NCBI GenBank assembly: GCA_964419565.1
Contig: CAYQPW010000001.1
Coordinates: 88,754-152,753, forward strand
Source of the DNA: an uncultured bacterium
Lineage (GTDB): Bacteria; Hydrothermota; Tepidihabitantia; SM23-42
Reading direction: 5' to 3'
DNA length: 64,000 nucleotides
The notes under the pieces were generated by a model that was not told the origin of the DNA, ran no database searches, and saw nothing but the letters and a program-made list of their open reading frames with translations. Below, piece by piece: positions 1 through 64,000 of the stretch. Position numbers and translations under genes: made by a program. Within the stretch, counting starts at the first letter, position 1, and every line of letters begins with the position of its first letter.

Positions 1-723
1 GTCTGGTATAACTACGATTATACGCCGGCCGGTCTTTTCGGTCGTTTTATCAGTACTGCATGTCAGCCTGAGGGTCATGAACTGCCTATAAGGGTGCTGA
101 CCCAAGGTGCTCTGTTAGAACCTGACATCGCCTTTGGGGACAGCAGTTATCTGGTTGTCTGGCATGAACCATCACCTTATTATGATGATGATGTATACGG
201 ACAGATTGTTTCTACCCAGGGCGCGATGCTCGGCGACGTTATTCCGATCGCCACTGGTTCTGCTTACCAGTACTTGCCGCGCGTCTGTGCAGGTGATAGT
301 GATTTCCTTGTCGTGTGGAATCAGAACTATGCTATTTACGGTCAGTGGCTATCCATGGCTGGTGAACTTATCGGTACGAATTTTCCGATATCAGATACGG
401 CCAGCTGTACCCGTGATTACCCGGCCGTAGCGATGAATAGTACCCGGTGTTTTGTTACCTGGCATCAATTCAATAATGGTAATTATGATATCTTTGGTAA
501 TCTTGATACTGAACTGGGTCTTGCACAAAAACCAGTAAGCGGGCTCGAACACAAGGCCCTTGGAGCCACGATCCTTACCGGACCGCTGTTTTTACCTCAG
601 GCGCAGGAATATCGCGTTTTCGATATCACCGGGAGGCTCGTCGATCCTTTATGTCTTTGCCCGGGCATTTATTTTATAGAAGATCATGGTACTTTGGTTC
701 GAAAGATCGTTAAAATCCGTTAA
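1..723 (+). CDS. secreted repeat protein with T9SS type-A-like C-terminal sorting domain (5' end truncated by window edge)
   Basis: Frame 1 is open from nt 1 with no in-frame stop; the track start at 94 is a GTG. The C-terminus ...PGIYFIEDHGTLVRKIVKIR matches the tail shared by three other ORFs here (G-IYF-E-DG----KIVKIR). Internal (F/Y)LVVW...Y(G)Q repeats are present. Confidence 0.7.
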   Translation, partial: VWYNYDYTPAGLFGRFISTACQPEGHELPIRVLTQGALLEPDIAFGDSSYLVVWHEPSPYYDDDVYGQIVSTQGAMLGDVIPIATGSAYQYLPRVCAGDSDFLVVWNQNYAIYGQWLSMAGELIGTNFPISDTASCTRDYPAVAMNSTRCFVTWHQFNNGNYDIFGNLDTELGLAQKPVSGLEHKALGATILTGPLFLPQAQEYRVFDITGRLVDPLCLCPGIYFIEDHGTLVRKIVKIR

Positions 724-756
724 ATCACTGATTACGAAATTTTAGAGGAGGAATGC

Positions 757-2469
757 ATGAGAAAATTCTCGATCCAGATCGATCCCCTGACCGGCGAAAA
801 ATACATTAATGTTCCGTTTACCGGGCAGCAACTAGTGGAGTATCCCATATATAACAAGGGCTCGGCTTTTACCGAACAAGAAAGAGAAGAGCTCGGTCTT
901 TATGGTATCCTTCCGCGGCACAGTTCAACAATGACTGAACAGCTGCGCAGGGTGTGCGAAAACTATTTTTTGAAAACATCACCGATCGAAAAATTCATTT
1001 TTTTACTCGGTCTGCTCGATCGTAATGAGACTTTGTTTTACCGTTTGGTCCTTGAGAACGCCAGAGAAATGTTGCCGATCGTCTACACACCGACCGTTGG
1101 AGAAGCAGCCAAGACATATAGCCATATGTTCCGTCGACCCCGCGGATTATATATCCCGGCCGACCAGATTTCAAATATAGACAAGATATTATCGAATGCT
1201 CCGTTTTCAAATATCAGCCTGATCGTTGTAACCGATGGCGAGCGTATACTAGGTCTCGGGGATCAGGGGGTCGGTGGTATGGCTATCCCGGTGGGAAAGA
1301 CGAGCTTGTATGTTGTTGGTGCTGGTCTGCATCCGGCACTGTGTTTGCCGATCCTGCTCGATGTCGGGACGAATAGGGAAGAGGCGCTCAATGATCCGTT
1401 ATACCTTGGGCTGAAGCACCGGAGATTGACCGGTGACGCATACGATGCGGTAGTGGAGGATTTTGTAAAGGGTGTGAAAAGATGTTTTCCGCATGCCCTT
1501 CTGCAATGGGAAGATTTCGGTAAACACCATGCGCGGCGTATCCTGTTAAGGTATCAGAAGCGCATATGTTCTTTTAACGACGATATCCAGGGTACTGGTG
1601 CGGTAGCTCTTGCGGTCATACAATCGGCGGTTCGCGGAAAAGAAGAGAGGATAAAGGATCAGCGCTATGTCATCTTCGGTTTTGGCCAGGCAGGTTATGG
1701 TATTGCGCACACCCTGGTCCAGGCATTGATAGAGGAGGGGTTATCTCTGGCAGATGCCAAAGAAAAGATATATGTTATTGACAAAGATGGATTGGTCCTT
1801 GAAGACATGAAGCCTGATGAATATCAGGCGCCATTTGCCCGAAAAAGGAATTGCGTATCGGGCTGGAAATTAAAACACCCAGATAGAATAGGCCTTTTTG
1901 ATGCAGTGTTAAATACTCGCGCAACAGTGCTTATCGGAGCATCCGGGCAGACCGATGCATTTACTGAGGATATTCTTGTTCAAATGGCAGCGAATACCGC
2001 AATGCCCGTGATATTGGCTTTGTCAAATCCCACCAAACAGAGCGAATGCACACCAGAAGTTGCCTACCGGGCCACAAATGGTAGGTGTTTTATAGCGACT
2101 GGCAGTCCCTTTCCACCGGTCACGGTAAATGGTATTGAACACACAATTTCCCAGTGTAATAATATGTACATCTTCCCGGGAGTCGGTCTGGGCGCGATCA
2201 TTTCCATGACGCCCAGTGTTACTGACAGGATGTTCATCGCCGCGTCAAAAGTTCTGGCAGAAATGGTTCCACTTCAGGATGCGGCAAAAGGGATTTTACT
2301 CCCTGACATCCATGATATTAGAAAAGTGTCAGAGAATGTTGCCGTTGCAGTTGCCAAAGAAGCACGAGATGCTGGACTCGGCATCCGGCACTCGGATGAG
2401 AAACTCCGGGGCCTGGTGAAAAATTCCATGTGGGCACCTGAATATCTTCCCTACCGGTATGACAGGTAG
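757..2469 (+). CDS. maeA: malic enzyme (NAD(P)-dependent malate dehydrogenase, decarboxylating), large ~570-aa form
   Basis: GAGGAGG RBS 8 nt upstream. The N-terminal region and the 570-aa length are typical of the malic-enzyme family. Cofactor specificity cannot be told from sequence. Confidence 0.85.
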   Translation: MRKFSIQIDPLTGEKYINVPFTGQQLVEYPIYNKGSAFTEQEREELGLYGILPRHSSTMTEQLRRVCENYFLKTSPIEKFIFLLGLLDRNETLFYRLVLENAREMLPIVYTPTVGEAAKTYSHMFRRPRGLYIPADQISNIDKILSNAPFSNISLIVVTDGERILGLGDQGVGGMAIPVGKTSLYVVGAGLHPALCLPILLDVGTNREEALNDPLYLGLKHRRLTGDAYDAVVEDFVKGVKRCFPHALLQWEDFGKHHARRILLRYQKRICSFNDDIQGTGAVALAVIQSAVRGKEERIKDQRYVIFGFGQAGYGIAHTLVQALIEEGLSLADAKEKIYVIDKDGLVLEDMKPDEYQAPFARKRNCVSGWKLKHPDRIGLFDAVLNTRATVLIGASGQTDAFTEDILVQMAANTAMPVILALSNPTKQSECTPEVAYRATNGRCFIATGSPFPPVTVNGIEHTISQCNNMYIFPGVGLGAIISMTPSVTDRMFIAASKVLAEMVPLQDAAKGILLPDIHDIRKVSENVAVAVAKEARDAGLGIRHSDEKLRGLVKNSMWAPEYLPYRYDR

Positions 2470-2551
2470 AATGACGTCTGGACTTGATGGGGCGCGGGCA
2501 CCTGGATATTATCCACTAAAGCCAGTAGTCAGTAGTTGATGAAGGGAAGAC

Positions 2552-2580
2552 TTGACGCGCTTTTTTTCACATATATAATA
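2552..2580 (+). promoter_or_regulatory. candidate sigma-70 promoter (TTGACG-N17-ATAATA) for the aminotransferase gene
   Basis: TTGACG at 2552-2557, ATAATA at 2575-2580, 27 nt upstream of the ATG at 2607. Confidence 0.35.
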
Positions 2581-2606
2581 ATGAACCTACAAGGCAAGGA
2601 AAATCT

Positions 2607-4007
2607 ATGAAACTGAGTGACTTGCAGACAAAAATCGTTGGCTTGGATGAAGAAGTCATGCTCCTGGACGGTTCAAAACGTCGTTATGTCAATTTTGACA
2701 ATGCTTCAAGTACGCCGACGCTCTTACCCGTGCAGCAGAAAGTCGATGAGTTCTGCAAATGGTATTCGAATGTTCACCGGGGGACCGGTTTCAAATCTCA
2801 GATCTCATCCTGGGTTTTTGAAGAAGCAAGACATATAATCGCTGAATTCGTGGGTGCGGACGAGAAATCGAGTGTCATATTCTGTAAAAACACAACCGAA
2901 GCGATCAATAAGCTCGCCGCCCGGTTCCGGTGTCCTGCGGCAGGTGAGGACAAGCCGATCATTTTGACGACGATAATGGAGCATCATTCAAACGAACTTC
3001 CATGGCGAAAGATCGGTGAAGTCATTCATGCCGAGCTCAATCCGGACGGTACGATCAATATTGCAGACTTCGATGAAAAACTGGAAAAGTACCGGGGTAA
3101 GATTCAACTCGTTGCGGTTACCGGTGCTTCGAATGTCACCGGATACATAAACCCGGTCCATGATCTGGCCAGGAAAGTGCATGGTATTGGTGCACAAATA
3201 GTCGTTGATGCAGCACAGCTCGCTCCTCACCGCCCGATCGACGTAAAACCAAGTGATGATCCAGAACACCTTGACTATGTCGCATTCTCCGCACATAAGA
3301 TGTACGCGCCCTATGGTATCGGCGTTCTCGTTACCACGAAGAATATTTTCAAGATCGGTGCGCCTCAACACGTTGGCGGCGGTACGGTTGATATTGTGAG
3401 TCTTGAAAATGTATACTGGAAAGACCTGCCCGATCGTGAGGAAGCTGGTACACCAGATATCATCGGTGTCGTGGCCCTTGCAAAGGTCATTCTATTGATA
3501 AATGAGATCGGTTTTAAGTCGATAATCGATCACGAAGCCAAATTGACGTCACATGCACTTGAGAGATTATCTAAAATGCCCGAGGTTATTCTTTATGGCG
3601 ATCCGGACCCGGAAAAAGCGCAGACACGGCTTGGTGTCATTTCATTGAATATTAAAGATGTCGATCATGCTCTGGTTGCTGCGATATTGAGCTATGAAGG
3701 TGGTATTGGCGTGCGTAATGGTTGTTTTTGCGCACACCCCTATGTCAAGCGCCTGCTCGGAGTCAGTCGGGAAGATGCTAAAAGAGTTGAGGGGTATATC
3801 CTCGCCCGTGACCGTTCCAAGATCCCCGGTACGATCAGGGTGAGTTTTGGCCTTTACAATAGCAAAGAAGAAATAGACCATCTTTGTGACATGATAAAGA
3901 TGATCATTGAGAAGAAATACAAGGGCAAATATCTCCTGAATAAAGAAAGGGGCGAATATAATCCTGAAGGTTTCAGGATGGATTTTCCTTCAGTCTTCAC
4001 TTTATAA
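2607..4007 (+). CDS. class V aminotransferase-fold PLP enzyme (cysteine desulfurase / SufS-CsdA-like family)
   Basis: N-terminal ...NFDNASSTP... and ...NVHRG... motifs. PLP-lysine motif SAHKMYAPYGIGVL. 466 aa. Confidence 0.8.
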   Translation: MKLSDLQTKIVGLDEEVMLLDGSKRRYVNFDNASSTPTLLPVQQKVDEFCKWYSNVHRGTGFKSQISSWVFEEARHIIAEFVGADEKSSVIFCKNTTEAINKLAARFRCPAAGEDKPIILTTIMEHHSNELPWRKIGEVIHAELNPDGTINIADFDEKLEKYRGKIQLVAVTGASNVTGYINPVHDLARKVHGIGAQIVVDAAQLAPHRPIDVKPSDDPEHLDYVAFSAHKMYAPYGIGVLVTTKNIFKIGAPQHVGGGTVDIVSLENVYWKDLPDREEAGTPDIIGVVALAKVILLINEIGFKSIIDHEAKLTSHALERLSKMPEVILYGDPDPEKAQTRLGVISLNIKDVDHALVAAILSYEGGIGVRNGCFCAHPYVKRLLGVSREDAKRVEGYILARDRSKIPGTIRVSFGLYNSKEEIDHLCDMIKMIIEKKYKGKYLLNKERGEYNPEGFRMDFPSVFTL

Positions 4008-4009
4008 AA

Positions 4010-6034
4010 TCAGGATTTCCTGAATTTCTGGATTAGATACGCTGTTGCGTAAAAAGCGATGCCGATCGCATACATGTAATATCTCGAACCTTGATTCAGA
4101 CCGAATATTTTTACAATGATCCCGGGATAGAAGAGTATTACTGAAGCGGCGAGAAATATCGGTATCTCATACCATTTGTTTCTGAGCAAAAACCATCCCT
4201 GTACAGCATTGGCGAATGCAAAAGCACCGAATATGGCCATGACAAAGATGAGCAGTGCCTGAGCCAAATTATTGATGCCAAAGAGCACGAGCTCGGCATT
4301 GAACACGAACATGAAAGGAATGACCGCAGTCCTTAAGTCATACATGAATCCTTTGATGCCGGTGCGTATCGGGTCTGATTTCGCGATCGCTGCTGCACTG
4401 TAAGCAGCAAGTCCAACAGGCGGTGTGTCGTCAGCGAGGATCCCGAAATAAAAGCAGAATAAATGTGCCGCAATAGCCGGGATATAGCCGATCCCGCTGC
4501 GTGCACCGAGTGTTATAATGACCGGTACGGTGATCGACGCCATGACGATATAGGTGGCTGTGGTCGGTAATCCCATACCGATTATCAGACTGGCGATTGC
4601 GGTTATTAGCAAGAGCAAGAATATATTGCCGGCTGAGAGGATCTCGACGATCTGCACGATCATGCTGCCGATACCCATGGTGACGATGCCGACGACGATA
4701 CCAGCACAGGCAGTTGCCAGGGCAACGGAGAGCATATTACGCGCACCAGATATAAGGCCGCTGCTGATCGTCTTAAACCCGCTTATCGCCGCCTCAATGA
4801 CATTTTTCTTCTCGTTCCGGGCTCTGATGAAAGCGCGGACCATAATGATGATCATGAGGACGATGATCGCATTAAAAGCAGCCAATTTAGGGGTGTGGCG
4901 TATGACCATCAATTCATAGATAAGCATGAAAAGCGGGACCAGGTAGTAGAAGCCATTTTTCATGACAGCCCAGAAATTCGGGATATCTGATTTTGGTAAT
5001 CCCTTCATACCGAGTTTTGATGCTTCCAGATGAGTAATATAAAAAAGAGCGAAGTACGATACAAAAGCAGGGATTGCGGCGGCTTTTACCACATCCAGAT
5101 AAGGTATGCTGAGATACTCGGCGATGATGAATGCGGCCGCGCCCATGATCGGCGGCATGAGCTGGCCGTTTGTACTCGCTGCAACCTCAGTGGCAGCGGC
5201 GATCCTGCTTGGATAGCCGACTTTTTTCATGAGCGGGATCGTGAACGTACCTGTCGTGACGACATTGGCGATGCTCGATCCTGAAACCAGACCGGTGAAG
5301 CCGCTGGCCACGACCGCGGCTTTAGCCGGTCCTCCTTTGTACTTGCCGAGCAGCGATATCGCAAGATCATTAAAAAAGTGGACCGCTCCGGCGCGTTCGA
5401 GCATGGATCCGAGTAGAACGAACAGGAAAACCGTATTGGCTGATACATCAAGAGGGATGCCATAGATCCCCTCGGTTGACAGAGCGACCTGACTGAGATA
5501 TTTTTCCAAGGACACACCGCGCAGGGCAAAGACCGTTGGCATATGGGGTGCAAGAAAGGCATACAGGGTGAACAAAACCGCGATAATAACGAGAGGCAGA
5601 CCAATGACCCGGCGTGATGCCTCAAAGACCAAAACGATGAGGAGCACGCTCATGAACATGTCTCTGGTGCTCGGGATCCCGGCACGCATCGATATCCCGG
5701 TCCAGTCAAATACTATGTACAGGACTGCAAGACACGCCAGACCGGCGAAAATAAAATCCAAAAAGGGGATAGACTTTTTTTCATTAATAAATTTTATCGC
5801 CCGTAAACGCTTGGCAAAGGGTAAGCTCAAAAAAACAAGCACGATGGCAAAACACAGATGGATCGCCCGGATCGTAACACTGTCGAGGATTATTAATCTG
5901 GGCAGAGTGAGTTGAAAAAGCGCCCAGCTGATCGAAACAGCGCCGACGATAATCCTATCGACGCGCCGTTTATCCCTTATGATACCCGTTTCTTCTTTGA
6001 TTTTTTCTTCGGCTAAATCATGGTTCGCCTTCAT
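4010..6034 (-). CDS. TRAP transporter fused permease (DctQ-DctM 4TM/12TM fusion, TAXI-type)
   Basis: 674-aa polytopic membrane protein with a charged N-terminal segment followed by many TM helices. Immediately downstream of a TAXI receptor gene on the same strand. Confidence 0.8.
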   Translation of the reverse strand: MKANHDLAEEKIKEETGIIRDKRRVDRIIVGAVSISWALFQLTLPRLIILDSVTIRAIHLCFAIVLVFLSLPFAKRLRAIKFINEKKSIPFLDFIFAGLACLAVLYIVFDWTGISMRAGIPSTRDMFMSVLLIVLVFEASRRVIGLPLVIIAVLFTLYAFLAPHMPTVFALRGVSLEKYLSQVALSTEGIYGIPLDVSANTVFLFVLLGSMLERAGAVHFFNDLAISLLGKYKGGPAKAAVVASGFTGLVSGSSIANVVTTGTFTIPLMKKVGYPSRIAAATEVAASTNGQLMPPIMGAAAFIIAEYLSIPYLDVVKAAAIPAFVSYFALFYITHLEASKLGMKGLPKSDIPNFWAVMKNGFYYLVPLFMLIYELMVIRHTPKLAAFNAIIVLMIIIMVRAFIRARNEKKNVIEAAISGFKTISSGLISGARNMLSVALATACAGIVVGIVTMGIGSMIVQIVEILSAGNIFLLLLITAIASLIIGMGLPTTATYIVMASITVPVIITLGARSGIGYIPAIAAHLFCFYFGILADDTPPVGLAAYSAAAIAKSDPIRTGIKGFMYDLRTAVIPFMFVFNAELVLFGINNLAQALLIFVMAIFGAFAFANAVQGWFLLRNKWYEIPIFLAASVILFYPGIIVKIFGLNQGSRYYMYAIGIAFYATAYLIQKFRKS

Positions 6035-6047
6035 TGACCCCAGTAGA

Positions 6048-7049
6048 TCAGTCGATGATCAAAACTGGATCGATGAATTTATCAAGACCAGCTTCCCGGT
6101 AATATTTCAGCGCTCCTTTATGTACTGGCGCAGATAGACCCTCAAGCATATTTTCTTTTGTGAGCACCGCATATGCCGGGTGAAGGGCCTTGAATTCTTC
6201 AAAGTTTTCAAAGACGACTTTGGTGATCGCATAGACAATATCTTCGCTCACGTTCTTGGATGTGATAAAAGTCGCCTTAACACCGATCGTTTGAATATCC
6301 TCGGCATTCAAAGCCCGGGGATAGAATGAATGCGGTATCAGCGCTTTTGCATAGTACTTGTATTTTACTATCATCCTGTCTCTTGTTTTACCCGTGATCG
6401 GGACGATGCGCACTTTAATACGACCAGAGGTTGCCTCTTTTATATTCCCGTTGGGATGACCCACAGTATAGAAGAAACCGTCGAGTCTTTCATCCTGGAG
6501 TAAACCCGGTGCTTCTACTGCTTTTACATATTCTGCAGATACATCGCTTTCCGTAAAACCGGCGGCTGATAGAACGTCTTTTGAGTTCTGTAATTGACCC
6601 GACCCTGGATTCCCGAGATTTATTCTTTTTTCTTTCAGATCTTCGATCGATTCGATCTTGCTATCCTCAGATACAACGAGAGTTATGGGTTCAGGGTGAA
6701 GGGCGAAGATCGATCTCAAACTCGTCTGGGGGCCAGCTTTGGACCATTCAGCCAAACCTTGATAGGCCTGATACTGACGGTCGGACTGTGCTATGCCGAA
6801 TTCCATATCGCCGGTCAGTACTGCATTGATATTGAAGACAGATCCGCTTGTCGATTCAACGGTCGCTTTGATTTTGAATTCCTTTACCCGTTTATTGAGC
6901 ATACGGCTCAGTGCACCACCGGTCGGGTAGTATAGACCAGTTACACCACCCGTGCCGATCGTTATAAAAGTCGCTTTTTCAGTTTGACAGCCGTTCAGGC
7001 TGATTACTATCATATTCAAAGCCAATAAAATACACGATAGTTTGCGCAT
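6048..7049 (-). CDS. TRAP transporter solute receptor, TAXI family (lipoprotein)
   Basis: Signal/lipobox ...ISLNGC, TAXI hallmark ...ITIGTGGVTGLYYPTGGA..., 333 aa. Lies 13 nt upstream of the fused permease. Confidence 0.8.
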   Translation of the reverse strand: MRKLSCILLALNMIVISLNGCQTEKATFITIGTGGVTGLYYPTGGALSRMLNKRVKEFKIKATVESTSGSVFNINAVLTGDMEFGIAQSDRQYQAYQGLAEWSKAGPQTSLRSIFALHPEPITLVVSEDSKIESIEDLKEKRINLGNPGSGQLQNSKDVLSAAGFTESDVSAEYVKAVEAPGLLQDERLDGFFYTVGHPNGNIKEATSGRIKVRIVPITGKTRDRMIVKYKYYAKALIPHSFYPRALNAEDIQTIGVKATFITSKNVSEDIVYAITKVVFENFEEFKALHPAYAVLTKENMLEGLSAPVHKGALKYYREAGLDKFIDPVLIID

Positions 7050-7210
7050 GGCGGAAACCTCCTTTCATAGTATAATAATCTGCTCATTAATGTCAAGAAA
7101 ACCATAGGGAGATCTCTGCAAAGAGCCCCTTTTTTTATTTTCTGCTGAACCGTGCTTTTGAACCGTCCGATATCATCTTTACAAGTTCGTTGATTTTGCT
7201 ATAATCTGCC

Positions 7211-9085
7211 ATGTATTATGATGACAGTACCCTGCCATTATTAACACCCGAGCCAGGTGAACGGATCCGAGAGTACGAGATCATCGGCAAGATCGGGAGT
7301 GGTGGTATGGCGACCGTTTACAAGGCTCGCCACACGTTGATAAATCAGGTTGTTGCGATCAAAATAATGAAACCGGCGCTTACTTCTGACCCTCAATTCT
7401 GTGAGCGTTTTCTGCGTGAAGCACAGGCGACCGCGCAGCTGACCGGTCATCCAAATATCGTCACGGTCCATAATTTCTTTGAAGATAATGGTATGTATAT
7501 TTTTGTCATGGAATATATCGAAGGTATCGGCATTAACGATGCAAGGATCCGGACGCTCGCCCAGCGCATCAAGAAGTTCGGCGCTTTTGATATCGATAGT
7601 TTTTCACCGGTTCTTGGAGGGCTTTTGTCAGGTCTGGGTTTTGCTCATGACCAGTCCATCGTGCACCGTGATATCAAACCCTCGAACATCATGTTTTCTG
7701 ATAAATCTTCTGCTAAACTCGTTGATTTCGGCATCGCCCAGATGGTCAGCGATCAAAAAATTACAAGGACCGGGACTGCGGTCGGGACGCCGAAATACAT
7801 GTCACCCGAGCAGGTAAGAGGTAGAGAACTCGACGCGCGCAGCGATATCTATTCGCTCGGCATAACGATCTATGAAGCTCTGACCGGAAAGGTTCCTTTT
7901 CAGGGTGACACGGATTATGAAATAATGCGCAAGCAAGAAGAGGAAATACCGTTGTCGCCCGGCGATATAAACCCGCAGATTACCAGAGTCTGGGATCATC
8001 TTATTCTCAAGTGTTTGTCTAAAGATCCCGGACAGCGACCGCAGAGCTGCCGGGAAATATCGCATATTCTAAAGATGAACATCGTCACTGATGTGCCCCA
8101 ACCACGGGTCAAGATCAAAGCGCATCCTGCTCATGACATAGAACAGGCAGATGTTGACCAGGAGCCAGAAGCGAAAGCGGCCGGTAAAAAGCGGACGAGG
8201 AAGCTGCACGCTATTTTTTATATCGGTCTGGGTGTGCTTATTGCCTGTACGATCGTGGCTTTATTGTACTACTTCACGATCCACTATCCGCGCCACAAGG
8301 AAAGAATCGAACCCGTGCTCTTTGGGGTCAAAAACCAAGCTGACGAGCAAATTACGATCGAATCTCCGGCGCGCAAGTATTCCATAATCGGCAATTTGAT
8401 CGCTGGCTCATCGTATGTGAAAAATGCCTTTGTTTTGTGCGACGAGGCAAAATTGGGTGAGATTATCGACCAGATCAGACAGGACGAACCAGAGATCACC
8501 TATGTACATTTTACAGATGACCAAAATACCATCATCGCCTCGAGCGATCCCGGGAAAATGGGCGCGCTGTACAATTCAAAGCTCCTTGATCCAGGTAATA
8601 ATGCAGTCCGGCAACGCGATCGGTTTTATGAATGCGGTTTCAGTATAGAACTCGAAGAGAAAAAGTTCGGCGCATTGTATTTTGGAGCGCTAACGAGTGA
8701 ACAAGAACAAACATTAACCCAGCATGAGTTGCGCGTTGAAAGGTATAAGAGTATCGGTCAGATCATTGCCCACTCTTCATATGTTGAAGATATGCTGACA
8801 ATGGACGAAATAGCGACGCTCGATGATGTCATCAGCGAATTACGTGATGCGGTAGCTGATATATCACTGGTGCATTTTACAGATGGACAGGGTTTTATAA
8901 TCGCCTCGAGTGACCGGGCTTCTTTAGGCCGTGAATTTTTCAGCGACATCTTTAATAACACTGAATGCGTAGTCAGGTCAAAAGACGGTTATTACGAGGG
9001 TGGATTTAGTATCAGGATAGGGGAGAAAAAAATCGGTGTTTTGTATTTCAAAACGGATATTGCACAGCCGGATAATCCTCAGTAA
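7211..9085 (+). CDS. Hanks-type serine/threonine protein kinase with TM segment and duplicated C-terminal sensor-like domain
   Basis: Kinase motifs GSGGMATVYKA, VAIK, HRDIKPSN, DFGIA, GTPKYMSPE. A TM helix sits at ~aa 330-355. Two ~95-aa C-terminal repeats: (Y/L)VHFTD-Q--IIASSD...G-Y-(E/G)GFSI...EKK(F/I)G-LYF. Confidence 0.85.
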   Translation: MYYDDSTLPLLTPEPGERIREYEIIGKIGSGGMATVYKARHTLINQVVAIKIMKPALTSDPQFCERFLREAQATAQLTGHPNIVTVHNFFEDNGMYIFVMEYIEGIGINDARIRTLAQRIKKFGAFDIDSFSPVLGGLLSGLGFAHDQSIVHRDIKPSNIMFSDKSSAKLVDFGIAQMVSDQKITRTGTAVGTPKYMSPEQVRGRELDARSDIYSLGITIYEALTGKVPFQGDTDYEIMRKQEEEIPLSPGDINPQITRVWDHLILKCLSKDPGQRPQSCREISHILKMNIVTDVPQPRVKIKAHPAHDIEQADVDQEPEAKAAGKKRTRKLHAIFYIGLGVLIACTIVALLYYFTIHYPRHKERIEPVLFGVKNQADEQITIESPARKYSIIGNLIAGSSYVKNAFVLCDEAKLGEIIDQIRQDEPEITYVHFTDDQNTIIASSDPGKMGALYNSKLLDPGNNAVRQRDRFYECGFSIELEEKKFGALYFGALTSEQEQTLTQHELRVERYKSIGQIIAHSSYVEDMLTMDEIATLDDVISELRDAVADISLVHFTDGQGFIIASSDRASLGREFFSDIFNNTECVVRSKDGYYEGGFSIRIGEKKIGVLYFKTDIAQPDNPQ

Positions 9086-9135
9086 TAAACATTTTTTAAT
9101 TTTTTTCTGTCAAAATATCAGTAGAGGAGGTAATT

Positions 9136-9582
9136 ATGGCAGATAAATTTCTTGAACGGTGGGAGCCGTTTAGAGATATGCTAAATTTAAGAGCTGATAT
9201 GGATAAGGTCTTTAAGAGTTTTTTCAGCGGATTCCCCGAAGAAAGAGAAGGGTATTGGGCGCCGATCATTGATATTGAAGAAGACAAAGACAAGATCATT
9301 GTGAAAGTTGAGATTCCGGGTATGAGAAAGGAAGACATACAGGTTGCTGTTCACGGCAATATACTTACAGTATCTGGTGAGCGCAAACAGGAGAGCGAGC
9401 TCAAGGATAGAACTTATCACCGTATTGAACGCGCTTATGGAAAATTCAGCCGTACTATCACCCTGCCTTCTGAGGTGGATGCTGATGAGATCAAGGCATC
9501 TTACAAGGATGGTCTGTTAAAGATCGATCTACCCAAACCAGAATCCATTAAGCCGAGGCAAATCGATGTCGAGATAACTTGA
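9136..9582 (+). CDS. Hsp20 / alpha-crystallin family small heat-shock protein
   Basis: GAGGAGG RBS. ACD signature ...EDKDKIIVKVEIPGMRKEDIQV...ILTVSGERK...F-R-I-LP...A-Y-DGLLKIDLPK. Confidence 0.9.
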   Translation: MADKFLERWEPFRDMLNLRADMDKVFKSFFSGFPEEREGYWAPIIDIEEDKDKIIVKVEIPGMRKEDIQVAVHGNILTVSGERKQESELKDRTYHRIERAYGKFSRTITLPSEVDADEIKASYKDGLLKIDLPKPESIKPRQIDVEIT

Positions 9583-9596
9583 GTTGTTTCTGAATG

Positions 9597-9628
9597 AAAA
9601 GGTCGGGCATTGCCCGACCTTTTTTTAT
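9597..9628. terminator. bidirectional rho-independent terminator shared by convergent hsp20 (+) and RND pump (-)
   Basis: aaaa-GGTCGGG-cattg-CCCGACC-ttttttta: 7-bp GC-rich stem flanked by an A-tract and a T-tract. Confidence 0.7.
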
Positions 9629-9648
9629 GGACTTTGTATTTTGGATCG

Positions 9649-12600
9649 CTACTCTTTTATGATTTTTCCTTTTTCTGGATTATCAGTCGCTTTCTTCTTG
9701 CGTTCGAACAGCGTGTATATCACCGGGATGAACACGAGGGTCAAGAATGTTGAAAGCAATAATCCGCCGATGACTGATCTTGCCATGGGGGCACGCATCT
9801 CACTGCCGGCTCCGATACCGAGCGCCATGGGGATGAGCCCGAAAGTGGTGGTCAGTGCGGTCATGAGGATGGGTCTGAGACGGACTCTTCCCGCCTCGAT
9901 CACTGAATCAAAAAGCGTCATACCTTGATCGCGTCGCAGTTGATTAGTATAGGTAATATAAACGATTGCGTTGTTGACTACGATACCGCCGAGCAAGAGC
10001 ACGCCCATCAGACTTTGCATGTTGATCGTCGTGCCGGTAAAAAAGAGCATCCATACGACACCGATGAGCGCAAGCGGTACCGTAAACATAATAATGAAGG
10101 GTTCTTTGAACGATTCAAACTGCCCGACCATGATCATATAAACAAGAACAAGCGCAAGCAGTATGACGAGGCCTAGATCCCGGAACGTGTTCATCTGTTC
10201 CGCAAAACCGCCACCCATCTCGACGATAAAATCGGCGGGTTTTTGTATATTCGTAACTATTTTCTGGACCTGGGCAGCGACACTTCCCATGTCACGTCCT
10301 TCGACACTACCGGTTATCGTAACGATACGTTTATTATCCTCGTGGTTGATTGAAACAGGTCCTACCGAGATCGTGTCCTTGATGAAATTCTGTAATGGCA
10401 CCTCACCGAGCGGAGTCGTTATCGTCATCGATATTACTTTCTTGAGATCATCGCGGTACTTTTTGTCGATCATCAGTTTAATGTTGTATTCATTCCCCTG
10501 TTCACGGAATTGACTGGCTACCGTGCCTTCCAGACGTGAGCGCAGAACGCTGCCGATCTGATAAGGCGTGAGTCCGAAGTTCGCGGCCTTGAGGCGGTCG
10601 ATGTGCAGCTGGTATTCTGGTTTTCCCTCACCAAAACTAGATTCAATACCAACGAGTCCTTCAACGGTTTGGAGCGTATCCATCAAAAGATTAGATATGT
10701 TCTGTGCTTTTTCGCGGCTGTATCCGAAGATCTTGATTTCAATGGGTGAGCCCCCGCCGAACATGGAGAAATCATCCTGACCGTATGTTACTTTTAATCC
10801 CGGAATGATATTTTCTATCTGAGGTCGCAGGTCACGTTGAATATCGAAGACAGAACGAGCGCGTTTTTCGCGTTGAGGCAGTTCGATCCAGATCTGAGCC
10901 GCATGCGGGCCTGAGGTGGACATGAACAAGCTCATCATACCGCCTGAGCCAGAACCGATCGATGTTGACATGATATCGATCTCCGGTACTTGTTCGGCGA
11001 CGATCTTTTCGAGTTTTTTTACTGCCGAATCAGTGACCCACATATTCGTGCCGACCGGCATTTCGGCATTGATAATGATCTCACCCTGGTCTACATGGGG
11101 AGTCAGTTCAGTGCCGATAAATGGTATCAAACCTCCTAGGCTGACAACGAAGACACCGAGCGTGACAAGTACGACCATCAGTCTGTGGTGCAACGCCCAT
11201 TTAATGATATGTGTATAAACATTTTCGACGCGCACATAGAAATCCGCCAGGCGCTGACCAAATGCCTGTCTTTTCAGCGTTTTAAAGCGCACAGAAAGCA
11301 TCGGGATGATCGTTAATGCCACCAAAAGGGACGAAATGAGTGCAAAGGTAACGGTAAGGGCTAATGGTTTAAAGAAAACCGAGGCCAGACCGCTGACCAA
11401 AAGGAGCGGCAAAAATACCGCGACTGTGGTCAAGGTCGACGCCGTGATCGCCGCCGTTACTTCCTTGGCACCAGCACAAGCAGCTTTTTCAGGCTCTTCA
11501 CCTCTTTCCTTATGACGGAATATGGCCTCGAAGACAACGATCGCTGAATCGAGGACCATGCCTATAGCGATCGTCAAGCCGCCGAGGGAGATGATATTAA
11601 GACTGAGCTTGAAGATATACATGGAGAATAAAGAGAAAAAGACGGTGATCGGGATCGCGACCGCCATATAAAGGGTCGAGCGGAAACTACCAAGGAAAAC
11701 AAATAGGATAATAACCGCAAGTATTGCGCCGAAGATCAGGGTTTCCGCAGTACTGCGCACTGAACGGTTGATAAAGTCTGCCTGGTCAAAAATGATGTCG
11801 ACCTGGACACCGGGTGGCAGGTCTTCTTTTATTTTGTCGAGTTCGTTGACGACCGCGGTCGCGACCGTGACGGTATTGGCGTCAGTACGCTTCTGTACAA
11901 AACCCCATAACGAACGGACACCATTAGTCCGCGAGATAGAGGTCTGTTCTGATGCTAATGAGCGGACCTCGGCGATCTGGGAAAGCAGTATCGGTATGCC
12001 GTTATTATTGCCAACGATGGTATTTCTGATCTCCTCGAGGTTATCGTACTCACCGATCGTTCTTACGATATAGATCTTGCTCTCGGTTTCAATATTACCG
12101 AGTGGATAATTGATGTTCTGAGCCTGGAGTGCATTAGTGACTTGATCCGGGGTTATCCCTGTTCCTTTCAGTTTGAGCGGATCGAGCACGATCTGTATTT
12201 CTTTCATCGCTTCGCTCATAGCATACGACGCGGCAACACCGCCCACACGCTGGAGCCGATCGGCGACATCCTCGGCGACTTCATCGAGTTCAAGCGGGTT
12301 GATATCGCCACCCACAGTATACATGACCACAGGTTGCTGTGAAATATCGAATTTAAAAATAAGCGGGTAATCTGCATCGTCTGGTAAGTACGGGGTTATA
12401 TAACCCAATACATCGCGCACGTCATTTGAGGCCGCATCAATATCTGCTCCCCAATCGAACTGCATGAAGATCAAAGAAAGGTTCTCTGAAGTCGTTGAGG
12501 TCATCTTATCGAGGTTATTGACCGTACCAAGACTTTTTTCAAGCGGGTCAGTTATTTGCGTCTCTATTTCTGCCGGACCAGCACCAGGATAGGTCGTCAT

Positions 12601-12741
12601 TATGAACATCATGGGAAAGGTAACATCGGGGAAAAGGTTGACCGGTAGCTTAGTGACCGAGATCAAGCCGAATAATATGATGGCGAAAAAAACCATTAGT
12701 ACGGTTAGAGGTCTTCTGATCGATATCTCAGTAAGATTCAT
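9649..12741 (-). CDS. RND efflux transporter permease (AcrB/HAE1-like)
   Basis: 1030 aa, 12-TM with two large periplasmic loops. Adjacent to MFP and TolC-like genes. Confidence 0.9.
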   Translation of the reverse strand: MNLTEISIRRPLTVLMVFFAIILFGLISVTKLPVNLFPDVTFPMMFIMTTYPGAGPAEIETQITDPLEKSLGTVNNLDKMTSTTSENLSLIFMQFDWGADIDAASNDVRDVLGYITPYLPDDADYPLIFKFDISQQPVVMYTVGGDINPLELDEVAEDVADRLQRVGGVAASYAMSEAMKEIQIVLDPLKLKGTGITPDQVTNALQAQNINYPLGNIETESKIYIVRTIGEYDNLEEIRNTIVGNNNGIPILLSQIAEVRSLASEQTSISRTNGVRSLWGFVQKRTDANTVTVATAVVNELDKIKEDLPPGVQVDIIFDQADFINRSVRSTAETLIFGAILAVIILFVFLGSFRSTLYMAVAIPITVFFSLFSMYIFKLSLNIISLGGLTIAIGMVLDSAIVVFEAIFRHKERGEEPEKAACAGAKEVTAAITASTLTTVAVFLPLLLVSGLASVFFKPLALTVTFALISSLLVALTIIPMLSVRFKTLKRQAFGQRLADFYVRVENVYTHIIKWALHHRLMVVLVTLGVFVVSLGGLIPFIGTELTPHVDQGEIIINAEMPVGTNMWVTDSAVKKLEKIVAEQVPEIDIMSTSIGSGSGGMMSLFMSTSGPHAAQIWIELPQREKRARSVFDIQRDLRPQIENIIPGLKVTYGQDDFSMFGGGSPIEIKIFGYSREKAQNISNLLMDTLQTVEGLVGIESSFGEGKPEYQLHIDRLKAANFGLTPYQIGSVLRSRLEGTVASQFREQGNEYNIKLMIDKKYRDDLKKVISMTITTPLGEVPLQNFIKDTISVGPVSINHEDNKRIVTITGSVEGRDMGSVAAQVQKIVTNIQKPADFIVEMGGGFAEQMNTFRDLGLVILLALVLVYMIMVGQFESFKEPFIIMFTVPLALIGVVWMLFFTGTTINMQSLMGVLLLGGIVVNNAIVYITYTNQLRRDQGMTLFDSVIEAGRVRLRPILMTALTTTFGLIPMALGIGAGSEMRAPMARSVIGGLLLSTFLTLVFIPVIYTLFERKKKATDNPEKGKIIKE

Positions 12742-13625
12742 TATTCACTCCTTGGAATTGGATTGATTTTTTCCCCACCGGCGAGTCTTTGCTGTCCAAC
12801 GACCACGACCTGCTCACCTTGTGCAATACCATCGAGGATCTCCACAAATTTGTCACCGACCAGACCAACCGTGACATCGCGGCGTTCTGAAGTGCTGTCC
12901 CTGACCACGAATAAATAACTGTCGAGCAAAGCATCACGTGGGATGATCAGTACGTTTTCCCTGGAACCCAAGCTTAATGTTATCCGGGCGGTCATGCCGG
13001 GTTTTAATATCTTTTTTGGATTATTGACGACTGCCTTGGCGCTTATGGTCCGGGTTAACGGATCAATGACCGGGCTTACCTCTGATACTGTACCGTTGAA
13101 TTGATTCCCGGGTGCAGCATCGACCATAACGCGGACTTTGCCGCCTTTGTTTATACAACCCATTGCATTCTCAGACATATTGAAGACAACCTCGACCGTT
13201 GAGAATTCAACGACCATGGCTACTGGTGACTGCGGGGTTACCATTGAACCATTGTCGACCATGATATTAGCGACATTACCACTGATCGGTGCGGTTATGT
13301 AACCCTCTTCATATTCAAAACCTAATGTCTCGTTACGCAAAGCCATAAGCTTGCTGTCTTTATTAACATAAGCGCCTTCTTTTACCAGTACGCGTGTAAT
13401 GCGACCCATTATTTCGGGGAAGACATAGGCAGTTTTGTTTGCCTTTATCGTGCCGATGATCTCACACGTGCTCTGGACATTTCCCAGCCTCACCGGAAAG
13501 GTCTCGACCGGTACTATTTTCTCGGTTTCTTCCTGTGCGGCTGGTTTTTTCGAGACACTGATTCTGACTATGATAGCGATAGCCAAGACAATGACGATTA
13601 ATAAAATAATTAAGAACTTGCGCAT
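12741..13625 (-). CDS. RND efflux periplasmic adaptor (membrane fusion protein, AcrA/HlyD family)
   Basis: 294 aa with an N-terminal TM anchor and barrel-sandwich/lipoyl-like motifs. Start overlaps the pump gene by 1 nt. Confidence 0.8.
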   Translation of the reverse strand: MRKFLIILLIVIVLAIAIIVRISVSKKPAAQEETEKIVPVETFPVRLGNVQSTCEIIGTIKANKTAYVFPEIMGRITRVLVKEGAYVNKDSKLMALRNETLGFEYEEGYITAPISGNVANIMVDNGSMVTPQSPVAMVVEFSTVEVVFNMSENAMGCINKGGKVRVMVDAAPGNQFNGTVSEVSPVIDPLTRTISAKAVVNNPKKILKPGMTARITLSLGSRENVLIIPRDALLDSYLFVVRDSTSERRDVTVGLVGDKFVEILDGIAQGEQVVVVGQQRLAGGEKINPIPRSE

Positions 13626-14897
13626 CTATTCCTCCTTACCGATTGCTTTGTTGATCTCGGCTTTTGCCGTGTAATAGTCTTTCAGTGCCGAGAGATAATT
13701 TGTTCTTGCCTGCATTGTGGCGAGTTGAACGTCCATGAATTCCAGGTTTGTCGCCAGACCATTGCGGTAACGTACATCGATGATCTGGTATGTTTTTTCT
13801 GCTTGAGTAACATTATCCTGTGCTGCGACAATGGACTGCTTTGCAGCCTGGAAATCGTAAAAAGCCTGTTTTACTTCGAGAATAATACCTTTTTCTAAAT
13901 TTTCAAAGGCCAGCTGGGCCCCTCTTGCCTGGAGCGTTGCCTGTCTGTACTGTGCGAGATTTCTAAAACCCGTGAATATGGGGAAGTCAAAACCGATACT
14001 AAAGGTGATATTCGTGCCCCAGTCATCGCCGCCAAGACCAAATGGTCTTGTCCGCGAATAGGTCGCGCCGGCAACGAGCGACGGCAAATTTGCACGGGCT
14101 GCGATCGCTTTACTCAGCTCTGTTATCTGTGAATATTTTTTCAGGTTTTTCAATTCAACGCGGTTTTCAATGGCGGCTGTGGTCAGGTCATCGATAGCGA
14201 ATTCCTCTTCAGCCATTTGTAGTTCACCGGTAAGCTTGAATTCCTGCTGCAGGGGCAGTCCCAGGAGCATTTTGAATCCTTCCCGAGCCAGTTTTAGACC
14301 ATTTTCTGCTTCGATCACTTGTGGTTTCAGATTAGCTACCTGGACCTGGGCGCGGAGTAGCTCGAACTGAGGTACAAGACCGGCCCGGTATCTTGTTTCA
14401 ACGGATTTCGCATGTCTCTCAAGTTGTACCAAACTCTCGCGTGATAGGTTTACCATCTGCTTCAGTATGAGTATGCCGTAGAATGCATCAGTTACTGAAT
14501 ATCGCACTTCCTGTTTTTTTCTTACCAGGTTGAGTTCGGCAATATCCTTACCGATATCAGAAATTTTGTAAGCATTATATATCTTACCCCAGGTAAAAAG
14601 AACTTGCTGAAGAGAAACTTGATAGCTATAGTTTTCATGTTGTCCTACTGGTATGAGCACGCTGTCGAATTCAAAAACCGAAACATCACTCATATATGCA
14701 TAGTAGCCGCTCGCCGAAATGCTGGGATAGAATGCCGACCGTGCTTCATCGACCATCGCTTGAGCAGTTCCGGCATCCAGGGTCGATTGTTCGATCTCCG
14801 GATTGTTCTGCAGCGCATAATCTATTGCCTGATAGAGCGATAATTCTAGTGTATCAGTCGGTGCTGTACCTATAATAAATATCAAAATAAATGCCAT
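13626..14897 (-). CDS. TolC-like outer membrane efflux protein
   Basis: 423 aa with two repeated coiled-coil/beta-strand halves typical of outer membrane factor proteins. Abuts the MFP gene. Confidence 0.8.
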   Translation of the reverse strand: MAFILIFIIGTAPTDTLELSLYQAIDYALQNNPEIEQSTLDAGTAQAMVDEARSAFYPSISASGYYAYMSDVSVFEFDSVLIPVGQHENYSYQVSLQQVLFTWGKIYNAYKISDIGKDIAELNLVRKKQEVRYSVTDAFYGILILKQMVNLSRESLVQLERHAKSVETRYRAGLVPQFELLRAQVQVANLKPQVIEAENGLKLAREGFKMLLGLPLQQEFKLTGELQMAEEEFAIDDLTTAAIENRVELKNLKKYSQITELSKAIAARANLPSLVAGATYSRTRPFGLGGDDWGTNITFSIGFDFPIFTGFRNLAQYRQATLQARGAQLAFENLEKGIILEVKQAFYDFQAAKQSIVAAQDNVTQAEKTYQIIDVRYRNGLATNLEFMDVQLATMQARTNYLSALKDYYTAKAEINKAIGKEE

Positions 14898-14909
14898 GTG
14901 TACCTCCGA

Positions 14910-15500
14910 TCAGGGTATAAAGATCTTGAGTCCGACACCGTGTTCCCAGATCTTTTCATCCTTATCAAAATACCCGTATTTTTCAGGTTCGCTACTCGCA
15001 ATATAGTTGAAGCGCGTTGCATATTCAAGAGCGATATATCTTACCGGTCTAAGCTGCAGTGTTAAACCGCCGACAAAACCGGCGTCCTTTTCAGACATTT
15101 CTGTATTATCAGGCAGGACAACGACTGAACCGTTGTCCAGAGCGTGCCATAAGTATAGTCCAAAGCCTGTTTCAAGGGTGAATTTGAACCAGGTGGATTC
15201 TATGAAGGGCAAAAGATCAAAACTCGTACACAGCGTGAGCGGAACGAATTCATATTCATAAGTTTCTGTACCAGAAACTGCGGGATAAGTTACCATATTA
15301 CCTCTGAATTTCAAACCTATACGGGGTATAAAATTCCTTATCTCAAGCTCGCCGCCAAAGCCCCATTCACCTCTTGGATCGAGGTCATCTTGATACAGAT
15401 AATTATAAGCATAGTGGGGGCTAAAGGAAAGCACGATGCCATTGTTTCCATTAGCTGTTGCGATAAATAGGGGCAAAGTCAGTAAGATTATATTCAGCAT
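14910..15500 (-). CDS. small outer-membrane beta-barrel protein (hypothetical), efflux-operon member
   Basis: Signal peptide MLNIILLTLPLFIATANG, alternating aromatic/hydrophobic strands, C-terminal ...GLKIFIP. 2-nt gap to tetR. Confidence 0.5.
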   Translation of the reverse strand: MLNIILLTLPLFIATANGNNGIVLSFSPHYAYNYLYQDDLDPRGEWGFGGELEIRNFIPRIGLKFRGNMVTYPAVSGTETYEYEFVPLTLCTSFDLLPFIESTWFKFTLETGFGLYLWHALDNGSVVVLPDNTEMSEKDAGFVGGLTLQLRPVRYIALEYATRFNYIASSEPEKYGYFDKDEKIWEHGVGLKIFIP

Positions 15501-15501
15501 A

Positions 15502-16092
15502 CTACCTCCTTTTCTTCAAACCATTAAAAAACAGTCCAAGTATTTCACTTTTGTCTATTTGTTTCTCGGATACGATATAATTAACAAAAAATCCAGTGCG
15601 TATCGTGTTGAGATAATGAAGGGCTGCTACGTGCGGCTCGATTTTTCTGAATTCCTTTTTTATAATACCCTGTTCAATGATCCGCGCGATAATATCGATC
15701 ATTTCCTTTAAACGAACATACATTATTGGTTTTACCGCCTTCATTATCTTACTCGAGAGATTTATGTTCTCAATGGAGAACATAAAAAATGAGCTCTTCA
15801 GTCTGATCATTACGTCGATCCACTCATCCGCTATTTTTTTCAGTTTTTTTGTGGACGACATCGATTCTTTCTCAACCTTATGCAAATATTCAATACCCAC
15901 CTTGAAATGCTCTTCAATGACATCGATATATAGAGAATCTTTGTCTTTAAAATAAAGGTATAGAGTGCCTTTTGCAAGACCTGCGGCCTGGGCGATATCA
16001 TCGACAGTTGTTTTGAAAAAACCCTCCTTGGCAAATATCTTCAATGCGCAGTTTATGATTTTTGCTCTTGTATCCTGTTCTTTTGTTTTCAT
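15502..16092 (-). CDS. TetR/AcrR family transcriptional repressor
   Basis: N-terminal HTH ...ALKIFAKEGFFKTTVDDIAQAAGLAKGTLYLYFKDK... First gene of the efflux operon. Confidence 0.85.
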   Translation of the reverse strand: MKTKEQDTRAKIINCALKIFAKEGFFKTTVDDIAQAAGLAKGTLYLYFKDKDSLYIDVIEEHFKVGIEYLHKVEKESMSSTKKLKKIADEWIDVMIRLKSSFFMFSIENINLSSKIMKAVKPIMYVRLKEMIDIIARIIEQGIIKKEFRKIEPHVAALHYLNTIRTGFFVNYIVSEKQIDKSEILGLFFNGLKKRR

Positions 16093-16124
16093 ATCAGTTT
16101 AGATTCCTTATTCTTTAAAAGGTT

Positions 16125-16152
16125 TATAATGACTGACCAGTCAGTCATTATA
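16125..16152. promoter_or_regulatory. candidate TetR operator: perfect 13+13 bp inverted repeat, 2-bp spacer
   Basis: tATAATGACTGAC-ca-GTCAGTCATTATa, 33-60 nt upstream of the tetR start in the divergent tetR/TPR-protein intergenic region. Confidence 0.55.
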
Positions 16153-16376
16153 TCGGAATATGGGGGTTTGTCAAGGGGGAAATGATCATCAGGGAAAAGC
16201 GGGTTTAATCCCATCTTGTCCTGTGCGCGAACGATTAATATTGAGCATAGTTGGCATTCTGTCGAAAATCAAGGCATAACCCGGCACGGGTAATCGGCTT
16301 GACATTGCCCGAAGCGACGCTATAATTGATTTTAGATAATTGCGCACTGACCGAATCATTAACCAAGGAGGTTTGC

Positions 16377-18032
16377 TTGAAGAAAATTCTTCGATATGGA
16401 TTTGTTTTTTTGATAAGCGGTTTCTTTTGTTTTAGTTTTGGAAAGTCGGTTGATGAGTATATGGTAGAAGCACAAGGATATTTGGACAAAAATAATATAG
16501 AACAGGCGATCGCGACAATGGAGCAGGCGGTCAAGGAGTACCCTGACAGTTCTGTCGTTTACACTTATCTGGGCGTATTCTACAGTGAAAGAGCGCAGGG
16601 GATGTCGGATTTCTCGGTGATATTCGAAGTGCTGGAAAAAACTTTTGCGATGTGGGATAAGGCCATAGAACTCGATCCGAATAATTTCGAAGCTCTTTTC
16701 TACCGCGGCGCGTGGGGTGTCTCGATCCCGAAGTTCGCGGGACGGACTCAAAACGGGGTCGAGGATCTTGAGACCGTTGTCGTGGTTTTTGAAAAATCGG
16801 GTGATCCTTCTTTGCAGGAATATCTGGTCCAGGCATACCACTATCTTGGAACGGGTTATCAAAAACTGATGGAGCTGGAAAAGGCAAAGACGTATTATAA
16901 TAAGGTGATTAAGGCCGCACCGGGTACTGACCTGGCCGAACAGGCACAGGGAAACATATCGAGAATAGCTGATTTTGAAAAATGGCAAGCAGAACACGAT
17001 ATTCAAGCCAGGGTCGATAACCCTCAGATCACTCAACTCGAGCAAGAACTCGCTCAAGATCCTGATGATACCGGATTAATATTATCCCTGGGACAGCAAT
17101 ACCTGGACACTGACCGATACCAGGATGCCGTAGGTTTACTGCAGAGAGCTATAATGGTGGATTCAATGAATGTCGATATTTATAAATTGCTCGCCATGGC
17201 TCTACAAAATTATGCCGGCGAAGAATACAATGCAAGGATATCGCTCGATACTGATTTCCGAACGGACCTGGCTTTTGGGTTGATGGCGATTCTCGATAGA
17301 GCAGTGGCGGTAGCTCCTGATGATATCGAGCTGAGGTTCTGGCGTGGTGTTGCCGGTGTGCAGATGCCGTTTTTTGTGGGCAAGCTGGATCAGTCCATCG
17401 ATGAGCTGAATCTGGTCGTGCAAAGTGATTTGCCTGATGAAGATAAGGCTCAGGCCTTGTATTGGCTTGGACTAGCCTATCAGAAAAAAGCCATGACGCA
17501 TTGGATAAAAGTGGTGACCGAGTATCCTGATCTTGAAGCAGCCCAGATGGTTTTCGATGAAATCACTCCCCGGATCGACCGTCTCGATCTTGCTGCACAA
17601 AAAAAACCATACGTGACGATCGATTTCATTATCGGCTTTCGCGATGAGCTTGCTCCGCAGACCGCAGTATGGGTCGAAGAAAAAAACGGCAAATTCATCA
17701 AAACAATATACGTATCCGGGTTTAGCGGTTATGCCAGGGGTAAGCAGGTGAACTTACCGATGTGGTCGCATTCCTCAGAATATAAAGACGTCGATGGCGT
17801 TACCGCAGCAAGCATCGATCTTGGTCATCATGTGTATGTCTGGGACCTGAAGGATTTCTCCGGCAACAAAGTGAAGTCAGGTGAATATGCGGTCGTCGTC
17901 GAAGTTGCTTTCTGGCCGAGTATGCAGTACCAGAGAGTTTCAGCAGTGGTCGAGATCGGGAAGAAAGGCAAGAAAGTGATTACTGAACAAGGAAACCTCA
18001 TCCCTTACCTTGAAATTAACTATACGAAGTAG
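16377..18032 (+). CDS. secreted TPR-repeat protein with C-terminal ~150-aa beta-rich domain of unknown function
   Basis: Preferred start is the TTG at 16377: AAGGAGG sits 6 nt upstream and it is in frame with the track ORF at 16326. Signal/TM FVFLISGFFCFSFG. Multiple TPR-like helices. C-terminal domain ...YVTIDFIIGF...YVWDLKDFSGNKV... Confidence 0.65.
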   Translation: MKKILRYGFVFLISGFFCFSFGKSVDEYMVEAQGYLDKNNIEQAIATMEQAVKEYPDSSVVYTYLGVFYSERAQGMSDFSVIFEVLEKTFAMWDKAIELDPNNFEALFYRGAWGVSIPKFAGRTQNGVEDLETVVVVFEKSGDPSLQEYLVQAYHYLGTGYQKLMELEKAKTYYNKVIKAAPGTDLAEQAQGNISRIADFEKWQAEHDIQARVDNPQITQLEQELAQDPDDTGLILSLGQQYLDTDRYQDAVGLLQRAIMVDSMNVDIYKLLAMALQNYAGEEYNARISLDTDFRTDLAFGLMAILDRAVAVAPDDIELRFWRGVAGVQMPFFVGKLDQSIDELNLVVQSDLPDEDKAQALYWLGLAYQKKAMTHWIKVVTEYPDLEAAQMVFDEITPRIDRLDLAAQKKPYVTIDFIIGFRDELAPQTAVWVEEKNGKFIKTIYVSGFSGYARGKQVNLPMWSHSSEYKDVDGVTAASIDLGHHVYVWDLKDFSGNKVKSGEYAVVVEVAFWPSMQYQRVSAVVEIGKKGKKVITEQGNLIPYLEINYTK

Positions 18033-18037
18033 CTACG

Positions 18038-19789
18038 ATGATATTGATTAGCCTGATTCTTTTGCTCCATTCTGAAGGGGCACTTTCACGCGTGAAGATA
18101 TATTATCATGACCATAGCCAGTTAATAAAAATCGTGCAAACACCAGAGCTTTCCGTACTCAGGCATCGGGCTGGCGAGTATCTTGAAGTTGTCATAGAGC
18201 CTGATGATATAGCCGTGCTCGATGCTTTGGGCCTGGAATATGATATTGTATTGGATGACATCGCCCGACATCACGAGCAGGTACGCAGTGATAAGAGGGG
18301 CGGTGTATTCGGGAATTACTATCTATATAACGAGGTGCTTCAGGAAATACTCCAGTTACAAGGACAGTATCCAGGTTTGCTCAAAGTCGATTCATTGGCG
18401 ATCCGCTCTATTGAAAACCGCGCGCTTTACACGGTCAAGGTATCGAACAGCCCCGGCGTAAATAATGGCAAACCCGAAGTCCTTTTTTCCGGTGCGATTC
18501 ATGCATATGAACCGATCGGCGTATCAGTATGCATGAACGACATGACTCATCTCTGCGAGAATTATGGATCAGATCCGGAAATTCAGTGGCTCGTAGATAA
18601 CCGGCAGATCTTTTTTATCCCGGTCATGAATCCTGACGGCTATGTGTATAATGAAACTTATCCATCGATGATGTGGCGTAAGAACCGAAGATATAACTCG
18701 GGTGGTTCTTACGGTGTCGACCTCAACCGCAATTACCCATACAAGTGGGGGTATGATAATGTCGGTTCCAGTCCAACCCAGTCTGCCTGGAATTATCGCG
18801 GCACTGAACCAGCTTCAGAACCGGAAACCCAGGCGGTAATCGATTTTGTAAATGCACATAGCTTTCGAACCTGGCATAACCACCATTCGCCAGGTGATGT
18901 ATTGCTTATTCCTTTCTCATACATGAATAGTTATCCCTGGGATGATACACTCGAATACTATACGATATGCCGCGAAGAAAGTCTGCTCTATGGCTTCGTG
19001 GACTGGGGTAATTCAACGCAGGCCTATGGCTACCCGTGCAATGGCGAGTTAGGCGATTGGGCATGGTGTGATTCTGCGACGTATATGATATTTGGACTCG
19101 TTCCCGAGCTTGGTCCTGATTACTGGGGTGGATTGAACGATTCCTCTGAAATAATCGGCATCTGTCAAGATATGCTCCAGGCCGAGATATACCTTATGGA
19201 AGTGAGCGGTTTTTTCCCGGTATTTTCCGCTTTTACAGTCATCGATACCTTTGCAAATGCCAATAATGATGGTGTGCTCAATCCCGGTGAGACTGCCAGT
19301 CTCCATATTGTATTACAGAATAAAGCAGTAGTGGATACGGCTTCTGGTTTATGTGGTTATCTCAGGACAACCAACGGGCAAATCAATATTATGGACTCGA
19401 TCGGCAATTATGGTGATGTGATAAGACTCGCCCAGGCTTCAAATATCGCTGATCCTTATGGTGTCGCCTGCAGTAGTGGAGCCACGCCCTATGAATGGGT
19501 GTATTTTTCTTTGGGCCTTATCTGGGATCAAGGTGCATATGAAAAAACCCTGATCTGCTCATTGCAGGTCGGTCCACAAACCGGGATCACCGAGTACGTT
19601 GAAAGGGTACCAGCACGAGTATCGGTCTGGCCAACGATAATCAACGGCTTGATGCGCCTACCCAAAGATTTACCATATAAAATTTTCGATATCACTGGAT
19701 GCGAAGTAGCCGATCAACACCTTGCCCCGGGGATTTACTTTGTTGAAATCGACGGCACAATTGCGGGGAAGATAGTCAAGATTAGGTAG
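18038..19789 (+). CDS. M14-family zinc carboxypeptidase with T9SS C-terminal sorting domain
   Basis: HxxE zinc motif in ...FSGAIHAYEPIG..., ...VDLNRNYPYKWG... C-terminus ...GIYFVEIDGTIAGKIVKIR. Confidence 0.8.
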   Translation: MILISLILLLHSEGALSRVKIYYHDHSQLIKIVQTPELSVLRHRAGEYLEVVIEPDDIAVLDALGLEYDIVLDDIARHHEQVRSDKRGGVFGNYYLYNEVLQEILQLQGQYPGLLKVDSLAIRSIENRALYTVKVSNSPGVNNGKPEVLFSGAIHAYEPIGVSVCMNDMTHLCENYGSDPEIQWLVDNRQIFFIPVMNPDGYVYNETYPSMMWRKNRRYNSGGSYGVDLNRNYPYKWGYDNVGSSPTQSAWNYRGTEPASEPETQAVIDFVNAHSFRTWHNHHSPGDVLLIPFSYMNSYPWDDTLEYYTICREESLLYGFVDWGNSTQAYGYPCNGELGDWAWCDSATYMIFGLVPELGPDYWGGLNDSSEIIGICQDMLQAEIYLMEVSGFFPVFSAFTVIDTFANANNDGVLNPGETASLHIVLQNKAVVDTASGLCGYLRTTNGQINIMDSIGNYGDVIRLAQASNIADPYGVACSSGATPYEWVYFSLGLIWDQGAYEKTLICSLQVGPQTGITEYVERVPARVSVWPTIINGLMRLPKDLPYKIFDITGCEVADQHLAPGIYFVEIDGTIAGKIVKIR

Positions 19790-19838
19790 GGACCAGACAG
19801 TAGGAACTGAGAACTAGGCACCAGGAAGAAAGAGAGTA
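19769..19838 (+). repeat. 70-nt block identical to 22561-22630 (last 7 codons KIVKIR* of a T9SS cargo gene plus 49 nt downstream)
   Basis: Exact match by eye: aagatagtcaagattaggtagggaccagacagtaggaactgagaactaggcaccaggaagaaagagagta. Confidence 0.85.
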
Positions 19839-19965
19839 AAGAGAAAGGGAATACACTGCGTTGAAGTTACATTTCATTGAAGTCACATCCGCCACACAGC
19901 ATGGCGGATTGCAGACACGCTCCGCTGAAGTTACAAAATAAACTAGAATAATCTGATATCCTGAT
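19790..19965 (+). repeat. mosaic intergenic repeat element, copy 1 (related to 22582-22640, 30800-30990(-), 42655-42975, 43890-44060)
   Basis: Shares ...agagaaagggaatacac..., the hairpin atccgccac-N-atggcgg and tgaag(a/t)(c/t)aca sub-repeats with 42665-42760. Boundaries approximate. Confidence 0.6.
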
Positions 19966-20260
19966 ATACTTTGTAAACTAAATGATCCGAACGTTCAAAT
20001 ATGTAAAAATATACCCAACATAAGGTATTTTCTTCATACAAAGGCAAATTCTGCGCAAAATCACGTTGAATTCCACGATATTATTTTAAAAAACGGGCAT
20101 GGATATTGCGAAATAGACATGCATGAAGAACACTGGGCCCTTCACCAATATGTTGGTGCGGGGTGGGATTAGACAAATCCCGACCTTTGTACAAGGCCGC
20201 GTGGACACTGGAGATTTTCACCCAAACATCATGTTTGGGGGGATCCCTTGGAGGTGATTT

Positions 20261-20530
20261 ATGGTCGGAACAGTAAGTAAAGTCGAACCAGAAGTATGCA
20301 CCTATATCGATCCGCAAGAGAACAGCTTGACCATAGAAGTTATCCTGCCAGGTGCTCACAAGAACAGCATCAAACTCAAAGTCAATTCGCGATGTCTGTT
20401 GGTCTATGCAGCTTCAGATACTGTCAACTATGCAAAATACCTGACATTTAAAGATCCAGTAGCTGCGGAAAAGGCAAAAGCTGAATACGAGAATGATATA
20501 CTACGCGTCACAGTATCTCTGAGGGCTTGA
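20261..20530 (+). CDS. minimal alpha-crystallin-domain (Hsp20-like) protein, 89 aa; paralog of 42984-43256
   Basis: GGAGGTG RBS. ...SLTIEVILPGAHKNSIKLKVNSRCLLVYA...AEYENDILRVTVSL fits the ACD beta-sandwich pattern. ~55% identity to the 90-aa ORF at 42984-43256. Confidence 0.6.
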   Translation: MVGTVSKVEPEVCTYIDPQENSLTIEVILPGAHKNSIKLKVNSRCLLVYAASDTVNYAKYLTFKDPVAAEKAKAEYENDILRVTVSLRA

Positions 20531-20646
20531 TATGATCGAGTCCCTCAATGAAAAGGGTGGTATTATGTGATAATAATAAGGTAATGATATGTTCTCATAG
20601 AATTGGAGTGGCGTATATCGCCGCTCCTTTTTCATTATTAGCTGCT

Positions 20647-21498
20647 CTATTGAATATCTGAATAAGGGTCGCTGGAGAATAACCAGAAATGACATGTACC
20701 GATTCTTATTCTCGGCATCGATACTCCTTGTCCCAGCGCTCCACCGAGGTCATCTATAACGATTTCACTGACCGGATAAGTACGTATTTCACCAGGCGAG
20801 ACCGTAAGGACCTCTGTTGTCCCGCCTTCGATAGCGAATTCACTTGCGCATGAAGCATACCCTTCAACGATCTCGCCGCCGGCAAGAATGCATTTTTCGG
20901 TTACTTCCAGGACGAGCGCATTCGCTTTGATCGACCATGATCCGGCTATGCTCGACAGACGGTTGCCCCAATCCATCTGATTGGCGGTGATCTTGAATGC
21001 ATGATCAGGGTAAAAATAGATCAACTCACCATAACCGGCGGCGACCATCGGGCTTACATGCCAGATTCCGACCAGCTGGTCATCAGCCAGAGCGATAGCC
21101 TGGCTTTTTTTATGCGCTGGCTCGAATAGCTTGATCCTTTCGATGTTTATTGAATCGATCCATGTTAAATAATCATCAACGTTAGATGTGAGCGGTTCAT
21201 ACCAATAAAACTTACTGAACCATTCCTGCAAATCTTTTGATTTAAAAGCATATGCATGCTGGGCATAGATCATGTTCCTCAATAATCTCAGTTCATTTCC
21301 ATTTAATATCGCCAGATTATCATCTGAGAATACCCGCTGGAGTTGCTCAAGCGCGCCGTCATAAATGGCTTTAACCGCGTTATCATTATCGAGCTGTTCA
21401 TATGATTGCTTTTCAAATTCCTCGATTTCCTCCTGGGTAAAGGAAAACAGAAAAAGCGGGAGTAGCAGAATAATGATCTTAAGAGACGATCTGCACAT
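20647..21498 (-). CDS. hypothetical secreted protein (283 aa)
   Basis: N-terminal signal MCRSSLKIIILLLPLFLFSF. No recognisable domain. Confidence 0.5.
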   Translation of the reverse strand: MCRSSLKIIILLLPLFLFSFTQEEIEEFEKQSYEQLDNDNAVKAIYDGALEQLQRVFSDDNLAILNGNELRLLRNMIYAQHAYAFKSKDLQEWFSKFYWYEPLTSNVDDYLTWIDSINIERIKLFEPAHKKSQAIALADDQLVGIWHVSPMVAAGYGELIYFYPDHAFKITANQMDWGNRLSSIAGSWSIKANALVLEVTEKCILAGGEIVEGYASCASEFAIEGGTTEVLTVSPGEIRTYPVSEIVIDDLGGALGQGVSMPRIRIGTCHFWLFSSDPYSDIQ

Positions 21499-21597
21499 AT
21501 GCAGACATTGTAACTATCCTGTAATGTTTGTCAATACAAGCTGAAAATCCCTTGACATAGTTATAATCGAGAGTATATTTATCAAGGAGGTATAGCT

Positions 21598-22581
21598 ATG
21601 AGATTTTCCAAAAGTACTTTGTTTTTCTTCACCCTGCTTATTATACCGTGTTTTCTGGCAGGTGCTTCCGGGGATGTCTATGACATAGCAGCAAAGAGCA
21701 GCATAGTTAAGCCGCAGCCCATCGTCGAGACCCCGGTAGTGAGTGAACTTCAGGTGTATGCCGTGTTGTGGGACACGACGCACGGTGTTTATTTGGACTA
21801 CCAGCCATTTTCCCGGTATACGCAACTGGTCGCCAATCTTGCTGACAGCGGTTACACAATGGCATGCTGCGGTACTGGCGTGCATACAATGGACCTTTCC
21901 CAGTATGATGTCATTGTCATCGCAGTCGGTAGTAGCTGGTATAGCGTGTATACACAGGAGGAAGTAGACTCGCTGGTAAGCTATTATGGTCAGGGCCATG
22001 AGCGTGTTATACTCACCGGTGATATGAATTTTTGCGAGAACACATACTATGGGACTGCAGACAATATCGTCTTTACTGATAATCTTTTTGACTGGTTGGC
22101 TGAGACCGGCGGCATTCTCATTATGGGCGATAACCCGGGATGCGCTAACGGAAATGTCAACCCGGTTTGCAGTGCCTTTGACATGACTGCAGGCGTAGCT
22201 GCGCTCAGCCCCAATGATCTTTACTTCACGAATTTCGCGGCCCATCCTATTTTCAATAATGTTAGCACGGTCTATTACCGAGCAGCAGGTGAGGTGGCGG
22301 CCAATATACCCTCAGAGCCGATCGCCTGGACTGATACAAATCAGCCAACGATCGCTGAACGCGATGAAACAGTAGGCATAAAAGAAAATATGTCACGACC
22401 TACCGATTATCAATATATCGGTTCGACGATATTTTCCGGCTCCCTGAAACTGCCCAGTGATATTCCGTGCAGAGTCTACAATATTGCCGGACGTGACGTC
22501 GACGCCGCACACCTTGCCCTGGGGGTTTATTTTATCGAGATAGACGGAAAGATCACACATAAGATAGTCAAGATTAGGTAG
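21598..22581 (+). CDS. secreted protein with T9SS C-terminal sorting domain (327 aa)
   Basis: GGAGG RBS, signal peptide MRFSKSTLFFFTLLIIPCFLAGASG, C-terminus ...GVYFIEIDGKITHKIVKIR. The 3' end is nucleotide-identical to the 3' end of the M14 gene. Confidence 0.75.
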   Translation: MRFSKSTLFFFTLLIIPCFLAGASGDVYDIAAKSSIVKPQPIVETPVVSELQVYAVLWDTTHGVYLDYQPFSRYTQLVANLADSGYTMACCGTGVHTMDLSQYDVIVIAVGSSWYSVYTQEEVDSLVSYYGQGHERVILTGDMNFCENTYYGTADNIVFTDNLFDWLAETGGILIMGDNPGCANGNVNPVCSAFDMTAGVAALSPNDLYFTNFAAHPIFNNVSTVYYRAAGEVAANIPSEPIAWTDTNQPTIAERDETVGIKENMSRPTDYQYIGSTIFSGSLKLPSDIPCRVYNIAGRDVDAAHLALGVYFIEIDGKITHKIVKIR

Positions 22582-22640
22582 GGACCAGACAGTAGGAACT
22601 GAGAACTAGGCACCAGGAAGAAAGAGAGTAGGGCGTAGGG
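22582..22640 (+). repeat. mosaic intergenic repeat element, copy 2 (short)
   Basis: First 49 nt identical to 19790-19838, then diverges. Confidence 0.6.
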
Positions 22641-22735
22641 TGTAACAAGAAAGCATATTAGGAAATCAAAGTATCAGTGGGAAGCGGATCAGGCTATCAG
22701 AAAACCAGGTAAATAGAAAGACCAAGCCCGACTCC

Positions 22736-22763
22736 TTGACTTCATTTCCTATAAGAATATAAT
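22736..22763 (+). promoter_or_regulatory. candidate sigma-70 promoter TTGACT-N16-TATAAT for the histone-fold-like gene
   Basis: TTGACT 22736-22741, TATAAT 22758-22763, ~70 nt upstream of the ATG at 22834. Confidence 0.45.
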
Positions 22764-22833
22764 CTATTGCGCTAAACACTCTGCGTACCATGCGCGACGC
22801 TGTTTGCTGTTAGTGCAGAAAGGAGTCTGAAGA

Positions 22834-23142
22834 GTGGATAAGAAAGATGTTATGGATTTACAGAAAGTAAATAAGGACGTGGTCCTTGCACAGTTGAGGA
22901 ATTTAGTTGACCCGTTGTTTTTGAGCAATGATATATTGAAACACGTTGAGAAATATTTTTCGTTTGACGAAATCGAGAAAAAGGTGAGTACGGGAGCGAT
23001 CCGGCGTAATGACGTTTCCGATTTTGTTATCGTTTTTGCACAGGTTTTACGTAAGGATGTTAAGGCATCAGGACGCACCGTGATTGAAGCGAGTGATATC
23101 GATGCTGCATATGCCAGAGTGAAAGACCGCTCTCCTTTCTGA
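22834..23142 (+). CDS. small histone-fold-like protein (DUF1931-like), 102 aa
   Basis: GGAG RBS. C-terminal ...DFVIVFAQVLRKDVKASGRTVIEASDIDAAYARV resembles the histone alpha2-L2-alpha3 region (archaeal histone ...GRKTIKAEDIELA). Confidence 0.4.
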   Translation: MDKKDVMDLQKVNKDVVLAQLRNLVDPLFLSNDILKHVEKYFSFDEIEKKVSTGAIRRNDVSDFVIVFAQVLRKDVKASGRTVIEASDIDAAYARVKDRSPF

Positions 23143-23144
23143 TT

Positions 23145-24053
23145 ATGTTATTCTTGGCTCGTTTAGTTTTGTGTATTTTGCTCCTTGCGCCAGCGATAGT
23201 TTTTTCTGGAGATGGACCAGCAGATCCTGCCTTGTATGAAAACAAATGGCTCGTCATTATCGGCAACTACCGCTCTTTTGATATGGCTGAAGATGCTAAT
23301 AACAAGGGCGGGTATCATGCATCAATATTGCTTTCAACACACTTTGAAAACCTCGTACCTGGTTGGTATGTGCTGGTCATGAAGGAATTTTTCTCCAAAA
23401 AACAAGCCCAGGAATTTTCACAAGAACTCATGGATGTTCAGGGGATTGAAAACTATATTAAGAACTGCGGTCAGCTATTTTTTTCTGACGAACAGAGGTA
23501 CCGGATAGTCGAACTTGATGATGAGGATTACTCTTCCATGGGCCCATACACTTTTTATCATATTGGCAATGAATCTCCAGACCAGAAAAAAACTGTGTCT
23601 TTTGAGTCCCATGAGGAAGATCCAGAAGAATTCCCCGTTGTGAGGATGATCCATGATACAAATGCTTTTTATGAGCTATATGTATTTGCTAATACCGAAG
23701 ATATAGCATGGTCTTCAAGATCAGATAAATTCGCATTTGTCGATTACGATGCGTTATATCTTGGTGGCGATCAAAGGTTGTACATTCTCGATGTACACAC
23801 TTTTGCCCATGTTGATTTTTCATTGCACGAACTCATTGAAGGAGAGGATTTTGAAAATCGAAGCATGTTGACTCTTTATAATTTGGAATGGCTGGCGTCA
23901 GGTGATGGGGTCATTTTCAGTATGGATGTTGATTTTTTAGGAACATCAGGAGATGACATGGTCGACCGACACCGTATTGAAAAACTCGGAGAAAATTTCG
24001 GTTCCAGTTCACCTGTTTTTGCCGGTAATTATATTGTATATCTAAAACCATAA
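23145..24053 (+). CDS. hypothetical secreted protein (302 aa)
   Basis: Signal peptide MLFLARLVLCILLLAPAIVFSG. Acidic, no recognised domain. Starts 2 nt after the previous stop. Confidence 0.5.
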   Translation: MLFLARLVLCILLLAPAIVFSGDGPADPALYENKWLVIIGNYRSFDMAEDANNKGGYHASILLSTHFENLVPGWYVLVMKEFFSKKQAQEFSQELMDVQGIENYIKNCGQLFFSDEQRYRIVELDDEDYSSMGPYTFYHIGNESPDQKKTVSFESHEEDPEEFPVVRMIHDTNAFYELYVFANTEDIAWSSRSDKFAFVDYDALYLGGDQRLYILDVHTFAHVDFSLHELIEGEDFENRSMLTLYNLEWLASGDGVIFSMDVDFLGTSGDDMVDRHRIEKLGENFGSSSPVFAGNYIVYLKP

Positions 24054-24061
24054 CGAACAAT

Positions 24062-25147
24062 ATGAGATTTTTTTTACGCATTACGCTCTACCCGTTGCTC
24101 CCTACACTGTTGCTCTCAACAACCTGGACACCAGTCGAAAAGAAATGCCCGATCTGCGGTACAAAAAGCGAATACTATGAAATAACGAGTTATGGTTCAT
24201 ATGTTTATGATTACCCTTCAAGATTCGAATATATTTTCTGGCCATATACTGACGGCAAAGCTCTCTATTCCTGCAGAAAATGCTGGTTTACGTGTTTTAT
24301 GTGGGATTTCGAAGATATACCGGAAAGCAAGCATAAAGAGATTCGAAAGTTCGTCGACAGTCTTGATCTGTATGAAACGAATGGTGATTATTATGTTATC
24401 CCTATGTCTTACCGGCTTTTACTTGCCGAACGGATTTATGAAATACTCGGTAGGGATGAGGAATTCTGGTGTCACTTTTATCGGGTAAAAGGGCACCACA
24501 TGGCAAATGAAGAAAAGTTTGCTCATGCAGCAGAGGCGCGTACAAAAGCACTCAATATAGCTGAAGGCATGCTGCAAGATGAGAACAAAAAAGGTATCCG
24601 CAAAGAGCTGTACATTATAACTGGCGCCATGAGGTATCTTCTTAATGATCTGCAAGGTGCATTGCAAGATTTCAAACAGGCAAAAAACTTGACTTTTGGC
24701 AATGCTAACTGGAACAAAGAGAGTCTAAAGGATATAAATATTTACCTGTCGAAATTGGTCGATGACTATATAGAAAAGATCGGCGAGAAAGAGGGCAAGG
24801 CAGTGTTTTCTACGATGCCGACAATCGTTGAACTGTATGAAGAACCCGATGTGTTCATTGATTCAGTGGTCACTGTGACCGGGATACTGGTAAATAAGGG
24901 AACTGGATATTTTAGAGATTTTAACCCTGTGCTTATGGACGGGACCGGTAATATTATGCCCGTGACTATTTGGGCTCCGCTTGAATTGCCGCCGCCGATA
25001 AATCCTGATCTGACACCGCCAAAGGTGATGAGTTCTTATTTGAATAAGGAGGTCAGAGCGGGCGGTTATTTTCGCAAGGACGATACAGACCGTTTTGATG
25101 GTGACTATTATTTCGAGGTTTTCGACGCCCAGATAGTAGAAGAATAG
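24062..25147 (+). CDS. hypothetical protein with N-terminal CxxC...CxxC zinc-ribbon-like region and helical repeat region (361 aa)
   Basis: Hydrophobic N-terminus; ...KKCPICGTKSEYYE...YSCRKCWFTCF...; TPR-like helices in the middle. Confidence 0.5.
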   Translation: MRFFLRITLYPLLPTLLLSTTWTPVEKKCPICGTKSEYYEITSYGSYVYDYPSRFEYIFWPYTDGKALYSCRKCWFTCFMWDFEDIPESKHKEIRKFVDSLDLYETNGDYYVIPMSYRLLLAERIYEILGRDEEFWCHFYRVKGHHMANEEKFAHAAEARTKALNIAEGMLQDENKKGIRKELYIITGAMRYLLNDLQGALQDFKQAKNLTFGNANWNKESLKDINIYLSKLVDDYIEKIGEKEGKAVFSTMPTIVELYEEPDVFIDSVVTVTGILVNKGTGYFRDFNPVLMDGTGNIMPVTIWAPLELPPPINPDLTPPKVMSSYLNKEVRAGGYFRKDDTDRFDGDYYFEVFDAQIVEE

Positions 25148-25193
25148 TAGGCACTAAGCAGCGAAAAAATTGATTGCAGATACCAGGGGTATG

Positions 25194-27629
25194 TTATAGT
25201 TCTTCCATACCCTCGTAATTTTGTTCGGTATCTTCCGGAGTCTGCTTTTGTTTGTAATTGTTAAAATTGTAATTGAGGCTCAGCATCACGACCGGCGATT
25301 TGCTCGTTGAGTATCTGTAATAATAGAAATCTTCACCTTCTGATGTGTACTCGCGCTTGCGCGTGCCAAAAATATCTCTTGCCTGCAAGGTCAGGGATAA
25401 TTTTTTGTTTAGAAATTCCTGTTTCAATGCTGCATCGACAGTGAAGTATGCTTCGCGCTGGCCTTGAGCCGAGACTGCCGGGCTGCGATACCTGCCGTTT
25501 ATCTGTAATCTTGTTGCCGGGAGTACTTTTAGTTCATTACTGAATCTTGTGCTCCAGGAGAAATCATCTTTAGAAAAATCTATGCCGCCGAGCTCGCCTT
25601 CGATCATCTGCCGGTAGAAGTTCGATGTTAAATTCAGATTCCACCAGGCTGTGAATTTGAGGTCGAGCATAGCTTCAATACCCATTGTCTTTTCAATGCC
25701 CGCGTTTTCAACGGTATGCAAGATAACATTTTCACTGTAGAGTGACTGAACGCGTTCCACGTTATTATGCGTGACCCGGTAATAAGCCTCGGTTGAGAAT
25801 AGACTCCTTCCTATCAAGGTCTGAAACCCGAGCTCGTATGAGTCGATGTATTCAGGTTTCAGATTCGGGTTCCCCTTGCGCACATTATAGGCATCTGACC
25901 AGGTCAAGAACGGTTCAAGCCACCATGATCTCGGACGTTGTATCCGGCGCGTATAACTCGCCATGATCTGCTGACCCTTTGGGAAACTGTATGATAAGTG
26001 GCCGGAAGGGAAAAAGTCCCACCGGTCGATGGTAAATCTTTCATCTTCGCCGATCATTTCAATCAGGCGATACGTATATTCACTGCGCAATCCTCCCTGA
26101 TACCCAAAATCACGATATGTCCCTGAAAACATACTGTACAGCGCGTGGATATCCCGGTTATAATCTGTCGTATGACTGAACTCTTCCATGAACTCATAGT
26201 TCGATGATATTGTGTCATATTCATATGTTCTCGCGATATCTTCAGAGCGCTGGATTCTCCCCTGGTAGCCTGCTTCGAATTTGCTGTTATCGGGCAGAGG
26301 CAGTGTGTAATCGAGTTTGAATTGTCCAAGCATTGATGGACCATCTTCTGAATTTCGGGTACCACTCATGATCGTGCCGGTCGTGTCAGTGAGCTCAGTG
26401 GTCGCGAACTGTTCCTTGTTTCGATGGCTGTACTGCGCCTGCGCGGATAATTTGTGGTCCTTACTAACGAACTCGTGCACGTAATCGAGTATTAATGAAT
26501 AAAAATCATGGGAAAAATCCCCGCTATCCGTGGACAAATACAGATTGTGGCTATCCCCCGGTTCGGTCCATTCATCGTAAGATTGTTCTGAGCCGTTTTT
26601 CATTTTTCTTTGGCCATATTCTCCTGACAGACTCATTTTGTCCATGAGCCCGAGCTCCAGATCTATGCCCGCGCGCAGCCCGTAAGGGTTCCATCTGCGC
26701 GTAGATTGACCGTCGGAGAATACATAGGAGGAAGTATCGTTTGCCGATGTAATATTCTCGACTTTTTGCGTGCCTGGAAAAGCATATTTACGGTAATTGG
26801 CGCTGAGGAACATATTGGCTTTCCCGCGGCGAGTGCTGACCAGAAAATCGCCTCCATACTTGTCATCGATCCCGGCGTTCATGTTTACGATGCCACTGAT
26901 GCCTTGCGTGCTTTTCTTTTTCATTATGACGTTGATAATACCCGATATCCCCTCGGGGTCATAACGTGCCGATGGGTTGGTGATTATTTCTATATTATCT
27001 ATGGTGCTGGCAGGTATCTGTTGAAGGGCGTCACTCGGATCGAGAATAGTCGGGCGTCCGTCAATGAGCACGGTGAAATTTTCGCTGCCCCGGAGACTGA
27101 CATTACCCTCTATGTCGACATCGACCGACGGCACATTTTCAAGCACATCGACGGCAGAACCTGACACCGATGTTGTCTGCCGGGCTACATTTATCACTTT
27201 TTTATCTATTTCATAGGCTATTGCCGGACGCTCGGCAATAATTTCAGTGCCTTCCACTTGCAGAACGGTCGGCTCTAAAGAGATATTTCCTGTATAAAAG
27301 TCCGGCTCTGCCGGGCCTATTTTAATATTGTCTATCTTGCGGGTTTGATAGCCCATAAACGATATTTCGATGAAATATGTACCGGGTTTGATATTAGTTA
27401 ATCGAAAAAAACCGCCGGGATCGGTGATCGTGCCGGTGACCTGGGAATTATCTTCATGCTTGTAAAGGACGATATTTGCATAGCTTATCGGTTCGCGGTA
27501 CTCGGCGTCATATACGTTCCCCGATATCCTGCCATTGAATTCATCAGCATTACCCGGACGCTGTGCAGATGCACTTGCAAGCAATGCAAGCATCAGGATA
27601 ATACCTGGCCAAAAAGTTGTTTTTATCAT
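25194..27629 (-). CDS. TonB-dependent outer-membrane receptor with N-terminal carboxypeptidase-regulatory-like domain
   Basis: Signal peptide. CarbopepD_reg-like ...GYQTRKIDNIKI... Plug motif ...DVLENVPSVDVDIEGNVSLRGSENFTVLIDGRP... 811 aa with a C-terminal aromatic-rich barrel. Confidence 0.8.
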   Translation of the reverse strand: MIKTTFWPGIILMLALLASASAQRPGNADEFNGRISGNVYDAEYREPISYANIVLYKHEDNSQVTGTITDPGGFFRLTNIKPGTYFIEISFMGYQTRKIDNIKIGPAEPDFYTGNISLEPTVLQVEGTEIIAERPAIAYEIDKKVINVARQTTSVSGSAVDVLENVPSVDVDIEGNVSLRGSENFTVLIDGRPTILDPSDALQQIPASTIDNIEIITNPSARYDPEGISGIINVIMKKKSTQGISGIVNMNAGIDDKYGGDFLVSTRRGKANMFLSANYRKYAFPGTQKVENITSANDTSSYVFSDGQSTRRWNPYGLRAGIDLELGLMDKMSLSGEYGQRKMKNGSEQSYDEWTEPGDSHNLYLSTDSGDFSHDFYSLILDYVHEFVSKDHKLSAQAQYSHRNKEQFATTELTDTTGTIMSGTRNSEDGPSMLGQFKLDYTLPLPDNSKFEAGYQGRIQRSEDIARTYEYDTISSNYEFMEEFSHTTDYNRDIHALYSMFSGTYRDFGYQGGLRSEYTYRLIEMIGEDERFTIDRWDFFPSGHLSYSFPKGQQIMASYTRRIQRPRSWWLEPFLTWSDAYNVRKGNPNLKPEYIDSYELGFQTLIGRSLFSTEAYYRVTHNNVERVQSLYSENVILHTVENAGIEKTMGIEAMLDLKFTAWWNLNLTSNFYRQMIEGELGGIDFSKDDFSWSTRFSNELKVLPATRLQINGRYRSPAVSAQGQREAYFTVDAALKQEFLNKKLSLTLQARDIFGTRKREYTSEGEDFYYYRYSTSKSPVVMLSLNYNFNNYKQKQTPEDTEQNYEGMEEL

Positions 27630-27680
27630 ATATAGTTCCTTTAATATTGGACAACAGCAGATGATATAAGGTTTAAGAAT

Positions 27681-29165
27681 TCAACGATACTGGCTGACCT
27701 TTTTTACGCACTTATAAGCCGCATTTATCGCACCAGGTATGCCGCCAAACTGTGATGCCCAGCACGAGCCTATGAACAAGTTCTTCACCGGTGTTTCGAC
27801 TTTTACCGCAAAAGCATTTTTGAAGAACTTCTTATGCGGGTTCCATGACCAGGCTGAACTGGCGCCGTCAGTATTGTGAGTAAACCGTTCAAAAGTCAAG
27901 GGCGTAGCCGAATCTTCGAAGATGATATGTTTATCAAGATCCGGTATTATCTCACTCGTCTTTTTAATCAGGGCTTTGGTCGCGATCTCCTTGAGCTGCC
28001 TGTAAATTTGTTCGTCGCCATGTCCCCAGTTGTTCATCCATCGATGCGGACATATGCAATGGATCATGAGCGATGATTTTCCTCTGGGCGCGAGATCAGG
28101 GTTCATTAGCGACGGTGAATAGATCGCGGGTGATGTTTTTTCAAAGAAACTCTCATCATTGCTGTTACTAATATCATAGTCAGGATGGTGAGCATAATAG
28201 TAAATATGGAAGGTCTTCATGTGCTTTATCAATTCCTCAGCGGTCATATCGAGTCCGAGATATACGCTGAAAAAAGCCTCGGATACCGGCGCTTTTTCCG
28301 TTCTATCTTTAAAATCCTCCGGCAGGATACCAGGATCATCAAGAAGCTGGAAAAATGTTTTCTTATAATCGCTGGCTGATATCACAAAATCCGCCTTGAA
28401 TGTTTCGCCCATGCTTTCCACGCCGACCGCGAAATTGTCTTCGGTCAATATTCTATCGACCTTTGATTTGAGTTTCAGCTTACCACCCAGATTTTTAAAT
28501 TTATCAGCGAGTGCATCTGCCCATGACTGCATACCGTTCTTTATGGTCCAGTAATCGCTGACAAAGGCGATAAAGGCTCCGGCAAGGAGGATAACGCTCA
28601 TCTCTGGATAGCCCATGCTTTTGAATAGTTGGTAAGGCTTCGAATCCTCGCTAAAATAACGCGCCGCGAATTCAGACAGCGTCATATCAGAATATTTTTT
28701 TACCAGGAACATGAACCTGGCGAGTTTCAGCGGGTATGCGATGCCGGTTAAAACATTTGTCGGTCTGGCAAGAGAAAGCAGACCCTTTGTCATCTTTTTT
28801 ATTTCGGAAAAAGATCTTATAAGGTTCTCTCTTTCACCCGGGTATGCATTGATTATATTTTCATATGCATGATCAAGCTTATCCGGGATAAAATCAAATT
28901 CTGGTGAAAGCCATCTGATGCGTTGCCGGACGAACTCGACCTTTTCATGTACGCCGATATCTTTCATCGTTCGGATGATATCGGCAGAATTTTCAAAGGA
29001 AAGCGTGCCGCTCTCAAAATAAAAGCCTTTACGCCAGAAACCGGAAGTGTAACCGCCCGGCGCGCTGTGCGCCTCGAATATCGTAACGTCGTGTCCCTTG
29101 CGTGCCAGCAGGTTGCCGCAGACTAGACCCCCCATACCAGAACCGATTATCGCTACTTTACTCAT
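27681..29165 (-). CDS. FAD/NAD(P)-binding oxidoreductase, phytoene-desaturase (CrtI)-related family
   Basis: N-terminal Rossmann ...VAIIGSGMGGLVCGNLLARKGHDVTIFEAHSAPGGY... 494 aa. Confidence 0.75.
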   Translation of the reverse strand: MSKVAIIGSGMGGLVCGNLLARKGHDVTIFEAHSAPGGYTSGFWRKGFYFESGTLSFENSADIIRTMKDIGVHEKVEFVRQRIRWLSPEFDFIPDKLDHAYENIINAYPGERENLIRSFSEIKKMTKGLLSLARPTNVLTGIAYPLKLARFMFLVKKYSDMTLSEFAARYFSEDSKPYQLFKSMGYPEMSVILLAGAFIAFVSDYWTIKNGMQSWADALADKFKNLGGKLKLKSKVDRILTEDNFAVGVESMGETFKADFVISASDYKKTFFQLLDDPGILPEDFKDRTEKAPVSEAFFSVYLGLDMTAEELIKHMKTFHIYYYAHHPDYDISNSNDESFFEKTSPAIYSPSLMNPDLAPRGKSSLMIHCICPHRWMNNWGHGDEQIYRQLKEIATKALIKKTSEIIPDLDKHIIFEDSATPLTFERFTHNTDGASSAWSWNPHKKFFKNAFAVKVETPVKNLFIGSCWASQFGGIPGAINAAYKCVKKVSQYR

Positions 29166-29175
29166 GATATCTCCT

Positions 29176-30741
29176 TTAAAATATCCCTTTGATGACGACT
29201 GGTTTTGTAAAGAGGGTTGATTCAGAAACCGACAGGACCGCTTTATCCTGACTGAACACCGCGGTCACTTTATAATCATTGATGTTTGCTATTTCATTTA
29301 TTTCGATCGACAGTGTCGTGTCATTCATCCACATGCCGCGTGCTCCCACGGGCAAGCCATAGGCACCGCTTTCTGACATGGCATATATACCGCCCATACG
29401 AATGCGCAGGATCTGCTCGGCTCCGGCTCTTTTCATTTTTAGATCAGCATACTGCGGATCAATGAACGTTATATTGATACTCTCCAGTTCCAATGGATTT
29501 TGTTCAAGGGTCAGGGTTTTACCAGAGATGACCTGGGCCACTATTGGAAACTGTATCATGGCTAGCCAGGCTGGTTCTGTTTTAACCTGGCTAATAATAG
29601 CCTGCAGGTGTTGAAAGGCTGCTTGGTTTTCAGGCAGTGCATTTTGTGCACTGATAGTTGCGATAAGATGTTCAGCTATTATACCCTGGTCAAAACCCCC
29701 GCCCGTAAAGACAATGATTATATTTTGCTCCGGCCAGATAATGATATGCTGACCACCGCGACCATTTGCTTCGTATATTCCTTGGAGTTTGCCTGAAATC
29801 ACCCACCACCCATAAGAATAATCGATGTGTATGTCTCCAGGAGGTCCAGGGACATCTACCTGATGCTGCCTGGATTTGGCGACCCAGTCTGGACCGATTA
29901 ACTGTTTTCCTTCCCATACTCCATTATTAATGAGCAAATAGCCGAGCTTGGCCATGTCGCGCGGATGCAGTTTAAGATCGCCCCAACCGTGACTATTCCC
30001 TTTTGGGTCTTCAGGCCAGACAAAATCATTTATGCCGAGCGGTTTAAAAAGGTTTTCCCGGGCAAAATCAGCCATTCTCATGCCCGTTGCCCGGCTTATT
30101 ATCATTGAAAGAAGGTGAAAGTTGCAGCTGTTATACCCGAAATGCATCCCCGGCTCATATACCGACGGTAAATCCAGGATGTACTCGAGCCAATCATCTT
30201 CGGTGAACATGCCAAAGAGTGTGGCTTCGGCAAATATCGAACGGGTCGGGTCACTGTTTACCAATTCCAACCCAGAGGTCATCGTGACAAGATCTTTTAT
30301 TGTAAGGTGTTCTTTGGGTGTATTCTTAAAAAACGAATCATATTCAGGAAAAAAATCTTTGACCAGCACGTGTTCATCTCTGATCAAACCTTTATTGATA
30401 GCTGCACCAACGAGTACAGAAGTCACGCTCTTGGTGACTGATGCGATGTCGTGTACGGTGCTGCCGTCGTACGGGTAAAAATAAACTTCAGTCACCAGAT
30501 AGCCGTTGCGCGCGATGTGCATGCTGTGCACAGGTATTGAATTTGTCTGAATATATTCGATCATTTCCGCGATCTTTTCAGAATCCATGCCCTGTTTTTC
30601 AGGCGTTGAGGTCTGCCATCGGGACGTTGGCCAGTAATCAGGTGCTTGGAAAGCGGATCTTGTCTTTGGTGTTTTGCACCCACCAACAAATACCATTATT
30701 ATAATAAATAATAACACAGATACGACATATAATTTTTTCAT
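29176..30741 (-). CDS. beta-lactamase-fold serine hydrolase (class C / PBP4-like family), lipoprotein
   Basis: Lipobox ...VFVGGC. SxxK motif ...IASVTKSVTSVLVG... 521 aa. Confidence 0.75.
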   Translation of the reverse strand: MKKLYVVSVLLFIIIMVFVGGCKTPKTRSAFQAPDYWPTSRWQTSTPEKQGMDSEKIAEMIEYIQTNSIPVHSMHIARNGYLVTEVYFYPYDGSTVHDIASVTKSVTSVLVGAAINKGLIRDEHVLVKDFFPEYDSFFKNTPKEHLTIKDLVTMTSGLELVNSDPTRSIFAEATLFGMFTEDDWLEYILDLPSVYEPGMHFGYNSCNFHLLSMIISRATGMRMADFARENLFKPLGINDFVWPEDPKGNSHGWGDLKLHPRDMAKLGYLLINNGVWEGKQLIGPDWVAKSRQHQVDVPGPPGDIHIDYSYGWWVISGKLQGIYEANGRGGQHIIIWPEQNIIIVFTGGGFDQGIIAEHLIATISAQNALPENQAAFQHLQAIISQVKTEPAWLAMIQFPIVAQVISGKTLTLEQNPLELESINITFIDPQYADLKMKRAGAEQILRIRMGGIYAMSESGAYGLPVGARGMWMNDTTLSIEINEIANINDYKVTAVFSQDKAVLSVSESTLFTKPVVIKGIF

Positions 30742-30799
30742 GATGCTGCATTATAACTGACAATAATACCGTGTCAAGCAAAGTCAGAGCCTGACTCAT

Positions 30800-30990
30800 C
30801 TCAATCTTATTTTGTCCTTTAATAACTCAATTATTTAATGACTTAATAACTGCTCTTTTACGAATACGATTCTCCAGGAACGAAGTGACATGTCTCCAGC
30901 ATCAGCGTGTCTTCAGGTTTCGATAGAAACCATGTCTTCAGACTTGTTGTTTAGTTGTGTATTCAGTTACTGCCTTTACTTGACAATCCT
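30800..30990 (-). repeat. mosaic intergenic repeat element, copy 3 (core in inverted orientation relative to 42700-42760)
   Basis: caggaacgaagtgacatgtctccagcatcagcgtgtcttcag is the reverse complement of ~42712-42750 at ~90% identity. Also ...tatttaatgacttaataactgctcttttacgaatacgatt... related to 42880-42940 and 43910-43940. Boundaries approximate. Confidence 0.55.
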
Positions 30991-31007
30991 TATTGTGCCA
31001 TTATAAT
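30980..31007 (+). promoter_or_regulatory. consensus sigma-70 promoter TTGACA-N16-TATAAT for the propeller/T9SS gene
   Basis: TTGACA 30980-30985, TATAAT 31002-31007. GGAGG RBS before the ATG at 31024. Confidence 0.5.
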
Positions 31008-31023
31008 AGCTTAAGGAGGAAGT

Positions 31024-32313
31024 ATGTTATATAAAAAGTTGTTTGTAATTCTAATATTTTTACCGGTCATGATATTTGCTCAGGTCAATTTCACCAGGAA
31101 TGTCATCGACAGCACGACGATCAGCTTGCCGTATGATGTAATGGCTCTTGACCTTGACCAGGATAATGATATCGATGTGCTTGCGGCTATTGCCGGTGAC
31201 AATCAGGTTGTCTGGTGGGAGAACGACGGGAGCGAGAACTTCACAAGACATTTGCTCGCCGACAGCGTTGATTTTGCCAATTCAGTATACTACATCGATA
31301 TGGAACCAGACGGCGATATCGACGTTGTCAGTACATCTCAGTCACATGCTGAAGTTTTGTGGTTTGAAAATGATGGGAGCGAGAATTTCACAAAACATCT
31401 CATAACAAATACCTTCACCAATGCACAGTCAGTTTTTGCTGTCGATCTTGATGAAGATGGTGACGGTGATGTGTTGGCCCCATCATTTCAGATCGATTGT
31501 ATTGTCTGGTGGGAGAATGACGGCAGCGAGAACTTCACCGCCGATACGATCGAGTCGAATTATGATGCTGCGTCCTGGGTTATTGCCGATGATCTCGACG
31601 ATGACAATGATATCGATGTTATCGGTACTGCTTATCAGGCGCATGATTTATCCTGGTGGGAGAACGACGGCAGCGAGAATTTTACCAGACATCCGCTCGG
31701 CACGGTCATTGGCGCGCTTTCACCATGCGCTATTGACGTAGAGCCGGACGGCGACAAGGATCTCGTCGTCGCTGCATATCTTAGTAATTCCATATACTGG
31801 TTTGAGAACGATGGCAGTGAAAACTTCACGCAGCACACGATCGATAATGCATTCGGCGGTGTCTGGGGTATTGACGCAGCAGACCTCGATAATGACAATG
31901 ATGCCGACGTTATCGGTACCGCAGCTGTTGACGATGACCTTTCCTGGTGGGAGAACGACGGCAGCGAGAACTTTACCGAACATGTCCTCGATGCCAACCT
32001 CGACGGTGCGATCACGGTTTTTGCTTGTGATATTGACCAGGATACAGATCTCGATATCCTGTCCGGGGCGCGCGAAGCAAATGACATATCATGGTGGGAA
32101 AATGATCTGGTCGGTATTGAAGAACACCAATTTAGACCATATGACATTTCATGCGCGACGATAATTCGAGGTGCCCTGGTTTTACCCAAAGACAAAGTAT
32201 GCAGAGTTTTCGATATTACCGGACGTGAGATAGTTGATCAGTACCCCGCACCGGGAATTTATTTTGTCGAAATAGACAACGTAATTATTCAAAAAGTTGT
32301 GAAAATTCGGTAA
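31024..32313 (+). CDS. 7-bladed FG-GAP/VCBS-like beta-propeller repeat protein with T9SS C-terminal sorting domain
   Basis: Seven ~60-aa repeats, each D-D-DGD-D(V/I)...WWENDGSENFT.H. Signal peptide. C-terminus ...GIYFVEIDNVIIQKVVKIR. Confidence 0.8.
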   Translation: MLYKKLFVILIFLPVMIFAQVNFTRNVIDSTTISLPYDVMALDLDQDNDIDVLAAIAGDNQVVWWENDGSENFTRHLLADSVDFANSVYYIDMEPDGDIDVVSTSQSHAEVLWFENDGSENFTKHLITNTFTNAQSVFAVDLDEDGDGDVLAPSFQIDCIVWWENDGSENFTADTIESNYDAASWVIADDLDDDNDIDVIGTAYQAHDLSWWENDGSENFTRHPLGTVIGALSPCAIDVEPDGDKDLVVAAYLSNSIYWFENDGSENFTQHTIDNAFGGVWGIDAADLDNDNDADVIGTAAVDDDLSWWENDGSENFTEHVLDANLDGAITVFACDIDQDTDLDILSGAREANDISWWENDLVGIEEHQFRPYDISCATIIRGALVLPKDKVCRVFDITGREIVDQYPAPGIYFVEIDNVIIQKVVKIR

Positions 32314-32454
32314 GCACTTATGTCATTCCCCGACTCGATCGGGGAATCTAGTAATGCCATTCATATATGGATTATCCGGTCAAGCCGGATAATGACAAAC
32401 AATAACACAATGACTTCCCGCGCAGCGAAATCCTCCCCGTTGTATTATAACATT

Positions 32455-32520
32455 ACTATAGATATATGGAGCGAGGGCAGGCGATTTTCCGATATTATTT
32501 TCTAATATGAAAAATTGGGA
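32455..32520 (+). repeat. conserved ~65-nt intergenic element, copy 1 (copy 2 at 45713-45780)
   Basis: attactatagatatatggagcgagggcaggcgattttccgatattattttctaatatgaaaaattggg versus attactttagatatatggaacgagggcaggcgatttacctatgttttttctaatatgaaaaatcggtc, ~85% identity. Not preserved at peptide level. Confidence 0.6.
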
Positions 32521-32631
32521 CAATGACTTTCACCCTGTTCGACATGGACGTCGACTGCAGTGAAACCTTTTGTCCAAATCTTACGTATAATAAGCAATGA
32601 ATAACAATATTAGAAAGAATAAGGAGGTAAA

Positions 32632-33054
32632 ATGTTGAGTTTGATCAGTGCTATTTTATTAGCTGCAAATGTATTCTGTGTTCAGCCCATGGCTGATTAT
32701 GTCTCAGAAAATCAAGAGATCGGGAATTTGCCCGAAATAGTCATTACTGCCCCGAGGTATGAAGGTGAGGATATAGCTTATAGCGGAATGCTGCCAGAAA
32801 TACTCGTAACCGCGCCTCGAGGACCTGAAATAGGTATGCTCGACGAGATCGTTATTGCAGAACCGCGCTTTGAAGGTGAGGATATAGCTTACAGCGGGAT
32901 GTCGCCCGAGACCATAGTTACGGCAAAAAGGCATAGAATTACTCAGCCGGTCCTCACATTTATGCGTCTGGTAAGGCACGAAGTGCCTGTGCGCATAACC
33001 AGTCTGCTCATCGTTAAAAGACTCGATTCCCGCAATATCGGGTATTTAAACTAA
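32632..33054 (+). CDS. small secreted protein with internal repeats (140 aa), hypothetical
   Basis: AAGGAGG RBS, signal peptide. Repeated (E/P)EI(V/L)(I/V)TAPR.EGEDIAYSGM(L/S)PE units. Confidence 0.55.
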   Translation: MLSLISAILLAANVFCVQPMADYVSENQEIGNLPEIVITAPRYEGEDIAYSGMLPEILVTAPRGPEIGMLDEIVIAEPRFEGEDIAYSGMSPETIVTAKRHRITQPVLTFMRLVRHEVPVRITSLLIVKRLDSRNIGYLN

Positions 33055-33064
33055 AGTTAGCACC

Positions 33065-33098
33065 AAAAGCCCCTGCTTTGTGCAGGGGCTTTTTATTT
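33065..33098 (+). terminator. rho-independent terminator
   Basis: aaaa-GCCCCTGC-tttgt-GCAGGGGC-tttttatttc. Confidence 0.7.
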
Positions 33099-33144
33099 CA
33101 TAGCGAAAACCGCTTGACTAACGGGTAAAAACATGGCATATTAA

Positions 33145-36100
33145 ATGCATATCTATGATACGACCACAATTAACAGGCAAAGAATCTGTCCTATGAAGCC
33201 GAATAGTTTTCTTGATTCGATTTTCATAGGGCGTAAAAAAGAGATCACCTTACTCAAAAAAAAATTAAATGATGTCCTTGGAAATAACGGCAATTGCCTG
33301 TTTATAACAGGCGAAACGGGTATCGGTAAAACTCGTCTTGTCGATGAATTTATTTCAAAAGAGGCCGGTAATGCACTGGTTTTCAGGTTAGATGCAAAAT
33401 CACATACATCAAGCGCGCGAGATTTCTTTGCCGAGATCATCAGGCTATACCTGCAGAGGGTAAGCCACAATACACGGACGATAACAAAGGCTATCGACGA
33501 TCAAATGTATAATGAATTTGCCGACACGCTCCCTGAATTGAGTCTATACTATCCATATGAAGCTAAAACACGAGATAAAGCAATTACCGGATCTGAAATG
33601 AATGCTTTGTTTTATCGTTTTTTGTCGAATACAACAGACCTTGCCCCGGTTATTTTGATCATTGATGATTTTCATGAATCAGCTTGTGATGTCCGGGATT
33701 TGCTTGAATACCTACTCCAGCATATAGGAGATGGATCTGCTTTTTTAGTTCTCATTGCGCGTGAAAATCCGGCACTTTTGAAATGGTTTGATGAAGTTGA
33801 ATCACAATCAGTAGAGAGAATCGTCCTGCATCATCTTGATGAGGAAGAGTTAATGGATCTGAATGCCACCCTGTTCAAAAATGAGATGGATGAGATTTTC
33901 ATCAAATGGCTGTGCGCCAAGACCAAAGGTGTTCCTCTGTTTTTAAAAGAGTTTTTATACGCGATGTTCGAAAAGGGTATTATCTATTATGATAGTGAAA
34001 ATACGCGCTGGAAAACGATAAGTTCATATTTACAGATCGATATACCTGACCGGGTGACTGAGATGATCAAGTCGCGTTTTCAAAATCTCCCCGATGATAC
34101 CATCATCTTCCTCAAAGTCGCCTCAGTAATAGGAGATAATTTCGATCCGTCGATAACGGTCCTTAATGGGAAAAAGGCCATAATATCGTCGCTTCGGAGG
34201 ATGGGATTCATCACGAAAAAACATGATGAATATGTTTTTGCACACCCTTTGATCCGTGAAACTCTATATGAGCAGATACCAGCGCAGGAAAAGATAAAAC
34301 TCCATCACAAGATCGGTGATTTCTTCCTTGAACATGGCTATAAAAAACAAGCGGTCGAGCACTTGCTTTCTGCTCATGAAAAGAGCACCAGGGTATTGCA
34401 ACTACTTCTAAGGCTCGGTAAAGAGTCACGCCAGGCAGGTGATTATGCACGGAGTCATCATTATCTGGAAAATGCACTTTCTATTGCCCGTCAAAAAAAT
34501 AAGATAGCACCAAAAAAGCTCGTTGACATAATGCTCGATTTTTCGAAAAGCCTATTCCTCTATGAAAAATATGGTCAGTTTTTTGATCTATCAAAGACGA
34601 TTATTCCTTTTATTAAAAAACACCGGCTAAATGTCGATGATAAAAGACTTCTAAGTTATTATAATGAGTTAACTCAGGTACTCCGGCATCTCGGGAAATA
34701 TCAAGAGGCACTCAAAATGGTAAATAGAGGGTTACGACTGATCAGGAAGGTTAAAGCCGGTAAATTCGATGAGCTAGAACTTGAACTTGTCATGAACCGG
34801 GCTTTTTTGTTAAAGAATATGGGCAAGGTCGATAATGCCTTGCACCAGGTGCTCAAGATAAAAGAGATCTATGCTGACACTGCTTCTTCTTTTGATCGCT
34901 ATAATATCTACAGGTTATTAGGCTCGATATATAATGAAAAACACAACTTCAAAGAAGCGGTAACCTATCGTGAAACTGCCCTTGCTGCGGCGCAGGAAAC
35001 CCAGATAGGTCATATCATAGCAGCATCTTTAGGTAATCTCGGTGTTTCCTATGCAAATTCCGGTGAACTGACAAAGGGCATGGGTTATCTGCGGCAGTAT
35101 CAGAATTACAATATTCGTGCAGGCAGATTGAGAGCTGAGCTCGTATCGTATATACACATCGCACAGATATATTTTAACCAGGGTTATTTTCCCCGGGCAG
35201 AGAGCGAATTCAACAAAGGTATCAAGCGCTGGACTCGCTTTGGAACGCGTCTAAAAGAAGTGCAATACGAACTCGAGTACCGGTACGGGACTTTTCTGGT
35301 CGTTGATGAAAAATATGAAAAGGCACATGGACATCTCATGACTGCGCTCAAGCTGGCTGAGGAGTTTGATAATCAAACAGTGAAGATCTATCCGCTTTTA
35401 AACCTAGGGTGTCTGTATGTCGGTATTAAGGATAAAAAAAACTTGAATAGAACACTCAAAACGATCAGTGATAGTTTTAAAGATAGCGCAAAAAAATTTG
35501 CTACTTTCAATATCCTCCGCGGATTTCAGTCACTCTTTGAAAAGAAAAGAAAAAAGGGTCTCGAGCAAATAGAAAAAGGTCTGCAAATGCTACGGTCGAT
35601 GAAAAACATGACAGGTTTGTTTAGATTGTTATATCTTTGCATTATCTATTTAAAGGCAGGCAAAGCTGGTGAAAAAATAATACGGCAATATATGACCGAA
35701 GCGCGGGATATCGCTCAAAGATTGCATATGACCGGTTGGCTCGAGCGATTTGACGTTAAACAGAAAAAACCCGCTGCTCAGCCGCTCAAAATACATTGTT
35801 GCGGTTCTTTCCTTATTGAACACCCTGTGCACGGTTTGATCGGTGATGAACAATGGCAGCGCGCAAAGCCAAAGCAGCTATTATCAATATTGATCTCAAG
35901 CATGCTTACTGGCTTACGTGTCGACCGGGCCAAGATCGGTTCCATGCTCTGGCCTGAGTTATCAACGACAAAAATGATCAATAATTTCCACGTCTGCCTA
36001 CATCAACTCAAGGCGATAATCGGAAAACACTATATAAAGCACGTAAGAGGCGTATATAGACTCGAAAACGTATGGATCGATGTCGATAAATTCAAAGAGC

Positions 36101-36513
36101 TGACCCATGACGCCGAGATGCTATTTCAAGAGGGTAAGATCCATCTTGCCGAGATCAAACTCAAGGGAGCAATGGAGCTTTATCATGGTGATTTTCTTGA
36201 AAATACGTACGATCCCTGGGTCGAGGATGTTAGAAACACGTACGCTGCCTTGTACCGTGAGCGCATGTTAATGCTGGGCAGAATATATTTTAAGAAACTG
36301 AAATTTGAAAGTGCAATACAACTCGGCAAAACAATCTTAGCATCCGATCCTTTCGACGAAGAAGGGCACCGTTTTTTGATGCGTGCACACCTTGGCAGCG
36401 GCGAAAAGGCCAAAGCGATAAATCAATACAAAAAATGTGTTGAATTATTCAAAAGAGAACTCAATTGTCTGCCTTCAGAAGAGACCCAGCAAGTATATAA
36501 AAAACTCCTTTAA
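33145..36513 (+). CDS. STAND-type AAA ATPase - TPR - C-terminal SARP (OmpR-type wHTH + BTAD) transcriptional regulator
   Basis: P-loop ...FITGETGIGKTRLVDEF... (Walker A), long TPR-like middle region. C-terminal ...AKPKQLLSILI...GLRVDRAKIGSMLWPE... (wHTH) followed by ...LYHGDFL...DPWV...R...Y (BTAD). True start may be the ATG at 33193 (MKPNSFLDSIFIGRKKEI). Confidence 0.75.
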   Translation: MHIYDTTTINRQRICPMKPNSFLDSIFIGRKKEITLLKKKLNDVLGNNGNCLFITGETGIGKTRLVDEFISKEAGNALVFRLDAKSHTSSARDFFAEIIRLYLQRVSHNTRTITKAIDDQMYNEFADTLPELSLYYPYEAKTRDKAITGSEMNALFYRFLSNTTDLAPVILIIDDFHESACDVRDLLEYLLQHIGDGSAFLVLIARENPALLKWFDEVESQSVERIVLHHLDEEELMDLNATLFKNEMDEIFIKWLCAKTKGVPLFLKEFLYAMFEKGIIYYDSENTRWKTISSYLQIDIPDRVTEMIKSRFQNLPDDTIIFLKVASVIGDNFDPSITVLNGKKAIISSLRRMGFITKKHDEYVFAHPLIRETLYEQIPAQEKIKLHHKIGDFFLEHGYKKQAVEHLLSAHEKSTRVLQLLLRLGKESRQAGDYARSHHYLENALSIARQKNKIAPKKLVDIMLDFSKSLFLYEKYGQFFDLSKTIIPFIKKHRLNVDDKRLLSYYNELTQVLRHLGKYQEALKMVNRGLRLIRKVKAGKFDELELELVMNRAFLLKNMGKVDNALHQVLKIKEIYADTASSFDRYNIYRLLGSIYNEKHNFKEAVTYRETALAAAQETQIGHIIAASLGNLGVSYANSGELTKGMGYLRQYQNYNIRAGRLRAELVSYIHIAQIYFNQGYFPRAESEFNKGIKRWTRFGTRLKEVQYELEYRYGTFLVVDEKYEKAHGHLMTALKLAEEFDNQTVKIYPLLNLGCLYVGIKDKKNLNRTLKTISDSFKDSAKKFATFNILRGFQSLFEKKRKKGLEQIEKGLQMLRSMKNMTGLFRLLYLCIIYLKAGKAGEKIIRQYMTEARDIAQRLHMTGWLERFDVKQKKPAAQPLKIHCCGSFLIEHPVHGLIGDEQWQRAKPKQLLSILISSMLTGLRVDRAKIGSMLWPELSTTKMINNFHVCLHQLKAIIGKHYIKHVRGVYRLENVWIDVDKFKELTHDAEMLFQEGKIHLAEIKLKGAMELYHGDFLENTYDPWVEDVRNTYAALYRERMLMLGRIYFKKLKFESAIQLGKTILASDPFDEEGHRFLMRAHLGSGEKAKAINQYKKCVELFKRELNCLPSEETQQVYKKLL

Positions 36514-36600
36514 GCCACCCCAGTAGATCCCTGAAAGCGTTGTCAGTGTTTACTTTAAGCATGTTAAGAGCGATGTTAAGAAGTCCCTGTATAATGATCT

Positions 36601-36798
36601 ATGAAAGAAATAATAGCGATTTGTTCAAAATGCGGTTTTGTTTCGGTTACAAAAAAAGAGAAGTATTGTCCCAATTGCGGATTAGAATTGATCAAAAAAT
36701 GCCCGTACTGTAAAGAACCGATCGATCATCCTATGGCGCAGTATTGTCCGGTCTGCGGGGCGATGTATACACAACCAAAAACCGTAAACCGGAGATAA
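36601..36798 (+). CDS. double zinc-ribbon protein (65 aa)
   Basis: Four CxxC pairs: CSKCG...CPNCG...CPYCK...CPVCG. Confidence 0.55.
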   Translation: MKEIIAICSKCGFVSVTKKEKYCPNCGLELIKKCPYCKEPIDHPMAQYCPVCGAMYTQPKTVNRR

Positions 36799-36818
36799 TG
36801 TTGGTAAGAGGAGGAAAC

Positions 36819-39701
36819 ATGAAAGGTTTGAAATTGTGCATTATAGCACTGTGTACAGTGTTTCTGCTGTATGCACAGACATCTGGCGTATCCGTTGACA
36901 ATATACGTTTAGCGCCAAGATTACTCAATTACCAGGCGTATCTGACCGATACACTCGGTGTGCCGATCGATGATTCGCTCGACATGACAATAAAAATCTT
37001 CGATGCGGTATCGGGTGGTAATGAGCTGTGGTCAGAGACCCAGACGAATGTGCCTATCGAAAGCGGTGTTTTCAGCGTCATGCTCGGTGAAGTAACGCCG
37101 ATACCAGATAGTGTGTTCTCTGATTTCACAGACACATGGATTGAATTGACACTTGAGGGACCCCAGATATTGACACCCCGTACGCGCATTACCTCAGTCG
37201 GCTATGCCTATACTTCAACGTATTCGGACACGAGCGAGTATGTAAGGATCGGCTTGCCAGATAGTGATTGGGTTTTTAACAACAATCGTCTTTACCCGGC
37301 TGGTGATTATGGGTTAGCCATGCGCAGCAGTAATGTGATGTGGGGTACAGCTTTCAATACCCATGTTAATTTTGGGGTTGCGTGTACGACCGGAGTTTTG
37401 ATGCTTAACAATGAATACTGTACAGTGGGCGGCGGCTATCGTAACCGTGCAACTTATTCTTCAGCGACGGTTGCTGGTGGCTGGCAGAATACAGCAGCTC
37501 ACCATTATGCTGCGGTTGGTGGTGGAAGTTATAATTATAATGGCGGTTATTATTCAGTTATCCCTGGCGGTTATGCCGATACGATCACTGCGACAGGTGG
37601 TTATTCATATTTGTTCGGCATTAACTCGAACCTTACCCAGGATTCAACCTTTATGGTCGACATGCCGCACATAAGATTCGGCGATGAGTCGAGTGGCTAT
37701 GAATTCCCGGTTCAGGACGGGTCAAACGGGCAGGTGATCCTGGCAAATGGCAGCGGTCAGTTATCCTGGACCAACATTTCGTCTTTAGGCAACTGGCCCA
37801 AGATCGATTCAGTGCTTTATACAAATAAGTACTGGGGTATTGCGCGCGGTGGTGCTGATAATGTTCTATATGGTGACAGCACGCATACTCATATTAATTT
37901 AGGAGCAGCATGCACGACCGGTATGAGTGGCTACAATATCAGATATTGCACAGTCAACGGCGGATACCGAAACCTTGCCACTAATAACGGTGCAACGGTA
38001 CGTGGTGGATTGTTGAATTTCGCAGGAGGTAATTATTCATCCGTAGGTGGCGGTTGTGCTGATAGTGCTGAACATCACTATGCAACAGTGGGTGGTGGGG
38101 ATTTTAACCGCGCCAGGCAGCAATATGCAACAGTCGGTGGCGGGAAGGATAACGACGCTCGTGAATACTATACGGTGGTTTGCGGCGGCGAGGTCAACCG
38201 CGCTCGTGCACAATGCGCAGCAGTTGGAGGCGGGCAATATAACATTGCCGACGATCGTTGTGCAATTGGCGGCGGATTTAGTAAGAGCGCTTCTGGCTTC
38301 TGTGCTGCAGCAGTTGGGGGAGATGCAAGTATTGCAACAGATGATTTTGCGGCGATTTGCGGTGGACTAAATAACCATGCCTCTTTAGATTATTCAAATG
38401 TGGGAGGTGGATATAATAACGCGAGTTGGTTGGATTATTCGACGATAACCGGCGGTTATGCAGATACAGCGTGGGCACGGTATGGCGGTATTATATCGGG
38501 CTGGCACAATACTGCGGGCGATACCTTGACTGATACTGCCGCTTTTGTCGGCGGCGGAAGAGATAATGCAGCGTTTGCACCGTATGCGTTTGTAGGCGGC
38601 GGTTATGCAGATAGTGTATGGGCTATGTACGGCGGTATTATATCGGGTTGGCATAATATCGCAGGAGATGCATCAACTGATACTGCTGCATTTATTAGTA
38701 GTGGAAAAGACAACGCCGCGATAGCACAATATTCAACGGTAAATGGTGGGCATGCCGACACAGTTCATGGCGTATATGGCGGTATAGCGTCTGGATACAG
38801 TAATTTTGCCGGTAATGTAGTATCAGATACCGCAGCAAATATAGCTGGCGGCTGGAGCAATCTTGCCGCGGCCAAATACTCATTTGTCGGCGGCGGTCGT
38901 GATAACATTGCCGACAGTGCCTATGCTGTGGTTGGCAGTGGATATCACAACAGCTCCAGTGGTAACTATACGACCGTGATCAGCGGATTGAATAACAGAA
39001 CATATGCGCGATACGCGGCCGTGGGTGGTGGAATAAATAACCGGGCAAACGCACAATATGCAACGGTAAATAGCGGCGATCAAAATACAACCAGCGGCGA
39101 TTATTCGACTATTGCAGGCGGCTATGCCGATACTGTTGCAGCATATGCTGGTTTTGCGACAAATTATAGTACCAAGGTCAATGTCAGCGATACTAATTCA
39201 GCTGCATTTACGACAAGTCATACGACCGCGCCAAATCAAGTTCGTGCTGCAGCATTCTCTACCGGGTCATTGGTCTTTTCTATGGACCATCCAATAAACC
39301 CTGCAGAGAAGATCCTTAACCAATATGCCGTTGGATCATCCGAGGCAGTGTTGTTATATAACGGCAATGCATTTATTGGAGAAAACGGTCGTATCAGAGT
39401 TTTCTTACCCAATTATTTTGATGGGATTAATAAGAATCCACGCATTCAATTGACCGGTGTTGGTTCTTCTGATGTTGTGTATGTGGTAAAAGAAGTTAAA
39501 GGCAATTCATTTATTATCGGCGGTAAACCGGGTATGAAAGTTTACTGGACGGTTACTGCGGAGCGCGAAGATATTCATGCTGAGATCGCGCGCATTCATA
39601 CACCGATTGAACAACCAAAAACCGATGATCTCATCGGGCATTCACTTGACCATGATGCATCCATCGGATTCAGTGGATATTGGTTTTTGAGGGGGGAATA
39701 A
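36819..39701 (+). CDS. large secreted beta-roll repeat protein (adhesin / tail-fibre-like), paralog 1 (~960 aa)
   Basis: Start moved to the ATG at 36819 (GAGGAGG RBS, signal peptide MKGLKLCIIALCTVFLLYAQ). Conserved ~110-aa N-domain (LLNYQ.YLTDT.G.PIDDSLDMT.KIFDAVS.GNELWSETQT.VPIE.GVFS). Tens of 15-aa (Y/F)ATVGGG..N.AS.. repeats. Motif YSYLFGINSNLTQDSTFMVDMPHI.FG...GYEFP..DGS.GQ.L...GSGQLSW. Conserved ~170-aa C-domain. No T9SS tail. Confidence 0.8.
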   Translation: MKGLKLCIIALCTVFLLYAQTSGVSVDNIRLAPRLLNYQAYLTDTLGVPIDDSLDMTIKIFDAVSGGNELWSETQTNVPIESGVFSVMLGEVTPIPDSVFSDFTDTWIELTLEGPQILTPRTRITSVGYAYTSTYSDTSEYVRIGLPDSDWVFNNNRLYPAGDYGLAMRSSNVMWGTAFNTHVNFGVACTTGVLMLNNEYCTVGGGYRNRATYSSATVAGGWQNTAAHHYAAVGGGSYNYNGGYYSVIPGGYADTITATGGYSYLFGINSNLTQDSTFMVDMPHIRFGDESSGYEFPVQDGSNGQVILANGSGQLSWTNISSLGNWPKIDSVLYTNKYWGIARGGADNVLYGDSTHTHINLGAACTTGMSGYNIRYCTVNGGYRNLATNNGATVRGGLLNFAGGNYSSVGGGCADSAEHHYATVGGGDFNRARQQYATVGGGKDNDAREYYTVVCGGEVNRARAQCAAVGGGQYNIADDRCAIGGGFSKSASGFCAAAVGGDASIATDDFAAICGGLNNHASLDYSNVGGGYNNASWLDYSTITGGYADTAWARYGGIISGWHNTAGDTLTDTAAFVGGGRDNAAFAPYAFVGGGYADSVWAMYGGIISGWHNIAGDASTDTAAFISSGKDNAAIAQYSTVNGGHADTVHGVYGGIASGYSNFAGNVVSDTAANIAGGWSNLAAAKYSFVGGGRDNIADSAYAVVGSGYHNSSSGNYTTVISGLNNRTYARYAAVGGGINNRANAQYATVNSGDQNTTSGDYSTIAGGYADTVAAYAGFATNYSTKVNVSDTNSAAFTTSHTTAPNQVRAAAFSTGSLVFSMDHPINPAEKILNQYAVGSSEAVLLYNGNAFIGENGRIRVFLPNYFDGINKNPRIQLTGVGSSDVVYVVKEVKGNSFIIGGKPGMKVYWTVTAEREDIHAEIARIHTPIEQPKTDDLIGHSLDHDASIGFSGYWFLRGE

Positions 39702-42667
39702 TGAAATTATTCAAGATACTTCTTTTATTCTTATTCGTATTTTGTAATCTCTATGCACAGATGACACGTGTTTCAATGGACAATGGACGGTTGGTGCCTC
39801 AGCTGCTCAATTACCAGGGCTATCTTACTGACACGACTGGTATTCCAATTGATGATTCGCTCGATATGACGTTTAAAATATTTGATGCCGTGTCGAGCGG
39901 TAATGAATTGTGGTCAGAAACACAGACAAGTGTCCCGATCGAGCGCGGCGTGTTCAGTATCATACTCGGTGAGATAACACCGATCCCGGACAGTGTCTTT
40001 GACGATTTTTCAAACACATGGTTCGAGCTAACACTTGAAGGACCTCAGACCTTAGCGCCCCGCACGCGCATCACGTCAGTAGGGTATGCATATACTTCAA
40101 CGTATTCGGACACGGCTGAGTTCGCAAGAGTGGGCGCAGCAGATAATGACTGGATTGTCAACAGTAATCGTCTTTACCCGGCTGGTGACTATGGGTTAGC
40201 GATGCGCAGCAGTAATGTCATGTGGGGGTCAAATCTCAATACCCACGTGAATTTTGGCGTGTCCTGTACGACCGGTACCCTCTTACAGAACTATAATTAC
40301 TGCACTATCGGCGGTGGCTATCGTAATCGTGCAACACATTCTGCGGCGACCGTTGCCGGTGGATATCAGAATACCGCGGCTTATCATTATGCTGCGGTGG
40401 GCGGTGGGCGTTACAATTATAATGCCGGTTACTATTCAGTTATTCCAGGCGGTTATGCAGATACGATCACCGCGACCGGTGATTATTCGTATCTTTTCGG
40501 TATCAACAGCAACCTCACCCAGGATTCGACCTTCATGGTCGACATGCCGCACATTTGGTTTGGGAATGAAACAGGCGGGTATGAATTTCCAACATCAGAT
40601 GGTTTGGCTGATCAGACATTAATCACAGATGGCAGCGGACAGCTGAATTGGTCTGATGTGCCGTCATCAAGCAACTGGTCAGTTACCGATTCTGTGCTTT
40701 ATACAAATAATTACTGGGGTCTGACCCGCGGTGGTGCTGATAATGCTCTTTATGGTGATTTTGCTTATAGCCATGTCAATTTAGGAGTTGCATGCACGAC
40801 TGGATATTACCTAAGTAATAATTCATACTGCACTGTCAGCGGTGGATATCAAAACTCCGCCAGTGACTGGTACGCCACAATTGGCGGAGGTTTACAGAAC
40901 ATTGCGAGTGACTGGTACGCGACGGTCGGTGGAGGTTTACAGAATACGGCCAGTAATAACTACACGACCATAGGCGGCGGAGACAATAACCAGGCACTTG
41001 AACAGTATGCAACGATCGGCGGCGGATGGAATAACACTGCTGGTGGTTTATTTTCCACTATTGGCGGCGGTTATTGGAACACTGCAATTGGTGATTATGC
41101 AGCGATCTGCGGAGGACAGAGTAATCTGGCTGCTGGCGATTATGCAACTGTAGTTGGCGGTCAAAATAACCTTGCTGATAGCGCCTATACGACTATTGGC
41201 GGTGGTTATTATAATAAGGCGAGTGGTGATTATGCAGCAGTGAGCGGCGGTTATTATAGCCATGCTCTGGGCTATTGTACATATGTTGGTGGTGGTTATC
41301 GTAATAATGCAGTTGGTTATTGTGCGTTTGTAGGCGGCGGTTATGCGGATACAACGCGCGCAGATTATGGCGGTGTTGCATCGGGTTGGCATAATACTGC
41401 AGGAGATGCTTTGACTGATACCGCTGCGTTTGTGGGCGGCGGGAAAGATAATGCAGCTTTTGCACCGTATGCGAATGTCGGAGGTGGCTATGCAGATACT
41501 GTATGGGCTTTATATGGCGGTGTTGCATCGGGTTGGCATAATACTGCAGGAGATGCTTTGACTGATACCGCCGCGTTTGTGGGCGGCGGCAAAGATAATG
41601 CAGCGCTTGCACCGTATGCGAATGTTGCTGGTGGATATGCAAATACGGTTCAGGCACTGTATGGCGGTGTTGCATCGGGTTGGCATAATATAGCAGGAGA
41701 TGCTTCTAATGATACCGCTGCGTTTGTCGGCGGCGGGAAAGATAATGCCGCGTTTGCGCCGTATGCGAATGTCGGAGGCGGCTATGCAGATACTGTTTAT
41801 GCAGTGTACGGTGGTATTGGTTCTGGATACAGTAATCTGGCCGGCGATGAGACGGCAGATACTGCAGCAGCGGTTGCAGGTGGCTTGAACAATTCAGCTA
41901 CGGGTAAATATTCGTTTGTCGGCGGCGGTCGCGATAACATCGCCAGTGCAGATTACGCATCAGTAGCCAGTGGGTTTCAGAATACGGCCAGCGGCAATTA
42001 TGCGGTAGTAGCCGGCGGTTATGATAATACTGCTTCATCCTATGCGAGTTTTGCGGCGAATTCCGGCTCTCAAGCCTCCCACAATATGTCCGCAGCGTTT
42101 ACTATTAGCCATACCACAGCACCACTTCAAGTCCGCGCAATGGCGTTTTCCACAGGGACATTGGTTTTCTCGATGGATCATCCGTCCGATCCGATGAACA
42201 AGATACTCAATCAACATGCTGTGGGGTCTTCTGAGGCAATATTACTATATAATGGTACTGCGACTATTGAAGAAAATGGTCGTGTCGAGGTATTGCTTCC
42301 TGATTATTTTGAAAAGATCAATAGGAATGCCTGTATCCAGATAACCGGTGTCGGTTCTTCTGAGGTCGTGTTTGTTGCCGAAGATTTAAAAGGAAATTCA
42401 TTTATTATCGGCGGTCAGCCCGGCACAAAAGTCTACTGGACTGTGACCGGCGAGCGTACGGATATCCACGCCGAGATCGCGCGCACCCTGACCCCGGTCG
42501 TCCAGGAAAAGACCGGTGATTTGATCGGACACTCGCTCGACGATGATGCGCTCATCGGTATTTACGATCGCCTGCAGCAAGAAAAACCTGGTATGTTTTC
42601 ATTTAAAACTGAAGAAGGCCGCCGTGTCCACGAACAGAGTAAACAAACTGTAGAGAGTAGGGAGTAG
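39701..42667 (+). CDS. large secreted beta-roll repeat protein, paralog 2 (~988 aa), tandem to paralog 1
   Basis: ATG at 39701 overlaps the upstream stop (TAATG). Signal peptide MKLFKILLLFLFVFCNLYAQ. Same architecture; N- and C-domains ~75% identical to paralog 1. Confidence 0.8.
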   Translation: MKLFKILLLFLFVFCNLYAQMTRVSMDNGRLVPQLLNYQGYLTDTTGIPIDDSLDMTFKIFDAVSSGNELWSETQTSVPIERGVFSIILGEITPIPDSVFDDFSNTWFELTLEGPQTLAPRTRITSVGYAYTSTYSDTAEFARVGAADNDWIVNSNRLYPAGDYGLAMRSSNVMWGSNLNTHVNFGVSCTTGTLLQNYNYCTIGGGYRNRATHSAATVAGGYQNTAAYHYAAVGGGRYNYNAGYYSVIPGGYADTITATGDYSYLFGINSNLTQDSTFMVDMPHIWFGNETGGYEFPTSDGLADQTLITDGSGQLNWSDVPSSSNWSVTDSVLYTNNYWGLTRGGADNALYGDFAYSHVNLGVACTTGYYLSNNSYCTVSGGYQNSASDWYATIGGGLQNIASDWYATVGGGLQNTASNNYTTIGGGDNNQALEQYATIGGGWNNTAGGLFSTIGGGYWNTAIGDYAAICGGQSNLAAGDYATVVGGQNNLADSAYTTIGGGYYNKASGDYAAVSGGYYSHALGYCTYVGGGYRNNAVGYCAFVGGGYADTTRADYGGVASGWHNTAGDALTDTAAFVGGGKDNAAFAPYANVGGGYADTVWALYGGVASGWHNTAGDALTDTAAFVGGGKDNAALAPYANVAGGYANTVQALYGGVASGWHNIAGDASNDTAAFVGGGKDNAAFAPYANVGGGYADTVYAVYGGIGSGYSNLAGDETADTAAAVAGGLNNSATGKYSFVGGGRDNIASADYASVASGFQNTASGNYAVVAGGYDNTASSYASFAANSGSQASHNMSAAFTISHTTAPLQVRAMAFSTGTLVFSMDHPSDPMNKILNQHAVGSSEAILLYNGTATIEENGRVEVLLPDYFEKINRNACIQITGVGSSEVVFVAEDLKGNSFIIGGQPGTKVYWTVTGERTDIHAEIARTLTPVVQEKTGDLIGHSLDDDALIGIYDRLQQEKPGMFSFKTEEGRRVHEQSKQTVESRE

Positions 42668-42975
42668 AGAGAAAGGGAATACACATCCGCCACATTCATG
42701 GCGTATTGAAGACACGCTGACGCTGAAGACATGTCACTTCGTTCCTGAAGGCACGCTACGCTGAAAAAAACCAGAAAAGCTGGAAGGACAAATATAACGA
42801 TATCAACGATCTCTAACTTAAATCACTGCAATCTGCTTATGCATCTCTGTAATCGACACCGTGGGTGAAACGATCTAAACGATCCAAACGTCTTTTAACA
42901 ACTTAGTTACTTAATGACTATTCTTTTACTAATCCTTTTTGTTTTGCTGCTTACTGCCTAGTTCCTAGTGCCTAC
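42655..42975 (+). repeat. mosaic intergenic repeat element, copy 4 (longest)
   Basis: Begins ...agagaaagggaatacacatccgccacattcatggcg...ttgaagacacgctgacgctgaagacatgtcacttcgttcctgaagg... Ends ...ttgctgcttactgcctagttcctagtgcctactgtc, which resembles the inverted 19795-19825 motif and 44008-44045. Boundaries approximate. Confidence 0.55.
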
Positions 42976-42983
42976 TGTCTTTT

Positions 42984-43256
42984 CTACGATCTCAGTGGCA
43001 TTTCGATGCGCAAAAGTCCGTGTCCAAATGCAGCTATCGCCTTTTTCGCGATGACCGGGAAGCGGAAGCACATGTACTTGGCATAATGTATATCGCCGGA
43101 AACTGCAAAAAGGATCAAGCACCTGGAATTGACTCTTAATTTTATATTATTTTGTGAGACATTGGGCAGCACTATCTCGACGGTCATATGATTCATCTGG
43201 TCATCAAGGTACGTGCATACCTCAGGCTCTAATTTCTTGCGGATAAAGGGCTTCAT
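42984..43256 (-). CDS. minimal alpha-crystallin-domain (Hsp20-like) protein, 90 aa; paralog of 20261-20530
   Basis: ...EPEVCTYLDDQMNHMTVEIVLPNVSQNNIKLRVNSRCLILFA...LLRIEMPL. Start overlaps the upstream gene stop (ATGA). Confidence 0.6.
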   Translation of the reverse strand: MKPFIRKKLEPEVCTYLDDQMNHMTVEIVLPNVSQNNIKLRVNSRCLILFAVSGDIHYAKYMCFRFPVIAKKAIAAFGHGLLRIEMPLRS

Positions 43257-43657
43257 AAGAATGTAATCTCCTTTAAAGCGGTCAAAATCGCAAATATCCG
43301 CTCATTGTTACTTGCTCTATCAATTGGATTGAAGAAGAAACCCTGGCGCTGTACTGAATAACCATTAGTGATCCCGTAGAGAATTTCGCCATCCAGAAAT
43401 TCAACCTTTACTTTTTTACCGTAAACTTTTATTCCTTTAAAATCGTCGAAAGATTTCTTTAATGACGAATGGCCGTTTCCATTCAAGTCCTTGACAAAAA
43501 AGACCGCTTTGAGCACGTGCGTGTGCACGATAAACGGTCTATCTCCTTGTTCTGTTTTTATCATTAGATGGAATACTTCCTTATCCGGGTTAAAGTCGGT
43601 TGTATAGCCCCGGATAATTGCTCCATCAAGAAAACGTGCGACAACTTTATTTAACAT
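43253..43657 (-). CDS. hypothetical protein with internal duplication (134 aa), translationally coupled to the ACD-like gene
   Basis: Two related halves: ...VARFLDGAIIRGYTTDFNPDKEVFHL... and ...VEFLDGEILYGITNGYSVQRQGFFFNP... Confidence 0.5.
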   Translation of the reverse strand: MLNKVVARFLDGAIIRGYTTDFNPDKEVFHLMIKTEQGDRPFIVHTHVLKAVFFVKDLNGNGHSSLKKSFDDFKGIKVYGKKVKVEFLDGEILYGITNGYSVQRQGFFFNPIDRASNNERIFAILTALKEITFL

Positions 43658-43889
43658 GATCCATTCCTTTCTATATTTATATACAGCAGATACTCGACTT
43701 TATTCATTGTAAAGGGTTTTCGAGTTCGTGTTTTAATAGGCTTCATACCCTTATAATATGCAAATCATATGCCAGTCAAATGTTTTGAAATTTCAAGGAT
43801 TTATAGATATTTCATGCACAAATCAACAGTTCTCTGCACAAAAATTGTGCAGTATTTTAGCTCTTCTGGTCTTTTTTGTTTTTTTAGTT

Positions 43890-44060
43890 ACTCAATTACA
43901 TAATTACTATTCTCTTACGAACACGAATAACGATTCACGAATACGATTTTATTTGGTCTTTTTAGTTATTGTGGTTTTTCTCTTTGCTCTTTACTCATTA
44001 CGCCATACGCTTTTGCTGCTTACTGCCTACTTCTTAGTGTCTGCTGTCCGTTTACTCAGT
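43890..44060 (+). repeat. mosaic intergenic repeat element, copy 5
   Basis: ...tacgaacacgaataacgattcacgaatacgatt... and ...ttgctgcttactgcctacttcttagtgtctgctgtc, related to 30850-30870 and 42938-42973. Confidence 0.5.
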
Positions 44061-45424
44061 TTATGCCGGTACATCGACCGGTCAGCAGTCGACAGTAATT
44101 TATATACTGTTTGTGGTTTTTCCGGGTTGTAATGAGCCCAGCCGATGCTCAGCCTGAGGGAGAAAGGCAAGCTTGTTTTTTTGTTGAATGAATCAAGGCT
44201 TGCCAGTAATCGAATATAAAGGTCTTGAGCACGGGTTTCCCCGGTTTCTGAGGTTAGTACAACGAATTCATCACCACCGATGCGGGCTATTATGTCGGAT
44301 CTACGGAACGTCGCTTTAAGTATGTTAGTTGTTTCGATCAAAGCCCGGTCTCCGATCGCATGACCGAATTTATCGTTTATCGCTTTGAGATTATCGAGGT
44401 CGGTAAAAAGCAGGATCACCGCTTTTCTCTTGGATACGGCGATCTTTAATTGATGTTCGGCCAGGGTCATAAAACCGCGCCGGTTGTACAGTCCGGTAAG
44501 ATCATCGACCAGAGAAAGAGCACGCAGCTGGTCTTCTTTCTGCTTACGCTCGGTAATGTCTTCGATCACACCATCTATCCATTTTACCTGACCTCTGTCA
44601 TCAGACTGCGCGCGCGCATAGATCGATACCCATATTGGTTTTCCGTCTTTTTTCTCCATTAAAATTTCACGATTTTTAACGAATTTCTTACGCTTCAATT
44701 CTTTTATCAACCCGAGTCGATCCTTACGATCATGATATAATTCCTGAACCTTGATTTTCAGCAGCTCTTTCAATGATTTGTAGCCAAACATCTTGACCAG
44801 GGCAGGGTTAACCTGCACAAAATGGCCTTCAGGATCGCCCGTAGTTCGAAAGACACCGACATTTACGTTTTCAACGATCGTCCTGAATTTGATATCGATA
44901 TCACGAAGAGCCAATTCCGCAGTTTTATGTTCAGTAATGTCCTGTGTAAGGATGACGATCTGCTCGACCTTTTTCCTTTTGTTCTGGATCGCATAATAAT
45001 ACTGTGATATCCACATCGTTGCGTTCGTCTTTTGATTGTGCACTTTGAGTTCAGGCAGGAATAATTCACCGCCGTGTTCAAAAATACGCCTGAATTTTGA
45101 TATTTTGCCCTTGAGGTAAGGATATCTTTTGCTCAACGGCAGATACCTGGTTTTTCTGTCTTGTATCATGACCTGCCGCGTTGTAAGCCCCCATAATTTT
45201 TTCCAGGCTTTATTGACGAAGAGAAGATCTCCAAAGCGATCGCGGATAGAGATGCCGACCGGTGAATGGTCGAACAATGCGTGGTTAAGTACTTTACTTT
45301 TACGCAGCATTTCTTTGAGTTGTAGGTTCACGGTTTCGAGCTTACTAACGCGCTGGTTTGACCTACGCTGTTTTTTCTTTTTTAATCGATTCTTGCTTTT
45401 TCGTTTACTAGTTTTTTTCTTCAT
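44027..45424 (-). CDS. PAS-PAS-GGDEF diguanylate cyclase with Lys/Arg-rich N-terminus
   Basis: C-terminal GGDEF domain with ...RIGGDEFVVL..., two PAS-like regions, N-terminal MKKKTSKRKSKNRLKKKKQRR. Confidence 0.8.
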   Translation of the reverse strand: MKKKTSKRKSKNRLKKKKQRRSNQRVSKLETVNLQLKEMLRKSKVLNHALFDHSPVGISIRDRFGDLLFVNKAWKKLWGLTTRQVMIQDRKTRYLPLSKRYPYLKGKISKFRRIFEHGGELFLPELKVHNQKTNATMWISQYYYAIQNKRKKVEQIVILTQDITEHKTAELALRDIDIKFRTIVENVNVGVFRTTGDPEGHFVQVNPALVKMFGYKSLKELLKIKVQELYHDRKDRLGLIKELKRKKFVKNREILMEKKDGKPIWVSIYARAQSDDRGQVKWIDGVIEDITERKQKEDQLRALSLVDDLTGLYNRRGFMTLAEHQLKIAVSKRKAVILLFTDLDNLKAINDKFGHAIGDRALIETTNILKATFRRSDIIARIGGDEFVVLTSETGETRAQDLYIRLLASLDSFNKKTSLPFSLRLSIGWAHYNPEKPQTVYKLLSTADRSMYRHKLSKRTADTKK

Positions 45425-45712
45425 TACACGCTAAGGCTAGGTAATAATACACATATATTAAAAAAAAGTCAAGGGAAAATATCACCATATCAGTAAACCT
45501 CCTCACATCATAGACTTAAGTCTAATTATATCGATTTATTATAATTTGTCAACACCCATGTTGATTATTGTTTATTTCTTGTAGTCGCCCGATTCATCGG
45601 GTAATGTCTGATAAATCAGACGACTACAGTCTATTTTTGGTTTTTTTAATCTTTTTATTTACCTGATTTTCTGATAGCCTGATCTGCATGATCAAAACGT
45701 TTTTGTGTAAAA

Positions 45713-45780
45713 TTACTTTAGATATATGGAACGAGGGCAGGCGATTTACCTATGTTTTTTCTAATATGAAAAATCGGTCA
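45713..45780 (+). repeat. conserved ~65-nt intergenic element, copy 2
   Basis: See 32455-32520. Lies between the 3' end of the nuoI-gltD fusion gene and the 5' end of the GGDEF gene (both minus strand). Confidence 0.6.
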
Positions 45781-45787
45781 GATAACT

Positions 45788-47629
45788 CTATTTCAATAAC
45801 ATCTTGCATATACCTTCGACTGCTATCTTGCCGTCGGCGATCGCGGTTACTGCGTCGAGGTTACGATTAACAATGTCTCCACCGGCAAAGATACGGGCGA
45901 TCGATGTCTGTCCATTTTCGTCGACGCGGACCTTGCCTCGATCAAATTGTAATTCGTCCTTAAGGACTTTTGGCAAATACGAGAAATCAGCCATCTGTCC
46001 GACCGCCTCGATGATCATATCGCCGTTAATCGTTTTATTTTTTTCTTCATAGAATGTCGGGGCAAATCTTCCTTGTTCATCGAACACGGATTTTACCGCC
46101 TTGCATTCGAGTCCGATAATTTTTTTGTTTTTTAATAGAATTTTTTTCGGACCCCATGATACATTGAACAAAACTCCTTCTTCTTTGGCTTCGGTGTGTT
46201 CTTCCTCGGTCGCCGGGATGATATCCCACGATTCAAGACAGACAATATTGACCGAGGTTTTCTCACCAGGATATTGCATGTGTTGTAATCTAACGCAGGT
46301 CCGGGCAACGTCCATTGCCACATTACCACCGCCGATAATAATGATATTTTTACCGACTTTGATTTTCTTGCCGGATTTGACCTTGGTCAGAAAATCAATG
46401 GCCTGGGGAGCCATTTGCTCGTTCTCGAGTTTGATGTACCTTCCTTTGCACATGCCGGTGCTGATGTATACGGCATCGGCATTATCATAGATAGCCTCGA
46501 ATTTTATATCCTTGCCTACCTCGGTATTGAATTTAAATTTAACACCTAATGACTCTATATAATGTATGTCCCGGTCAATAATATCCAACGGCAGCCGGTA
46601 TTGCGGCGGTCCTATTCTCAGCATACCGCCGCCGCCGGGCAGGGAATCGTAGACAGTGACCCGATGACCTTTGAGTCTTAAGAAATGTGCGACTGTCAGA
46701 CCGGATGCTCCAGCACCGATCACCGCGATTTTTTTAGCTGTATCCGAAGCGACTTTTGGCTTTAATGCCTCTCTGAAATCGACAACCTCATCAGCGACAA
46801 ATCTCTTGAGCCATCTGATTGCCAGGGGCTTGCCGCGTATGCCAATAGAGCAGGCATCCTCGCAATGCTTCATGCATATCCTGCCGCATATTGAAGGGAT
46901 CGGATTGTCTTCAAATACTTTTCTGAGCGATTCTTCGTAGTTGCCCTGGGCGATCGCTTTGATATAGTCTGATATTTTGAGGTGAGCCGGGCAGGCTTCT
47001 TCACAGAGCTTACACTCTAAGCAGCGCGCTGCTTCAGCCCGTGCTTTTTCCTCAGAATATCCCAAAACCATTTCAACAAAAGATTTTTTCCGATCGGCTG
47101 GTTCGATCACGTCCATGAAGACCCGTTCGGGTTCGAACAAAGCGAATTTTAGATCGGAAGTAAATCCTTCATAATCCTTTTTTCGGTGGGTGAGACTGGC
47201 TTTGAAAATAGAATATTTCTCAGCGGGTAAGAAGTGCTCATTATCTGATTTCTGATCTTTGGCAAGTAAGGTAAAACTTTTCGTGTCGAAGTGGATATGA
47301 AAATAATCTCTTGATAACCTCAGGCAGCCGGGCGGACATACATCGACACATAAACCGCAAAAGCAGCACCGTCCATAATCGATTTGAGGGCGTTCATTTT
47401 TCTCGCCTGGTTTTGGCTTAATTCCAGGGATTTCGATCATGGTGATCGCCTCATTCGGGCATATGTCAAGGCAGTTGCCGCAGCCCGTACATTTTTCCCA
47501 ATCGTTGAGATGGAGGCCCCGGTATCTTTCAGCCGGTTCCTTGGGTTCGAATGGGTATCTCAGTGTTTTCGGTTTTTTAAAAAGATATCTGATCGCTTTA
47601 AAAGGACTAAAGATATTTGGTTTGCCCAT
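45788..47629 (-). CDS. fusion of NuoI/MbxN-like 2x[4Fe-4S] ferredoxin subunit with GltD/SudA-like NAD(P)H-dependent FAD/FeS oxidoreductase (613 aa)
   Basis: N-terminal ...LRYPFEP.EPAERYRGLHLNDWEKCTGCGNCLDICPNEAI...YGRCCFCGLCVDVCPPG is NuoI-type. From ~aa 190: ...CLECKLCEEACPAH... and ...ICGRICMKHCEDAC... (GltD FeS motifs), KIAVIGAGASGLTVAHFL (FAD GxGxxG), IIIIGGGNVAMDVART (NAD(P)H site). Last gene of the cluster, 10 nt after the nuoD-like gene. Confidence 0.8.
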   Translation of the reverse strand: MGKPNIFSPFKAIRYLFKKPKTLRYPFEPKEPAERYRGLHLNDWEKCTGCGNCLDICPNEAITMIEIPGIKPKPGEKNERPQIDYGRCCFCGLCVDVCPPGCLRLSRDYFHIHFDTKSFTLLAKDQKSDNEHFLPAEKYSIFKASLTHRKKDYEGFTSDLKFALFEPERVFMDVIEPADRKKSFVEMVLGYSEEKARAEAARCLECKLCEEACPAHLKISDYIKAIAQGNYEESLRKVFEDNPIPSICGRICMKHCEDACSIGIRGKPLAIRWLKRFVADEVVDFREALKPKVASDTAKKIAVIGAGASGLTVAHFLRLKGHRVTVYDSLPGGGGMLRIGPPQYRLPLDIIDRDIHYIESLGVKFKFNTEVGKDIKFEAIYDNADAVYISTGMCKGRYIKLENEQMAPQAIDFLTKVKSGKKIKVGKNIIIIGGGNVAMDVARTCVRLQHMQYPGEKTSVNIVCLESWDIIPATEEEHTEAKEEGVLFNVSWGPKKILLKNKKIIGLECKAVKSVFDEQGRFAPTFYEEKNKTINGDMIIEAVGQMADFSYLPKVLKDELQFDRGKVRVDENGQTSIARIFAGGDIVNRNLDAVTAIADGKIAVEGICKMLLK

Positions 47630-47639
47630 TCACTACCTC

Positions 47640-48737
47640 CTAGCGGTCTATCTCAGGAGCAACCACATACAGGCTTATCATAATGTTACCGACATCAGCG
47701 ATACTGGCATTCTTCAGTAGCTTTTCCAAAATTACGAGTCCGTGCGTGTATGACGGTGTTCTGAAGTGCACCCGGTAAGGTTTGTCTCCGCCGTCGCTCA
47801 CCAGGTAAAGCCCGAGTTCTCCCCGTGATGACTCGACTCTCACATATGCATCGCCCGGGGGAATGGTCCATTTGAACGGGTTGGGGATCCGGTTATATAC
47901 TTCACCTTTGGGTAGATTATCAAGCAATTTGAATATCATGTGAACACTTTCGATCATTTCATCCCTGATTACCCATACCCGGGAATAGGCATCGCCATCT
48001 TCTCTTATCGGCACCTCAAAATCAACTTTCTGATAGGCAGCATACGGCTCAATTTTTCTGATATCGGATTTTAATCCGGTAGCGCGTATTACCTGGCCGA
48101 CCCCACCCATTTTTATCGCTTCTGCTTGCGTGATTTTGCCGATATCTTTGGCGCGTTCGTAAAACAGACGGTTATTAAAGAATGTCGCGTCATAGTCAGG
48201 CACACATTTGCCAATAGAGTGGAGTGTAGATACCATCCTGTCCTCAAAGCCCCGGGGAAAATCACGACGTACGCCGCCGGGCCAGATGTAGATGTGATAA
48301 ACCCGGCCGCCGGTGAGCTCTTCGAACAGATCGAGGATAAGGTCGCGGTGATACATCGCCCACTGGGCGACCGTATCAAAGCCAAGCATATTGGCATATG
48401 CCCACAGACCAAAAAGGTGCGAGCCGACGCGGGCAAGTTCAAGGTAAATGCTTCTGATATGGTGCGCTCTTTCAGGGACTTCGATGCCAGCGAGTTTTTC
48501 CACAGCCATCGAATACACCATTTCCATATGATCGGGCTCCACGACATTTATTCGGCACACCAGAGGGAAATTCTGGATCCAGGTTCGATACTCCATGAGT
48601 TTTTCAAAACCCCGATGAAGATATCCAGGATTGGCGGTCGCTTGAATGATACGGTCACCTTCGACTTTGAGGGTAATACTGAAGTTTCCTACCATGCCAA
48701 GATGTTGAGGACCAAAAAAGAGTTCCAGTTCTCTCAT
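47640..48737 (-). CDS. NuoD / Mbx-L-like 49-kDa-family subunit lacking NiFe-ligand cysteines
   Basis: ...FGPQHLGMVG... and ...NPGYLHRGFEKL... are NuoD-like. No RxCGxCxxxH near the N-terminus. The C-terminus ...SLYVVAPEIDR has no DPCxxCxxH/R. Confidence 0.8.
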   Translation of the reverse strand: MRELELFFGPQHLGMVGNFSITLKVEGDRIIQATANPGYLHRGFEKLMEYRTWIQNFPLVCRINVVEPDHMEMVYSMAVEKLAGIEVPERAHHIRSIYLELARVGSHLFGLWAYANMLGFDTVAQWAMYHRDLILDLFEELTGGRVYHIYIWPGGVRRDFPRGFEDRMVSTLHSIGKCVPDYDATFFNNRLFYERAKDIGKITQAEAIKMGGVGQVIRATGLKSDIRKIEPYAAYQKVDFEVPIREDGDAYSRVWVIRDEMIESVHMIFKLLDNLPKGEVYNRIPNPFKWTIPPGDAYVRVESSRGELGLYLVSDGGDKPYRVHFRTPSYTHGLVILEKLLKNASIADVGNIMISLYVVAPEIDR

Positions 48738-49219
48738 TTGTCCTCCTTGACAAAGGGGATCTCATCGAAATACTCTTTCACATACTTTCTTGTATCGAAG
48801 TCCTTACGAAAAGGCGGTATTTCATAATCTCTTTCCAAAAAGAGCGGGATCTGTCTGGGGTGCCCTTTAAAATCAATGCCGAAGAGTTCGTGTATTTCCC
48901 TTTCATAGGGTTCGGCATTTTCGAAAATATCGATAACAGTCCTGAAATCTAACTTTTTGCGCGGGATATTAGTTTTTAGAATAATATGATCGTTTTCAGA
49001 ATAGGAACTAAGGATATACACCAATTCCAGTTTTTCCTTATCGATCCAGTCCACGCATGAGATCAGGGCAAGATGAATGTATCCTTGATCCTTTAATGAT
49101 TTCAGAACATCTCCTGTACTATCCATGGGCACTGAGATAACAAGCCGACCGTTTTTTTCAGTCGATATTTCAATCCCGCGAAAGATCGCCTTCAGTTTCC
49201 TTTTTATTGAATTATCCAT
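48734..49219 (-). CDS. NuoC / Mbx-K-like 30-kDa-family subunit
   Basis: 161 aa, ...ERDYEIPPFRKD... Overlaps its neighbours by 4 and 8 nt. Confidence 0.7.
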   Translation of the reverse strand: MDNSIKRKLKAIFRGIEISTEKNGRLVISVPMDSTGDVLKSLKDQGYIHLALISCVDWIDKEKLELVYILSSYSENDHIILKTNIPRKKLDFRTVIDIFENAEPYEREIHELFGIDFKGHPRQIPLFLERDYEIPPFRKDFDTRKYVKEYFDEIPFVKEDK

Positions 49220-49778
49220 TTCGCTTATTTATGTTATATAGGGGGGGCCAGGCGAGTTTACCCAATGCCCTTTCCTGGTTTTTCCGGTAGTACGTGTATT
49301 TTTCTCGGTACTTTTTGTAGCCATTAGCCATTTCCTTATCGATCAGGGTCCAGAGGTGAGTAACCGCGATGAAGATTGCCTCTGGTCTTGGCATGCACCC
49401 AGCGATCCATCCATCAACAGGAATATATTTATCAAGATGTTTTATGGTATTGTAGGAATCCCAGTACATGCCGCCATTTATCGGGCAGGACCCAAAGCCG
49501 ACCGTGTATTTTGGCTCAGGCATCTGCTCGTACGTTCTGATGATCGCCTTGAGTGTTTTCAAAGAAACATACCCGGTGATCAAGAACAAGTTTGCCTGTC
49601 TCGGCGAGCCCACGGGAATTACTCCGAATCGTTCAGCATCCCATCTGGTCGTTATCACCGGCGGCACTTCAATGATCCCGCAGCCCGTGCAAAAATAAAC
49701 CGCCCACAAGGAATATTTGTTACCCATTTTTTGTGGTTGTTTGAACCACTTTGTAAGCACATTTCTATCCATAGCCAC
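49212..49778 (-). CDS. NuoB / Mbx-J-like 20-kDa (PSST) subunit carrying the N2-type [4Fe-4S] site
   Basis: ...FCTGCGIIE..., ...GSCPINGG..., ...GCMPRPEA... cysteine motifs. 188 aa. Confidence 0.75.
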   Translation of the reverse strand: MAMDRNVLTKWFKQPQKMGNKYSLWAVYFCTGCGIIEVPPVITTRWDAERFGVIPVGSPRQANLFLITGYVSLKTLKAIIRTYEQMPEPKYTVGFGSCPINGGMYWDSYNTIKHLDKYIPVDGWIAGCMPRPEAIFIAVTHLWTLIDKEMANGYKKYREKYTYYRKNQERALGKLAWPPLYNINKRNG

Positions 49779-50655
49779 CCCATATGTATGTGATGATCAA
49801 TCCAGCCAGGGCAAGAATTGTTGGCCAGGTCCAATTAAAACGGATCGCCTGTTCAATTCTAAACCTCGGAAAGACCGCGTTAATGAAAACTCCAAGGACA
49901 AACACGATCACCATTTTGAGCAGGAATGTAAAAGGCTCGCCTGCACCGCCTAAGAATAAATTTACAAACAGCGCGATCACGATAAAGCGACGGAAGGCGT
50001 GTTCAATATAATAAAGTGCTAAGAACTTACCGCTGTATTCCACTTTCAATCCAGAAGATATTTCCTGGGGCGCTTCGACCATATCGAATGGCCTGATGCC
50101 GAGCATTGCCGGTAAGATCAGAAAATAAGCGATGCCGGCTAAGGGAAGGGAAACGATACCCCAACTTGATGCTCTTTGAAAATGAACCAGGTTGACGAGT
50201 GATATCGTCCGGTAATAGAACATTAGCGTCAGCACGATCAATAGAAAGGGCACCTCATAGCTCAAGGCGAGAAGCATTTTGCGGGAAATACCGATACTGA
50301 TGTTAGGATTGGAACCACTGCCCCCGGACAAGGCGATGCCGATCGGAGCAAGGAGCATGAGGTAAAGGACCACGAGTAACCCGCCTGAAATATTGAGCGG
50401 GCATATATTGCCGATCGGAATAAACAATAATGTCACGACACTACCGGCCAATGATAACAACAATCCCAGTTCAAATATCACCCCGTGGGAAACGCTTTTT
50501 TGCAAGAACAGCTTTATTATATCGATTACCGGTTGATAGAGCGGCGGACCATAGCGCCAGTGTATCCGGGCCATTATTATTCTGAACAACCCCATAAAGA
50601 ATATTCCGATAACGAATCCGATGACCGGTGAGAGTATAAAGCCTGCCACACCCAT
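49765..50655 (-). CDS. NuoH / Mbx-M-like membrane subunit
   Basis: Start moved to the ATG at 50655 (4 nt after the upstream stop; the track ORF began at 50763 inside the upstream gene). ...RIHWRYGPPLYQPVIDIIKLF... 8 TM helices. Confidence 0.7.
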   Translation of the reverse strand: MGVAGFILSPVIGFVIGIFFMGLFRIIMARIHWRYGPPLYQPVIDIIKLFLQKSVSHGVIFELGLLLSLAGSVVTLLFIPIGNICPLNISGGLLVVLYLMLLAPIGIALSGGSGSNPNISIGISRKMLLALSYEVPFLLIVLTLMFYYRTISLVNLVHFQRASSWGIVSLPLAGIAYFLILPAMLGIRPFDMVEAPQEISSGLKVEYSGKFLALYYIEHAFRRFIVIALFVNLFLGGAGEPFTFLLKMVIVFVLGVFINAVFPRFRIEQAIRFNWTWPTILALAGLIITYIWGGYG

Positions 50656-50659
50656 GATA

Positions 50660-52528
50660 TTACCAAGGCCTCCAGATAAGCTGCACACAGATGAGCACCG
50701 CAAGAAATAACATAATATAGATGACGTAATTACCCAAATCTCCGGTATACATACGCCTGACAAATTCAGCGAGCTTTTCGCTAATTTTGCCGATCCACAC
50801 GTAGAACTGGTCTATTCTATCCTTTAACCACGGTTTGACCATTGTGTAAAAAGGATTATAAAAATCCACGGTATAATGGTATTTATCTGCAGGTACATAT
50901 GCACCTGCAGCATAGGAGTTATCCTGGGATACCAGCACCGATTTACCGCCGGTGCGGAATATTATGTAGACGATAAAAACTAATACTATGATAGCAGCAA
51001 ATATATTGATCGTATTCAGAGTGCCTGTTTCCGAGGCAATGCCCCAAAGATTGACACCCAGTGATTCGAATCCCAAAGAGATGCCGATCGAGTTGATGAT
51101 ATTCAATCCGAGACCGGGAAGGATGCCAAATATAATAGTGACTGCACACAATATTACCATTGGCAGCCGCATGCTAAAAGGAGCACTCTTTATATTTTTA
51201 TGCTTTTCCGAGAGCTGCCCCAGAAACATGTTGTGTAATAGTTTGTAGATCGCCAGTAAACTCCCCCACGTTCCGATCAAAGCCGCAAAAGCAAGGAAAG
51301 GAGAGCCGTTAAGAATCAGTGTTTTATAAATCAACCACTTGGAGACAAACCCATTCGTAAGGGGGATGCCGATCAAACCGCATGCCCCTACCAGGGTGGC
51401 GATAAAGGTAACCGGCATTTTATTTGCCAGGCCGCCTAAGGAATTTAGATCCCTGACCCCGCCGGTCCGGAATTCGACCGCACCGACCGCAAGAAAGAGG
51501 AGTGCTTTGAATATCGCATGGTTGAAAAAATGGAATATTCCGCCGGCTAGTCCCAGACTTGTACCAAAGGCGATGCCCAGGATAATGTAGCCGCATTGTC
51601 CAATACTCGACCAGGCAAGCAATTTCTTGGCATCGTCTTGAAAAACCGCGATGAAGTTGGGGATGACAATGGTGATGCCCGCGAGCAAACATAGAATATA
51701 ATGAAAACTCAGTCGCCCCTGCCCCAGATAGAGAAATATCCGCGACCCGAGCATTATATAGAATATCATGAGAAAACCAAAGGTTCCCATCTTCGCGAGC
51801 ATGCCAGAAAGCAAAGCAGTAAAGGGACTGGGTGATTCAGTATAAGCCGAAGGTACCCAGACGTGAAGCGGCATGAGGCCATTTTTTATTCCGAAAGCAA
51901 TGCAGAACATGATAAGGATGAAGACTATATAACCACGAGGAGCGCTGGCAATAAAACCTGCGATCTGCGAAATATCGAATGTTCCGAAATTCCCATATAT
52001 TGAAAGGATCCCCACTAACATGCATAACGAGCCGGCAAGAGATATTATAATGTATTTCAAACCTGCCGCCAGGGCCGGACCTTTATTATAGCTTACCAGC
52101 ACAAAAATACTCCAGGACATGATCTCCCAGAAAACGTAGAATGAGATCAGGTCACCGGACATGACAATACCGAGCATGCTGGTGCTTACCAATAGCATCA
52201 TCATATAGTAAAGACCGAGTCTTGTTTTATCTTTCATGTAGCTCAATGAGAAGATTATTGACATGGTGCTCAGTACGGTGATGGTAATGGCAAAGAGCCA
52301 GGAAAGATTATTGATCCTCAAGATCAGGGGATGGTCAAAGAACCTGGCGTACACTAATTCTTTTCCATAACCGTGTAGTCCTGCTACCATGAGTACGAGC
52401 ACTGAAGAGATAAAAATGGCAAAACCATTGCGCACATTTTGCGAGACCTTACCTAAAAGATAGGTCAGAAATGCGCCTCCCAGGGCGACGATGAGCAGGT
52501 TATTGAATATGATATCAGGGTAAGACAC
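50660..52528 (-). CDS. MrpA/MrpD-like (NuoL/M/N family) antiporter-type membrane subunit (Mbx-H'-like), 622 aa
   Basis: Polytopic protein of the NuoL/M/N proton-pumping family. Overlaps the upstream gene by 14 nt. Confidence 0.75.
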   Translation of the reverse strand: MSYPDIIFNNLLIVALGGAFLTYLLGKVSQNVRNGFAIFISSVLVLMVAGLHGYGKELVYARFFDHPLILRINNLSWLFAITITVLSTMSIIFSLSYMKDKTRLGLYYMMMLLVSTSMLGIVMSGDLISFYVFWEIMSWSIFVLVSYNKGPALAAGLKYIIISLAGSLCMLVGILSIYGNFGTFDISQIAGFIASAPRGYIVFILIMFCIAFGIKNGLMPLHVWVPSAYTESPSPFTALLSGMLAKMGTFGFLMIFYIMLGSRIFLYLGQGRLSFHYILCLLAGITIVIPNFIAVFQDDAKKLLAWSSIGQCGYIILGIAFGTSLGLAGGIFHFFNHAIFKALLFLAVGAVEFRTGGVRDLNSLGGLANKMPVTFIATLVGACGLIGIPLTNGFVSKWLIYKTLILNGSPFLAFAALIGTWGSLLAIYKLLHNMFLGQLSEKHKNIKSAPFSMRLPMVILCAVTIIFGILPGLGLNIINSIGISLGFESLGVNLWGIASETGTLNTINIFAAIIVLVFIVYIIFRTGGKSVLVSQDNSYAAGAYVPADKYHYTVDFYNPFYTMVKPWLKDRIDQFYVWIGKISEKLAEFVRRMYTGDLGNYVIYIMLFLAVLICVQLIWRPW

Positions 52529-53990
52529 TTCTGATATATTCTCCTCTGTCCAGGAGCATACCTGCAGCTGAGTTGAGTATTTTGCTGAGTACTTCTGGAT
52601 ATATGCCGATACCGACTACTAGTACCATTAAAATGCATATCGGGATAAGAACTGCGAGTGATGTATTCTTTCGTGTTTGGTCAGGATCTTTGTTGCTTTC
52701 TTTGAAGTAAATGATTTGGATCACTTTAAGGAAATAAGCACATTCAATGACTGTCGCTAGCAATACGAATCCAAGAAGAATAGTCAGCAAAAGATCATGT
52801 TGGACCAGTGTTGCTTCGACAATGAGAAATTTTGACGCAAATCCCACAAAAGGGGGAAAACCGATGAGCGAAAAAACGCCGATGACAAAAGCAAGGGAAA
52901 TCACCGGCAGTTTTTTCCCCATACCTGCCAGGGAATCGATCTCCATCGAACCCGAGCGATAGATCATATACCCGACCGTAAGAAAGAGCAGCGCTTTAGC
53001 CAGTGCGTGGGAGGTGATCTGAAACAGTGCTCCTTTTATTCCGAGAGCACTGGCAAGGCCAAATGCAAAGATAATAAGACCGATCTGGCCGGTCGATGAA
53101 TAAGCGAGCATTCTTTTTATGTTGTTCTGGCGGAAAGCGGCCAATTCTCCCACGAGCAGGGTGATCAAGCCTATAAACAAAAGGAAATGAAGAAGGCTGC
53201 TTGCTCCGAATAGCGTAAAGATGATCCTCATGATCGAGTAGACCCCCATCTTTATCGCGATGCTGGATAGGATTGCCGAGATCGAGGAAGGTGCCGAAGA
53301 GTGCGCATCAGGTAGCCAGGCATTGAGCGGGATTATTGCTGCTTCGACGCCGAATCCAGTGATCAAAAGAGCCAGCGGTAAAAATGCGGATAACGGTGTG
53401 ATCGAGTGAATATGTTTCGCAATGTGCGCCATATTAAGCGTTCCAAAATAGCCATAGAGCAATGCAATACCCATGAGGATCAATCCCGAGCCAACCGTGC
53501 CCTGGATCAAATATTTTATGCCTGCTTCAATACCTGGTTTGTCCTGGTTATATGCAACGAGCGCGTACGATGAGATGCAGAGGATCTCAAAGAACACGAA
53601 TAGATTAAATATGTCACCGGTAAGAACGATCCCGGTTGCACCAACCAGGAGCAAGAGATACAACATGTGATAACTTTGGGTGGCGCCTTTTTTGATATAA
53701 TCGACAGCGTAAATGGAGATCATCAATCCGACCAGGGCGATGAGCACGGCCAAGAACACGGCCAGAGGATCGACCATCAGGTTTATGCCGAAAGGCGCGG
53801 GAAACCCACCCAGGCTGATAATGATCGGTGCTTGGAGTACCCGGGGGATAAGGGTGATAGCGGCAGCAAGATTAAAAATCATCCCCAGAATAGGGATATA
53901 TTTTGTGATTTTTTTCGAAATAAAGCCAAACAAAGGTATGGTGAAAGTTAAGCCCAAGGGTATGACTATTAAGAGTACGGGGTTTACCAT
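52515..53990 (-). CDS. MrpD-like (NuoM/N family) antiporter-type membrane subunit (Mbx-H-like), 491 aa
   Basis: Same family as the preceding gene. Confidence 0.75.
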   Translation of the reverse strand: MVNPVLLIVIPLGLTFTIPLFGFISKKITKYIPILGMIFNLAAAITLIPRVLQAPIIISLGGFPAPFGINLMVDPLAVFLAVLIALVGLMISIYAVDYIKKGATQSYHMLYLLLLVGATGIVLTGDIFNLFVFFEILCISSYALVAYNQDKPGIEAGIKYLIQGTVGSGLILMGIALLYGYFGTLNMAHIAKHIHSITPLSAFLPLALLITGFGVEAAIIPLNAWLPDAHSSAPSSISAILSSIAIKMGVYSIMRIIFTLFGASSLLHFLLFIGLITLLVGELAAFRQNNIKRMLAYSSTGQIGLIIFAFGLASALGIKGALFQITSHALAKALLFLTVGYMIYRSGSMEIDSLAGMGKKLPVISLAFVIGVFSLIGFPPFVGFASKFLIVEATLVQHDLLLTILLGFVLLATVIECAYFLKVIQIIYFKESNKDPDQTRKNTSLAVLIPICILMVLVVGIGIYPEVLSKILNSAAGMLLDRGEYIRSVLP

Positions 53991-54325
53991 TTTAATTCTT
54001 TGATCTTACGCACATCGAGTGTACCATAATGACGGTACAATCTTATGACCAGGGAAAGAGCAAGGGCAAGGGTCGCGACACCGATTACGATCGCCGTGAG
54101 AACCAGAGCCTGGGGGATCGGGTCAACCATGAGTGACGGATTGAGTTTGTCCTTTGAAAAAATCGGAGCGGTGCCCCCTTTTATGTAACCGGTGCATACA
54201 AGAAGTATAAAAATCCCGGTTTCGAATATATCGAGTCCGATAATGACTTTGATCAAATTTCTCTTGGTGAGAACGATATACAACCCGATAATTATTAAAC
54301 CGATCGCTCCGATATAATAGATCAT
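53984..54325 (-). CDS. MrpC / NuoK-like small membrane subunit (Mbx-G-like)
   Basis: 113 aa, ...LTKRNLIKVIIGLDIFETGIFILLVCTGY...PQALVLTAIVIG... Confidence 0.7.
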   Translation of the reverse strand: MIYYIGAIGLIIIGLYIVLTKRNLIKVIIGLDIFETGIFILLVCTGYIKGGTAPIFSKDKLNPSLMVDPIPQALVLTAIVIGVATLALALSLVIRLYRHYGTLDVRKIKELKW

Positions 54326-55014
54326 GGTTCCTCTATTAACCTGTCCAGAACTCCGGTCAGTTCAGCACCGACTTTAAAGCCGATCGCAACATAGATGATC
54401 GGAATGATCCCGGCGCTGAACAACTCATTGGGCAGTCCTTTGGGCAAGTAATTAGCAAGAAAGTAACCGCTGTATAGCAGTCCCAAGAGGCCGATCACCA
54501 CAAAAACAAGCCCGCCAATAGATTCAGTTATTTTCGCAGCACTTTTATTGATGCCGCGCCATTTCCAGCATCCCAGCATGGTCAGCAGAAAACCCGAGGC
54601 AATTATCGCTCCGCCCTGGAATCCTCCGCCTGGAGTTAAGTGACCGTGGATGAAAATATAGGCGCCGAAAAGCATGGTCAACGGGAATAAGAATCTGCAC
54701 CCCGTGTAAAGGATCAAACTGCTTTTCCTGCCTTCTTTTTTCGGTTTTTTTTCTTCCTGATGAAGTACTGCGGACAGACCGATCGCCGCGAGAAATAGAA
54801 CTGTCACTTCACCGAGCGTGTCGAAACCGCGATAATTAACGACCACTGAAGTGACGATGTTGGTGGCTCCGGTATCTTTGATCCCGTTGTCGATATAGTA
54901 TTCTCTTACCTTGCTTAATGATCGACCGAATGGTATTTCTGTTAAACAAAAAATTACTCCGCTTAAAAGTATTGCCAGCAGGATAAGGCTAACTATTTTT
55001 CTCATCGTCCTCAT
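54322..55014 (-). CDS. MrpB-like membrane subunit (Mbx-F-like) with C-terminal extension
   Basis: ...GATNIVTSVVVNYRGFDTLGEVTVLFLAAIG... 230 aa. Confidence 0.65.
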   Translation of the reverse strand: MRTMRKIVSLILLAILLSGVIFCLTEIPFGRSLSKVREYYIDNGIKDTGATNIVTSVVVNYRGFDTLGEVTVLFLAAIGLSAVLHQEEKKPKKEGRKSSLILYTGCRFLFPLTMLFGAYIFIHGHLTPGGGFQGGAIIASGFLLTMLGCWKWRGINKSAAKITESIGGLVFVVIGLLGLLYSGYFLANYLPKGLPNELFSAGIIPIIYVAIGFKVGAELTGVLDRLIEEP

Positions 55015-55240
55015 GCCTTTTTGTCTTTTTTAAAGCTATGACAAATATCGCCACCGTAAGTGCCGCGCCAATCGAGGCTTCAGCCATGGCAACATCTGGA
55101 GCGTTGAGCAGGAAGAACAATATCGCCGCGATAAAACTGACGAAACCAGCGGCGATCACCGCATTTAACAGGTTTTTAAAAGTCCCGGCGCTGACTGCAG
55201 CGACCAGCATCACCAGAACAAGAATTATTTCAAGAATCAT
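54989..55240 (-). CDS. small membrane subunit, DUF4040 / MrpA-C-terminal-domain-like (Mbx-D-like)
   Basis: 83 aa, ...FFLLNAPDVAMAEASIGAALTVAIFVIAL... Confidence 0.55.
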   Translation of the reverse strand: MILEIILVLVMLVAAVSAGTFKNLLNAVIAAGFVSFIAAILFFLLNAPDVAMAEASIGAALTVAIFVIALKKTKRHEDDEKNS

Positions 55241-55559
55241 TTTCTTCCTTGCAAAGATCTTTTGATTGGTTCACTTTTGTTTTGTCGCAAAGAGAAACAC
55301 CGGACAGGCAGGAAGCCCGACCGAGCGCGTGGCTGGATATTGGATTCGTTAATAAAACAAATACCGCAATGACCAGAGTCGTCCAGAACCAGGAAGGTTC
55401 GAGTATGCCGACGCCGATAATCGTACAGAATGCTCCCAGGGTGGTGCATTTCGTGCCCGCCTGTAATCGGTTATACACGTCGGGCATCCGGTATACGCCG
55501 AGCGAACCAAGGAATAAAAATAACACGCCAAAGCCGGTCACGAACCAGCCAATGATCAT
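55230..55559 (-). CDS. MrpG-like subunit (Mbx-C-like)
   Basis: ...GSLGVYRMPDVYNRLQAGTKCTTLG... matches the MnhG/PhaG family. Confidence 0.7.
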   Translation of the reverse strand: MIIGWFVTGFGVLFLFLGSLGVYRMPDVYNRLQAGTKCTTLGAFCTIIGVGILEPSWFWTTLVIAVFVLLTNPISSHALGRASCLSGVSLCDKTKVNQSKDLCKEENDS

Positions 55560-55810
55560 AGAGTTCCTCCTTCAAGATACCGGGCAATGGCTACTGAACC
55601 GACAAAAGTCAAGACCGCATATACCAATGATACATCGAGATAGACCTGCCTCTGGAGTATGAAGCCGATCAAAACTAAGAGGGCGGTCGTGACGGTCACT
55701 GCCGTATCAAGGGCAACGGCACGATCAGGAGCAGTCGGTCCTTTTAGCATTCTTAAAAGACAGAGTACTACACCACATCCGATGATCACCAGATAGATAG
55801 TTCCTATCAT
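55556..55810 (-). CDS. MrpF-like subunit (Mbx-B-like)
   Basis: ...RMLKGPTAPDRAVALDT...LDVSLVYAVLTFVGSVAIARYLE... Confidence 0.7.
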   Translation of the reverse strand: MIGTIYLVIIGCGVVLCLLRMLKGPTAPDRAVALDTAVTVTTALLVLIGFILQRQVYLDVSLVYAVLTFVGSVAIARYLEGGTL

Positions 55811-56277
55811 TGAAATATAACCTTTAAAATTTTCTCGAATTTTTCGCCAATAATTTTTGTCGTTGTATCGATATCGACTGCTTTGACATCTATCCAGTGG
55901 ATGAGCATTTTATCTTCCTGAATATCAAGTGTAAATGTTCCCGGTGTAAGGGTGATGGAGTTGGCAAGGACTGTCTTTGCGATATCTGATTTAAGTTCCG
56001 TGTGTATGATAACGACCCCGGGGTTTATCGGGAGCGCGGGATGTATTACGCGCAGCGCTACGTCAAAATTTGCTTTTATTATTTCGAAAAAAAGAACTGC
56101 GATATACCAAAGAAAATATATAACGCGTTTTGGATTTATTGCAGGAAAACCGAGTCCGAGGTAGAATTCATTGGCAAAGAGAGCAATAAGAAATGCCACG
56201 ATTGCGCCGGTCCATAGTTTCTGATAATGGAATGATGTTGTAAGCAAAAGCCATAAAAAGAGTAAGAAAAAGAACAT
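55807..56277 (-). CDS. MrpE-like subunit (Mbx-A-like); first gene of the cluster
   Basis: 156 aa, N-terminal TM helices. 4-nt overlap with mrpF-like. Confidence 0.6.
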   Translation of the reverse strand: MFFFLLFLWLLLTTSFHYQKLWTGAIVAFLIALFANEFYLGLGFPAINPKRVIYFLWYIAVLFFEIIKANFDVALRVIHPALPINPGVVIIHTELKSDIAKTVLANSITLTPGTFTLDIQEDKMLIHWIDVKAVDIDTTTKIIGEKFEKILKVIFQ

Positions 56278-56396
56278 CCAGATAAAGCTCTTGAGCCTGT
56301 CCTTAAGCCTGACTTTTTGGTCCGTACGATCTCCTTTTAGTTTATATTATTCTGGTTGGGGTGATCATAATACCCCTCTTTTACTACGATAATAAC

Positions 56397-56425
56397 CATT
56401 ATATGCATAATATTATATTTGTCAA
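56397..56425 (-). promoter_or_regulatory. candidate sigma-70 promoter (TTGACA-N16-TATAAT on minus strand) for the mrp/nuo-like operon
   Basis: Reverse complement reads cacTTGACAaatataatattatgcaTATAATgg, ~120 nt upstream of the mrpE-like ATG. Coordinates +/-2 nt. Confidence 0.4.
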
Positions 56426-56508
56426 GTGCTTTATTTTTCGATATTTTACTATATTTATATAAAGTTATAATTTAATTCGCCAGCTACGAAAAGTTGATGC
56501 AGCATCCA

Positions 56509-56537
56509 TTGACATGGATTTAAAATTCAATAATAAT
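56509..56537 (+). promoter_or_regulatory. candidate sigma-70 promoter TTGACA-N17-AATAAT for the CGGC-domain gene
   Basis: TTGACA 56509-56514. The ATG at 56514 used by the ORF track lies inside this -35 box, which supports the downstream start at 56571. Confidence 0.35.
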
Positions 56538-56570
56538 AGTCAACATCGAAGTAAAACAGGGGGTGTTTTA

Positions 56571-57014
56571 ATGGAAAAGATAAATATCGGAATAATAATA
56601 TGTCATCGTTACCATACCTGCGCTGGTGGCAAGTGCTTGCGCGCGGCCCGTAACCGTGAGGGCGCATTCAGTGTGTACCGTAATAAAGACATAGAGATCG
56701 TCGGGTACACCTCCTGCAACGGCTGCCCAGGCGGCAATATCGAGTATGCGCCTGAAGAGATGAAGAAAAACGGCGCAACGGTTATACATCTTGCAACCGG
56801 CCTGGTAGTCGGCTACCCGCCCTGTCCATACATCGCGCATTTTAGGAATTTTATCAAGGAAAAGTTTGATATGGATGTGGTTATCGGTACACATCCGATC
56901 CCGCAGAAATACTATATAACGCATACAGCCTTAAAAACATGGAATACACCAGAATGGAAAGAGTTTATCAAGCCGACCTTGGTCGATCAAGCTCTTCGTC
57001 AAGCTTACGATTGA
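56571..57014 (+). CDS. CGGC-domain protein (predicted metal-binding, ~147 aa)
   Basis: MEKINIGIIICHRYHTCAGGKCL...YTSCNGCPGG... cysteine pattern. Divergent from the mbx-like operon. Confidence 0.6.
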   Translation: MEKINIGIIICHRYHTCAGGKCLRAARNREGAFSVYRNKDIEIVGYTSCNGCPGGNIEYAPEEMKKNGATVIHLATGLVVGYPPCPYIAHFRNFIKEKFDMDVVIGTHPIPQKYYITHTALKTWNTPEWKEFIKPTLVDQALRQAYD

Positions 57015-57039
57015 GCAGGGCGCTGAAAGGAGAATAGTC

Positions 57040-58209
57040 ATGAGTACTTTATGGCAGGCAGCTGATCGGGTGAATAAGATCGCGAAATCAGCGATCCACG
57101 AGATGACACGTCTATCCCAGCAGATCAAGGATGTCGCTTTTCTCTCTTGGGCAAAGCCCACATCAGGCACGCCTGCTCATATCAATGCTGCAGCAATCGA
57201 TGCTATTAACAAGGGATTAGTCGGTGGTTACTCACCGACTAACGGCTTGCTATTGCTGCGTGAAGCAGTTGCCGTAAAACTAAGGCGCGATAACAGAATA
57301 CCGGCCAAGGCTTCAGATGTGATCATCACCGTAGGTGCCATCGAAGGATTGGCAGCCGCATGCATGGCCGTGCTTGATCCAGGCGACGAGGTGATATTGC
57401 CATCGCCAACATATTCAACGCACATCCGGCAGGTCTTGCTTGCGTCAGGAAAGCCGGTTTTTGTGCCGACGATCGAAGAGCAGGGATTTGCGCTCGATAT
57501 CCAAGGGGTCAAAAAAGCGATAACGCCAAAAACAAAAGCGATAATGTACTGCTCGCCATCCAATCCATCGGGTACGGTATTTAGCGAGGCTCAATTAAGG
57601 CAGCTTGCGGAAATCGCCATGGAACACAAGATCATGGTCATCACTGACGAGGCTTATGAATATTTCGTGTACGACGGGCATGAGCACTTCAGCATCGGAT
57701 CGATCCCCGAGATGAAAAAGCAGGTTATCAGCTGTTTTACATTCACTAAGACTTATGCCATGACCGGATGGCGGATAGGCTATCTGCACGCGAATGAGGA
57801 ATTGGTTCCGCAGATCGAAAAAGCGCATATACCGTTTGCGATCTGTGCGCCGGTCGTATCGCAGTATGCTGCCCTTGCCGCACTCACTGGTCCGCAAGCG
57901 TGCGTAACCGAATTTCGTGAACACTACAAGTCGGCGCGCGATCTGATGTGTGAACGGCTTGCAAAGCTCAGCCCGGTTTTTACTTTTCAGAAACCGAGCG
58001 GGTCATACCTGATGTTTCCACGTATTCTCGCGCCTGAGGGAAAAGACTCGGCAACATTCTGCAAGCGCCTTTTGCAGGAAGCCAAGGTATCGACAACACC
58101 CGGTGTTGCTTTTGGCCCGACCGGTGAAAGCCATTTGAGACTGTCGTTTTGCGTTCCCCATGATACTATCAACCGGGCATTCGACCGGATGGAAAAATAC
58201 TTTTCATGA
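57040..58209 (+). CDS. class I/II (aspartate-aminotransferase-family) PLP-dependent aminotransferase
   Basis: PLP-lysine motif ...FTFTKTYAMTGWRIGY... 389 aa. Confidence 0.85.
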   Translation: MSTLWQAADRVNKIAKSAIHEMTRLSQQIKDVAFLSWAKPTSGTPAHINAAAIDAINKGLVGGYSPTNGLLLLREAVAVKLRRDNRIPAKASDVIITVGAIEGLAAACMAVLDPGDEVILPSPTYSTHIRQVLLASGKPVFVPTIEEQGFALDIQGVKKAITPKTKAIMYCSPSNPSGTVFSEAQLRQLAEIAMEHKIMVITDEAYEYFVYDGHEHFSIGSIPEMKKQVISCFTFTKTYAMTGWRIGYLHANEELVPQIEKAHIPFAICAPVVSQYAALAALTGPQACVTEFREHYKSARDLMCERLAKLSPVFTFQKPSGSYLMFPRILAPEGKDSATFCKRLLQEAKVSTTPGVAFGPTGESHLRLSFCVPHDTINRAFDRMEKYFS

Positions 58210-58276
58210 GACCGCGTTGATAAATATACGAGTACGAACTTCTGATCTCCTGATATTCTTTTAAACGTGGTGTTAG

Positions 58277-58954
58277 CTAATGTGGTTTTATTTCACAAAA
58301 GACACTCGACCCGTCGACTTCCTTGATCGCTACATCGATATCAAAGCCAGATGTCAATTTTTCAAAATCATGCGGCCGTACTGTGCGCGCGGTAAACCCA
58401 TCTTTGGAAACGATAACGCCGTCGCGTGTGCCTTTCAAATCGATCTTGCCGAGCAAACCGGCATCAGCCTGGATCTTGAACCAGTTCAGCCGTTCTGACC
58501 AGAACTTGTCCGCGTAACTTGAAAACAATATCGTGCCCCCGGGTTTTGTAATGCGGATGCTTTCACGTATCAGTTCTTTTTGGTCGACATGGAACGCTGA
58601 AATACCGTTCTGTATGCAGACAACCGTATCGAATGACGCGTTGCGAAAGCTCGTGCAGATCGCATTCATATTAAATAACGCATAATTAGAAAAAGCCTTC
58701 ATCGTTTCTTTGCAAAGCGACAAACTTGCAAACGAAGTATCAATGCCCGCTGCAATACCCGCGCGCCCGGCAAGGCGCGCGAGCACGCGACCGTATCCGC
58801 AGCCCAGTTCCAGGACCAAGGATTCAGCATTTATCTTCTTGAGAACATATTGTATTTCTGATTCCAGATACTGTTTGACTCTTGACGGAGCGATCTCATA
58901 GCACTGCCTTAGCTTATCCGCCGCGAGTTTTTCCTGGTAATAATCGCAATTCAC
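58277..58954 (-). CDS. class I SAM-dependent methyltransferase
   Basis: Motif I ...VLELGCGYGRVLARLA... 225 aa. Confidence 0.75.
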   Translation of the reverse strand: MNCDYYQEKLAADKLRQCYEIAPSRVKQYLESEIQYVLKKINAESLVLELGCGYGRVLARLAGRAGIAAGIDTSFASLSLCKETMKAFSNYALFNMNAICTSFRNASFDTVVCIQNGISAFHVDQKELIRESIRITKPGGTILFSSYADKFWSERLNWFKIQADAGLLGKIDLKGTRDGVIVSKDGFTARTVRPHDFEKLTSGFDIDVAIKEVDGSSVFCEIKPH

Positions 58955-59147
58955 GGTAATATTCTATCCGTAACTAAGGCACGGTGCAAGACTCTGTGTT
59001 TCTTTTTGCTTGCATTTCACGATTTTTTCACATATACTCGGGCAACACCTACCTGCTAAGGCGATCAGATGTATTTATAAACGGTACAGGATAGACAAAA
59101 TATCCGGGCCTGCTAGCGCGCAGGTCAGTCCCCGATTCGCAGGTGTC

Positions 59148-60236
59148 CTACCTGTTTTGAGTAACATCGAAAGGAGAAGCATCGAAGGGCTGGTGTCCTT
59201 CTTTTTCGCGCGAAATTTTGATCAACATCAGGATCCCGGCCGTGCACATCATAACGCCGATCGCAATTACTATCAGCTCAGCGAGGACATTCTGGTCTAT
59301 TGATGCGTTATTTGACATTGTCGGATCACGCAAACCGTAGTAAAATATTAACGCAGTTATGTTAGTGAAACTGTGCGCTATGATGCATGCCCATACAGAC
59401 CGGGTCAATATGTATAACCAGGCTAATATCAAACCAATAATAAAACCCCATATCATGAGCACGTACTGGCCGTGCATAATGCCGAACAAAAGCGCGGTAA
59501 TAATAATCGCTCCTGCAGTCGAGTATCTTTTTAAATAGCCGCGTAAGAGCAGGCCCCGAAAGAACAATTCCTCAATTACCGGAGCAATAATAACGATGAA
59601 TAAAAATGACCATACGATGCCCTGAGTATATATTCCGACAAGATCTTCCATTAGTATCTTGTCCAAATTTCTGTACTCGGGGATCAGTTTGAAGGTGATC
59701 GATCCGATCCCGGCAAAACAACCGCGTAAACCCAGCAGCACGACACAGATCATTATTAATGGGAGCCACCTGAACGCCCTGAGCGAAAAGACTTTCTTAA
59801 ACGGTTCTTTGACCTGTGTATAGCCGAAGTACATAGTAATGATCATCGCCGTGCTCACAATAAAATACATTATGACAGGATCCTTGTGCATCGGATAACG
59901 AATTATTGTACCGATAATTACGATATTAAAGACCAAAATACTAATGGCCGCCATGTAAATAAGAAACAGCAATAATGTCTGGGAGAAACCCGGGAAAGGT
60001 TTTGAAGGCGCGGCGGGCACGTCTACGTCGACGATGACGCTTTGTTTTTTCACTGGCGGTTTTTCATCGTAAACCGGGGGTCTATTATGGTATTCTGGTT
60101 CCTTATTTGTTTCGGCCGCATCCATGGGTATTATGTTTTCTGCACCGCAATTTCGGCACTTTGCCTGTTCGCCAGGTTTCAAGTACTTTACCACGATGGC
60201 GTGACCGCATTCTTTACAGCGAAATTCCAATGCCAT
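59148..60236 (-). CDS. CPBP-family intramembrane metalloprotease (CAAX protease/Abi) with N-terminal zinc ribbon
   Basis: N-terminal CKECG...CRNCG. Motifs EELFFRG, FGIMHG, HSFTN in the membrane domain. Confidence 0.8.
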   Translation of the reverse strand: MALEFRCKECGHAIVVKYLKPGEQAKCRNCGAENIIPMDAAETNKEPEYHNRPPVYDEKPPVKKQSVIVDVDVPAAPSKPFPGFSQTLLLFLIYMAAISILVFNIVIIGTIIRYPMHKDPVIMYFIVSTAMIITMYFGYTQVKEPFKKVFSLRAFRWLPLIMICVVLLGLRGCFAGIGSITFKLIPEYRNLDKILMEDLVGIYTQGIVWSFLFIVIIAPVIEELFFRGLLLRGYLKRYSTAGAIIITALLFGIMHGQYVLMIWGFIIGLILAWLYILTRSVWACIIAHSFTNITALIFYYGLRDPTMSNNASIDQNVLAELIVIAIGVMMCTAGILMLIKISREKEGHQPFDASPFDVTQNR

Positions 60237-60367
60237 GCATATTCCCCTGATGTATTATTGCACTAATGGACAGGATGTCAATAGTCTTTTTCTTGGATTA
60301 TAAAGGTAAGAAAATCCTTGCCAACGGACGAATTTCGAGTAAACTATAAGGATAACCTGGAGTAAAA

Positions 60368-61543
60368 ATGAAAAAAATATTTCAATTAAAAAATACCATT
60401 ATGGTATTATGTATCCTTGCACTTGTCAGTACCGCACAGGCGCAGGATCCTGACTCGGCAGAGGTCGAGGAAGCAAAACAGTATTATTCTTTTGGACAGG
60501 AATACCTCAGGCAGAAAAATTTCGACAAAGCCATCGAGAGCTTTGATAAAGCTATCGGAATATGGCCCGGATATTTTTCCGCCTACATAGCGCTCGCCGC
60601 CACTTATACCGCCGTGTCATTTATCGCCGATGCCGAGTCCACCTATGCCACTGCCAAGCGTTTGTTTCCCGACAGCTCAAAAGCATATGAAGGACTCGCT
60701 ATCCTGTATCTCGACCGGAAAGATTACCAGGCAGCAATATTGCAATATAATGAAGGATTGCAAAGACATCCGGACGAACTCAAACTTCTTTATGGTCTGG
60801 GTTATGTATACATGCAGGAAAAGGAATACAACACGGCACTTGAATACTATAACCGGGTGCTGGCCCTGGATCCCGAGTACCTTGAAGCAATGGTTGCCAT
60901 CGCTGACCTGTATATTGAAAAAGGCGTCTCAGAGAGCGCCACGGGTTATCTTCTTGATGTGCTCAAGAAGAGACCGGATAATATCATGATCCGCGAAAAA
61001 CTGGCGAATGTTTATATCGACCTTAAAGATTACAAAAAGGCAGCTGGGCAGTACGCGCATATTACGACCCTGGAGCCGGAAAACTACTACTACTTTCTGC
61101 AGTTAGGACTCGTCTATAAATGGGACAAGAAATTTGCGCGCGCCGACACGGCGCTGAAAAAAGCGCACAAGCTTAAGCCGGAAAGTGCTGAGGTTTTATT
61201 CCAGATTGCTGACCTGTATATTTCCTGGGGGAAATACGGCGCCGCCGAGGATTACGTAAAAGATGCGCTCGCCCTGAGCCCGGGCAATGCCTACGGCGAT
61301 TACCTGTACGGGGATATTTACCTGCGCCGCGGTTATTCCTACTATGTCGCATGGATGAAAGAAAAGAAAAAGGCGAACTGCCCGAAACTGAACACGGCGC
61401 TCAGCTATTTTAATACCGCTGTGTCGTATTTCAATAAGGTCGCATCCGACCCTACGTTCGGTTCATACTCAAGACAGAACATAGGCAGCTGTAATAAATA
61501 CATAGCAACCCTGAACGAGGATAAGTGGTTCTACTGTAAATAA
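60368..61543 (+). CDS. secreted TPR-repeat protein
   Basis: Signal peptide ...ALVSTAQAQ. About 8 TPR units (AY..LG..Y...K.Y..A...Y...L). Confidence 0.75.
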   Translation: MKKIFQLKNTIMVLCILALVSTAQAQDPDSAEVEEAKQYYSFGQEYLRQKNFDKAIESFDKAIGIWPGYFSAYIALAATYTAVSFIADAESTYATAKRLFPDSSKAYEGLAILYLDRKDYQAAILQYNEGLQRHPDELKLLYGLGYVYMQEKEYNTALEYYNRVLALDPEYLEAMVAIADLYIEKGVSESATGYLLDVLKKRPDNIMIREKLANVYIDLKDYKKAAGQYAHITTLEPENYYYFLQLGLVYKWDKKFARADTALKKAHKLKPESAEVLFQIADLYISWGKYGAAEDYVKDALALSPGNAYGDYLYGDIYLRRGYSYYVAWMKEKKKANCPKLNTALSYFNTAVSYFNKVASDPTFGSYSRQNIGSCNKYIATLNEDKWFYCK

Positions 61544-61544
61544 T

Positions 61545-61585
61545 CCGGGGATGCGTATGATAGCATCCCTTCTTTTCTCCAGCTT
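61545..61585 (+). terminator. candidate rho-independent terminator
   Basis: cc-GGGATGC-gtatgata-GCATCCC-ttcttttctcc. Confidence 0.5.
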
Positions 61586-61828
61586 GCCCGGTTAAACGAA
61601 GTTGGACATGAGTGTAGTGTGTATCCCTTTTCTCCTTCATTCAGTGAATATCCCTGTTCCGCATCGCGGAATCCCGACTTCTTCTATAAATCAATTTGTC
61701 AGGCAATTTTAAAACCGGGATAATCAACGATAACACAGTTATCATTGACATTTCAATATTTCTCTCTATACTTAAGTATCCTATTTAGATAAGTTGATTA
61801 ATGCATAACAATTGGCCAAGGAGGAAAC

Positions 61829-64000
61829 ATGTGTCGCATAGCATTAATTGTATCATTACTATTCCTGTCATTTGCATTCAATCAGGCAGGTGATGTCTCA
61901 ATACAAGAAAGTCGTTTGATCCCTAAATTATTGAACTACCAGGGTTATCTTACCGACACGCTCGGTATTCCGATCGATGATACACTCGACGTGACCTTCA
62001 AGGTTTTCGATGCCGTATCGAGCGGTAATGAGCTGTGGTCAGAGATGCAAACAAATGTGCCGATCGAACGCGGCGTGTTCAGCGTCATGCTCGGTGGAAT
62101 AACACCGATCCCGGACAGCGTGTTTGCTGATTTCACGAGTACGTGGCTGGAACTCACGCTCGAAGGTCCGCAGACTCTCACACCCCGCACGCGTATCGTA
62201 TCGTCAGCTTACGCCTACACTGCAACCTATTCAGACACGGCGCTTTACGCGATTAATGCGGTCCCGGACAATGACTGGAATTTTCGCGTGACCGATGGCG
62301 CGGATACGACCCTGCAAATGAACGGTCGCTGGGGCATGGCGCGTTTCGGCAATACGATGATTGGCAACGCCGACAGCACGCATACTAACCTTGGTATCGG
62401 CAGCACTACAGGGTTCCCCAGTCAAAATTTTAAATATTGCACAATCGGCGGCGGCTACGGCAACACAGCCAGAGGCCCAGGGGCGACAATAAGCGGCGGC
62501 TACGGCAATAGCGAGATTGTCAATGGCAATGGAGCAACAATCGGCGGCGGTTACTACAACTCATCCAATCATGAGTATACGACAGTAGGCGGCGGCTACA
62601 GTAACTATGCCGGTCAATTTGGGGCGACAATAAGCGGCGGCTACGACAATAATGCCAGTAGTTATTGTGCAACAATAAGTGGCGGGTACCAAAACGTAGC
62701 CAGTACTAATGATTTTGCGACCGTGGGCGGCGGCAGAGCCAATCTAGCCAGTAGCTTTGCTGCGACCGTGGGCGGCGGTACCTACAACACTGCCAGCGCT
62801 AGTAATGCGACCGTTGGTGGCGGTACTTATAATACCGCGAGCGCTAACTTTGCGATCGTGACCGGTGGATACTATAACGGTAATGCTGGTGATTATTCCG
62901 CGATCCTTGGTGGTTACGCAGATACGATCACGGCGGCCGGGGACTATTCCTACCTCTTTGGCATCAATAGCAACCTTACCCAGGATTCGACATTCATGGT
63001 CGACATGCCGCATATCTGGTTTGGTACTGAAGCAGCTGGTTATGAATTCCCGACAACCGACGGTACTAATGGCCAGGCGCTCGTTACAGATGGCAGCGGT
63101 CAGGTATCATGGGCGGCGACGAACGACAATGACTGGAATTTTCTTGTGTCCGATGGTGCGGATACGACACTGCAAATGGGCGGCCGCTGGGGTCTGGCGC
63201 GTTTCGGCAACACGATGTACGGTAATGCTGACAGCACGCATGTGAACTTCGGCGTGGCCTGCACGACTGGAACAAATGGGCAAAACTATGGATATTGCAC
63301 AGTTGGCGGCGGATACTATAACTCAGCCGGCGGTGGTTTCAGTGCAACCGTGAGTGGTGGAGATTATAACAAGGCCAACGGGAATCGTGCAACTGTGGGT
63401 GGTGGACAGAGTAACACTGCTAGCGGTTGGTGTGCGACAGTTAGTGGTGGAATCTTCAACACGGCCAGCAATTGGTATGCGACCGTGGGTGGCGGAGAAC
63501 AAAACGGAGCCGGCAACCAATATGCGACCGTGGGTGGCGGCCGCCAAAACACCGCCAGCGGCTGGATCGCGACGGTGTCCGGCGGATGGAACAACACCGC
63601 CAGTAGCGATAGAGCAACTGTGAGCGGAGGAGAAGCCAACATGGCCAGTGATCAATATACGACCGTGGGTGGTGGACAAGCGAACATAGCTAGCAGCGTG
63701 CATGCGACCGTGGCCGGCGGGCGCGAAAACACCGCCAGCGGTTATGCTGCAATCGTAGGCGGTGGATGGGGCAATATTGCTAGCGGCTATTGTGCGACCG
63801 TGGGCGGTGGCGGGGATAATGACGCAGGTGAATATGCTACCGTAGGCGGCGGTGGGTTTAATCATGTGGCGGGTAGGTATTCCGCGATCTTGGGCGGGTA
63901 CGCGGATACAATCGCGGCGACCGGCGATTATTCCTACCTCTTTGGCATCAACAGCAACCTTACCCAGGATTCGACATTCATGGTCGACATGCCGCATATC
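61829..64000 (+). CDS. large secreted beta-roll repeat protein, paralog 3 (3' end beyond window; >=724 aa)
   Basis: AAGGAGG RBS, ATG at 61829, signal peptide, same N-domain (LLNYQGYLTDTLGIPIDDTLDVTFKVFDAVSSGNELWSE...). Reading frame checked open by hand. Absent from the ORF track only because no stop occurs before nt 64000. Contains two NDWNF...YSYLFGINSNLTQDSTFMVDMPHI modules. Confidence 0.75.
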   Translation, partial: MCRIALIVSLLFLSFAFNQAGDVSIQESRLIPKLLNYQGYLTDTLGIPIDDTLDVTFKVFDAVSSGNELWSEMQTNVPIERGVFSVMLGGITPIPDSVFADFTSTWLELTLEGPQTLTPRTRIVSSAYAYTATYSDTALYAINAVPDNDWNFRVTDGADTTLQMNGRWGMARFGNTMIGNADSTHTNLGIGSTTGFPSQNFKYCTIGGGYGNTARGPGATISGGYGNSEIVNGNGATIGGGYYNSSNHEYTTVGGGYSNYAGQFGATISGGYDNNASSYCATISGGYQNVASTNDFATVGGGRANLASSFAATVGGGTYNTASASNATVGGGTYNTASANFAIVTGGYYNGNAGDYSAILGGYADTITAAGDYSYLFGINSNLTQDSTFMVDMPHIWFGTEAAGYEFPTTDGTNGQALVTDGSGQVSWAATNDNDWNFLVSDGADTTLQMGGRWGLARFGNTMYGNADSTHVNFGVACTTGTNGQNYGYCTVGGGYYNSAGGGFSATVSGGDYNKANGNRATVGGGQSNTASGWCATVSGGIFNTASNWYATVGGGEQNGAGNQYATVGGGRQNTASGWIATVSGGWNNTASSDRATVSGGEANMASDQYTTVGGGQANIASSVHATVAGGRENTASGYAAIVGGGWGNIASGYCATVGGGGDNDAGEYATVGGGGFNHVAGRYSAILGGYADTIAATGDYSYLFGINSNLTQDSTFMVDMPHI

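What the first reader, a model, noticed from the sequence alone, without database searches (positions are those of the whole stretch)
45788..47629. NuoI/MbxN-like ferredoxin subunit fused to a complete GltD/SudA-like NAD(P)H flavoprotein
The first ~120 aa carry the NuoI signature (RYPFEP...RYRG.H...CTGCGNCLDICP...CCFCGLCVDVCP). The remaining ~450 aa carry every hallmark of the glutamate-synthase small-subunit family: two Cys clusters, a GxGxxG FAD site, and the GGGNVAMD NAD(P)H site. In canonical Mbx/Mbs the N subunit is a stand-alone ferredoxin-oxidised FeS protein. The fusion here would wire NAD(P)H directly into the membrane module. This is a compact substitute for NuoEFG or for ferredoxin dependence.
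Basis: seen in the sequence. Interest (0 to 1): 0.8.

Follow-up and report, generated by a model that had tools for sequence, protein, structure and literature searches.

The report
Flavoprotein-fused subunit of Mbx-type respiratory complex
The gene is a real, widely conserved fusion of the iron-sulfur "N" subunit of an Mbx/MBS-type membrane complex with an NAD(P)H-binding flavoprotein, giving that ion-pumping complex its own pyridine-nucleotide port, but this architecture is already catalogued and has been noted in Thermotoga, so it is a new member of a known but biochemically untested kind.

Summary
The 613-aa ORF at 45788-47629 (-) is real and intact. It joins an MbsN/NuoI-type 2x[4Fe-4S] domain (residues 1-110), a conserved linker (111-175) and a complete GltD/NfnB-type flavoprotein (176-613). 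It is the last cistron of a 13-gene operon (56277-45788) whose subunits each match the solved P. furiosus MBS complex best. The junction is under purifying selection. Intact fusions occur in 77 of 80 related loci from many phyla, nearly always directly after the MbsL homologue.

The architecture is not new. NCBIfam PRK13984 models it full length, Thermosipho melanesiensis carries the same operon, and a 2015 paper described a gltD-related subunit replacing NuoI in Thermotoga mbx-like operons.

New details found here:
- This clade replaces the NADPH-type "YRR" motif with an invariant "L-E", which predicts NADH. Sister fusion clades keep YRR.
- The NADH sensor Rex and its operator are linked to the operon in many relatives, though not in this window.
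- A split two-gene form exists.

The most likely function is an NADH-fed, MBS-like, ion-translocating reductase whose acceptor is probably sulfane sulfur. Direction, acceptor and specificity are inferred, not shown. Interest is moderate to low.

The parts
56398..56425 (-). Perfect sigma-70 consensus promoter (TTGACA-16-TATAAT), about 120 nt upstream of the first operon gene
   Evidence: 12/12 match. A consensus match only; not tested.
55807..56277 (-). mbxA-like gene, MnhE/MrpE-type subunit (156 aa)
   Evidence: Pfam MNHE, E=1.5e-39
55556..55810 (-). MrpF/PhaF-type subunit (84 aa)
   Evidence: Pfam MrpF_PhaF, E=8e-20
55230..55559 (-). MnhG/MrpG-type subunit (109 aa)
   Evidence: Pfam PhaG_MnhG_YufB, E=2.5e-25
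54989..55240 (-). MbhD/MbsD-type small membrane subunit (83 aa)
   Evidence: Pfam MbhD, E=2.7e-19
54322..55014 (-). MbhE/MnhB-type subunit (230 aa)
   Evidence: Pfam MnhB plus MbhE
53984..54325 (-). NuoK/MrpC-type subunit (113 aa)
   Evidence: Pfam Oxidored_q2, E=6e-28
52515..53990 (-). Antiporter-like subunit, MbsH-type (491 aa)
   Evidence: Pfam Proton_antipo_M, E=3e-63
50660..52528 (-). Large antiporter-like subunit with C-terminal extension, MbsH'-type (622 aa)
   Evidence: Best PDB hit is 6u8y_X over its full length (16-615 vs 13-616), 278 bits
49765..50763 (-). NuoH/MbsM-type membrane anchor. The listed TTG start overlaps the previous gene by 104 nt, so the real start is probably the ATG near 50655.
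   Evidence: Pfam NADHdh. Best PDB hit is MbsM 6u8y_M at 202 bits, against 70 or less for complex I, MBH and FHL.
49212..49778 (-). NuoB/MbsJ-type subunit carrying the proximal [4Fe-4S] cluster. It keeps the MBS-specific FCTGCG loop plus GSCPINGG and AGCMPRPE.
   Evidence: MbsJ 6u8y_J at 226 bits, 61% identity, with no indel over 157 residues
48734..49219 (-). NuoC/MbsK-type subunit (161 aa)
   Evidence: Pfam Complex1_30kDa, E=1.5e-30
47640..48737 (-). NuoD/MbsL-type subunit (365 aa). It has no NiFe cysteines and no quinone-head ligands.
   Evidence: MbsL 6u8y_L at 352 bits, against about 247 for complex I and 139 for MbhL. MbsL C85 aligns to N64 and C385 to V359; Nqo4 H38 aligns to V16 and Y87 to V65.
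45788..47629 (-). The finding: MbxN-GltD fusion gene (613 aa), the last cistron of the operon
47300..47629 (-). [quoted passage not shown]
   Evidence: 6u8y_N at E=5e-31. All ligand cysteines are invariant in 78 sequences.
47105..47299 (-). Residues 111-175: family-specific linker, conserved and under purifying selection. In the split form it belongs to the N-terminal gene.
   Evidence: No PDB homologue; pLDDT below 50.
46760..47104 (-). Residues 176-290: GltD/NfnB N-domain (Fer4_20) with 8 invariant Cys, binding two [4Fe-4S] clusters
   Evidence: Pfam Fer4_20, E=5e-29
45791..46759 (-). Residues 291-613: FAD and NAD(P)H Rossmann domains. GAGASG 305-310 lies at nt 46700-46717, GGGNVAMD 433-440 at nt 46310-46333, and the L465-E466 pair that replaces the NADPH-type RR at nt 46232-46237.

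Best explanation
The gene encodes the N subunit of a bacterial 13-subunit Mbx/MBS-type complex (Mrp-like ion-translocating module plus an MbsJKLMN peripheral module). The usual stand-alone 2x[4Fe-4S] subunit carries a complete GltD/NfnB-type flavoprotein at its C-terminus.

Shown by sequence: one polypeptide holds FAD and NAD(P)H Rossmann folds and four [4Fe-4S] sites. It sits in the NuoI/MbsN slot of an operon whose J, L, M and H' subunits each match the solved MBS complex best. This arrangement is conserved in many phyla.

Inferred mechanism:
1. NADH is oxidised at the FAD. NADH is predicted, not NADPH, because the 2'-phosphate-binding YRR is replaced by an invariant Leu-Glu at the end of beta-2.
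2. Electrons pass through the two GltD-domain clusters, then the two MbsN-domain clusters, to the three-Cys proximal cluster of the MbsJ homologue.
3. They reduce a hydrophobic acceptor in the MbsL/J/M chamber, most probably sulfane sulfur (polysulfide) as in MBS.
4. This is coupled to H+/Na+ translocation by the Mrp-like module.

Physiologically the complex would be an NADH sink for fermentative anaerobes in sulfidic sediments. In about half of the relatives it is switched on by the NADH sensor Rex.
For: **Identity and architecture**
- Domain assignments.
- The operon has 13 genes in mbsABCDEGHH'MJKLN order.

**MBS-type module**
- MbsL 352 bits, MbsJ 226 bits, MbsM 202 bits and MbsH' 278 bits are each the top PDB hit by a wide margin.
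- The MbsJ catalytic loop FCTGCG and the two other Cys ligands are conserved without indels. The MBS paper assigns catalysis to this three-Cys cluster.
- The NiFe cysteines and the quinone ligands H38/Y87 are absent.

**Conservation**
- 75 of 76 loci with more than 100 nt of upstream DNA have the MbsL homologue upstream of the fusion, directly adjacent in most.
- All 35 loci that reach back to mnhE are colinear.
- All 16 Cys ligands, GGGNVAxD and L465/E466 are invariant.

**NADH prediction**
- Five solved NADPH-dependent relatives have YRR where this clade has (C/S)LE.
- The model places L465-E466 directly after strand 459-464 of the second Rossmann fold.

**Rex linkage**
- rex lies directly upstream in 15 of 28 loci.
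- A Rex operator is present in 10 of 31 loci, against a background of 0.0026 per 1300 nt, and also in Thermosipho.

**Other support**
- No conserved downstream partner such as NfnA.
- The split two-gene form shows that the two halves work together.
- Energetics (own arithmetic): NADH at -320 mV to polysulfide at about -260 mV yields about 12 kJ per 2 electrons. This is the same order as the 12 kJ/mol quoted for MBH, which does pump.
Against: - No biochemical data exist for any member. Published models make the Thermotogae complex ferredoxin-dependent, or make the flavoprotein the NAD(P)+-reducing exit.
- The window has neither a rex gene nor a Rex operator. A YRR-type operon also starts with rex, so Rex linkage does not discriminate cofactor specificity.
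- MbsL C85 and C385 are lost here, although the corresponding mutants are active in MBS.
- The driving force from NADH to polysulfide is small.
- The AF2 model is unreliable for residues 14-189, so continuity of the cluster chain between the two halves is not shown.
- The NADH prediction rests on a general Rossmann-fold rule, not on a characterised GltD-family NADH enzyme.
- No sulfur-metabolism genes lie nearby in the window.
Confidence: 0.55

Rival explanations
1. Rnf-like ferredoxin:NAD(P)+ oxidoreductase. Reduced ferredoxin donates to the MbsN-domain clusters, the GltD domain is the exit site that reduces NAD(P)+, and the membrane module pumps Na+/H+. This is the model in Degli Esposti 2015 and in the Mesotoga paper.
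For: - Proposed in the literature for the same operon type.
- The GltD-family FAD site is reversible in Nfn (own knowledge).
- The driving force from ferredoxin to NAD+ (about 35-40 kJ per 2 electrons) is more comfortable than from NADH to polysulfide.
Against: - Electrons would bypass the proximal cluster and the MbsL/J/M chamber, which is the coupling site in all complex I relatives. Yet this chamber and the three-Cys loop are among the most conserved parts: MbsJ homologues share 77-91% identity and MbsL homologues 66-93% across phyla.
- Rex derepresses at high NADH, which fits an NADH-consuming enzyme better than an NADH-producing one.
- The original Fd:NADP+ model for archaeal Mbx was superseded by the MBS sulfane reductase function.
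Confidence: 0.25
2. Flavin-based electron bifurcation or confurcation. The NfnB-like FAD splits the electron pair of NAD(P)H between the membrane-module acceptor and ferredoxin, or combines Fd and NADH electrons.
For: - The C-terminal module is closest to the bifurcating or NADPH-input subunits of NfnAB, NfnI and the Bfu-type NfnA/StnA.
- One YRR-type locus has NfnAB-like genes directly downstream.
Against: - In Nfn, bifurcation needs NfnA's [2Fe-2S]/FAD branch (own knowledge). No NfnA-like partner is conserved next to the operon: downstream genes are not conserved, and only 5 loci of the 61 with more than 1.5 kb of downstream DNA carry AsrA/AsrB-like genes.
- Only one FeS chain leaves the flavin in the fusion.
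- GltD itself is a non-bifurcating member of the family (own knowledge).
Confidence: 0.07
3. The same wiring as the best explanation, but with a membrane quinone as acceptor. This would make it a minimal complex I with a one-polypeptide N-module.
For:
- The MBS chamber opening is as wide as that of complex I.
- NADH to menaquinone would give a large driving force.
Against: - The MbsL homologue lacks the equivalents of Nqo4 H38 and Y87 (V16 and V65).
- The MbsJ homologue has the MBS CxxC loop, not the complex I tandem CC.
- The module is arranged like MBS/Mrp, including the Na+ module.
Confidence: 0.1
4. Artefact: two adjacent genes (mbxN and a gltD-like gene) were joined by a sequencing frameshift or mis-assembly.
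For: A genuine split form with two overlapping genes exists in another lineage, so a two-gene state is biologically possible.
Against: - The identical 613-aa product is on 5 contigs from 3 sources.
- 77 of 80 loci from different assemblies are fused in frame.
- The linker is under purifying selection in this frame, and the alternative frames contain stops.
- The only homopolymer in the junction is A6.
Confidence: 0.01

Closest known systems
Thermotogae MBX (mbx-like operon of Thermotoga, Thermosipho and Mesotoga; terminal gene = NCBIfam NF010590/PRK13984 'putative oxidoreductase')
   Same: - The same 13-gene order, ending in an MbxN-GltD fusion of about 615 aa.
- The Thermosipho protein aligns to the query over its full length at 46% identity.
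- It has the same 16 Cys and the same Leu-Glu motif plus insertion at the NAD site.
- Rex is adjacent.
- A gltD-related subunit replacing NuoI was noted in 2015.
   Different: - The window's clade scores 697 bits on PRK13984, below the 946-bit equivalog cut-off that Thermosipho passes at 1195.
- The window's clade has a longer linker, with about 25 extra residues.
- There is no rubrerythrin-like gene downstream and no rex gene in the window.
- The hosts are mesophilic sediment lineages (WOR-3 and others), not thermophiles.
[quoted passage not shown]
   Same: - Every subunit tested matches its MBS counterpart best.
- The gene order is the same.
- The MbsJ three-Cys loop motif is conserved.
- There is no NiFe site and there are no quinone ligands.
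   Different: - MbsN is a stand-alone 208-aa ferredoxin-accepting subunit. Here it carries a ~440-aa flavoprotein, and homology to MbsN stops at residue ~110.
- MbsL C85 and C385 are replaced by Asn and Val.
- The donor is therefore predicted to be NADH rather than ferredoxin.
GltD / NfnB (NfnI-L) / SudA family, and the GltD-like NADPH-input domains of Bfu-type NfnA and StnA
   Same: - A Fer4_20 domain with 8 Cys, the FAD GxGxxG motif and the GGGNxAxD NAD(P)H site.
- E=1e-64 to 1e-76 against solved members over residues ~175-611.
   Different: - It is fused to a NuoI-type domain instead of pairing with NfnA, GltB or SudB.
- YRR is replaced by (C/S)-L-E, and there is an 8-residue insertion before beta-2.
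- It scores below all equivalog cut-offs, for example TIGR01316 at 277 bits against a cut-off of 472.
Complex I N-module (NuoEFG)
   Same: Functionally analogous: a flavin-containing NADH port feeding an FeS chain that ends at the NuoB-type cluster (inference).
   Different: It is unrelated in sequence and fold, uses FAD in a two-Rossmann GltD fold instead of FMN in NuoF, and has no NuoE/F/G genes in the operon.
Rnf complex
   Same: A possible shared physiological role in linking the NAD(H) pool to an ion gradient in anaerobes.
   Different: There is no sequence relationship, and the coupling machinery is entirely different.

Membership tests
GltD / NfnB-L / SudA flavoprotein family | N-terminal Fer4_20 domain with two four-Cys groups, binding two [4Fe-4S] clusters | tested here: met
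   Pfam Fer4_20, E=5e-29, residues 180-282. C203/206/209/213 and C248/252/256/260 are invariant in 78 sequences.
GltD / NfnB-L / SudA flavoprotein family | FAD-binding GxGxxG and NAD(P)H-binding GGGNxAxD Rossmann motifs | tested here: met
   GAGASG at 305-310 and GGGNVAMD at 433-440. Pyr_redox_2, E=8e-23. The motifs are invariant.
GltD / NfnB-L / SudA flavoprotein family | NADPH-type YRR(T/S) motif at the end of beta-2 of the NAD(P)H domain | tested here: not met
   The query has C-L-E-S at 464-467 where 9n5u, 9bov, 8oh5, 4ylf_B and 5jca_L have YRR. L465 and E466 are 100% conserved in the clade. Sister fusion clades keep YRR.
GltD / NfnB-L / SudA flavoprotein family | Passes a curated equivalog HMM (gltA TIGR01316, GltD TIGR01317/01318) | tested here: not met
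   277, 187 and 232 bits against cut-offs of 472, 448 and 483. It is a family-level relative, not an equivalog of glutamate synthase.
NuoI / MbsN 2x[4Fe-4S] subunit | Two CxxCxxCxxxCP motifs plus the conserved N-terminal segment that docks on the NuoD/NuoH homologues | tested here: met
   C47/50/53/57 and C89/91/94/98 are invariant. Residues 3-110 align to MbsN 17-118 at 54% identity, E=5e-31.
NuoI / MbsN 2x[4Fe-4S] subunit | Encoded directly after the NuoD/MbsL homologue in the operon | tested here: met
   True in the window. The MbsL homologue lies upstream in 75 of 76 loci with more than 100 nt of upstream DNA, directly adjacent in most.
NuoI / MbsN 2x[4Fe-4S] subunit | Passes the curated NuoI HMM cut-off (TIGR01971) | tested here: not met
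   90.8 bits against a cut-off of 113. MbsN-type subunits are divergent NuoI relatives.
MBS / Mbx membrane-bound oxidoreductase (P. furiosus type) | 13-gene Mrp-plus-peripheral-module operon in the order A B C D E G H H' M J K L N | tested here: met
   The order is colinear in all 35 loci that reach mnhE.
MBS / Mbx membrane-bound oxidoreductase (P. furiosus type) | MbsJ short CxxC loop giving a three-Cys proximal [4Fe-4S] cluster, the proposed catalytic site | tested here: met
   FCTGCG, GSCPINGG and AGCMPRPE align to MbsJ C25/C28, C93 and C123 with no indel (definition). The actual coordination is not testable by sequence.
MBS / Mbx membrane-bound oxidoreductase (P. furiosus type) | MbsL retains two vestigial NiFe cysteines (C85, C385) | tested here: not met
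   These positions are N64 and V359 here. The residues are dispensable for MBS activity.
MBS / Mbx membrane-bound oxidoreductase (P. furiosus type) | Stand-alone N subunit that accepts electrons from ferredoxin | tested here: not met
   The N subunit is fused to a 440-aa flavoprotein. Whether ferredoxin still docks is not testable here.
MBS / Mbx membrane-bound oxidoreductase (P. furiosus type) | Polysulfide/DMTS reductase activity coupled to ion translocation | not testable with these tools
   This needs biochemistry.
NCBIfam NF010590 (PRK13984) 'putative oxidoreductase' equivalog | Full-length match at or above the 946-bit cut-off | tested here: not met
   The match is full length (3-611 vs 8-606 of 611) but scores only 697 bits. 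Thermosipho P0124 scores 1195 bits. The architecture is the same, but the query belongs to a sister clade.
Respiratory complex I (NADH:quinone oxidoreductase) | NuoEFG N-module, quinone-head ligands (Nqo4 H38, Y87) and a tandem CC in NuoB | tested here: not met
   There are no NuoE/F/G genes in the operon. H38 aligns to V16 and Y87 to V65. The NuoB homologue has CxxC, not CC.
Group 4 membrane-bound [NiFe] hydrogenase | Four NiFe-ligating cysteines in the large subunit | tested here: not met
   None of the four positions carries Cys. The N-terminal motif reads RINVVEPDH and the C-terminus VVAPEIDR. MbhL scores only 139 bits.

The most novel reading that the evidence does not exclude
The Leu-Glu subtype, which includes this WOR-3-like clade and the Thermotogae, may be an NADH-specific, Rex-controlled, ion-pumping NADH:sulfane-sulfur (or other hydrophobic acceptor) oxidoreductase. 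That would be a second, independently evolved 'NADH dehydrogenase head' on a complex I-type machine, built from a single GltD-type polypeptide instead of NuoEFG. It is spread by horizontal transfer through dozens of anaerobic sediment phyla. A sister YRR subtype would do the same with NADPH.
Probability: 0.4. Interest if true: 0.6.

Novelty: new member of a known kind. Interest (0 to 1): 0.35.

Why it matters
If NADH is the donor, this complex lets fermentative anaerobes conserve energy from NADH re-oxidation without ferredoxin, quinones or NuoEFG. It would also be a natural example of a second solution to attaching a pyridine-nucleotide port to the complex I/MBS scaffold, which bears on how the N-module of complex I was recruited.

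The operon is present in at least 158 species-level genomes of poorly understood sediment phyla. Those proteins carry only generic labels, such as 'FAD-dependent oxidoreductase' or 'glutamate synthase small chain'. Metabolic reconstructions probably miss or mislabel it.

The LE/YRR dichotomy gives a concrete, testable prediction of cofactor specificity. However, the existence of the fusion has been in databases and in one paper for years, so the finding itself is not a discovery.

Tried and rejected
- **Structure prediction.** An AF2 model from a 55-sequence alignment was meant to show the geometry between the NuoI-type and GltD-type clusters. Residues 14-189 came out at pLDDT below 50, so no inter-domain inference was drawn and no fold search was run.
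- **Rex operator, first attempts.** My first Rex-operator scans used the wrong spacer (N6) and found nothing meaningful. They were corrected to N4.
- **Conserved partners.** I looked for a conserved downstream partner (NfnA-like, sulfur enzymes). None is conserved.
- **Linker homology.** I tested whether the linker is homologous to the C-terminal extension of MbsN. No alignment extends beyond residue ~110.
- **Context in the window.** Rfam and tRNA scans of the window found nothing. Pfam scans of 20 other window ORFs found no sulfur, hydrogenase, Rnf or Nfn genes.
- **Literature.** Searches for 'MbxN' and 'TM1217' gave no relevant hits. The Schut 2013 FEMS review, which I recall discusses Thermotoga Mbx, is not held.
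- **Rejected readings.** Hydrogenase and canonical complex I were rejected on defining residues. A frameshift artefact was rejected.
Full report
**1. The observation**

The ORF listing returns an ATG-to-stop ORF of 613 aa at exactly 45788..47629 on the minus strand.
- RYPFEP and RYRGLH.
- CTGCGNCLDICP (C47-P58) and CCFCGLCVDVCP (C88-P99).
- Two further four-cysteine groups (C203/206/209/213 and C248/252/256/260).
- GAGASG (305-310) and GGGNVAMD (433-440).

Pfam assigns Fer4_7 to residues 46-102, Fer4_20 (the 4Fe-4S domain of the DPD/GltD family) to 180-282 at E=5e-29, and Pyr_redox_2 to 300-600 at E=8e-23. NCBIfam places NuoI models on residues 3-119 and gltA/GltD models on about 165-611. [quoted passage not shown] MBH subunit N and complex I NuoI score far lower. 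The C-terminal 440 residues match NfnB/NfnI-L and the GltD-like NADPH-input domains of Bfu-type NfnA and StnA-like enzymes at E=1e-64 to 1e-76.

**2. Is the fusion real?**

Four independent lines say it is.
- The identical 613-aa protein is recorded on five contigs from NCBI, JGI and Logan, the longest 156 kb.
- The protein search returned more than 120 hits, mostly full-length at about 615 aa, with 64-87% identity.
- A scan of one genome per species found 158 matching stretches. Of the 80 loci fetched, 77 carry an intact 590-660 aa ORF.
- Between the window and its two nearest relatives, linker codons 105-185 differ mostly synonymously (23:9, 30:15 and 33:16 synonymous:nonsynonymous), like the flanking domains. 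The other two frames carry 3 and 5 stops across the junction, and the longest homopolymer there is A6.

A frameshift or assembly artefact is therefore excluded for practical purposes. Read mapping would be the formal proof.

**3. Context**

The gene is the last of 13 co-directional, tightly packed genes (56277 to 45788, minus strand). In order they encode:
- MnhE, MrpF and MnhG types, then MbhD, MbhE/MnhB and NuoK/MrpC types.
- Two Proton_antipo_M subunits.
- NuoH, NuoB, NuoC and NuoD types, then the fusion.

This is the mbsABCDEGHH'MJKLN order. A perfect sigma-70 consensus promoter precedes the first gene (56425-56398). Another precedes the unrelated GGDEF gene downstream (45552-45525), so the fusion ends the operon.

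Each subunit tested matches its MBS counterpart best, by a wide margin:

| Subunit | Best MBS match (bits) | Other matches (bits) |
|---|---|---|
| MbsL | 352 | complex I about 247; MbhL 139 |
| MbsJ | 226 (61% identity, no indel over 157 residues) | NDH-1 NdhK 133; MbhJ 105; complex I about 100 |
| MbsM | 202 | 70 or less |
| MbsH' | 278 (full length) | MbhH 245; MbsH 169 |

The MbsJ homologue keeps the short FCTGCG loop and the two further Cys ligands. In MBS these give a three-Cys proximal [4Fe-4S] cluster, which is the proposed catalytic site for polysulfide reduction. The MbsL homologue has none of the four NiFe cysteines. It also lacks the equivalents of the quinone-head ligands Nqo4 H38 and Y87 (V16 and V65). 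The two vestigial cysteines that MbsL retains (C85, C385) are Asn and Val here. Those residues are dispensable in MBS.

**4. Conservation of the arrangement**

In 75 of the 76 loci with more than 100 nt of upstream DNA, the MbsL homologue lies upstream of the fusion, directly adjacent in most. All 35 loci that reach back to mnhE are colinear for the whole set. The record titles of these loci name many phyla:
- WOR-3, Planctomycetota, Bacteroidales, Spirochaetota and Cloacimonadota.
- Fermentibacteria, Aegiribacteria, Zixibacteria and Eisenbacteria.
- Desulfobacterota, KSB1, Sumerlaeota, Atribacterota and Omnitrophota.

Identities stay unusually high across them: MbsJ homologues 77-91%, MbsL homologues 66-93% and the fusion 60-88%. 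This suggests horizontal spread of a functionally constrained cassette. Many source names point to sulfidic anoxic sediments, seeps and springs, but this is only suggestive. Downstream genes are not conserved, and in particular no NfnA-like partner recurs.

**5. It is already a known kind**

- NCBIfam NF010590 (PRK13984, 'putative oxidoreductase', 611 positions) aligns to the query end to end at 697 bits, below its 946-bit equivalog cut-off.
- The exhaustive representative search found about a dozen further full-length fusion clusters at 39-48% identity. One is the Thermosipho melanesiensis protein ABR31076.1, which scores 1195 bits on PRK13984.
- In Thermosipho this protein ends the same 13-gene operon. 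A divergent rex gene precedes the operon and a rubrerythrin-like gene follows it.
[quoted passage not shown] He read it as the NAD(P)+ reduction site and noted that the operon often terminates with rubrerythrin.
- Later work on T. maritima treats MBX as a putative ferredoxin-dependent sulfur reductase, with mbxA induced 4.4-fold by S0 (PMC9431562). A Mesotoga study models it as a Fd:NAD(P)+ oxidoreductase (bioRxiv 10.1101/322537).

I found no biochemical characterisation of any member in the held library. The window's gene is therefore a new, sister-clade member of a catalogued but functionally untested architecture.

**6. New details from this analysis**

(a) Cofactor motif. At the end of beta-2 of the NAD(P)H Rossmann fold, five solved NADPH-dependent relatives have Y-R-R-(T/S). 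The query has C-L-E-S, preceded by an 8-residue insertion. L465 and E466 are invariant in all 78 clade sequences. The structure model places them directly after strand 459-464, in a region of acceptable confidence. By the general Rossmann-fold rule (my own knowledge), an acidic residue here favours NAD and Arg residues favour NADP. This clade is therefore predicted to use NADH.

The distant fusion clades split cleanly on this feature:
- L-E plus the insertion: Thermosipho and P0122, P0123, P0125, P0126, P0128.
- YRR without the insertion: P0127 (Hydrothermae), P0129, P0130 (Spirochaetaceae), P0131, P0133.

The YRR-type fusions also end Mbx-type operons.

(b) Rex linkage. A gene with the Rex architecture (Put_DNA-bind_N plus CoA_binding) lies directly upstream on the same strand in 15 of 28 loci with enough upstream DNA. 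It lies directly downstream of the fusion in two more. A Rex operator (TTGTGAA-N4-TTCACAA, 2 or fewer mismatches) occurs upstream in 10 of 31 loci. Most of these sit just in front of rex. The background rate is 0.0026 per 1300 nt. The Thermosipho rex-mbx intergenic region has one as well. The window has neither the rex gene nor the operator.

(c) Split form. In L084 a 176-aa MbxN-plus-linker protein (fusion residues 6-168) and a 450-aa GltD-like protein (residues 164-611) are encoded by overlapping genes (ATGA overlap) with their own RBS. They follow an MbsL homologue. The natural domain boundary is therefore near residue 165. The split form also shows that the two halves function together.

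**7. Mechanism**

Shown: a single polypeptide combines an FAD/NAD(P)H site with four [4Fe-4S] sites. It sits where the electron-input subunit of an MBS-type machine sits.

Inferred: NADH passes electrons to FAD, then through two GltD-domain clusters and two MbsN-domain clusters to the MbsJ proximal cluster. From there they reach a hydrophobic acceptor in the MbsL/J/M chamber. This is coupled to H+/Na+ movement through the Mrp-like module. Sulfane sulfur is the best guess for the acceptor, because the catalytic loop is MBS-type and the quinone and NiFe determinants are absent.

The driving force from NADH (-320 mV) to polysulfide (about -260 mV) is about 12 kJ per 2 electrons by my arithmetic. 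This is small, but of the same order as the 12 kJ/mol quoted for the proton-pumping MBH. Rex derepresses at high NADH, which fits an NADH sink.

The main rival is the published Rnf-like reading, in which ferredoxin enters and NAD(P)H leaves. It has better energetics. It leaves the highly conserved coupling chamber without a role, and it fits Rex control less well. Bifurcation is unlikely without a second branch from the flavin. A quinone acceptor is disfavoured by the missing ligands.

The continuity of the cluster chain between the two halves could not be checked, because the model is unreliable for residues 14-189.

**8. Verdict**

The domain interpretation is correct, and the functional wiring is plausible but unproven. 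NADH is more likely than NADPH for this clade. The novelty was overestimated: this is a new member of a known kind. Interest is moderate to low (0.35). It is raised slightly by the breadth of distribution, the lack of any biochemistry, and the testable LE/YRR prediction.

Noticed in passing
L009, L010, L017, L027, L028, L030, L032, L063-L066, L069, L073 and others (about 100-1100 in each locus); L081:475-1104; L085:291-917: A Rex-family redox-sensor gene lies directly upstream of the mbx-like operon in 15 of 28 loci. It is divergent in Thermosipho, and lies downstream of the fusion in L003 and L004. Canonical Rex operators sit in front of it, for example TTGTGAATATTTTCACAA in L069. It is absent from the window and from its closest relatives L001 and L002.
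   Followed up: yes
L084:618-2497: A split version of the fusion: a 176-aa MbxN-plus-linker gene and a 450-aa GltD-like gene overlap by ATGA, and the second gene has an RBS. The MbsL homologue upstream keeps the C-terminal Cys (…DVCPPDIER) that the window's MbsL has lost.
   Followed up: partly
Alignment A2 (P0127, P0129, P0130, P0131, P0133 versus the window, P0122-P0126 and P0128): There are two subtypes of the fusion at the NAD(P)H site. One is NADPH-like (YRR, no insertion). The other is NADH-like (L-E, with a 5-8 residue insertion).
   Followed up: partly
P0122 (764 aa); L081:11853-12356: One distant fusion carries an extra C-terminal rubrerythrin/ferritin-like extension. Thermosipho has a separate rubrerythrin-like gene immediately after the fusion, which matches the 2015 remark that the operon often ends with rubrerythrin. 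The window has none.
   Followed up: no
L083:12112-14540: In a Spirochaetaceae MAG, a YRR-type fusion is followed directly by NfnA-like (NAD_binding_1 plus DHODB_Fe-S_bind) and NfnB-like (Fer4_20 plus Pyr_redox_2) genes.
   Followed up: no
L005:7495-9830 and four other loci: In 5 loci of the 61 with more than 1.5 kb of downstream DNA, the fusion is followed by AsrA/AsrB- or sulfhydrogenase-beta/gamma-like FeS and FAD proteins plus a polyferredoxin. These are possible sulfur- or hydrogen-related partners in those lineages.
   Followed up: no
window 49765-50763 and 50660-52528 (-): The mechanically listed TTG start of the NuoH/MbsM-like ORF overlaps the preceding gene by 104 nt. The real start is probably the ATG near 50655 (MGVAGF…).
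   Followed up: partly
window 56514-57014 (+): A CGGC-domain protein (PF08821) is encoded divergently from the operon promoter region. Its function is unknown, and it is not conserved next to the operon elsewhere.
   Followed up: no
window 45580-45625 (-): A compound inverted repeat (GTAGTCGTCTGATTTATCAGAC…CCCGATGAATCGGGCGACTAC) lies about 165 nt after the fusion stop codon. It may be a terminator or a regulatory hairpin. The simple terminator scan did not list it.
   Followed up: no
window 33145-42667 (+): Three consecutive giant ORFs of about 1000-1120 aa. Only the last one was scanned, and it has almost no Pfam signal (a weak UspA1 adhesin repeat). They are probably surface proteins.
   Followed up: no
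window 62001-64000: G+C jumps to 55% here, against about 45% in the rest of the window. No rRNA, tRNA or Rfam family was detected anywhere in the window.
   Followed up: no
L055 (Elusimicrobia MAG, 2802 nt): This is the only locus with more than 100 nt of upstream DNA (773 nt) in which no MbsL homologue was detected upstream of the fusion. It may represent a different context, or a rearranged or mis-assembled contig.
   Followed up: no

Follow-up and report, generated by a model that had tools for sequence, protein, structure and literature searches.

An MbsL-type subunit without NiFe or quinone ligands in a bacterial Mbx/MBS-type operon with a fused flavoprotein

The window, by which we mean the whole stretch of 64,000 nucleotides that was analysed, contains a 13-gene operon on its minus strand. 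It runs from position 56277 to 45788 in the order A-B-C-D-E-G-H-H'-M-J-K-L-N, and neighbouring genes overlap or sit no more than 10 nt apart (Table 1). This is the gene order of the mbx and mbs operons, including two antiporter-like subunits, H and H', the second of which has a C-terminal extension. A Pfam scan covering 30 ORFs of the window that lie beyond the operon found neither sulfur-metabolism genes nor hydrogenase maturation genes, and an Rfam scan of the whole window gave no matches. The host is bacterial and, as judged by the sampled habitats alone (springs and sediments), probably mesophilic.

Table 1. Features of the operon and their positions in the window.
Feature	Position	Strand	Remarks
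N subunit, 613 aa fusion	45788..47629	minus	
L subunit (365 aa)	47640..48737	minus	MbsL-derived, Complex1_49kDa family; without NiFe ligands and without quinone ligands
Y357..V359..E362 codons of L	47652..47669	minus	alignment
C61-R62-I63-N64-V65-V66-E67 codons of L	48537..48557	minus	alignment
beta1-beta2 loop G9-P-Q-H-L-G-M-V16-G17 of L	48687..48713	minus	near-invariant in the clade
K subunit (NuoC/MbsK-like)	48734..49219	minus	Pfam
J subunit (NuoB/MbsJ-like)	49212..49778	minus	F-C-T-G-C-G motif identical to MbsJ
M subunit (NuoH/MbsM-like membrane anchor)	49765..50763	minus	296 aa from the later start given by gene callers
H' subunit, antiporter-like, 622 aa	50660..52528	minus	full-length alignment with MbsH' (6u8y_X)
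H subunit, antiporter-like, 491 aa	52515..53990	minus	best match MbsH (6u8y_H)
Mrp-type module: G (MnhC/NuoK-like), E (MbhE+MnhB), D (MbhD), C (MnhG), B (MnhF), A (MnhE)	53984..56277	minus	
Promoter-like site TTGACA-N16-TATAAT	56398..56425	minus	12/12 consensus positions, about 120 nt upstream of gene A

The L gene starts with ATG, and C61 and C178 are the sole cysteines of its product, which has no CxxC. All of the strings quoted from this protein in the first-pass annotation are present: GPQH at residues 9-12, GYLHRGFEKL at 38-47, FPLVCRINV with its isolated cysteine at 57-65, and SLYVVAPEIDR at 355-365, where the protein ends. The first two had been taken as NuoD-type motifs. They are indeed retained in L but are not specific to NuoD, as MbsL has GPQH and G[YF]LHRGFEKL as well.

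We aligned L with MbhL (6cfw_L), E. coli HycE, Nqo4 (2fug_4) and MbsL (6u8y_L). The four NiFe-binding cysteines of MbhL, C68, C71, C374 and C377, correspond to N64, E67, V359 and E362 of L; N64 also corresponds to MbsL C85 and to Nqo4 D86, and V359 to MbsL C385. Hence the RxCGxCxxxH motif of hydrogenases, which carries two of the ligands, and the DPCxxCxxH/R motif are both missing from L, as had been noticed earlier, and Y357 occupies the position of the aspartate in the latter motif (MbhL D372). The proposed check by alignment thus brought to light no cysteine pair at the NiFe positions of L. The proton-transfer glutamate is missing too, G17 standing in place of MbhL E21. With the four cysteines and this glutamate gone, the earlier advice against annotating the cluster as a membrane-bound hydrogenase holds good, and our reading of the sequence supports the view that L is not a hydrogenase large subunit.

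Conservation was counted over 81 family sequences from many phyla. In this clade C61, N64, Y357 and E362 are invariant, E67 is kept in 80/81 sequences, and position 359 always holds V, T or I. Because the replacing residues are conserved so widely, the missing NiFe ligands are not a sequencing accident. A pseudogene or decayed gene was also considered and is ruled out, L being the most conserved subunit of the complex.

The quinone ligands of complex I are likewise absent. Over the region of H38 and Y87 of Nqo4 (Thermus numbering) the alignment of L with 2fug_4 is ungapped, with an offset of +22, and it places V16 and V65 at the two positions, V16 being found in 79/81 and V65 in 80/81 sequences of the clade. 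The NuoD reading therefore fails the quinone-pocket check that had been suggested for it. As part of the overall explanation given below, we regard it as rather likely that L binds no NiFe centre and that the His/Tyr pair that holds quinone in complex I never arose in its lineage.

The only Pfam match of L is PF00346 (Complex1_49kDa, 246 bits), with no match to PF00374 (NiFeSe_Hases) in the same scan. L scores 415 bits against the NuoD model NF004739, above its cut-off of 360, and 329 bits against TIGR01962, below its cut-off of 459. Every copy of L that carries a given name is labelled 'NADH-quinone oxidoreductase subunit D', and we trace these public labels to the passing of the PF00346 and NF004739 family models, which is not a functional test. 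Among solved structures, the best sequence match of L is P. furiosus MbsL (6u8y_L, 351.6 bits, E 4.7e-104), followed by 49 kDa subunits of complex I (247 bits), MbhL (139 bits) and HycE (102 bits). Full-length identity is 47% to MbsL, 39% to Nqo4 and 30% to MbhL. Foldseek also ranks 6u8y_L first (TM 0.95/0.93) for a structure model of L with a pLDDT of 90, which was built from a deep alignment including MbsL relatives; an alignment of 23 near-identical sequences had given an unusable model (pLDDT 58). Complex I chains match the model at a query-normalised TM of 0.92-0.95, and MbsL is separated from them by target-normalised TM and rank only. By identity and in a rough neighbour-joining tree (BLOSUM62 distances, no support values, used for grouping and not for branching order) L groups with MbsL-type rather than NuoD-type proteins. 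L is thus MbsL-type by descent, its closest relative being MbsL and not NuoD. Named organisms among its nearest relatives at 45-47% identity include Zestosphaera and Heimdallarchaeota. The first-pass annotation had called L not MbsL-like, which is contradicted by its relatedness (best sequence match, best fold match and an MBS-type operon) but is correct for the two vestigial cysteines, MbsL C85 and C385, both of which are gone in L. All 120 of the closest MbsL relatives keep both of these cysteines, and the clade of the window has lost them.

The small subunit J agrees with this placement of L, and J, H, H' and N all have chains of MBS as their best matches. Its cysteines C30, C33, C98 and C128 correspond to C25, C28, C93 and C123 of MbsJ in a 157-residue ungapped alignment with 6u8y_J (226 bits, 61% identity). 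The tandem Cys-Cys of NuoB/Nqo6 (C45-C46, cluster N2) is absent from J, which has C30-T-G-C33 instead, and in the alignment with NdhK it is C33 and G34 that face the Cys-Cys pair. J therefore has the MbsJ-type C-x-x-C motif of the proximal cluster with a shortened loop, a motif from which three-Cys coordination cannot be read as such. Taken together, the description of L as NuoD-like stands at the level of Pfam and NCBIfam families only (PF00346 and NF004739) and is at odds with the quinone ligands and with the motif of J.

The N subunit, as read from its sequence, is unusual relative to MBS in that a NuoI-like subunit is fused to an NfnB/GltD-type flavoprotein. Residues 1-120 form a NuoI/MbsN-type domain with two [4Fe-4S] sites, which scores 108 bits with 6u8y_N against at most 57 for NuoI-type subunits of complex I and NDH. 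Residues 175-611 form an NfnB/GltD-type flavoprotein with FAD and NAD(P)H sites and two further [4Fe-4S] sites, and when compared with NADPH flavoproteins of the NfnB, GltD and DPD types these C-terminal ~440 residues score 166-261 bits. Conservation extends to both Rossmann motifs, for FAD and for NAD(P), and to the eight additional cysteines. The domains recognised in N are Fer4, Fer4_20 and Pyr_redox_2, and NF010590 matches over the full length with 697 bits, below its cut-off of 946. In the membrane part, the pump residues E128, K217, K248, H336 and K399 of MbsH' are all kept in H', and in H those of MbsH are kept at E138, E219, K250 and K393, with H330 replaced by Q.

At least 175 species-level genomes from many phyla carry the operon, and they come from habitats that are anoxic and often sulfidic. 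Across phyla, identity is 80-93% for L and 75-91% for J, against 50-65% for most other subunits, and L is more than 80% identical in Spirochaetota and Clostridia as well. That conservation is highest in L and J, with invariant pocket residues, argues for a working and specific active site. In 17 related loci a gene for Rex, the sensor of NADH/NAD+, adjoins the operon, and in two loci gene A is preceded by perfect palindromes of the Rex type; this association is in keeping with a tie between the complex and the NAD(H) pool. Neither a rex gene nor a Rex box of the form TGTGA-N6-TCACA occurs in the window, and apart from Rex no flanking gene recurs in more than five loci.

On these grounds we suggest, with a probability of roughly 0.6, that L is a subunit of a bacterial Mbx/MBS-type, NAD(P)H-linked and ion-pumping membrane oxidoreductase. 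The homology, residue identities, operon architecture and conservation behind this explanation are observed, and from them we infer which way electrons flow, what accepts them and that ion transport is coupled to this. L would have derived from MbsL-type proteins and then lost the last two vestigial NiFe cysteines. Electrons would enter from NAD(P)H at the FAD in the NfnB/GltD-like half of N, pass through its two [4Fe-4S] clusters and then through the two NuoI-type clusters to the proximal cluster of J, and reach an acceptor in the chamber formed by L, J and M. By analogy with MBS, this acceptor would most plausibly be sulfane sulfur or polysulfide, and turnover would be coupled to H+ or Na+ translocation via H, H' and the Mrp module. 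In MBS, C85 and C385 are dispensable for catalysis, a mutant without both being active, and the proposed catalyst is the three-Cys proximal cluster (PMC7684303). In T. maritima expression of mbxA rises 4.4-fold with S0 (PMC9431562), and an operon of the mbx kind that includes a gltD-like flavoprotein is already on record for bacteria (PMC4758237). The pocket of the clade is remodelled (C61, N64, Y357) relative to all MbsL relatives that keep the cysteines, and the acceptor may thus differ from that of MBS. Electron transfer from NAD(P)H to polysulfide yields only ~10 kJ per 2 e- (from standard potentials). As this is little for two pump subunits, it weakens our explanation.

The strongest competitor, which we judge to have a modest chance of being right, is an Rnf-like reversible ferredoxin:NAD(P)+ oxidoreductase. 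Ferredoxin would then exchange electrons at the NuoI-type clusters, NAD(P)+ would do so at the fused flavoprotein, and the L/J/M chamber would be a redox-driven coupling element only, with no diffusible substrate. The NAD(P)H module fused in N agrees with such an activity, and the Rex association would suit the balancing of NAD(H). However, this scheme bypasses the proximal cluster of J and the pocket of L, which belong to by far the most conserved subunits, and we know of no complex I-type enzyme that couples without chemistry at the L/J site. A ferredoxin:NAD(P)+ activity has been proposed by Degli Esposti for mbx-like operons with gltD (PMC4758237). In a tubeworm (Riftia) symbiont a related complex is expressed together with the ferredoxin-dependent rTCA cycle, the direction not being assigned there (PMC11636981), and ferredoxin reduction would fit this co-expression equally well. 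Pyrococcus Mbx was also first proposed to be a ferredoxin:NAD(P)+ oxidoreductase, but for P. furiosus the proposal of ferredoxin:NADP+ activity has been superseded by direct sulfane reduction (PMC7684303).

It is less likely that L is NuoD-like and that the complex is an NAD(P)H:quinone oxidoreductase, with the GltD-like module standing in for NuoEFG. Transfer from NAD(P)H to menaquinone would provide enough energy for two pumps. L passes the NF004739 cut-off, its named public copies are labelled as NuoD, like complex I it retains none of the four NiFe cysteines, and a new invariant tyrosine (Y357) adjoins the former metal site. Against this stand the near-invariant valines at the positions of Nqo4 H38 and Y87 and the grouping of L with MbsL-type proteins. 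The high identity of L in Spirochaetota and Clostridia lineages would also speak against it, as anaerobic members of these groups commonly lack quinones. Moreover, J has C-x-x-C, whereas quinone-reducing complexes have the tandem Cys-Cys (PMC7684303).

A more speculative possibility, to which we give a similarly small weight, is that the fused NfnB-like flavin acts as a bifurcation point in a complex I-type machine. An acceptor of higher potential in the remodelled L pocket (C61/N64/Y357) could receive one electron of NAD(P)H by way of the NuoI-to-J chain, and ferredoxin could receive the other by way of the two [4Fe-4S] clusters that the flavoprotein itself carries. If this were true, the complex would be a membrane-bound, ion-coupled, electron-bifurcating relative of MBS. 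In a milder version the fused part could be an independent input module for NAD(P)H, not of the NuoEFG kind, on a pump that resembles complex I and has a new acceptor. Finally, that L is still a hydrogenase with its metal held by other residues has almost no probability and is effectively refuted by the L sequence, since despite the Mbh-like gene content and the hydrogenase-type C-x-x-C of the small subunit its two cysteines both lie away from the four ligand positions, PF00374 does not match, the proton-transfer glutamate is gone and the 30 scanned ORFs outside the operon hold no maturation genes.

MBS is viewed as an intermediate between membrane-bound hydrogenases and complex I, with two of the four NiFe cysteines left. 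The clade of the window would represent an MBS-type lineage in which all four cysteines are lost, no quinone site is gained and an NAD(P)H module is built in. Metabolic reconstructions of WOR-3, Zixibacteria, Planctomycetota, Bacteroidales, Fermentibacteria and others could miscount the complex as complex I or as a hydrogenase, and with L and J so extremely conserved from phylum to phylum it is a good target for biochemistry and cryo-EM.

Comparison with complex I shows that L shares with NuoD/Nqo4 the fold, the Pfam family, the loss of all four NiFe cysteines and the position of the redox-Bohr histidine (H148 in L). However, at 36-39% identity L lacks not only H38 and Y87 but also the ~30-residue insertion of the 49 kDa subunits, J has no tandem cysteines and the operon has no NuoEFG. 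With MBH (PDB 6CFW) the complex has in common the Mrp-type membrane module, the J-K-L-N peripheral arm and the C-x-x-C of the small subunit, whereas MBH has the four NiFe cysteines, E21 and a single antiporter-like subunit, and its MbhL is 30% identical to L. Ehr is an umbrella for relatives of group 4 hydrogenases without Ni/Fe ligands (PMC6349859); the complex falls within this loose grouping by that definition, and within it the operon is specifically of the Mrp-Mbx type. The C-terminal half of N resembles NfnB, GltD and SudA (4YLF_B, 5JCA_L, 6S6S_G) in its FAD site, NAD(P)H site and two [4Fe-4S] sites, but has no NfnA-like partner and is fused behind a NuoI-type domain in a membrane complex.

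The closest solved system is MBS of P. furiosus (PDB 6U8Y), which has 13 subunits in the same order, including H, H' and the Mrp module, and in whose structure L, J and the membrane anchor M form a substrate chamber beneath the proximal [4Fe-4S] cluster of J. Equivalents of Nqo4 H38/Y87 and of MbhL E21 are missing from both MbsL and L. L differs from MbsL in having N64 and V359 for C85 and C385, Y357 for the DPC aspartate, an extra invariant cysteine (C61) and a beta1-beta2 loop that is one residue longer. MBS also uses free ferredoxin, whereas in the window an NAD(P)H flavoprotein is part of the N subunit. The bacterial mbx-like gltD operons of Thermotoga and proteobacteria (PMC4758237) have the same 13-gene layout. 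Their L proteins, ~50% identical to that of the window, keep both vestigial cysteines (C64/D357/C359; for Thermotoga according to PMC4758237 only), and the operons often end with rubrerythrin, which the window operon does not have. The same fusion as in the window, ~612 aa long and made of a NuoI-like and a GltD-like part, is found for N in a Lamellibrachia symbiont.

L contains two cysteine residues only, C61 and C178, and no CxxC. The strings quoted in the first-pass annotation were all located in it: GPQH (residues 9–12), GYLHRGFEKL (38–47), FPLVCRINV (57–65) and the C-terminal SLYVVAPEIDR (355–365). [quoted passage not shown] Published residue numbers were reproduced by the extracted reference numbering, which validates the residue mapping. 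The NiFe ligands C68, C71, C374 and C377 of MbhL correspond to N64, E67, V359 and E362, and no Cys pair stands at these positions. The proton transfer residue E21 of MbhL corresponds to G17, and a Pfam scan found no match to PF00374 (NiFeSe_Hases) in L. These results bear out the first-pass annotation: L lacks the NiFe-binding motifs and is no hydrogenase subunit, and Mbh would be a wrong name for the cluster.

The further proposal that L is NuoD-like and not MbsL-like fares differently. Among all PDB sequences, the best match to L is MbsL, aligned end to end with 351.6 bits (E 4.7e-104), compared with about 183–247 bits for the 49 kDa subunits of complex I, 139 bits for MbhL and 102 bits for HycE. 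By BLASTP, L shares 47% identity with MbsL over the full length, 39% with Nqo4, 30% with MbhL and 29% with HycE. An AlphaFold model of L (48-sequence alignment, pLDDT 90.3) also ranks 6u8y_L first in Foldseek, with TM-scores of 0.95/0.93 and an rmsd of 2.1 Å. Complex I subunits reach similar query-normalised TM-scores but target-normalised values of only 0.77–0.91, because of their extra segments. The motifs GPQH and G[YF]LHRGFEKL, earlier taken as NuoD-type, are both present in MbsL and are therefore not NuoD-specific. Pfam and NCBIfam do assign L to NuoD; however, the quinone head-group ligands H38 and Y87 of Nqo4, the quinone-pocket positions proposed for inspection, are V16 and V65 in L.

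The partner subunits point the same way. J scores 226 bits with MbsJ (next match 133), without a gap over 157 residues and with 61% identity; H' aligns with MbsH' along its entire length, H matches MbsH, and the N-terminal 110 residues of N score 108 bits with MbsN against at most 57 for NuoI-type subunits of complex I and NDH. Since J, H', H and N all match MBS chains, the operon has an MBS/Mbx architecture, and it encodes two antiporter-like subunits as MBS does, whereas MBH has only one. L is thus well supported as a derived member of the MbsL lineage, fully cysteine-less, in an MBS/Mbx-type operon with an NAD(P)H flavoprotein in its N subunit. Naming L as NuoD or the cluster as complex I is not warranted, nor is L unrelated to MbsL. 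This corrects a widespread mis-annotation and shows complete cysteine loss within the MBS lineage.

Coordinates of the operon, its surroundings and other features (window positions unless a locus from another genome or contig is named)
Feature	Position	Strand	Description
Malic enzyme gene	757-2469	+	near the two genes below
DctM-type membrane protein	4010-6034	-	large, 674 aa, with DUF3394
NMT1_3 solute-binding protein	6048-7049	-	
Back-to-back ORFs	36744-42667	+	985 and 995 aa, without significant Pfam domain
Tandem repeat in 995-aa ORF	41366-41796		147 bp, 2.9 copies
PAS-GGDEF diguanylate cyclase gene	44027-45424	-	directly downstream of operon
Second TTGACA-N16-TATAAT site	45552-45525	-	perfect; ahead of PAS-GGDEF gene
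13-gene operon	56277 to 45788	-	ORF calls with Pfam/NCBIfam, as for its genes below
First six genes (Mrp-type module)		-	MnhE, MnhF, MnhG, MbhD, MbhE+MnhB, MnhC/NuoK
H and H'	52515-53990 (H)	-	two Proton_antipo_M subunits, 491 and 622 aa
Next four genes		-	NuoH, NuoB, NuoC, NuoD (last is L)
L gene	47640-48737	-	ORF with ATG start, 365 aa; twelfth gene
N	last gene	-	613 aa; NuoI-type di-cluster domain and GltD/NfnB-type flavoprotein
Sigma-70-like site TTGACA-N16-TATAAT	56425-56398	-	perfect; upstream of first operon gene
CGGC-domain protein (PF08821)	56514-57014	+	divergent from operon promoter
Rex-family gene, example	L064:13008-13640	+	next to 13-gene operon
Other Rex-adjoining loci			L012, L017, L019, L022, L027, L038, L039, L051, L053, L054, L070, L072, L075, L078, L080, L084
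Two extra genes after operon	L083:13060-14950	+	Zixibacteria SM23_81

Adjacent genes of the operon overlap by 4–26 nt or are separated by gaps of at most 10 nt. A 104-nt overlap between H' and M is apparent, arising from the longest-ORF start; gene callers place the start of M later, giving 296 aa. Because the PAS-GGDEF gene is preceded by its own perfect promoter-like site, the operon ends with the 613-aa gene. The CGGC-domain neighbour is also present in L003, an identical metagenome contig. Elsewhere in the window, the two long back-to-back ORFs, which may encode surface or adhesin-like proteins, coincide with the strongest GC skew, and the DctM-type and NMT1_3 genes together form what we take to be a TAXI-type TRAP transporter.

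Scanning one genome per species revealed a relative in 175 genomes, and in the best 80 of these the identity to the window L is 80–93%. The hosts include WOR-3, Zixibacteria, Planctomycetota, Bacteroidales, Spirochaetota, Fermentibacteria, Omnitrophota, Sumerlaeota, Elusimicrobia, Clostridia, Desulfobacteraceae and others, and many were sampled from sediments and springs that are sulfidic or anoxic. A WOR-3 MAG from Zodletone spring (L006) matches best, with 93% identity in L and 75–93% across all 13 proteins, so the window probably derives from a WOR-3 bacterium. The exact L protein was found in three public read-set assemblies. Wherever the contig is long enough, the complete 13-gene operon with the N fusion is present. 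Conservation across phyla is uneven (L006–L085 against the window operon): L is 80–93% and J 75–91% identical, while K is at about 55%, N at about 65% and the membrane subunits at about 60%. This suggests that the L/J site is under unusually strong constraint, or that the operon has been transferred laterally. That L and J are far more conserved than the other subunits argues for a specific, functional site at their interface rather than a decayed one, and points to an unusually conserved, uncharacterised enzyme.

Residues 175–611 of N match NfnB-type and GltD-type NADPH flavoproteins such as P. furiosus NfnI-L and GltD, with 238 bits to T. maritima NfnB (4ylf_B). Two NuoI-type four-Cys motifs, two more four-Cys motifs (C203–C213 and C248–C260) and both Rossmann motifs are conserved in the clade; the predicted cofactors are FAD and four [4Fe-4S] clusters in N and one [4Fe-4S] cluster in J. 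The Lamellibrachia symbiont operon, the proteobacterial 'mbx-like operon with gltD' (Degli Esposti 2015, PMC4758237), encodes a 612-aa fusion followed by rubrerythrin and keeps the L cysteines, so the fusion is not restricted to the cysteine-less clade. A nearer relative of the window L with Cys61 has a plain N of 157 aa. In L083 and a few other loci, the two extra genes encode a Fer4_22 iron-sulfur protein and an FAD/NAD-binding protein (FAD_binding_6 and NAD_binding_1), a pair resembling AsrA/AsrB or the sulfhydrogenase beta/gamma subunits, with a second NuoH-like gene further downstream.

In MBS, the proximal [4Fe-4S] cluster of MbsJ is regarded as the catalytic site; it has only C28, C93 and C123 as ligands because the C25-x-x-C28 loop is shortened (Yu et al., PMC7684303). 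MBS also lacks Nqo4 H38/Y87 and MbhL E21 (Yu et al., PMC7684303). The window J shares F-C-T-G-C-G with MbsJ without a gap and keeps the four cysteine positions (C30, C33, C98, C128). When J is aligned with NdhK, the tandem Cys-Cys, the hallmark of quinone reducers, faces its C33 and G34. The enzyme therefore has the proposed catalytic feature of MBS and none of the quinone-reducer features.

Most likely, the complex would use NAD(P)H to reduce an acceptor in the L/J/M chamber, at the J proximal cluster, and would couple this to ion translocation; we infer both the direction of electron flow and the acceptor, which by analogy with MBS would be sulfane sulfur. Almost every charged residue assigned to proton pumping in MBS is kept: E128, K217, K248, H336 and K399 of MbsH' are all conserved in H', and E138, E219, K250 and K393 of MbsH in H, the exception being H330 of the central charged axis, which is Q324. 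In 17 related loci, a gene for a Rex-family redox-sensing repressor (Put_DNA-bind_N and CoA_binding) adjoins the operon on its strand. Of 30 informative loci, 11 have this gene upstream of the operon; in most other cases it directly follows N. Gene A is preceded by perfect TGTGA-N6-TCACA palindromes in L064 (-177) and L048 (-203), and a search of the window found neither a rex gene nor such a box. Targets of Rex are de-repressed at high NADH; this is consistent with a link between the enzyme and the NAD(H) pool, and mildly favours NAD(P)H oxidation. In T. maritima, mbxA is up 4.4-fold with S0 (PMC9431562); in the Riftia symbiont, expression of the Mrp-Mbx genes goes together with that of the rTCA cycle, and the complex is listed with unknown direction (PMC11636981). 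As the main rival reading, the complex would work reversibly as a ferredoxin:NAD(P)+ oxidoreductase. Three independent markers, V16, V65 and the C-x-x-C of J, speak against a quinone reductase.

MbsL itself retains C85 and C385 as vestigial cysteines; both are conserved yet dispensable, the C85A/C385A enzyme being active (Yu et al., PMC7684303). In L they are replaced by N64 and V359, the Asp of the DPC motif by Y357 and L82 by C61, and the beta1-beta2 loop is longer by one residue. All of the closest 120 MbsL relatives, including those of Thermococcales, Desulfurococcales, gammaproteobacterial tubeworm symbionts and Chromatiales, have Cys at both positions, and almost all have the Asp; the extra Cys61 is already present in a subgroup 50–55% identical to L. 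In a library clustered at 50% identity, where no full-length protein from beyond the window clade exceeds 47% identity to L, four residue patterns separate cleanly: hydrogenase-type (E..C-G-C..D-C-C), NuoD-type (H..D-Y..D-V-E), MbsL-type (C-V-[DE]..D-C-[DE]) and window-type (V..C..N-V-E..Y-V-E). In a rough NJ tree, the window clade forms a tight long branch inside the MbsL-type group. Sequences of the clade, 81 in number and drawn from many phyla, all have C61, N64, Y357 and E362, and nearly all have V16, V65 and E67. In mbx and mbx-like operons, the NuoD homologues are stated to keep NiFe cysteines one and three (PMC4758237); the window clade is an exception. The operon type has already been described genomically, and the complex encoded in the window is a variant of it.
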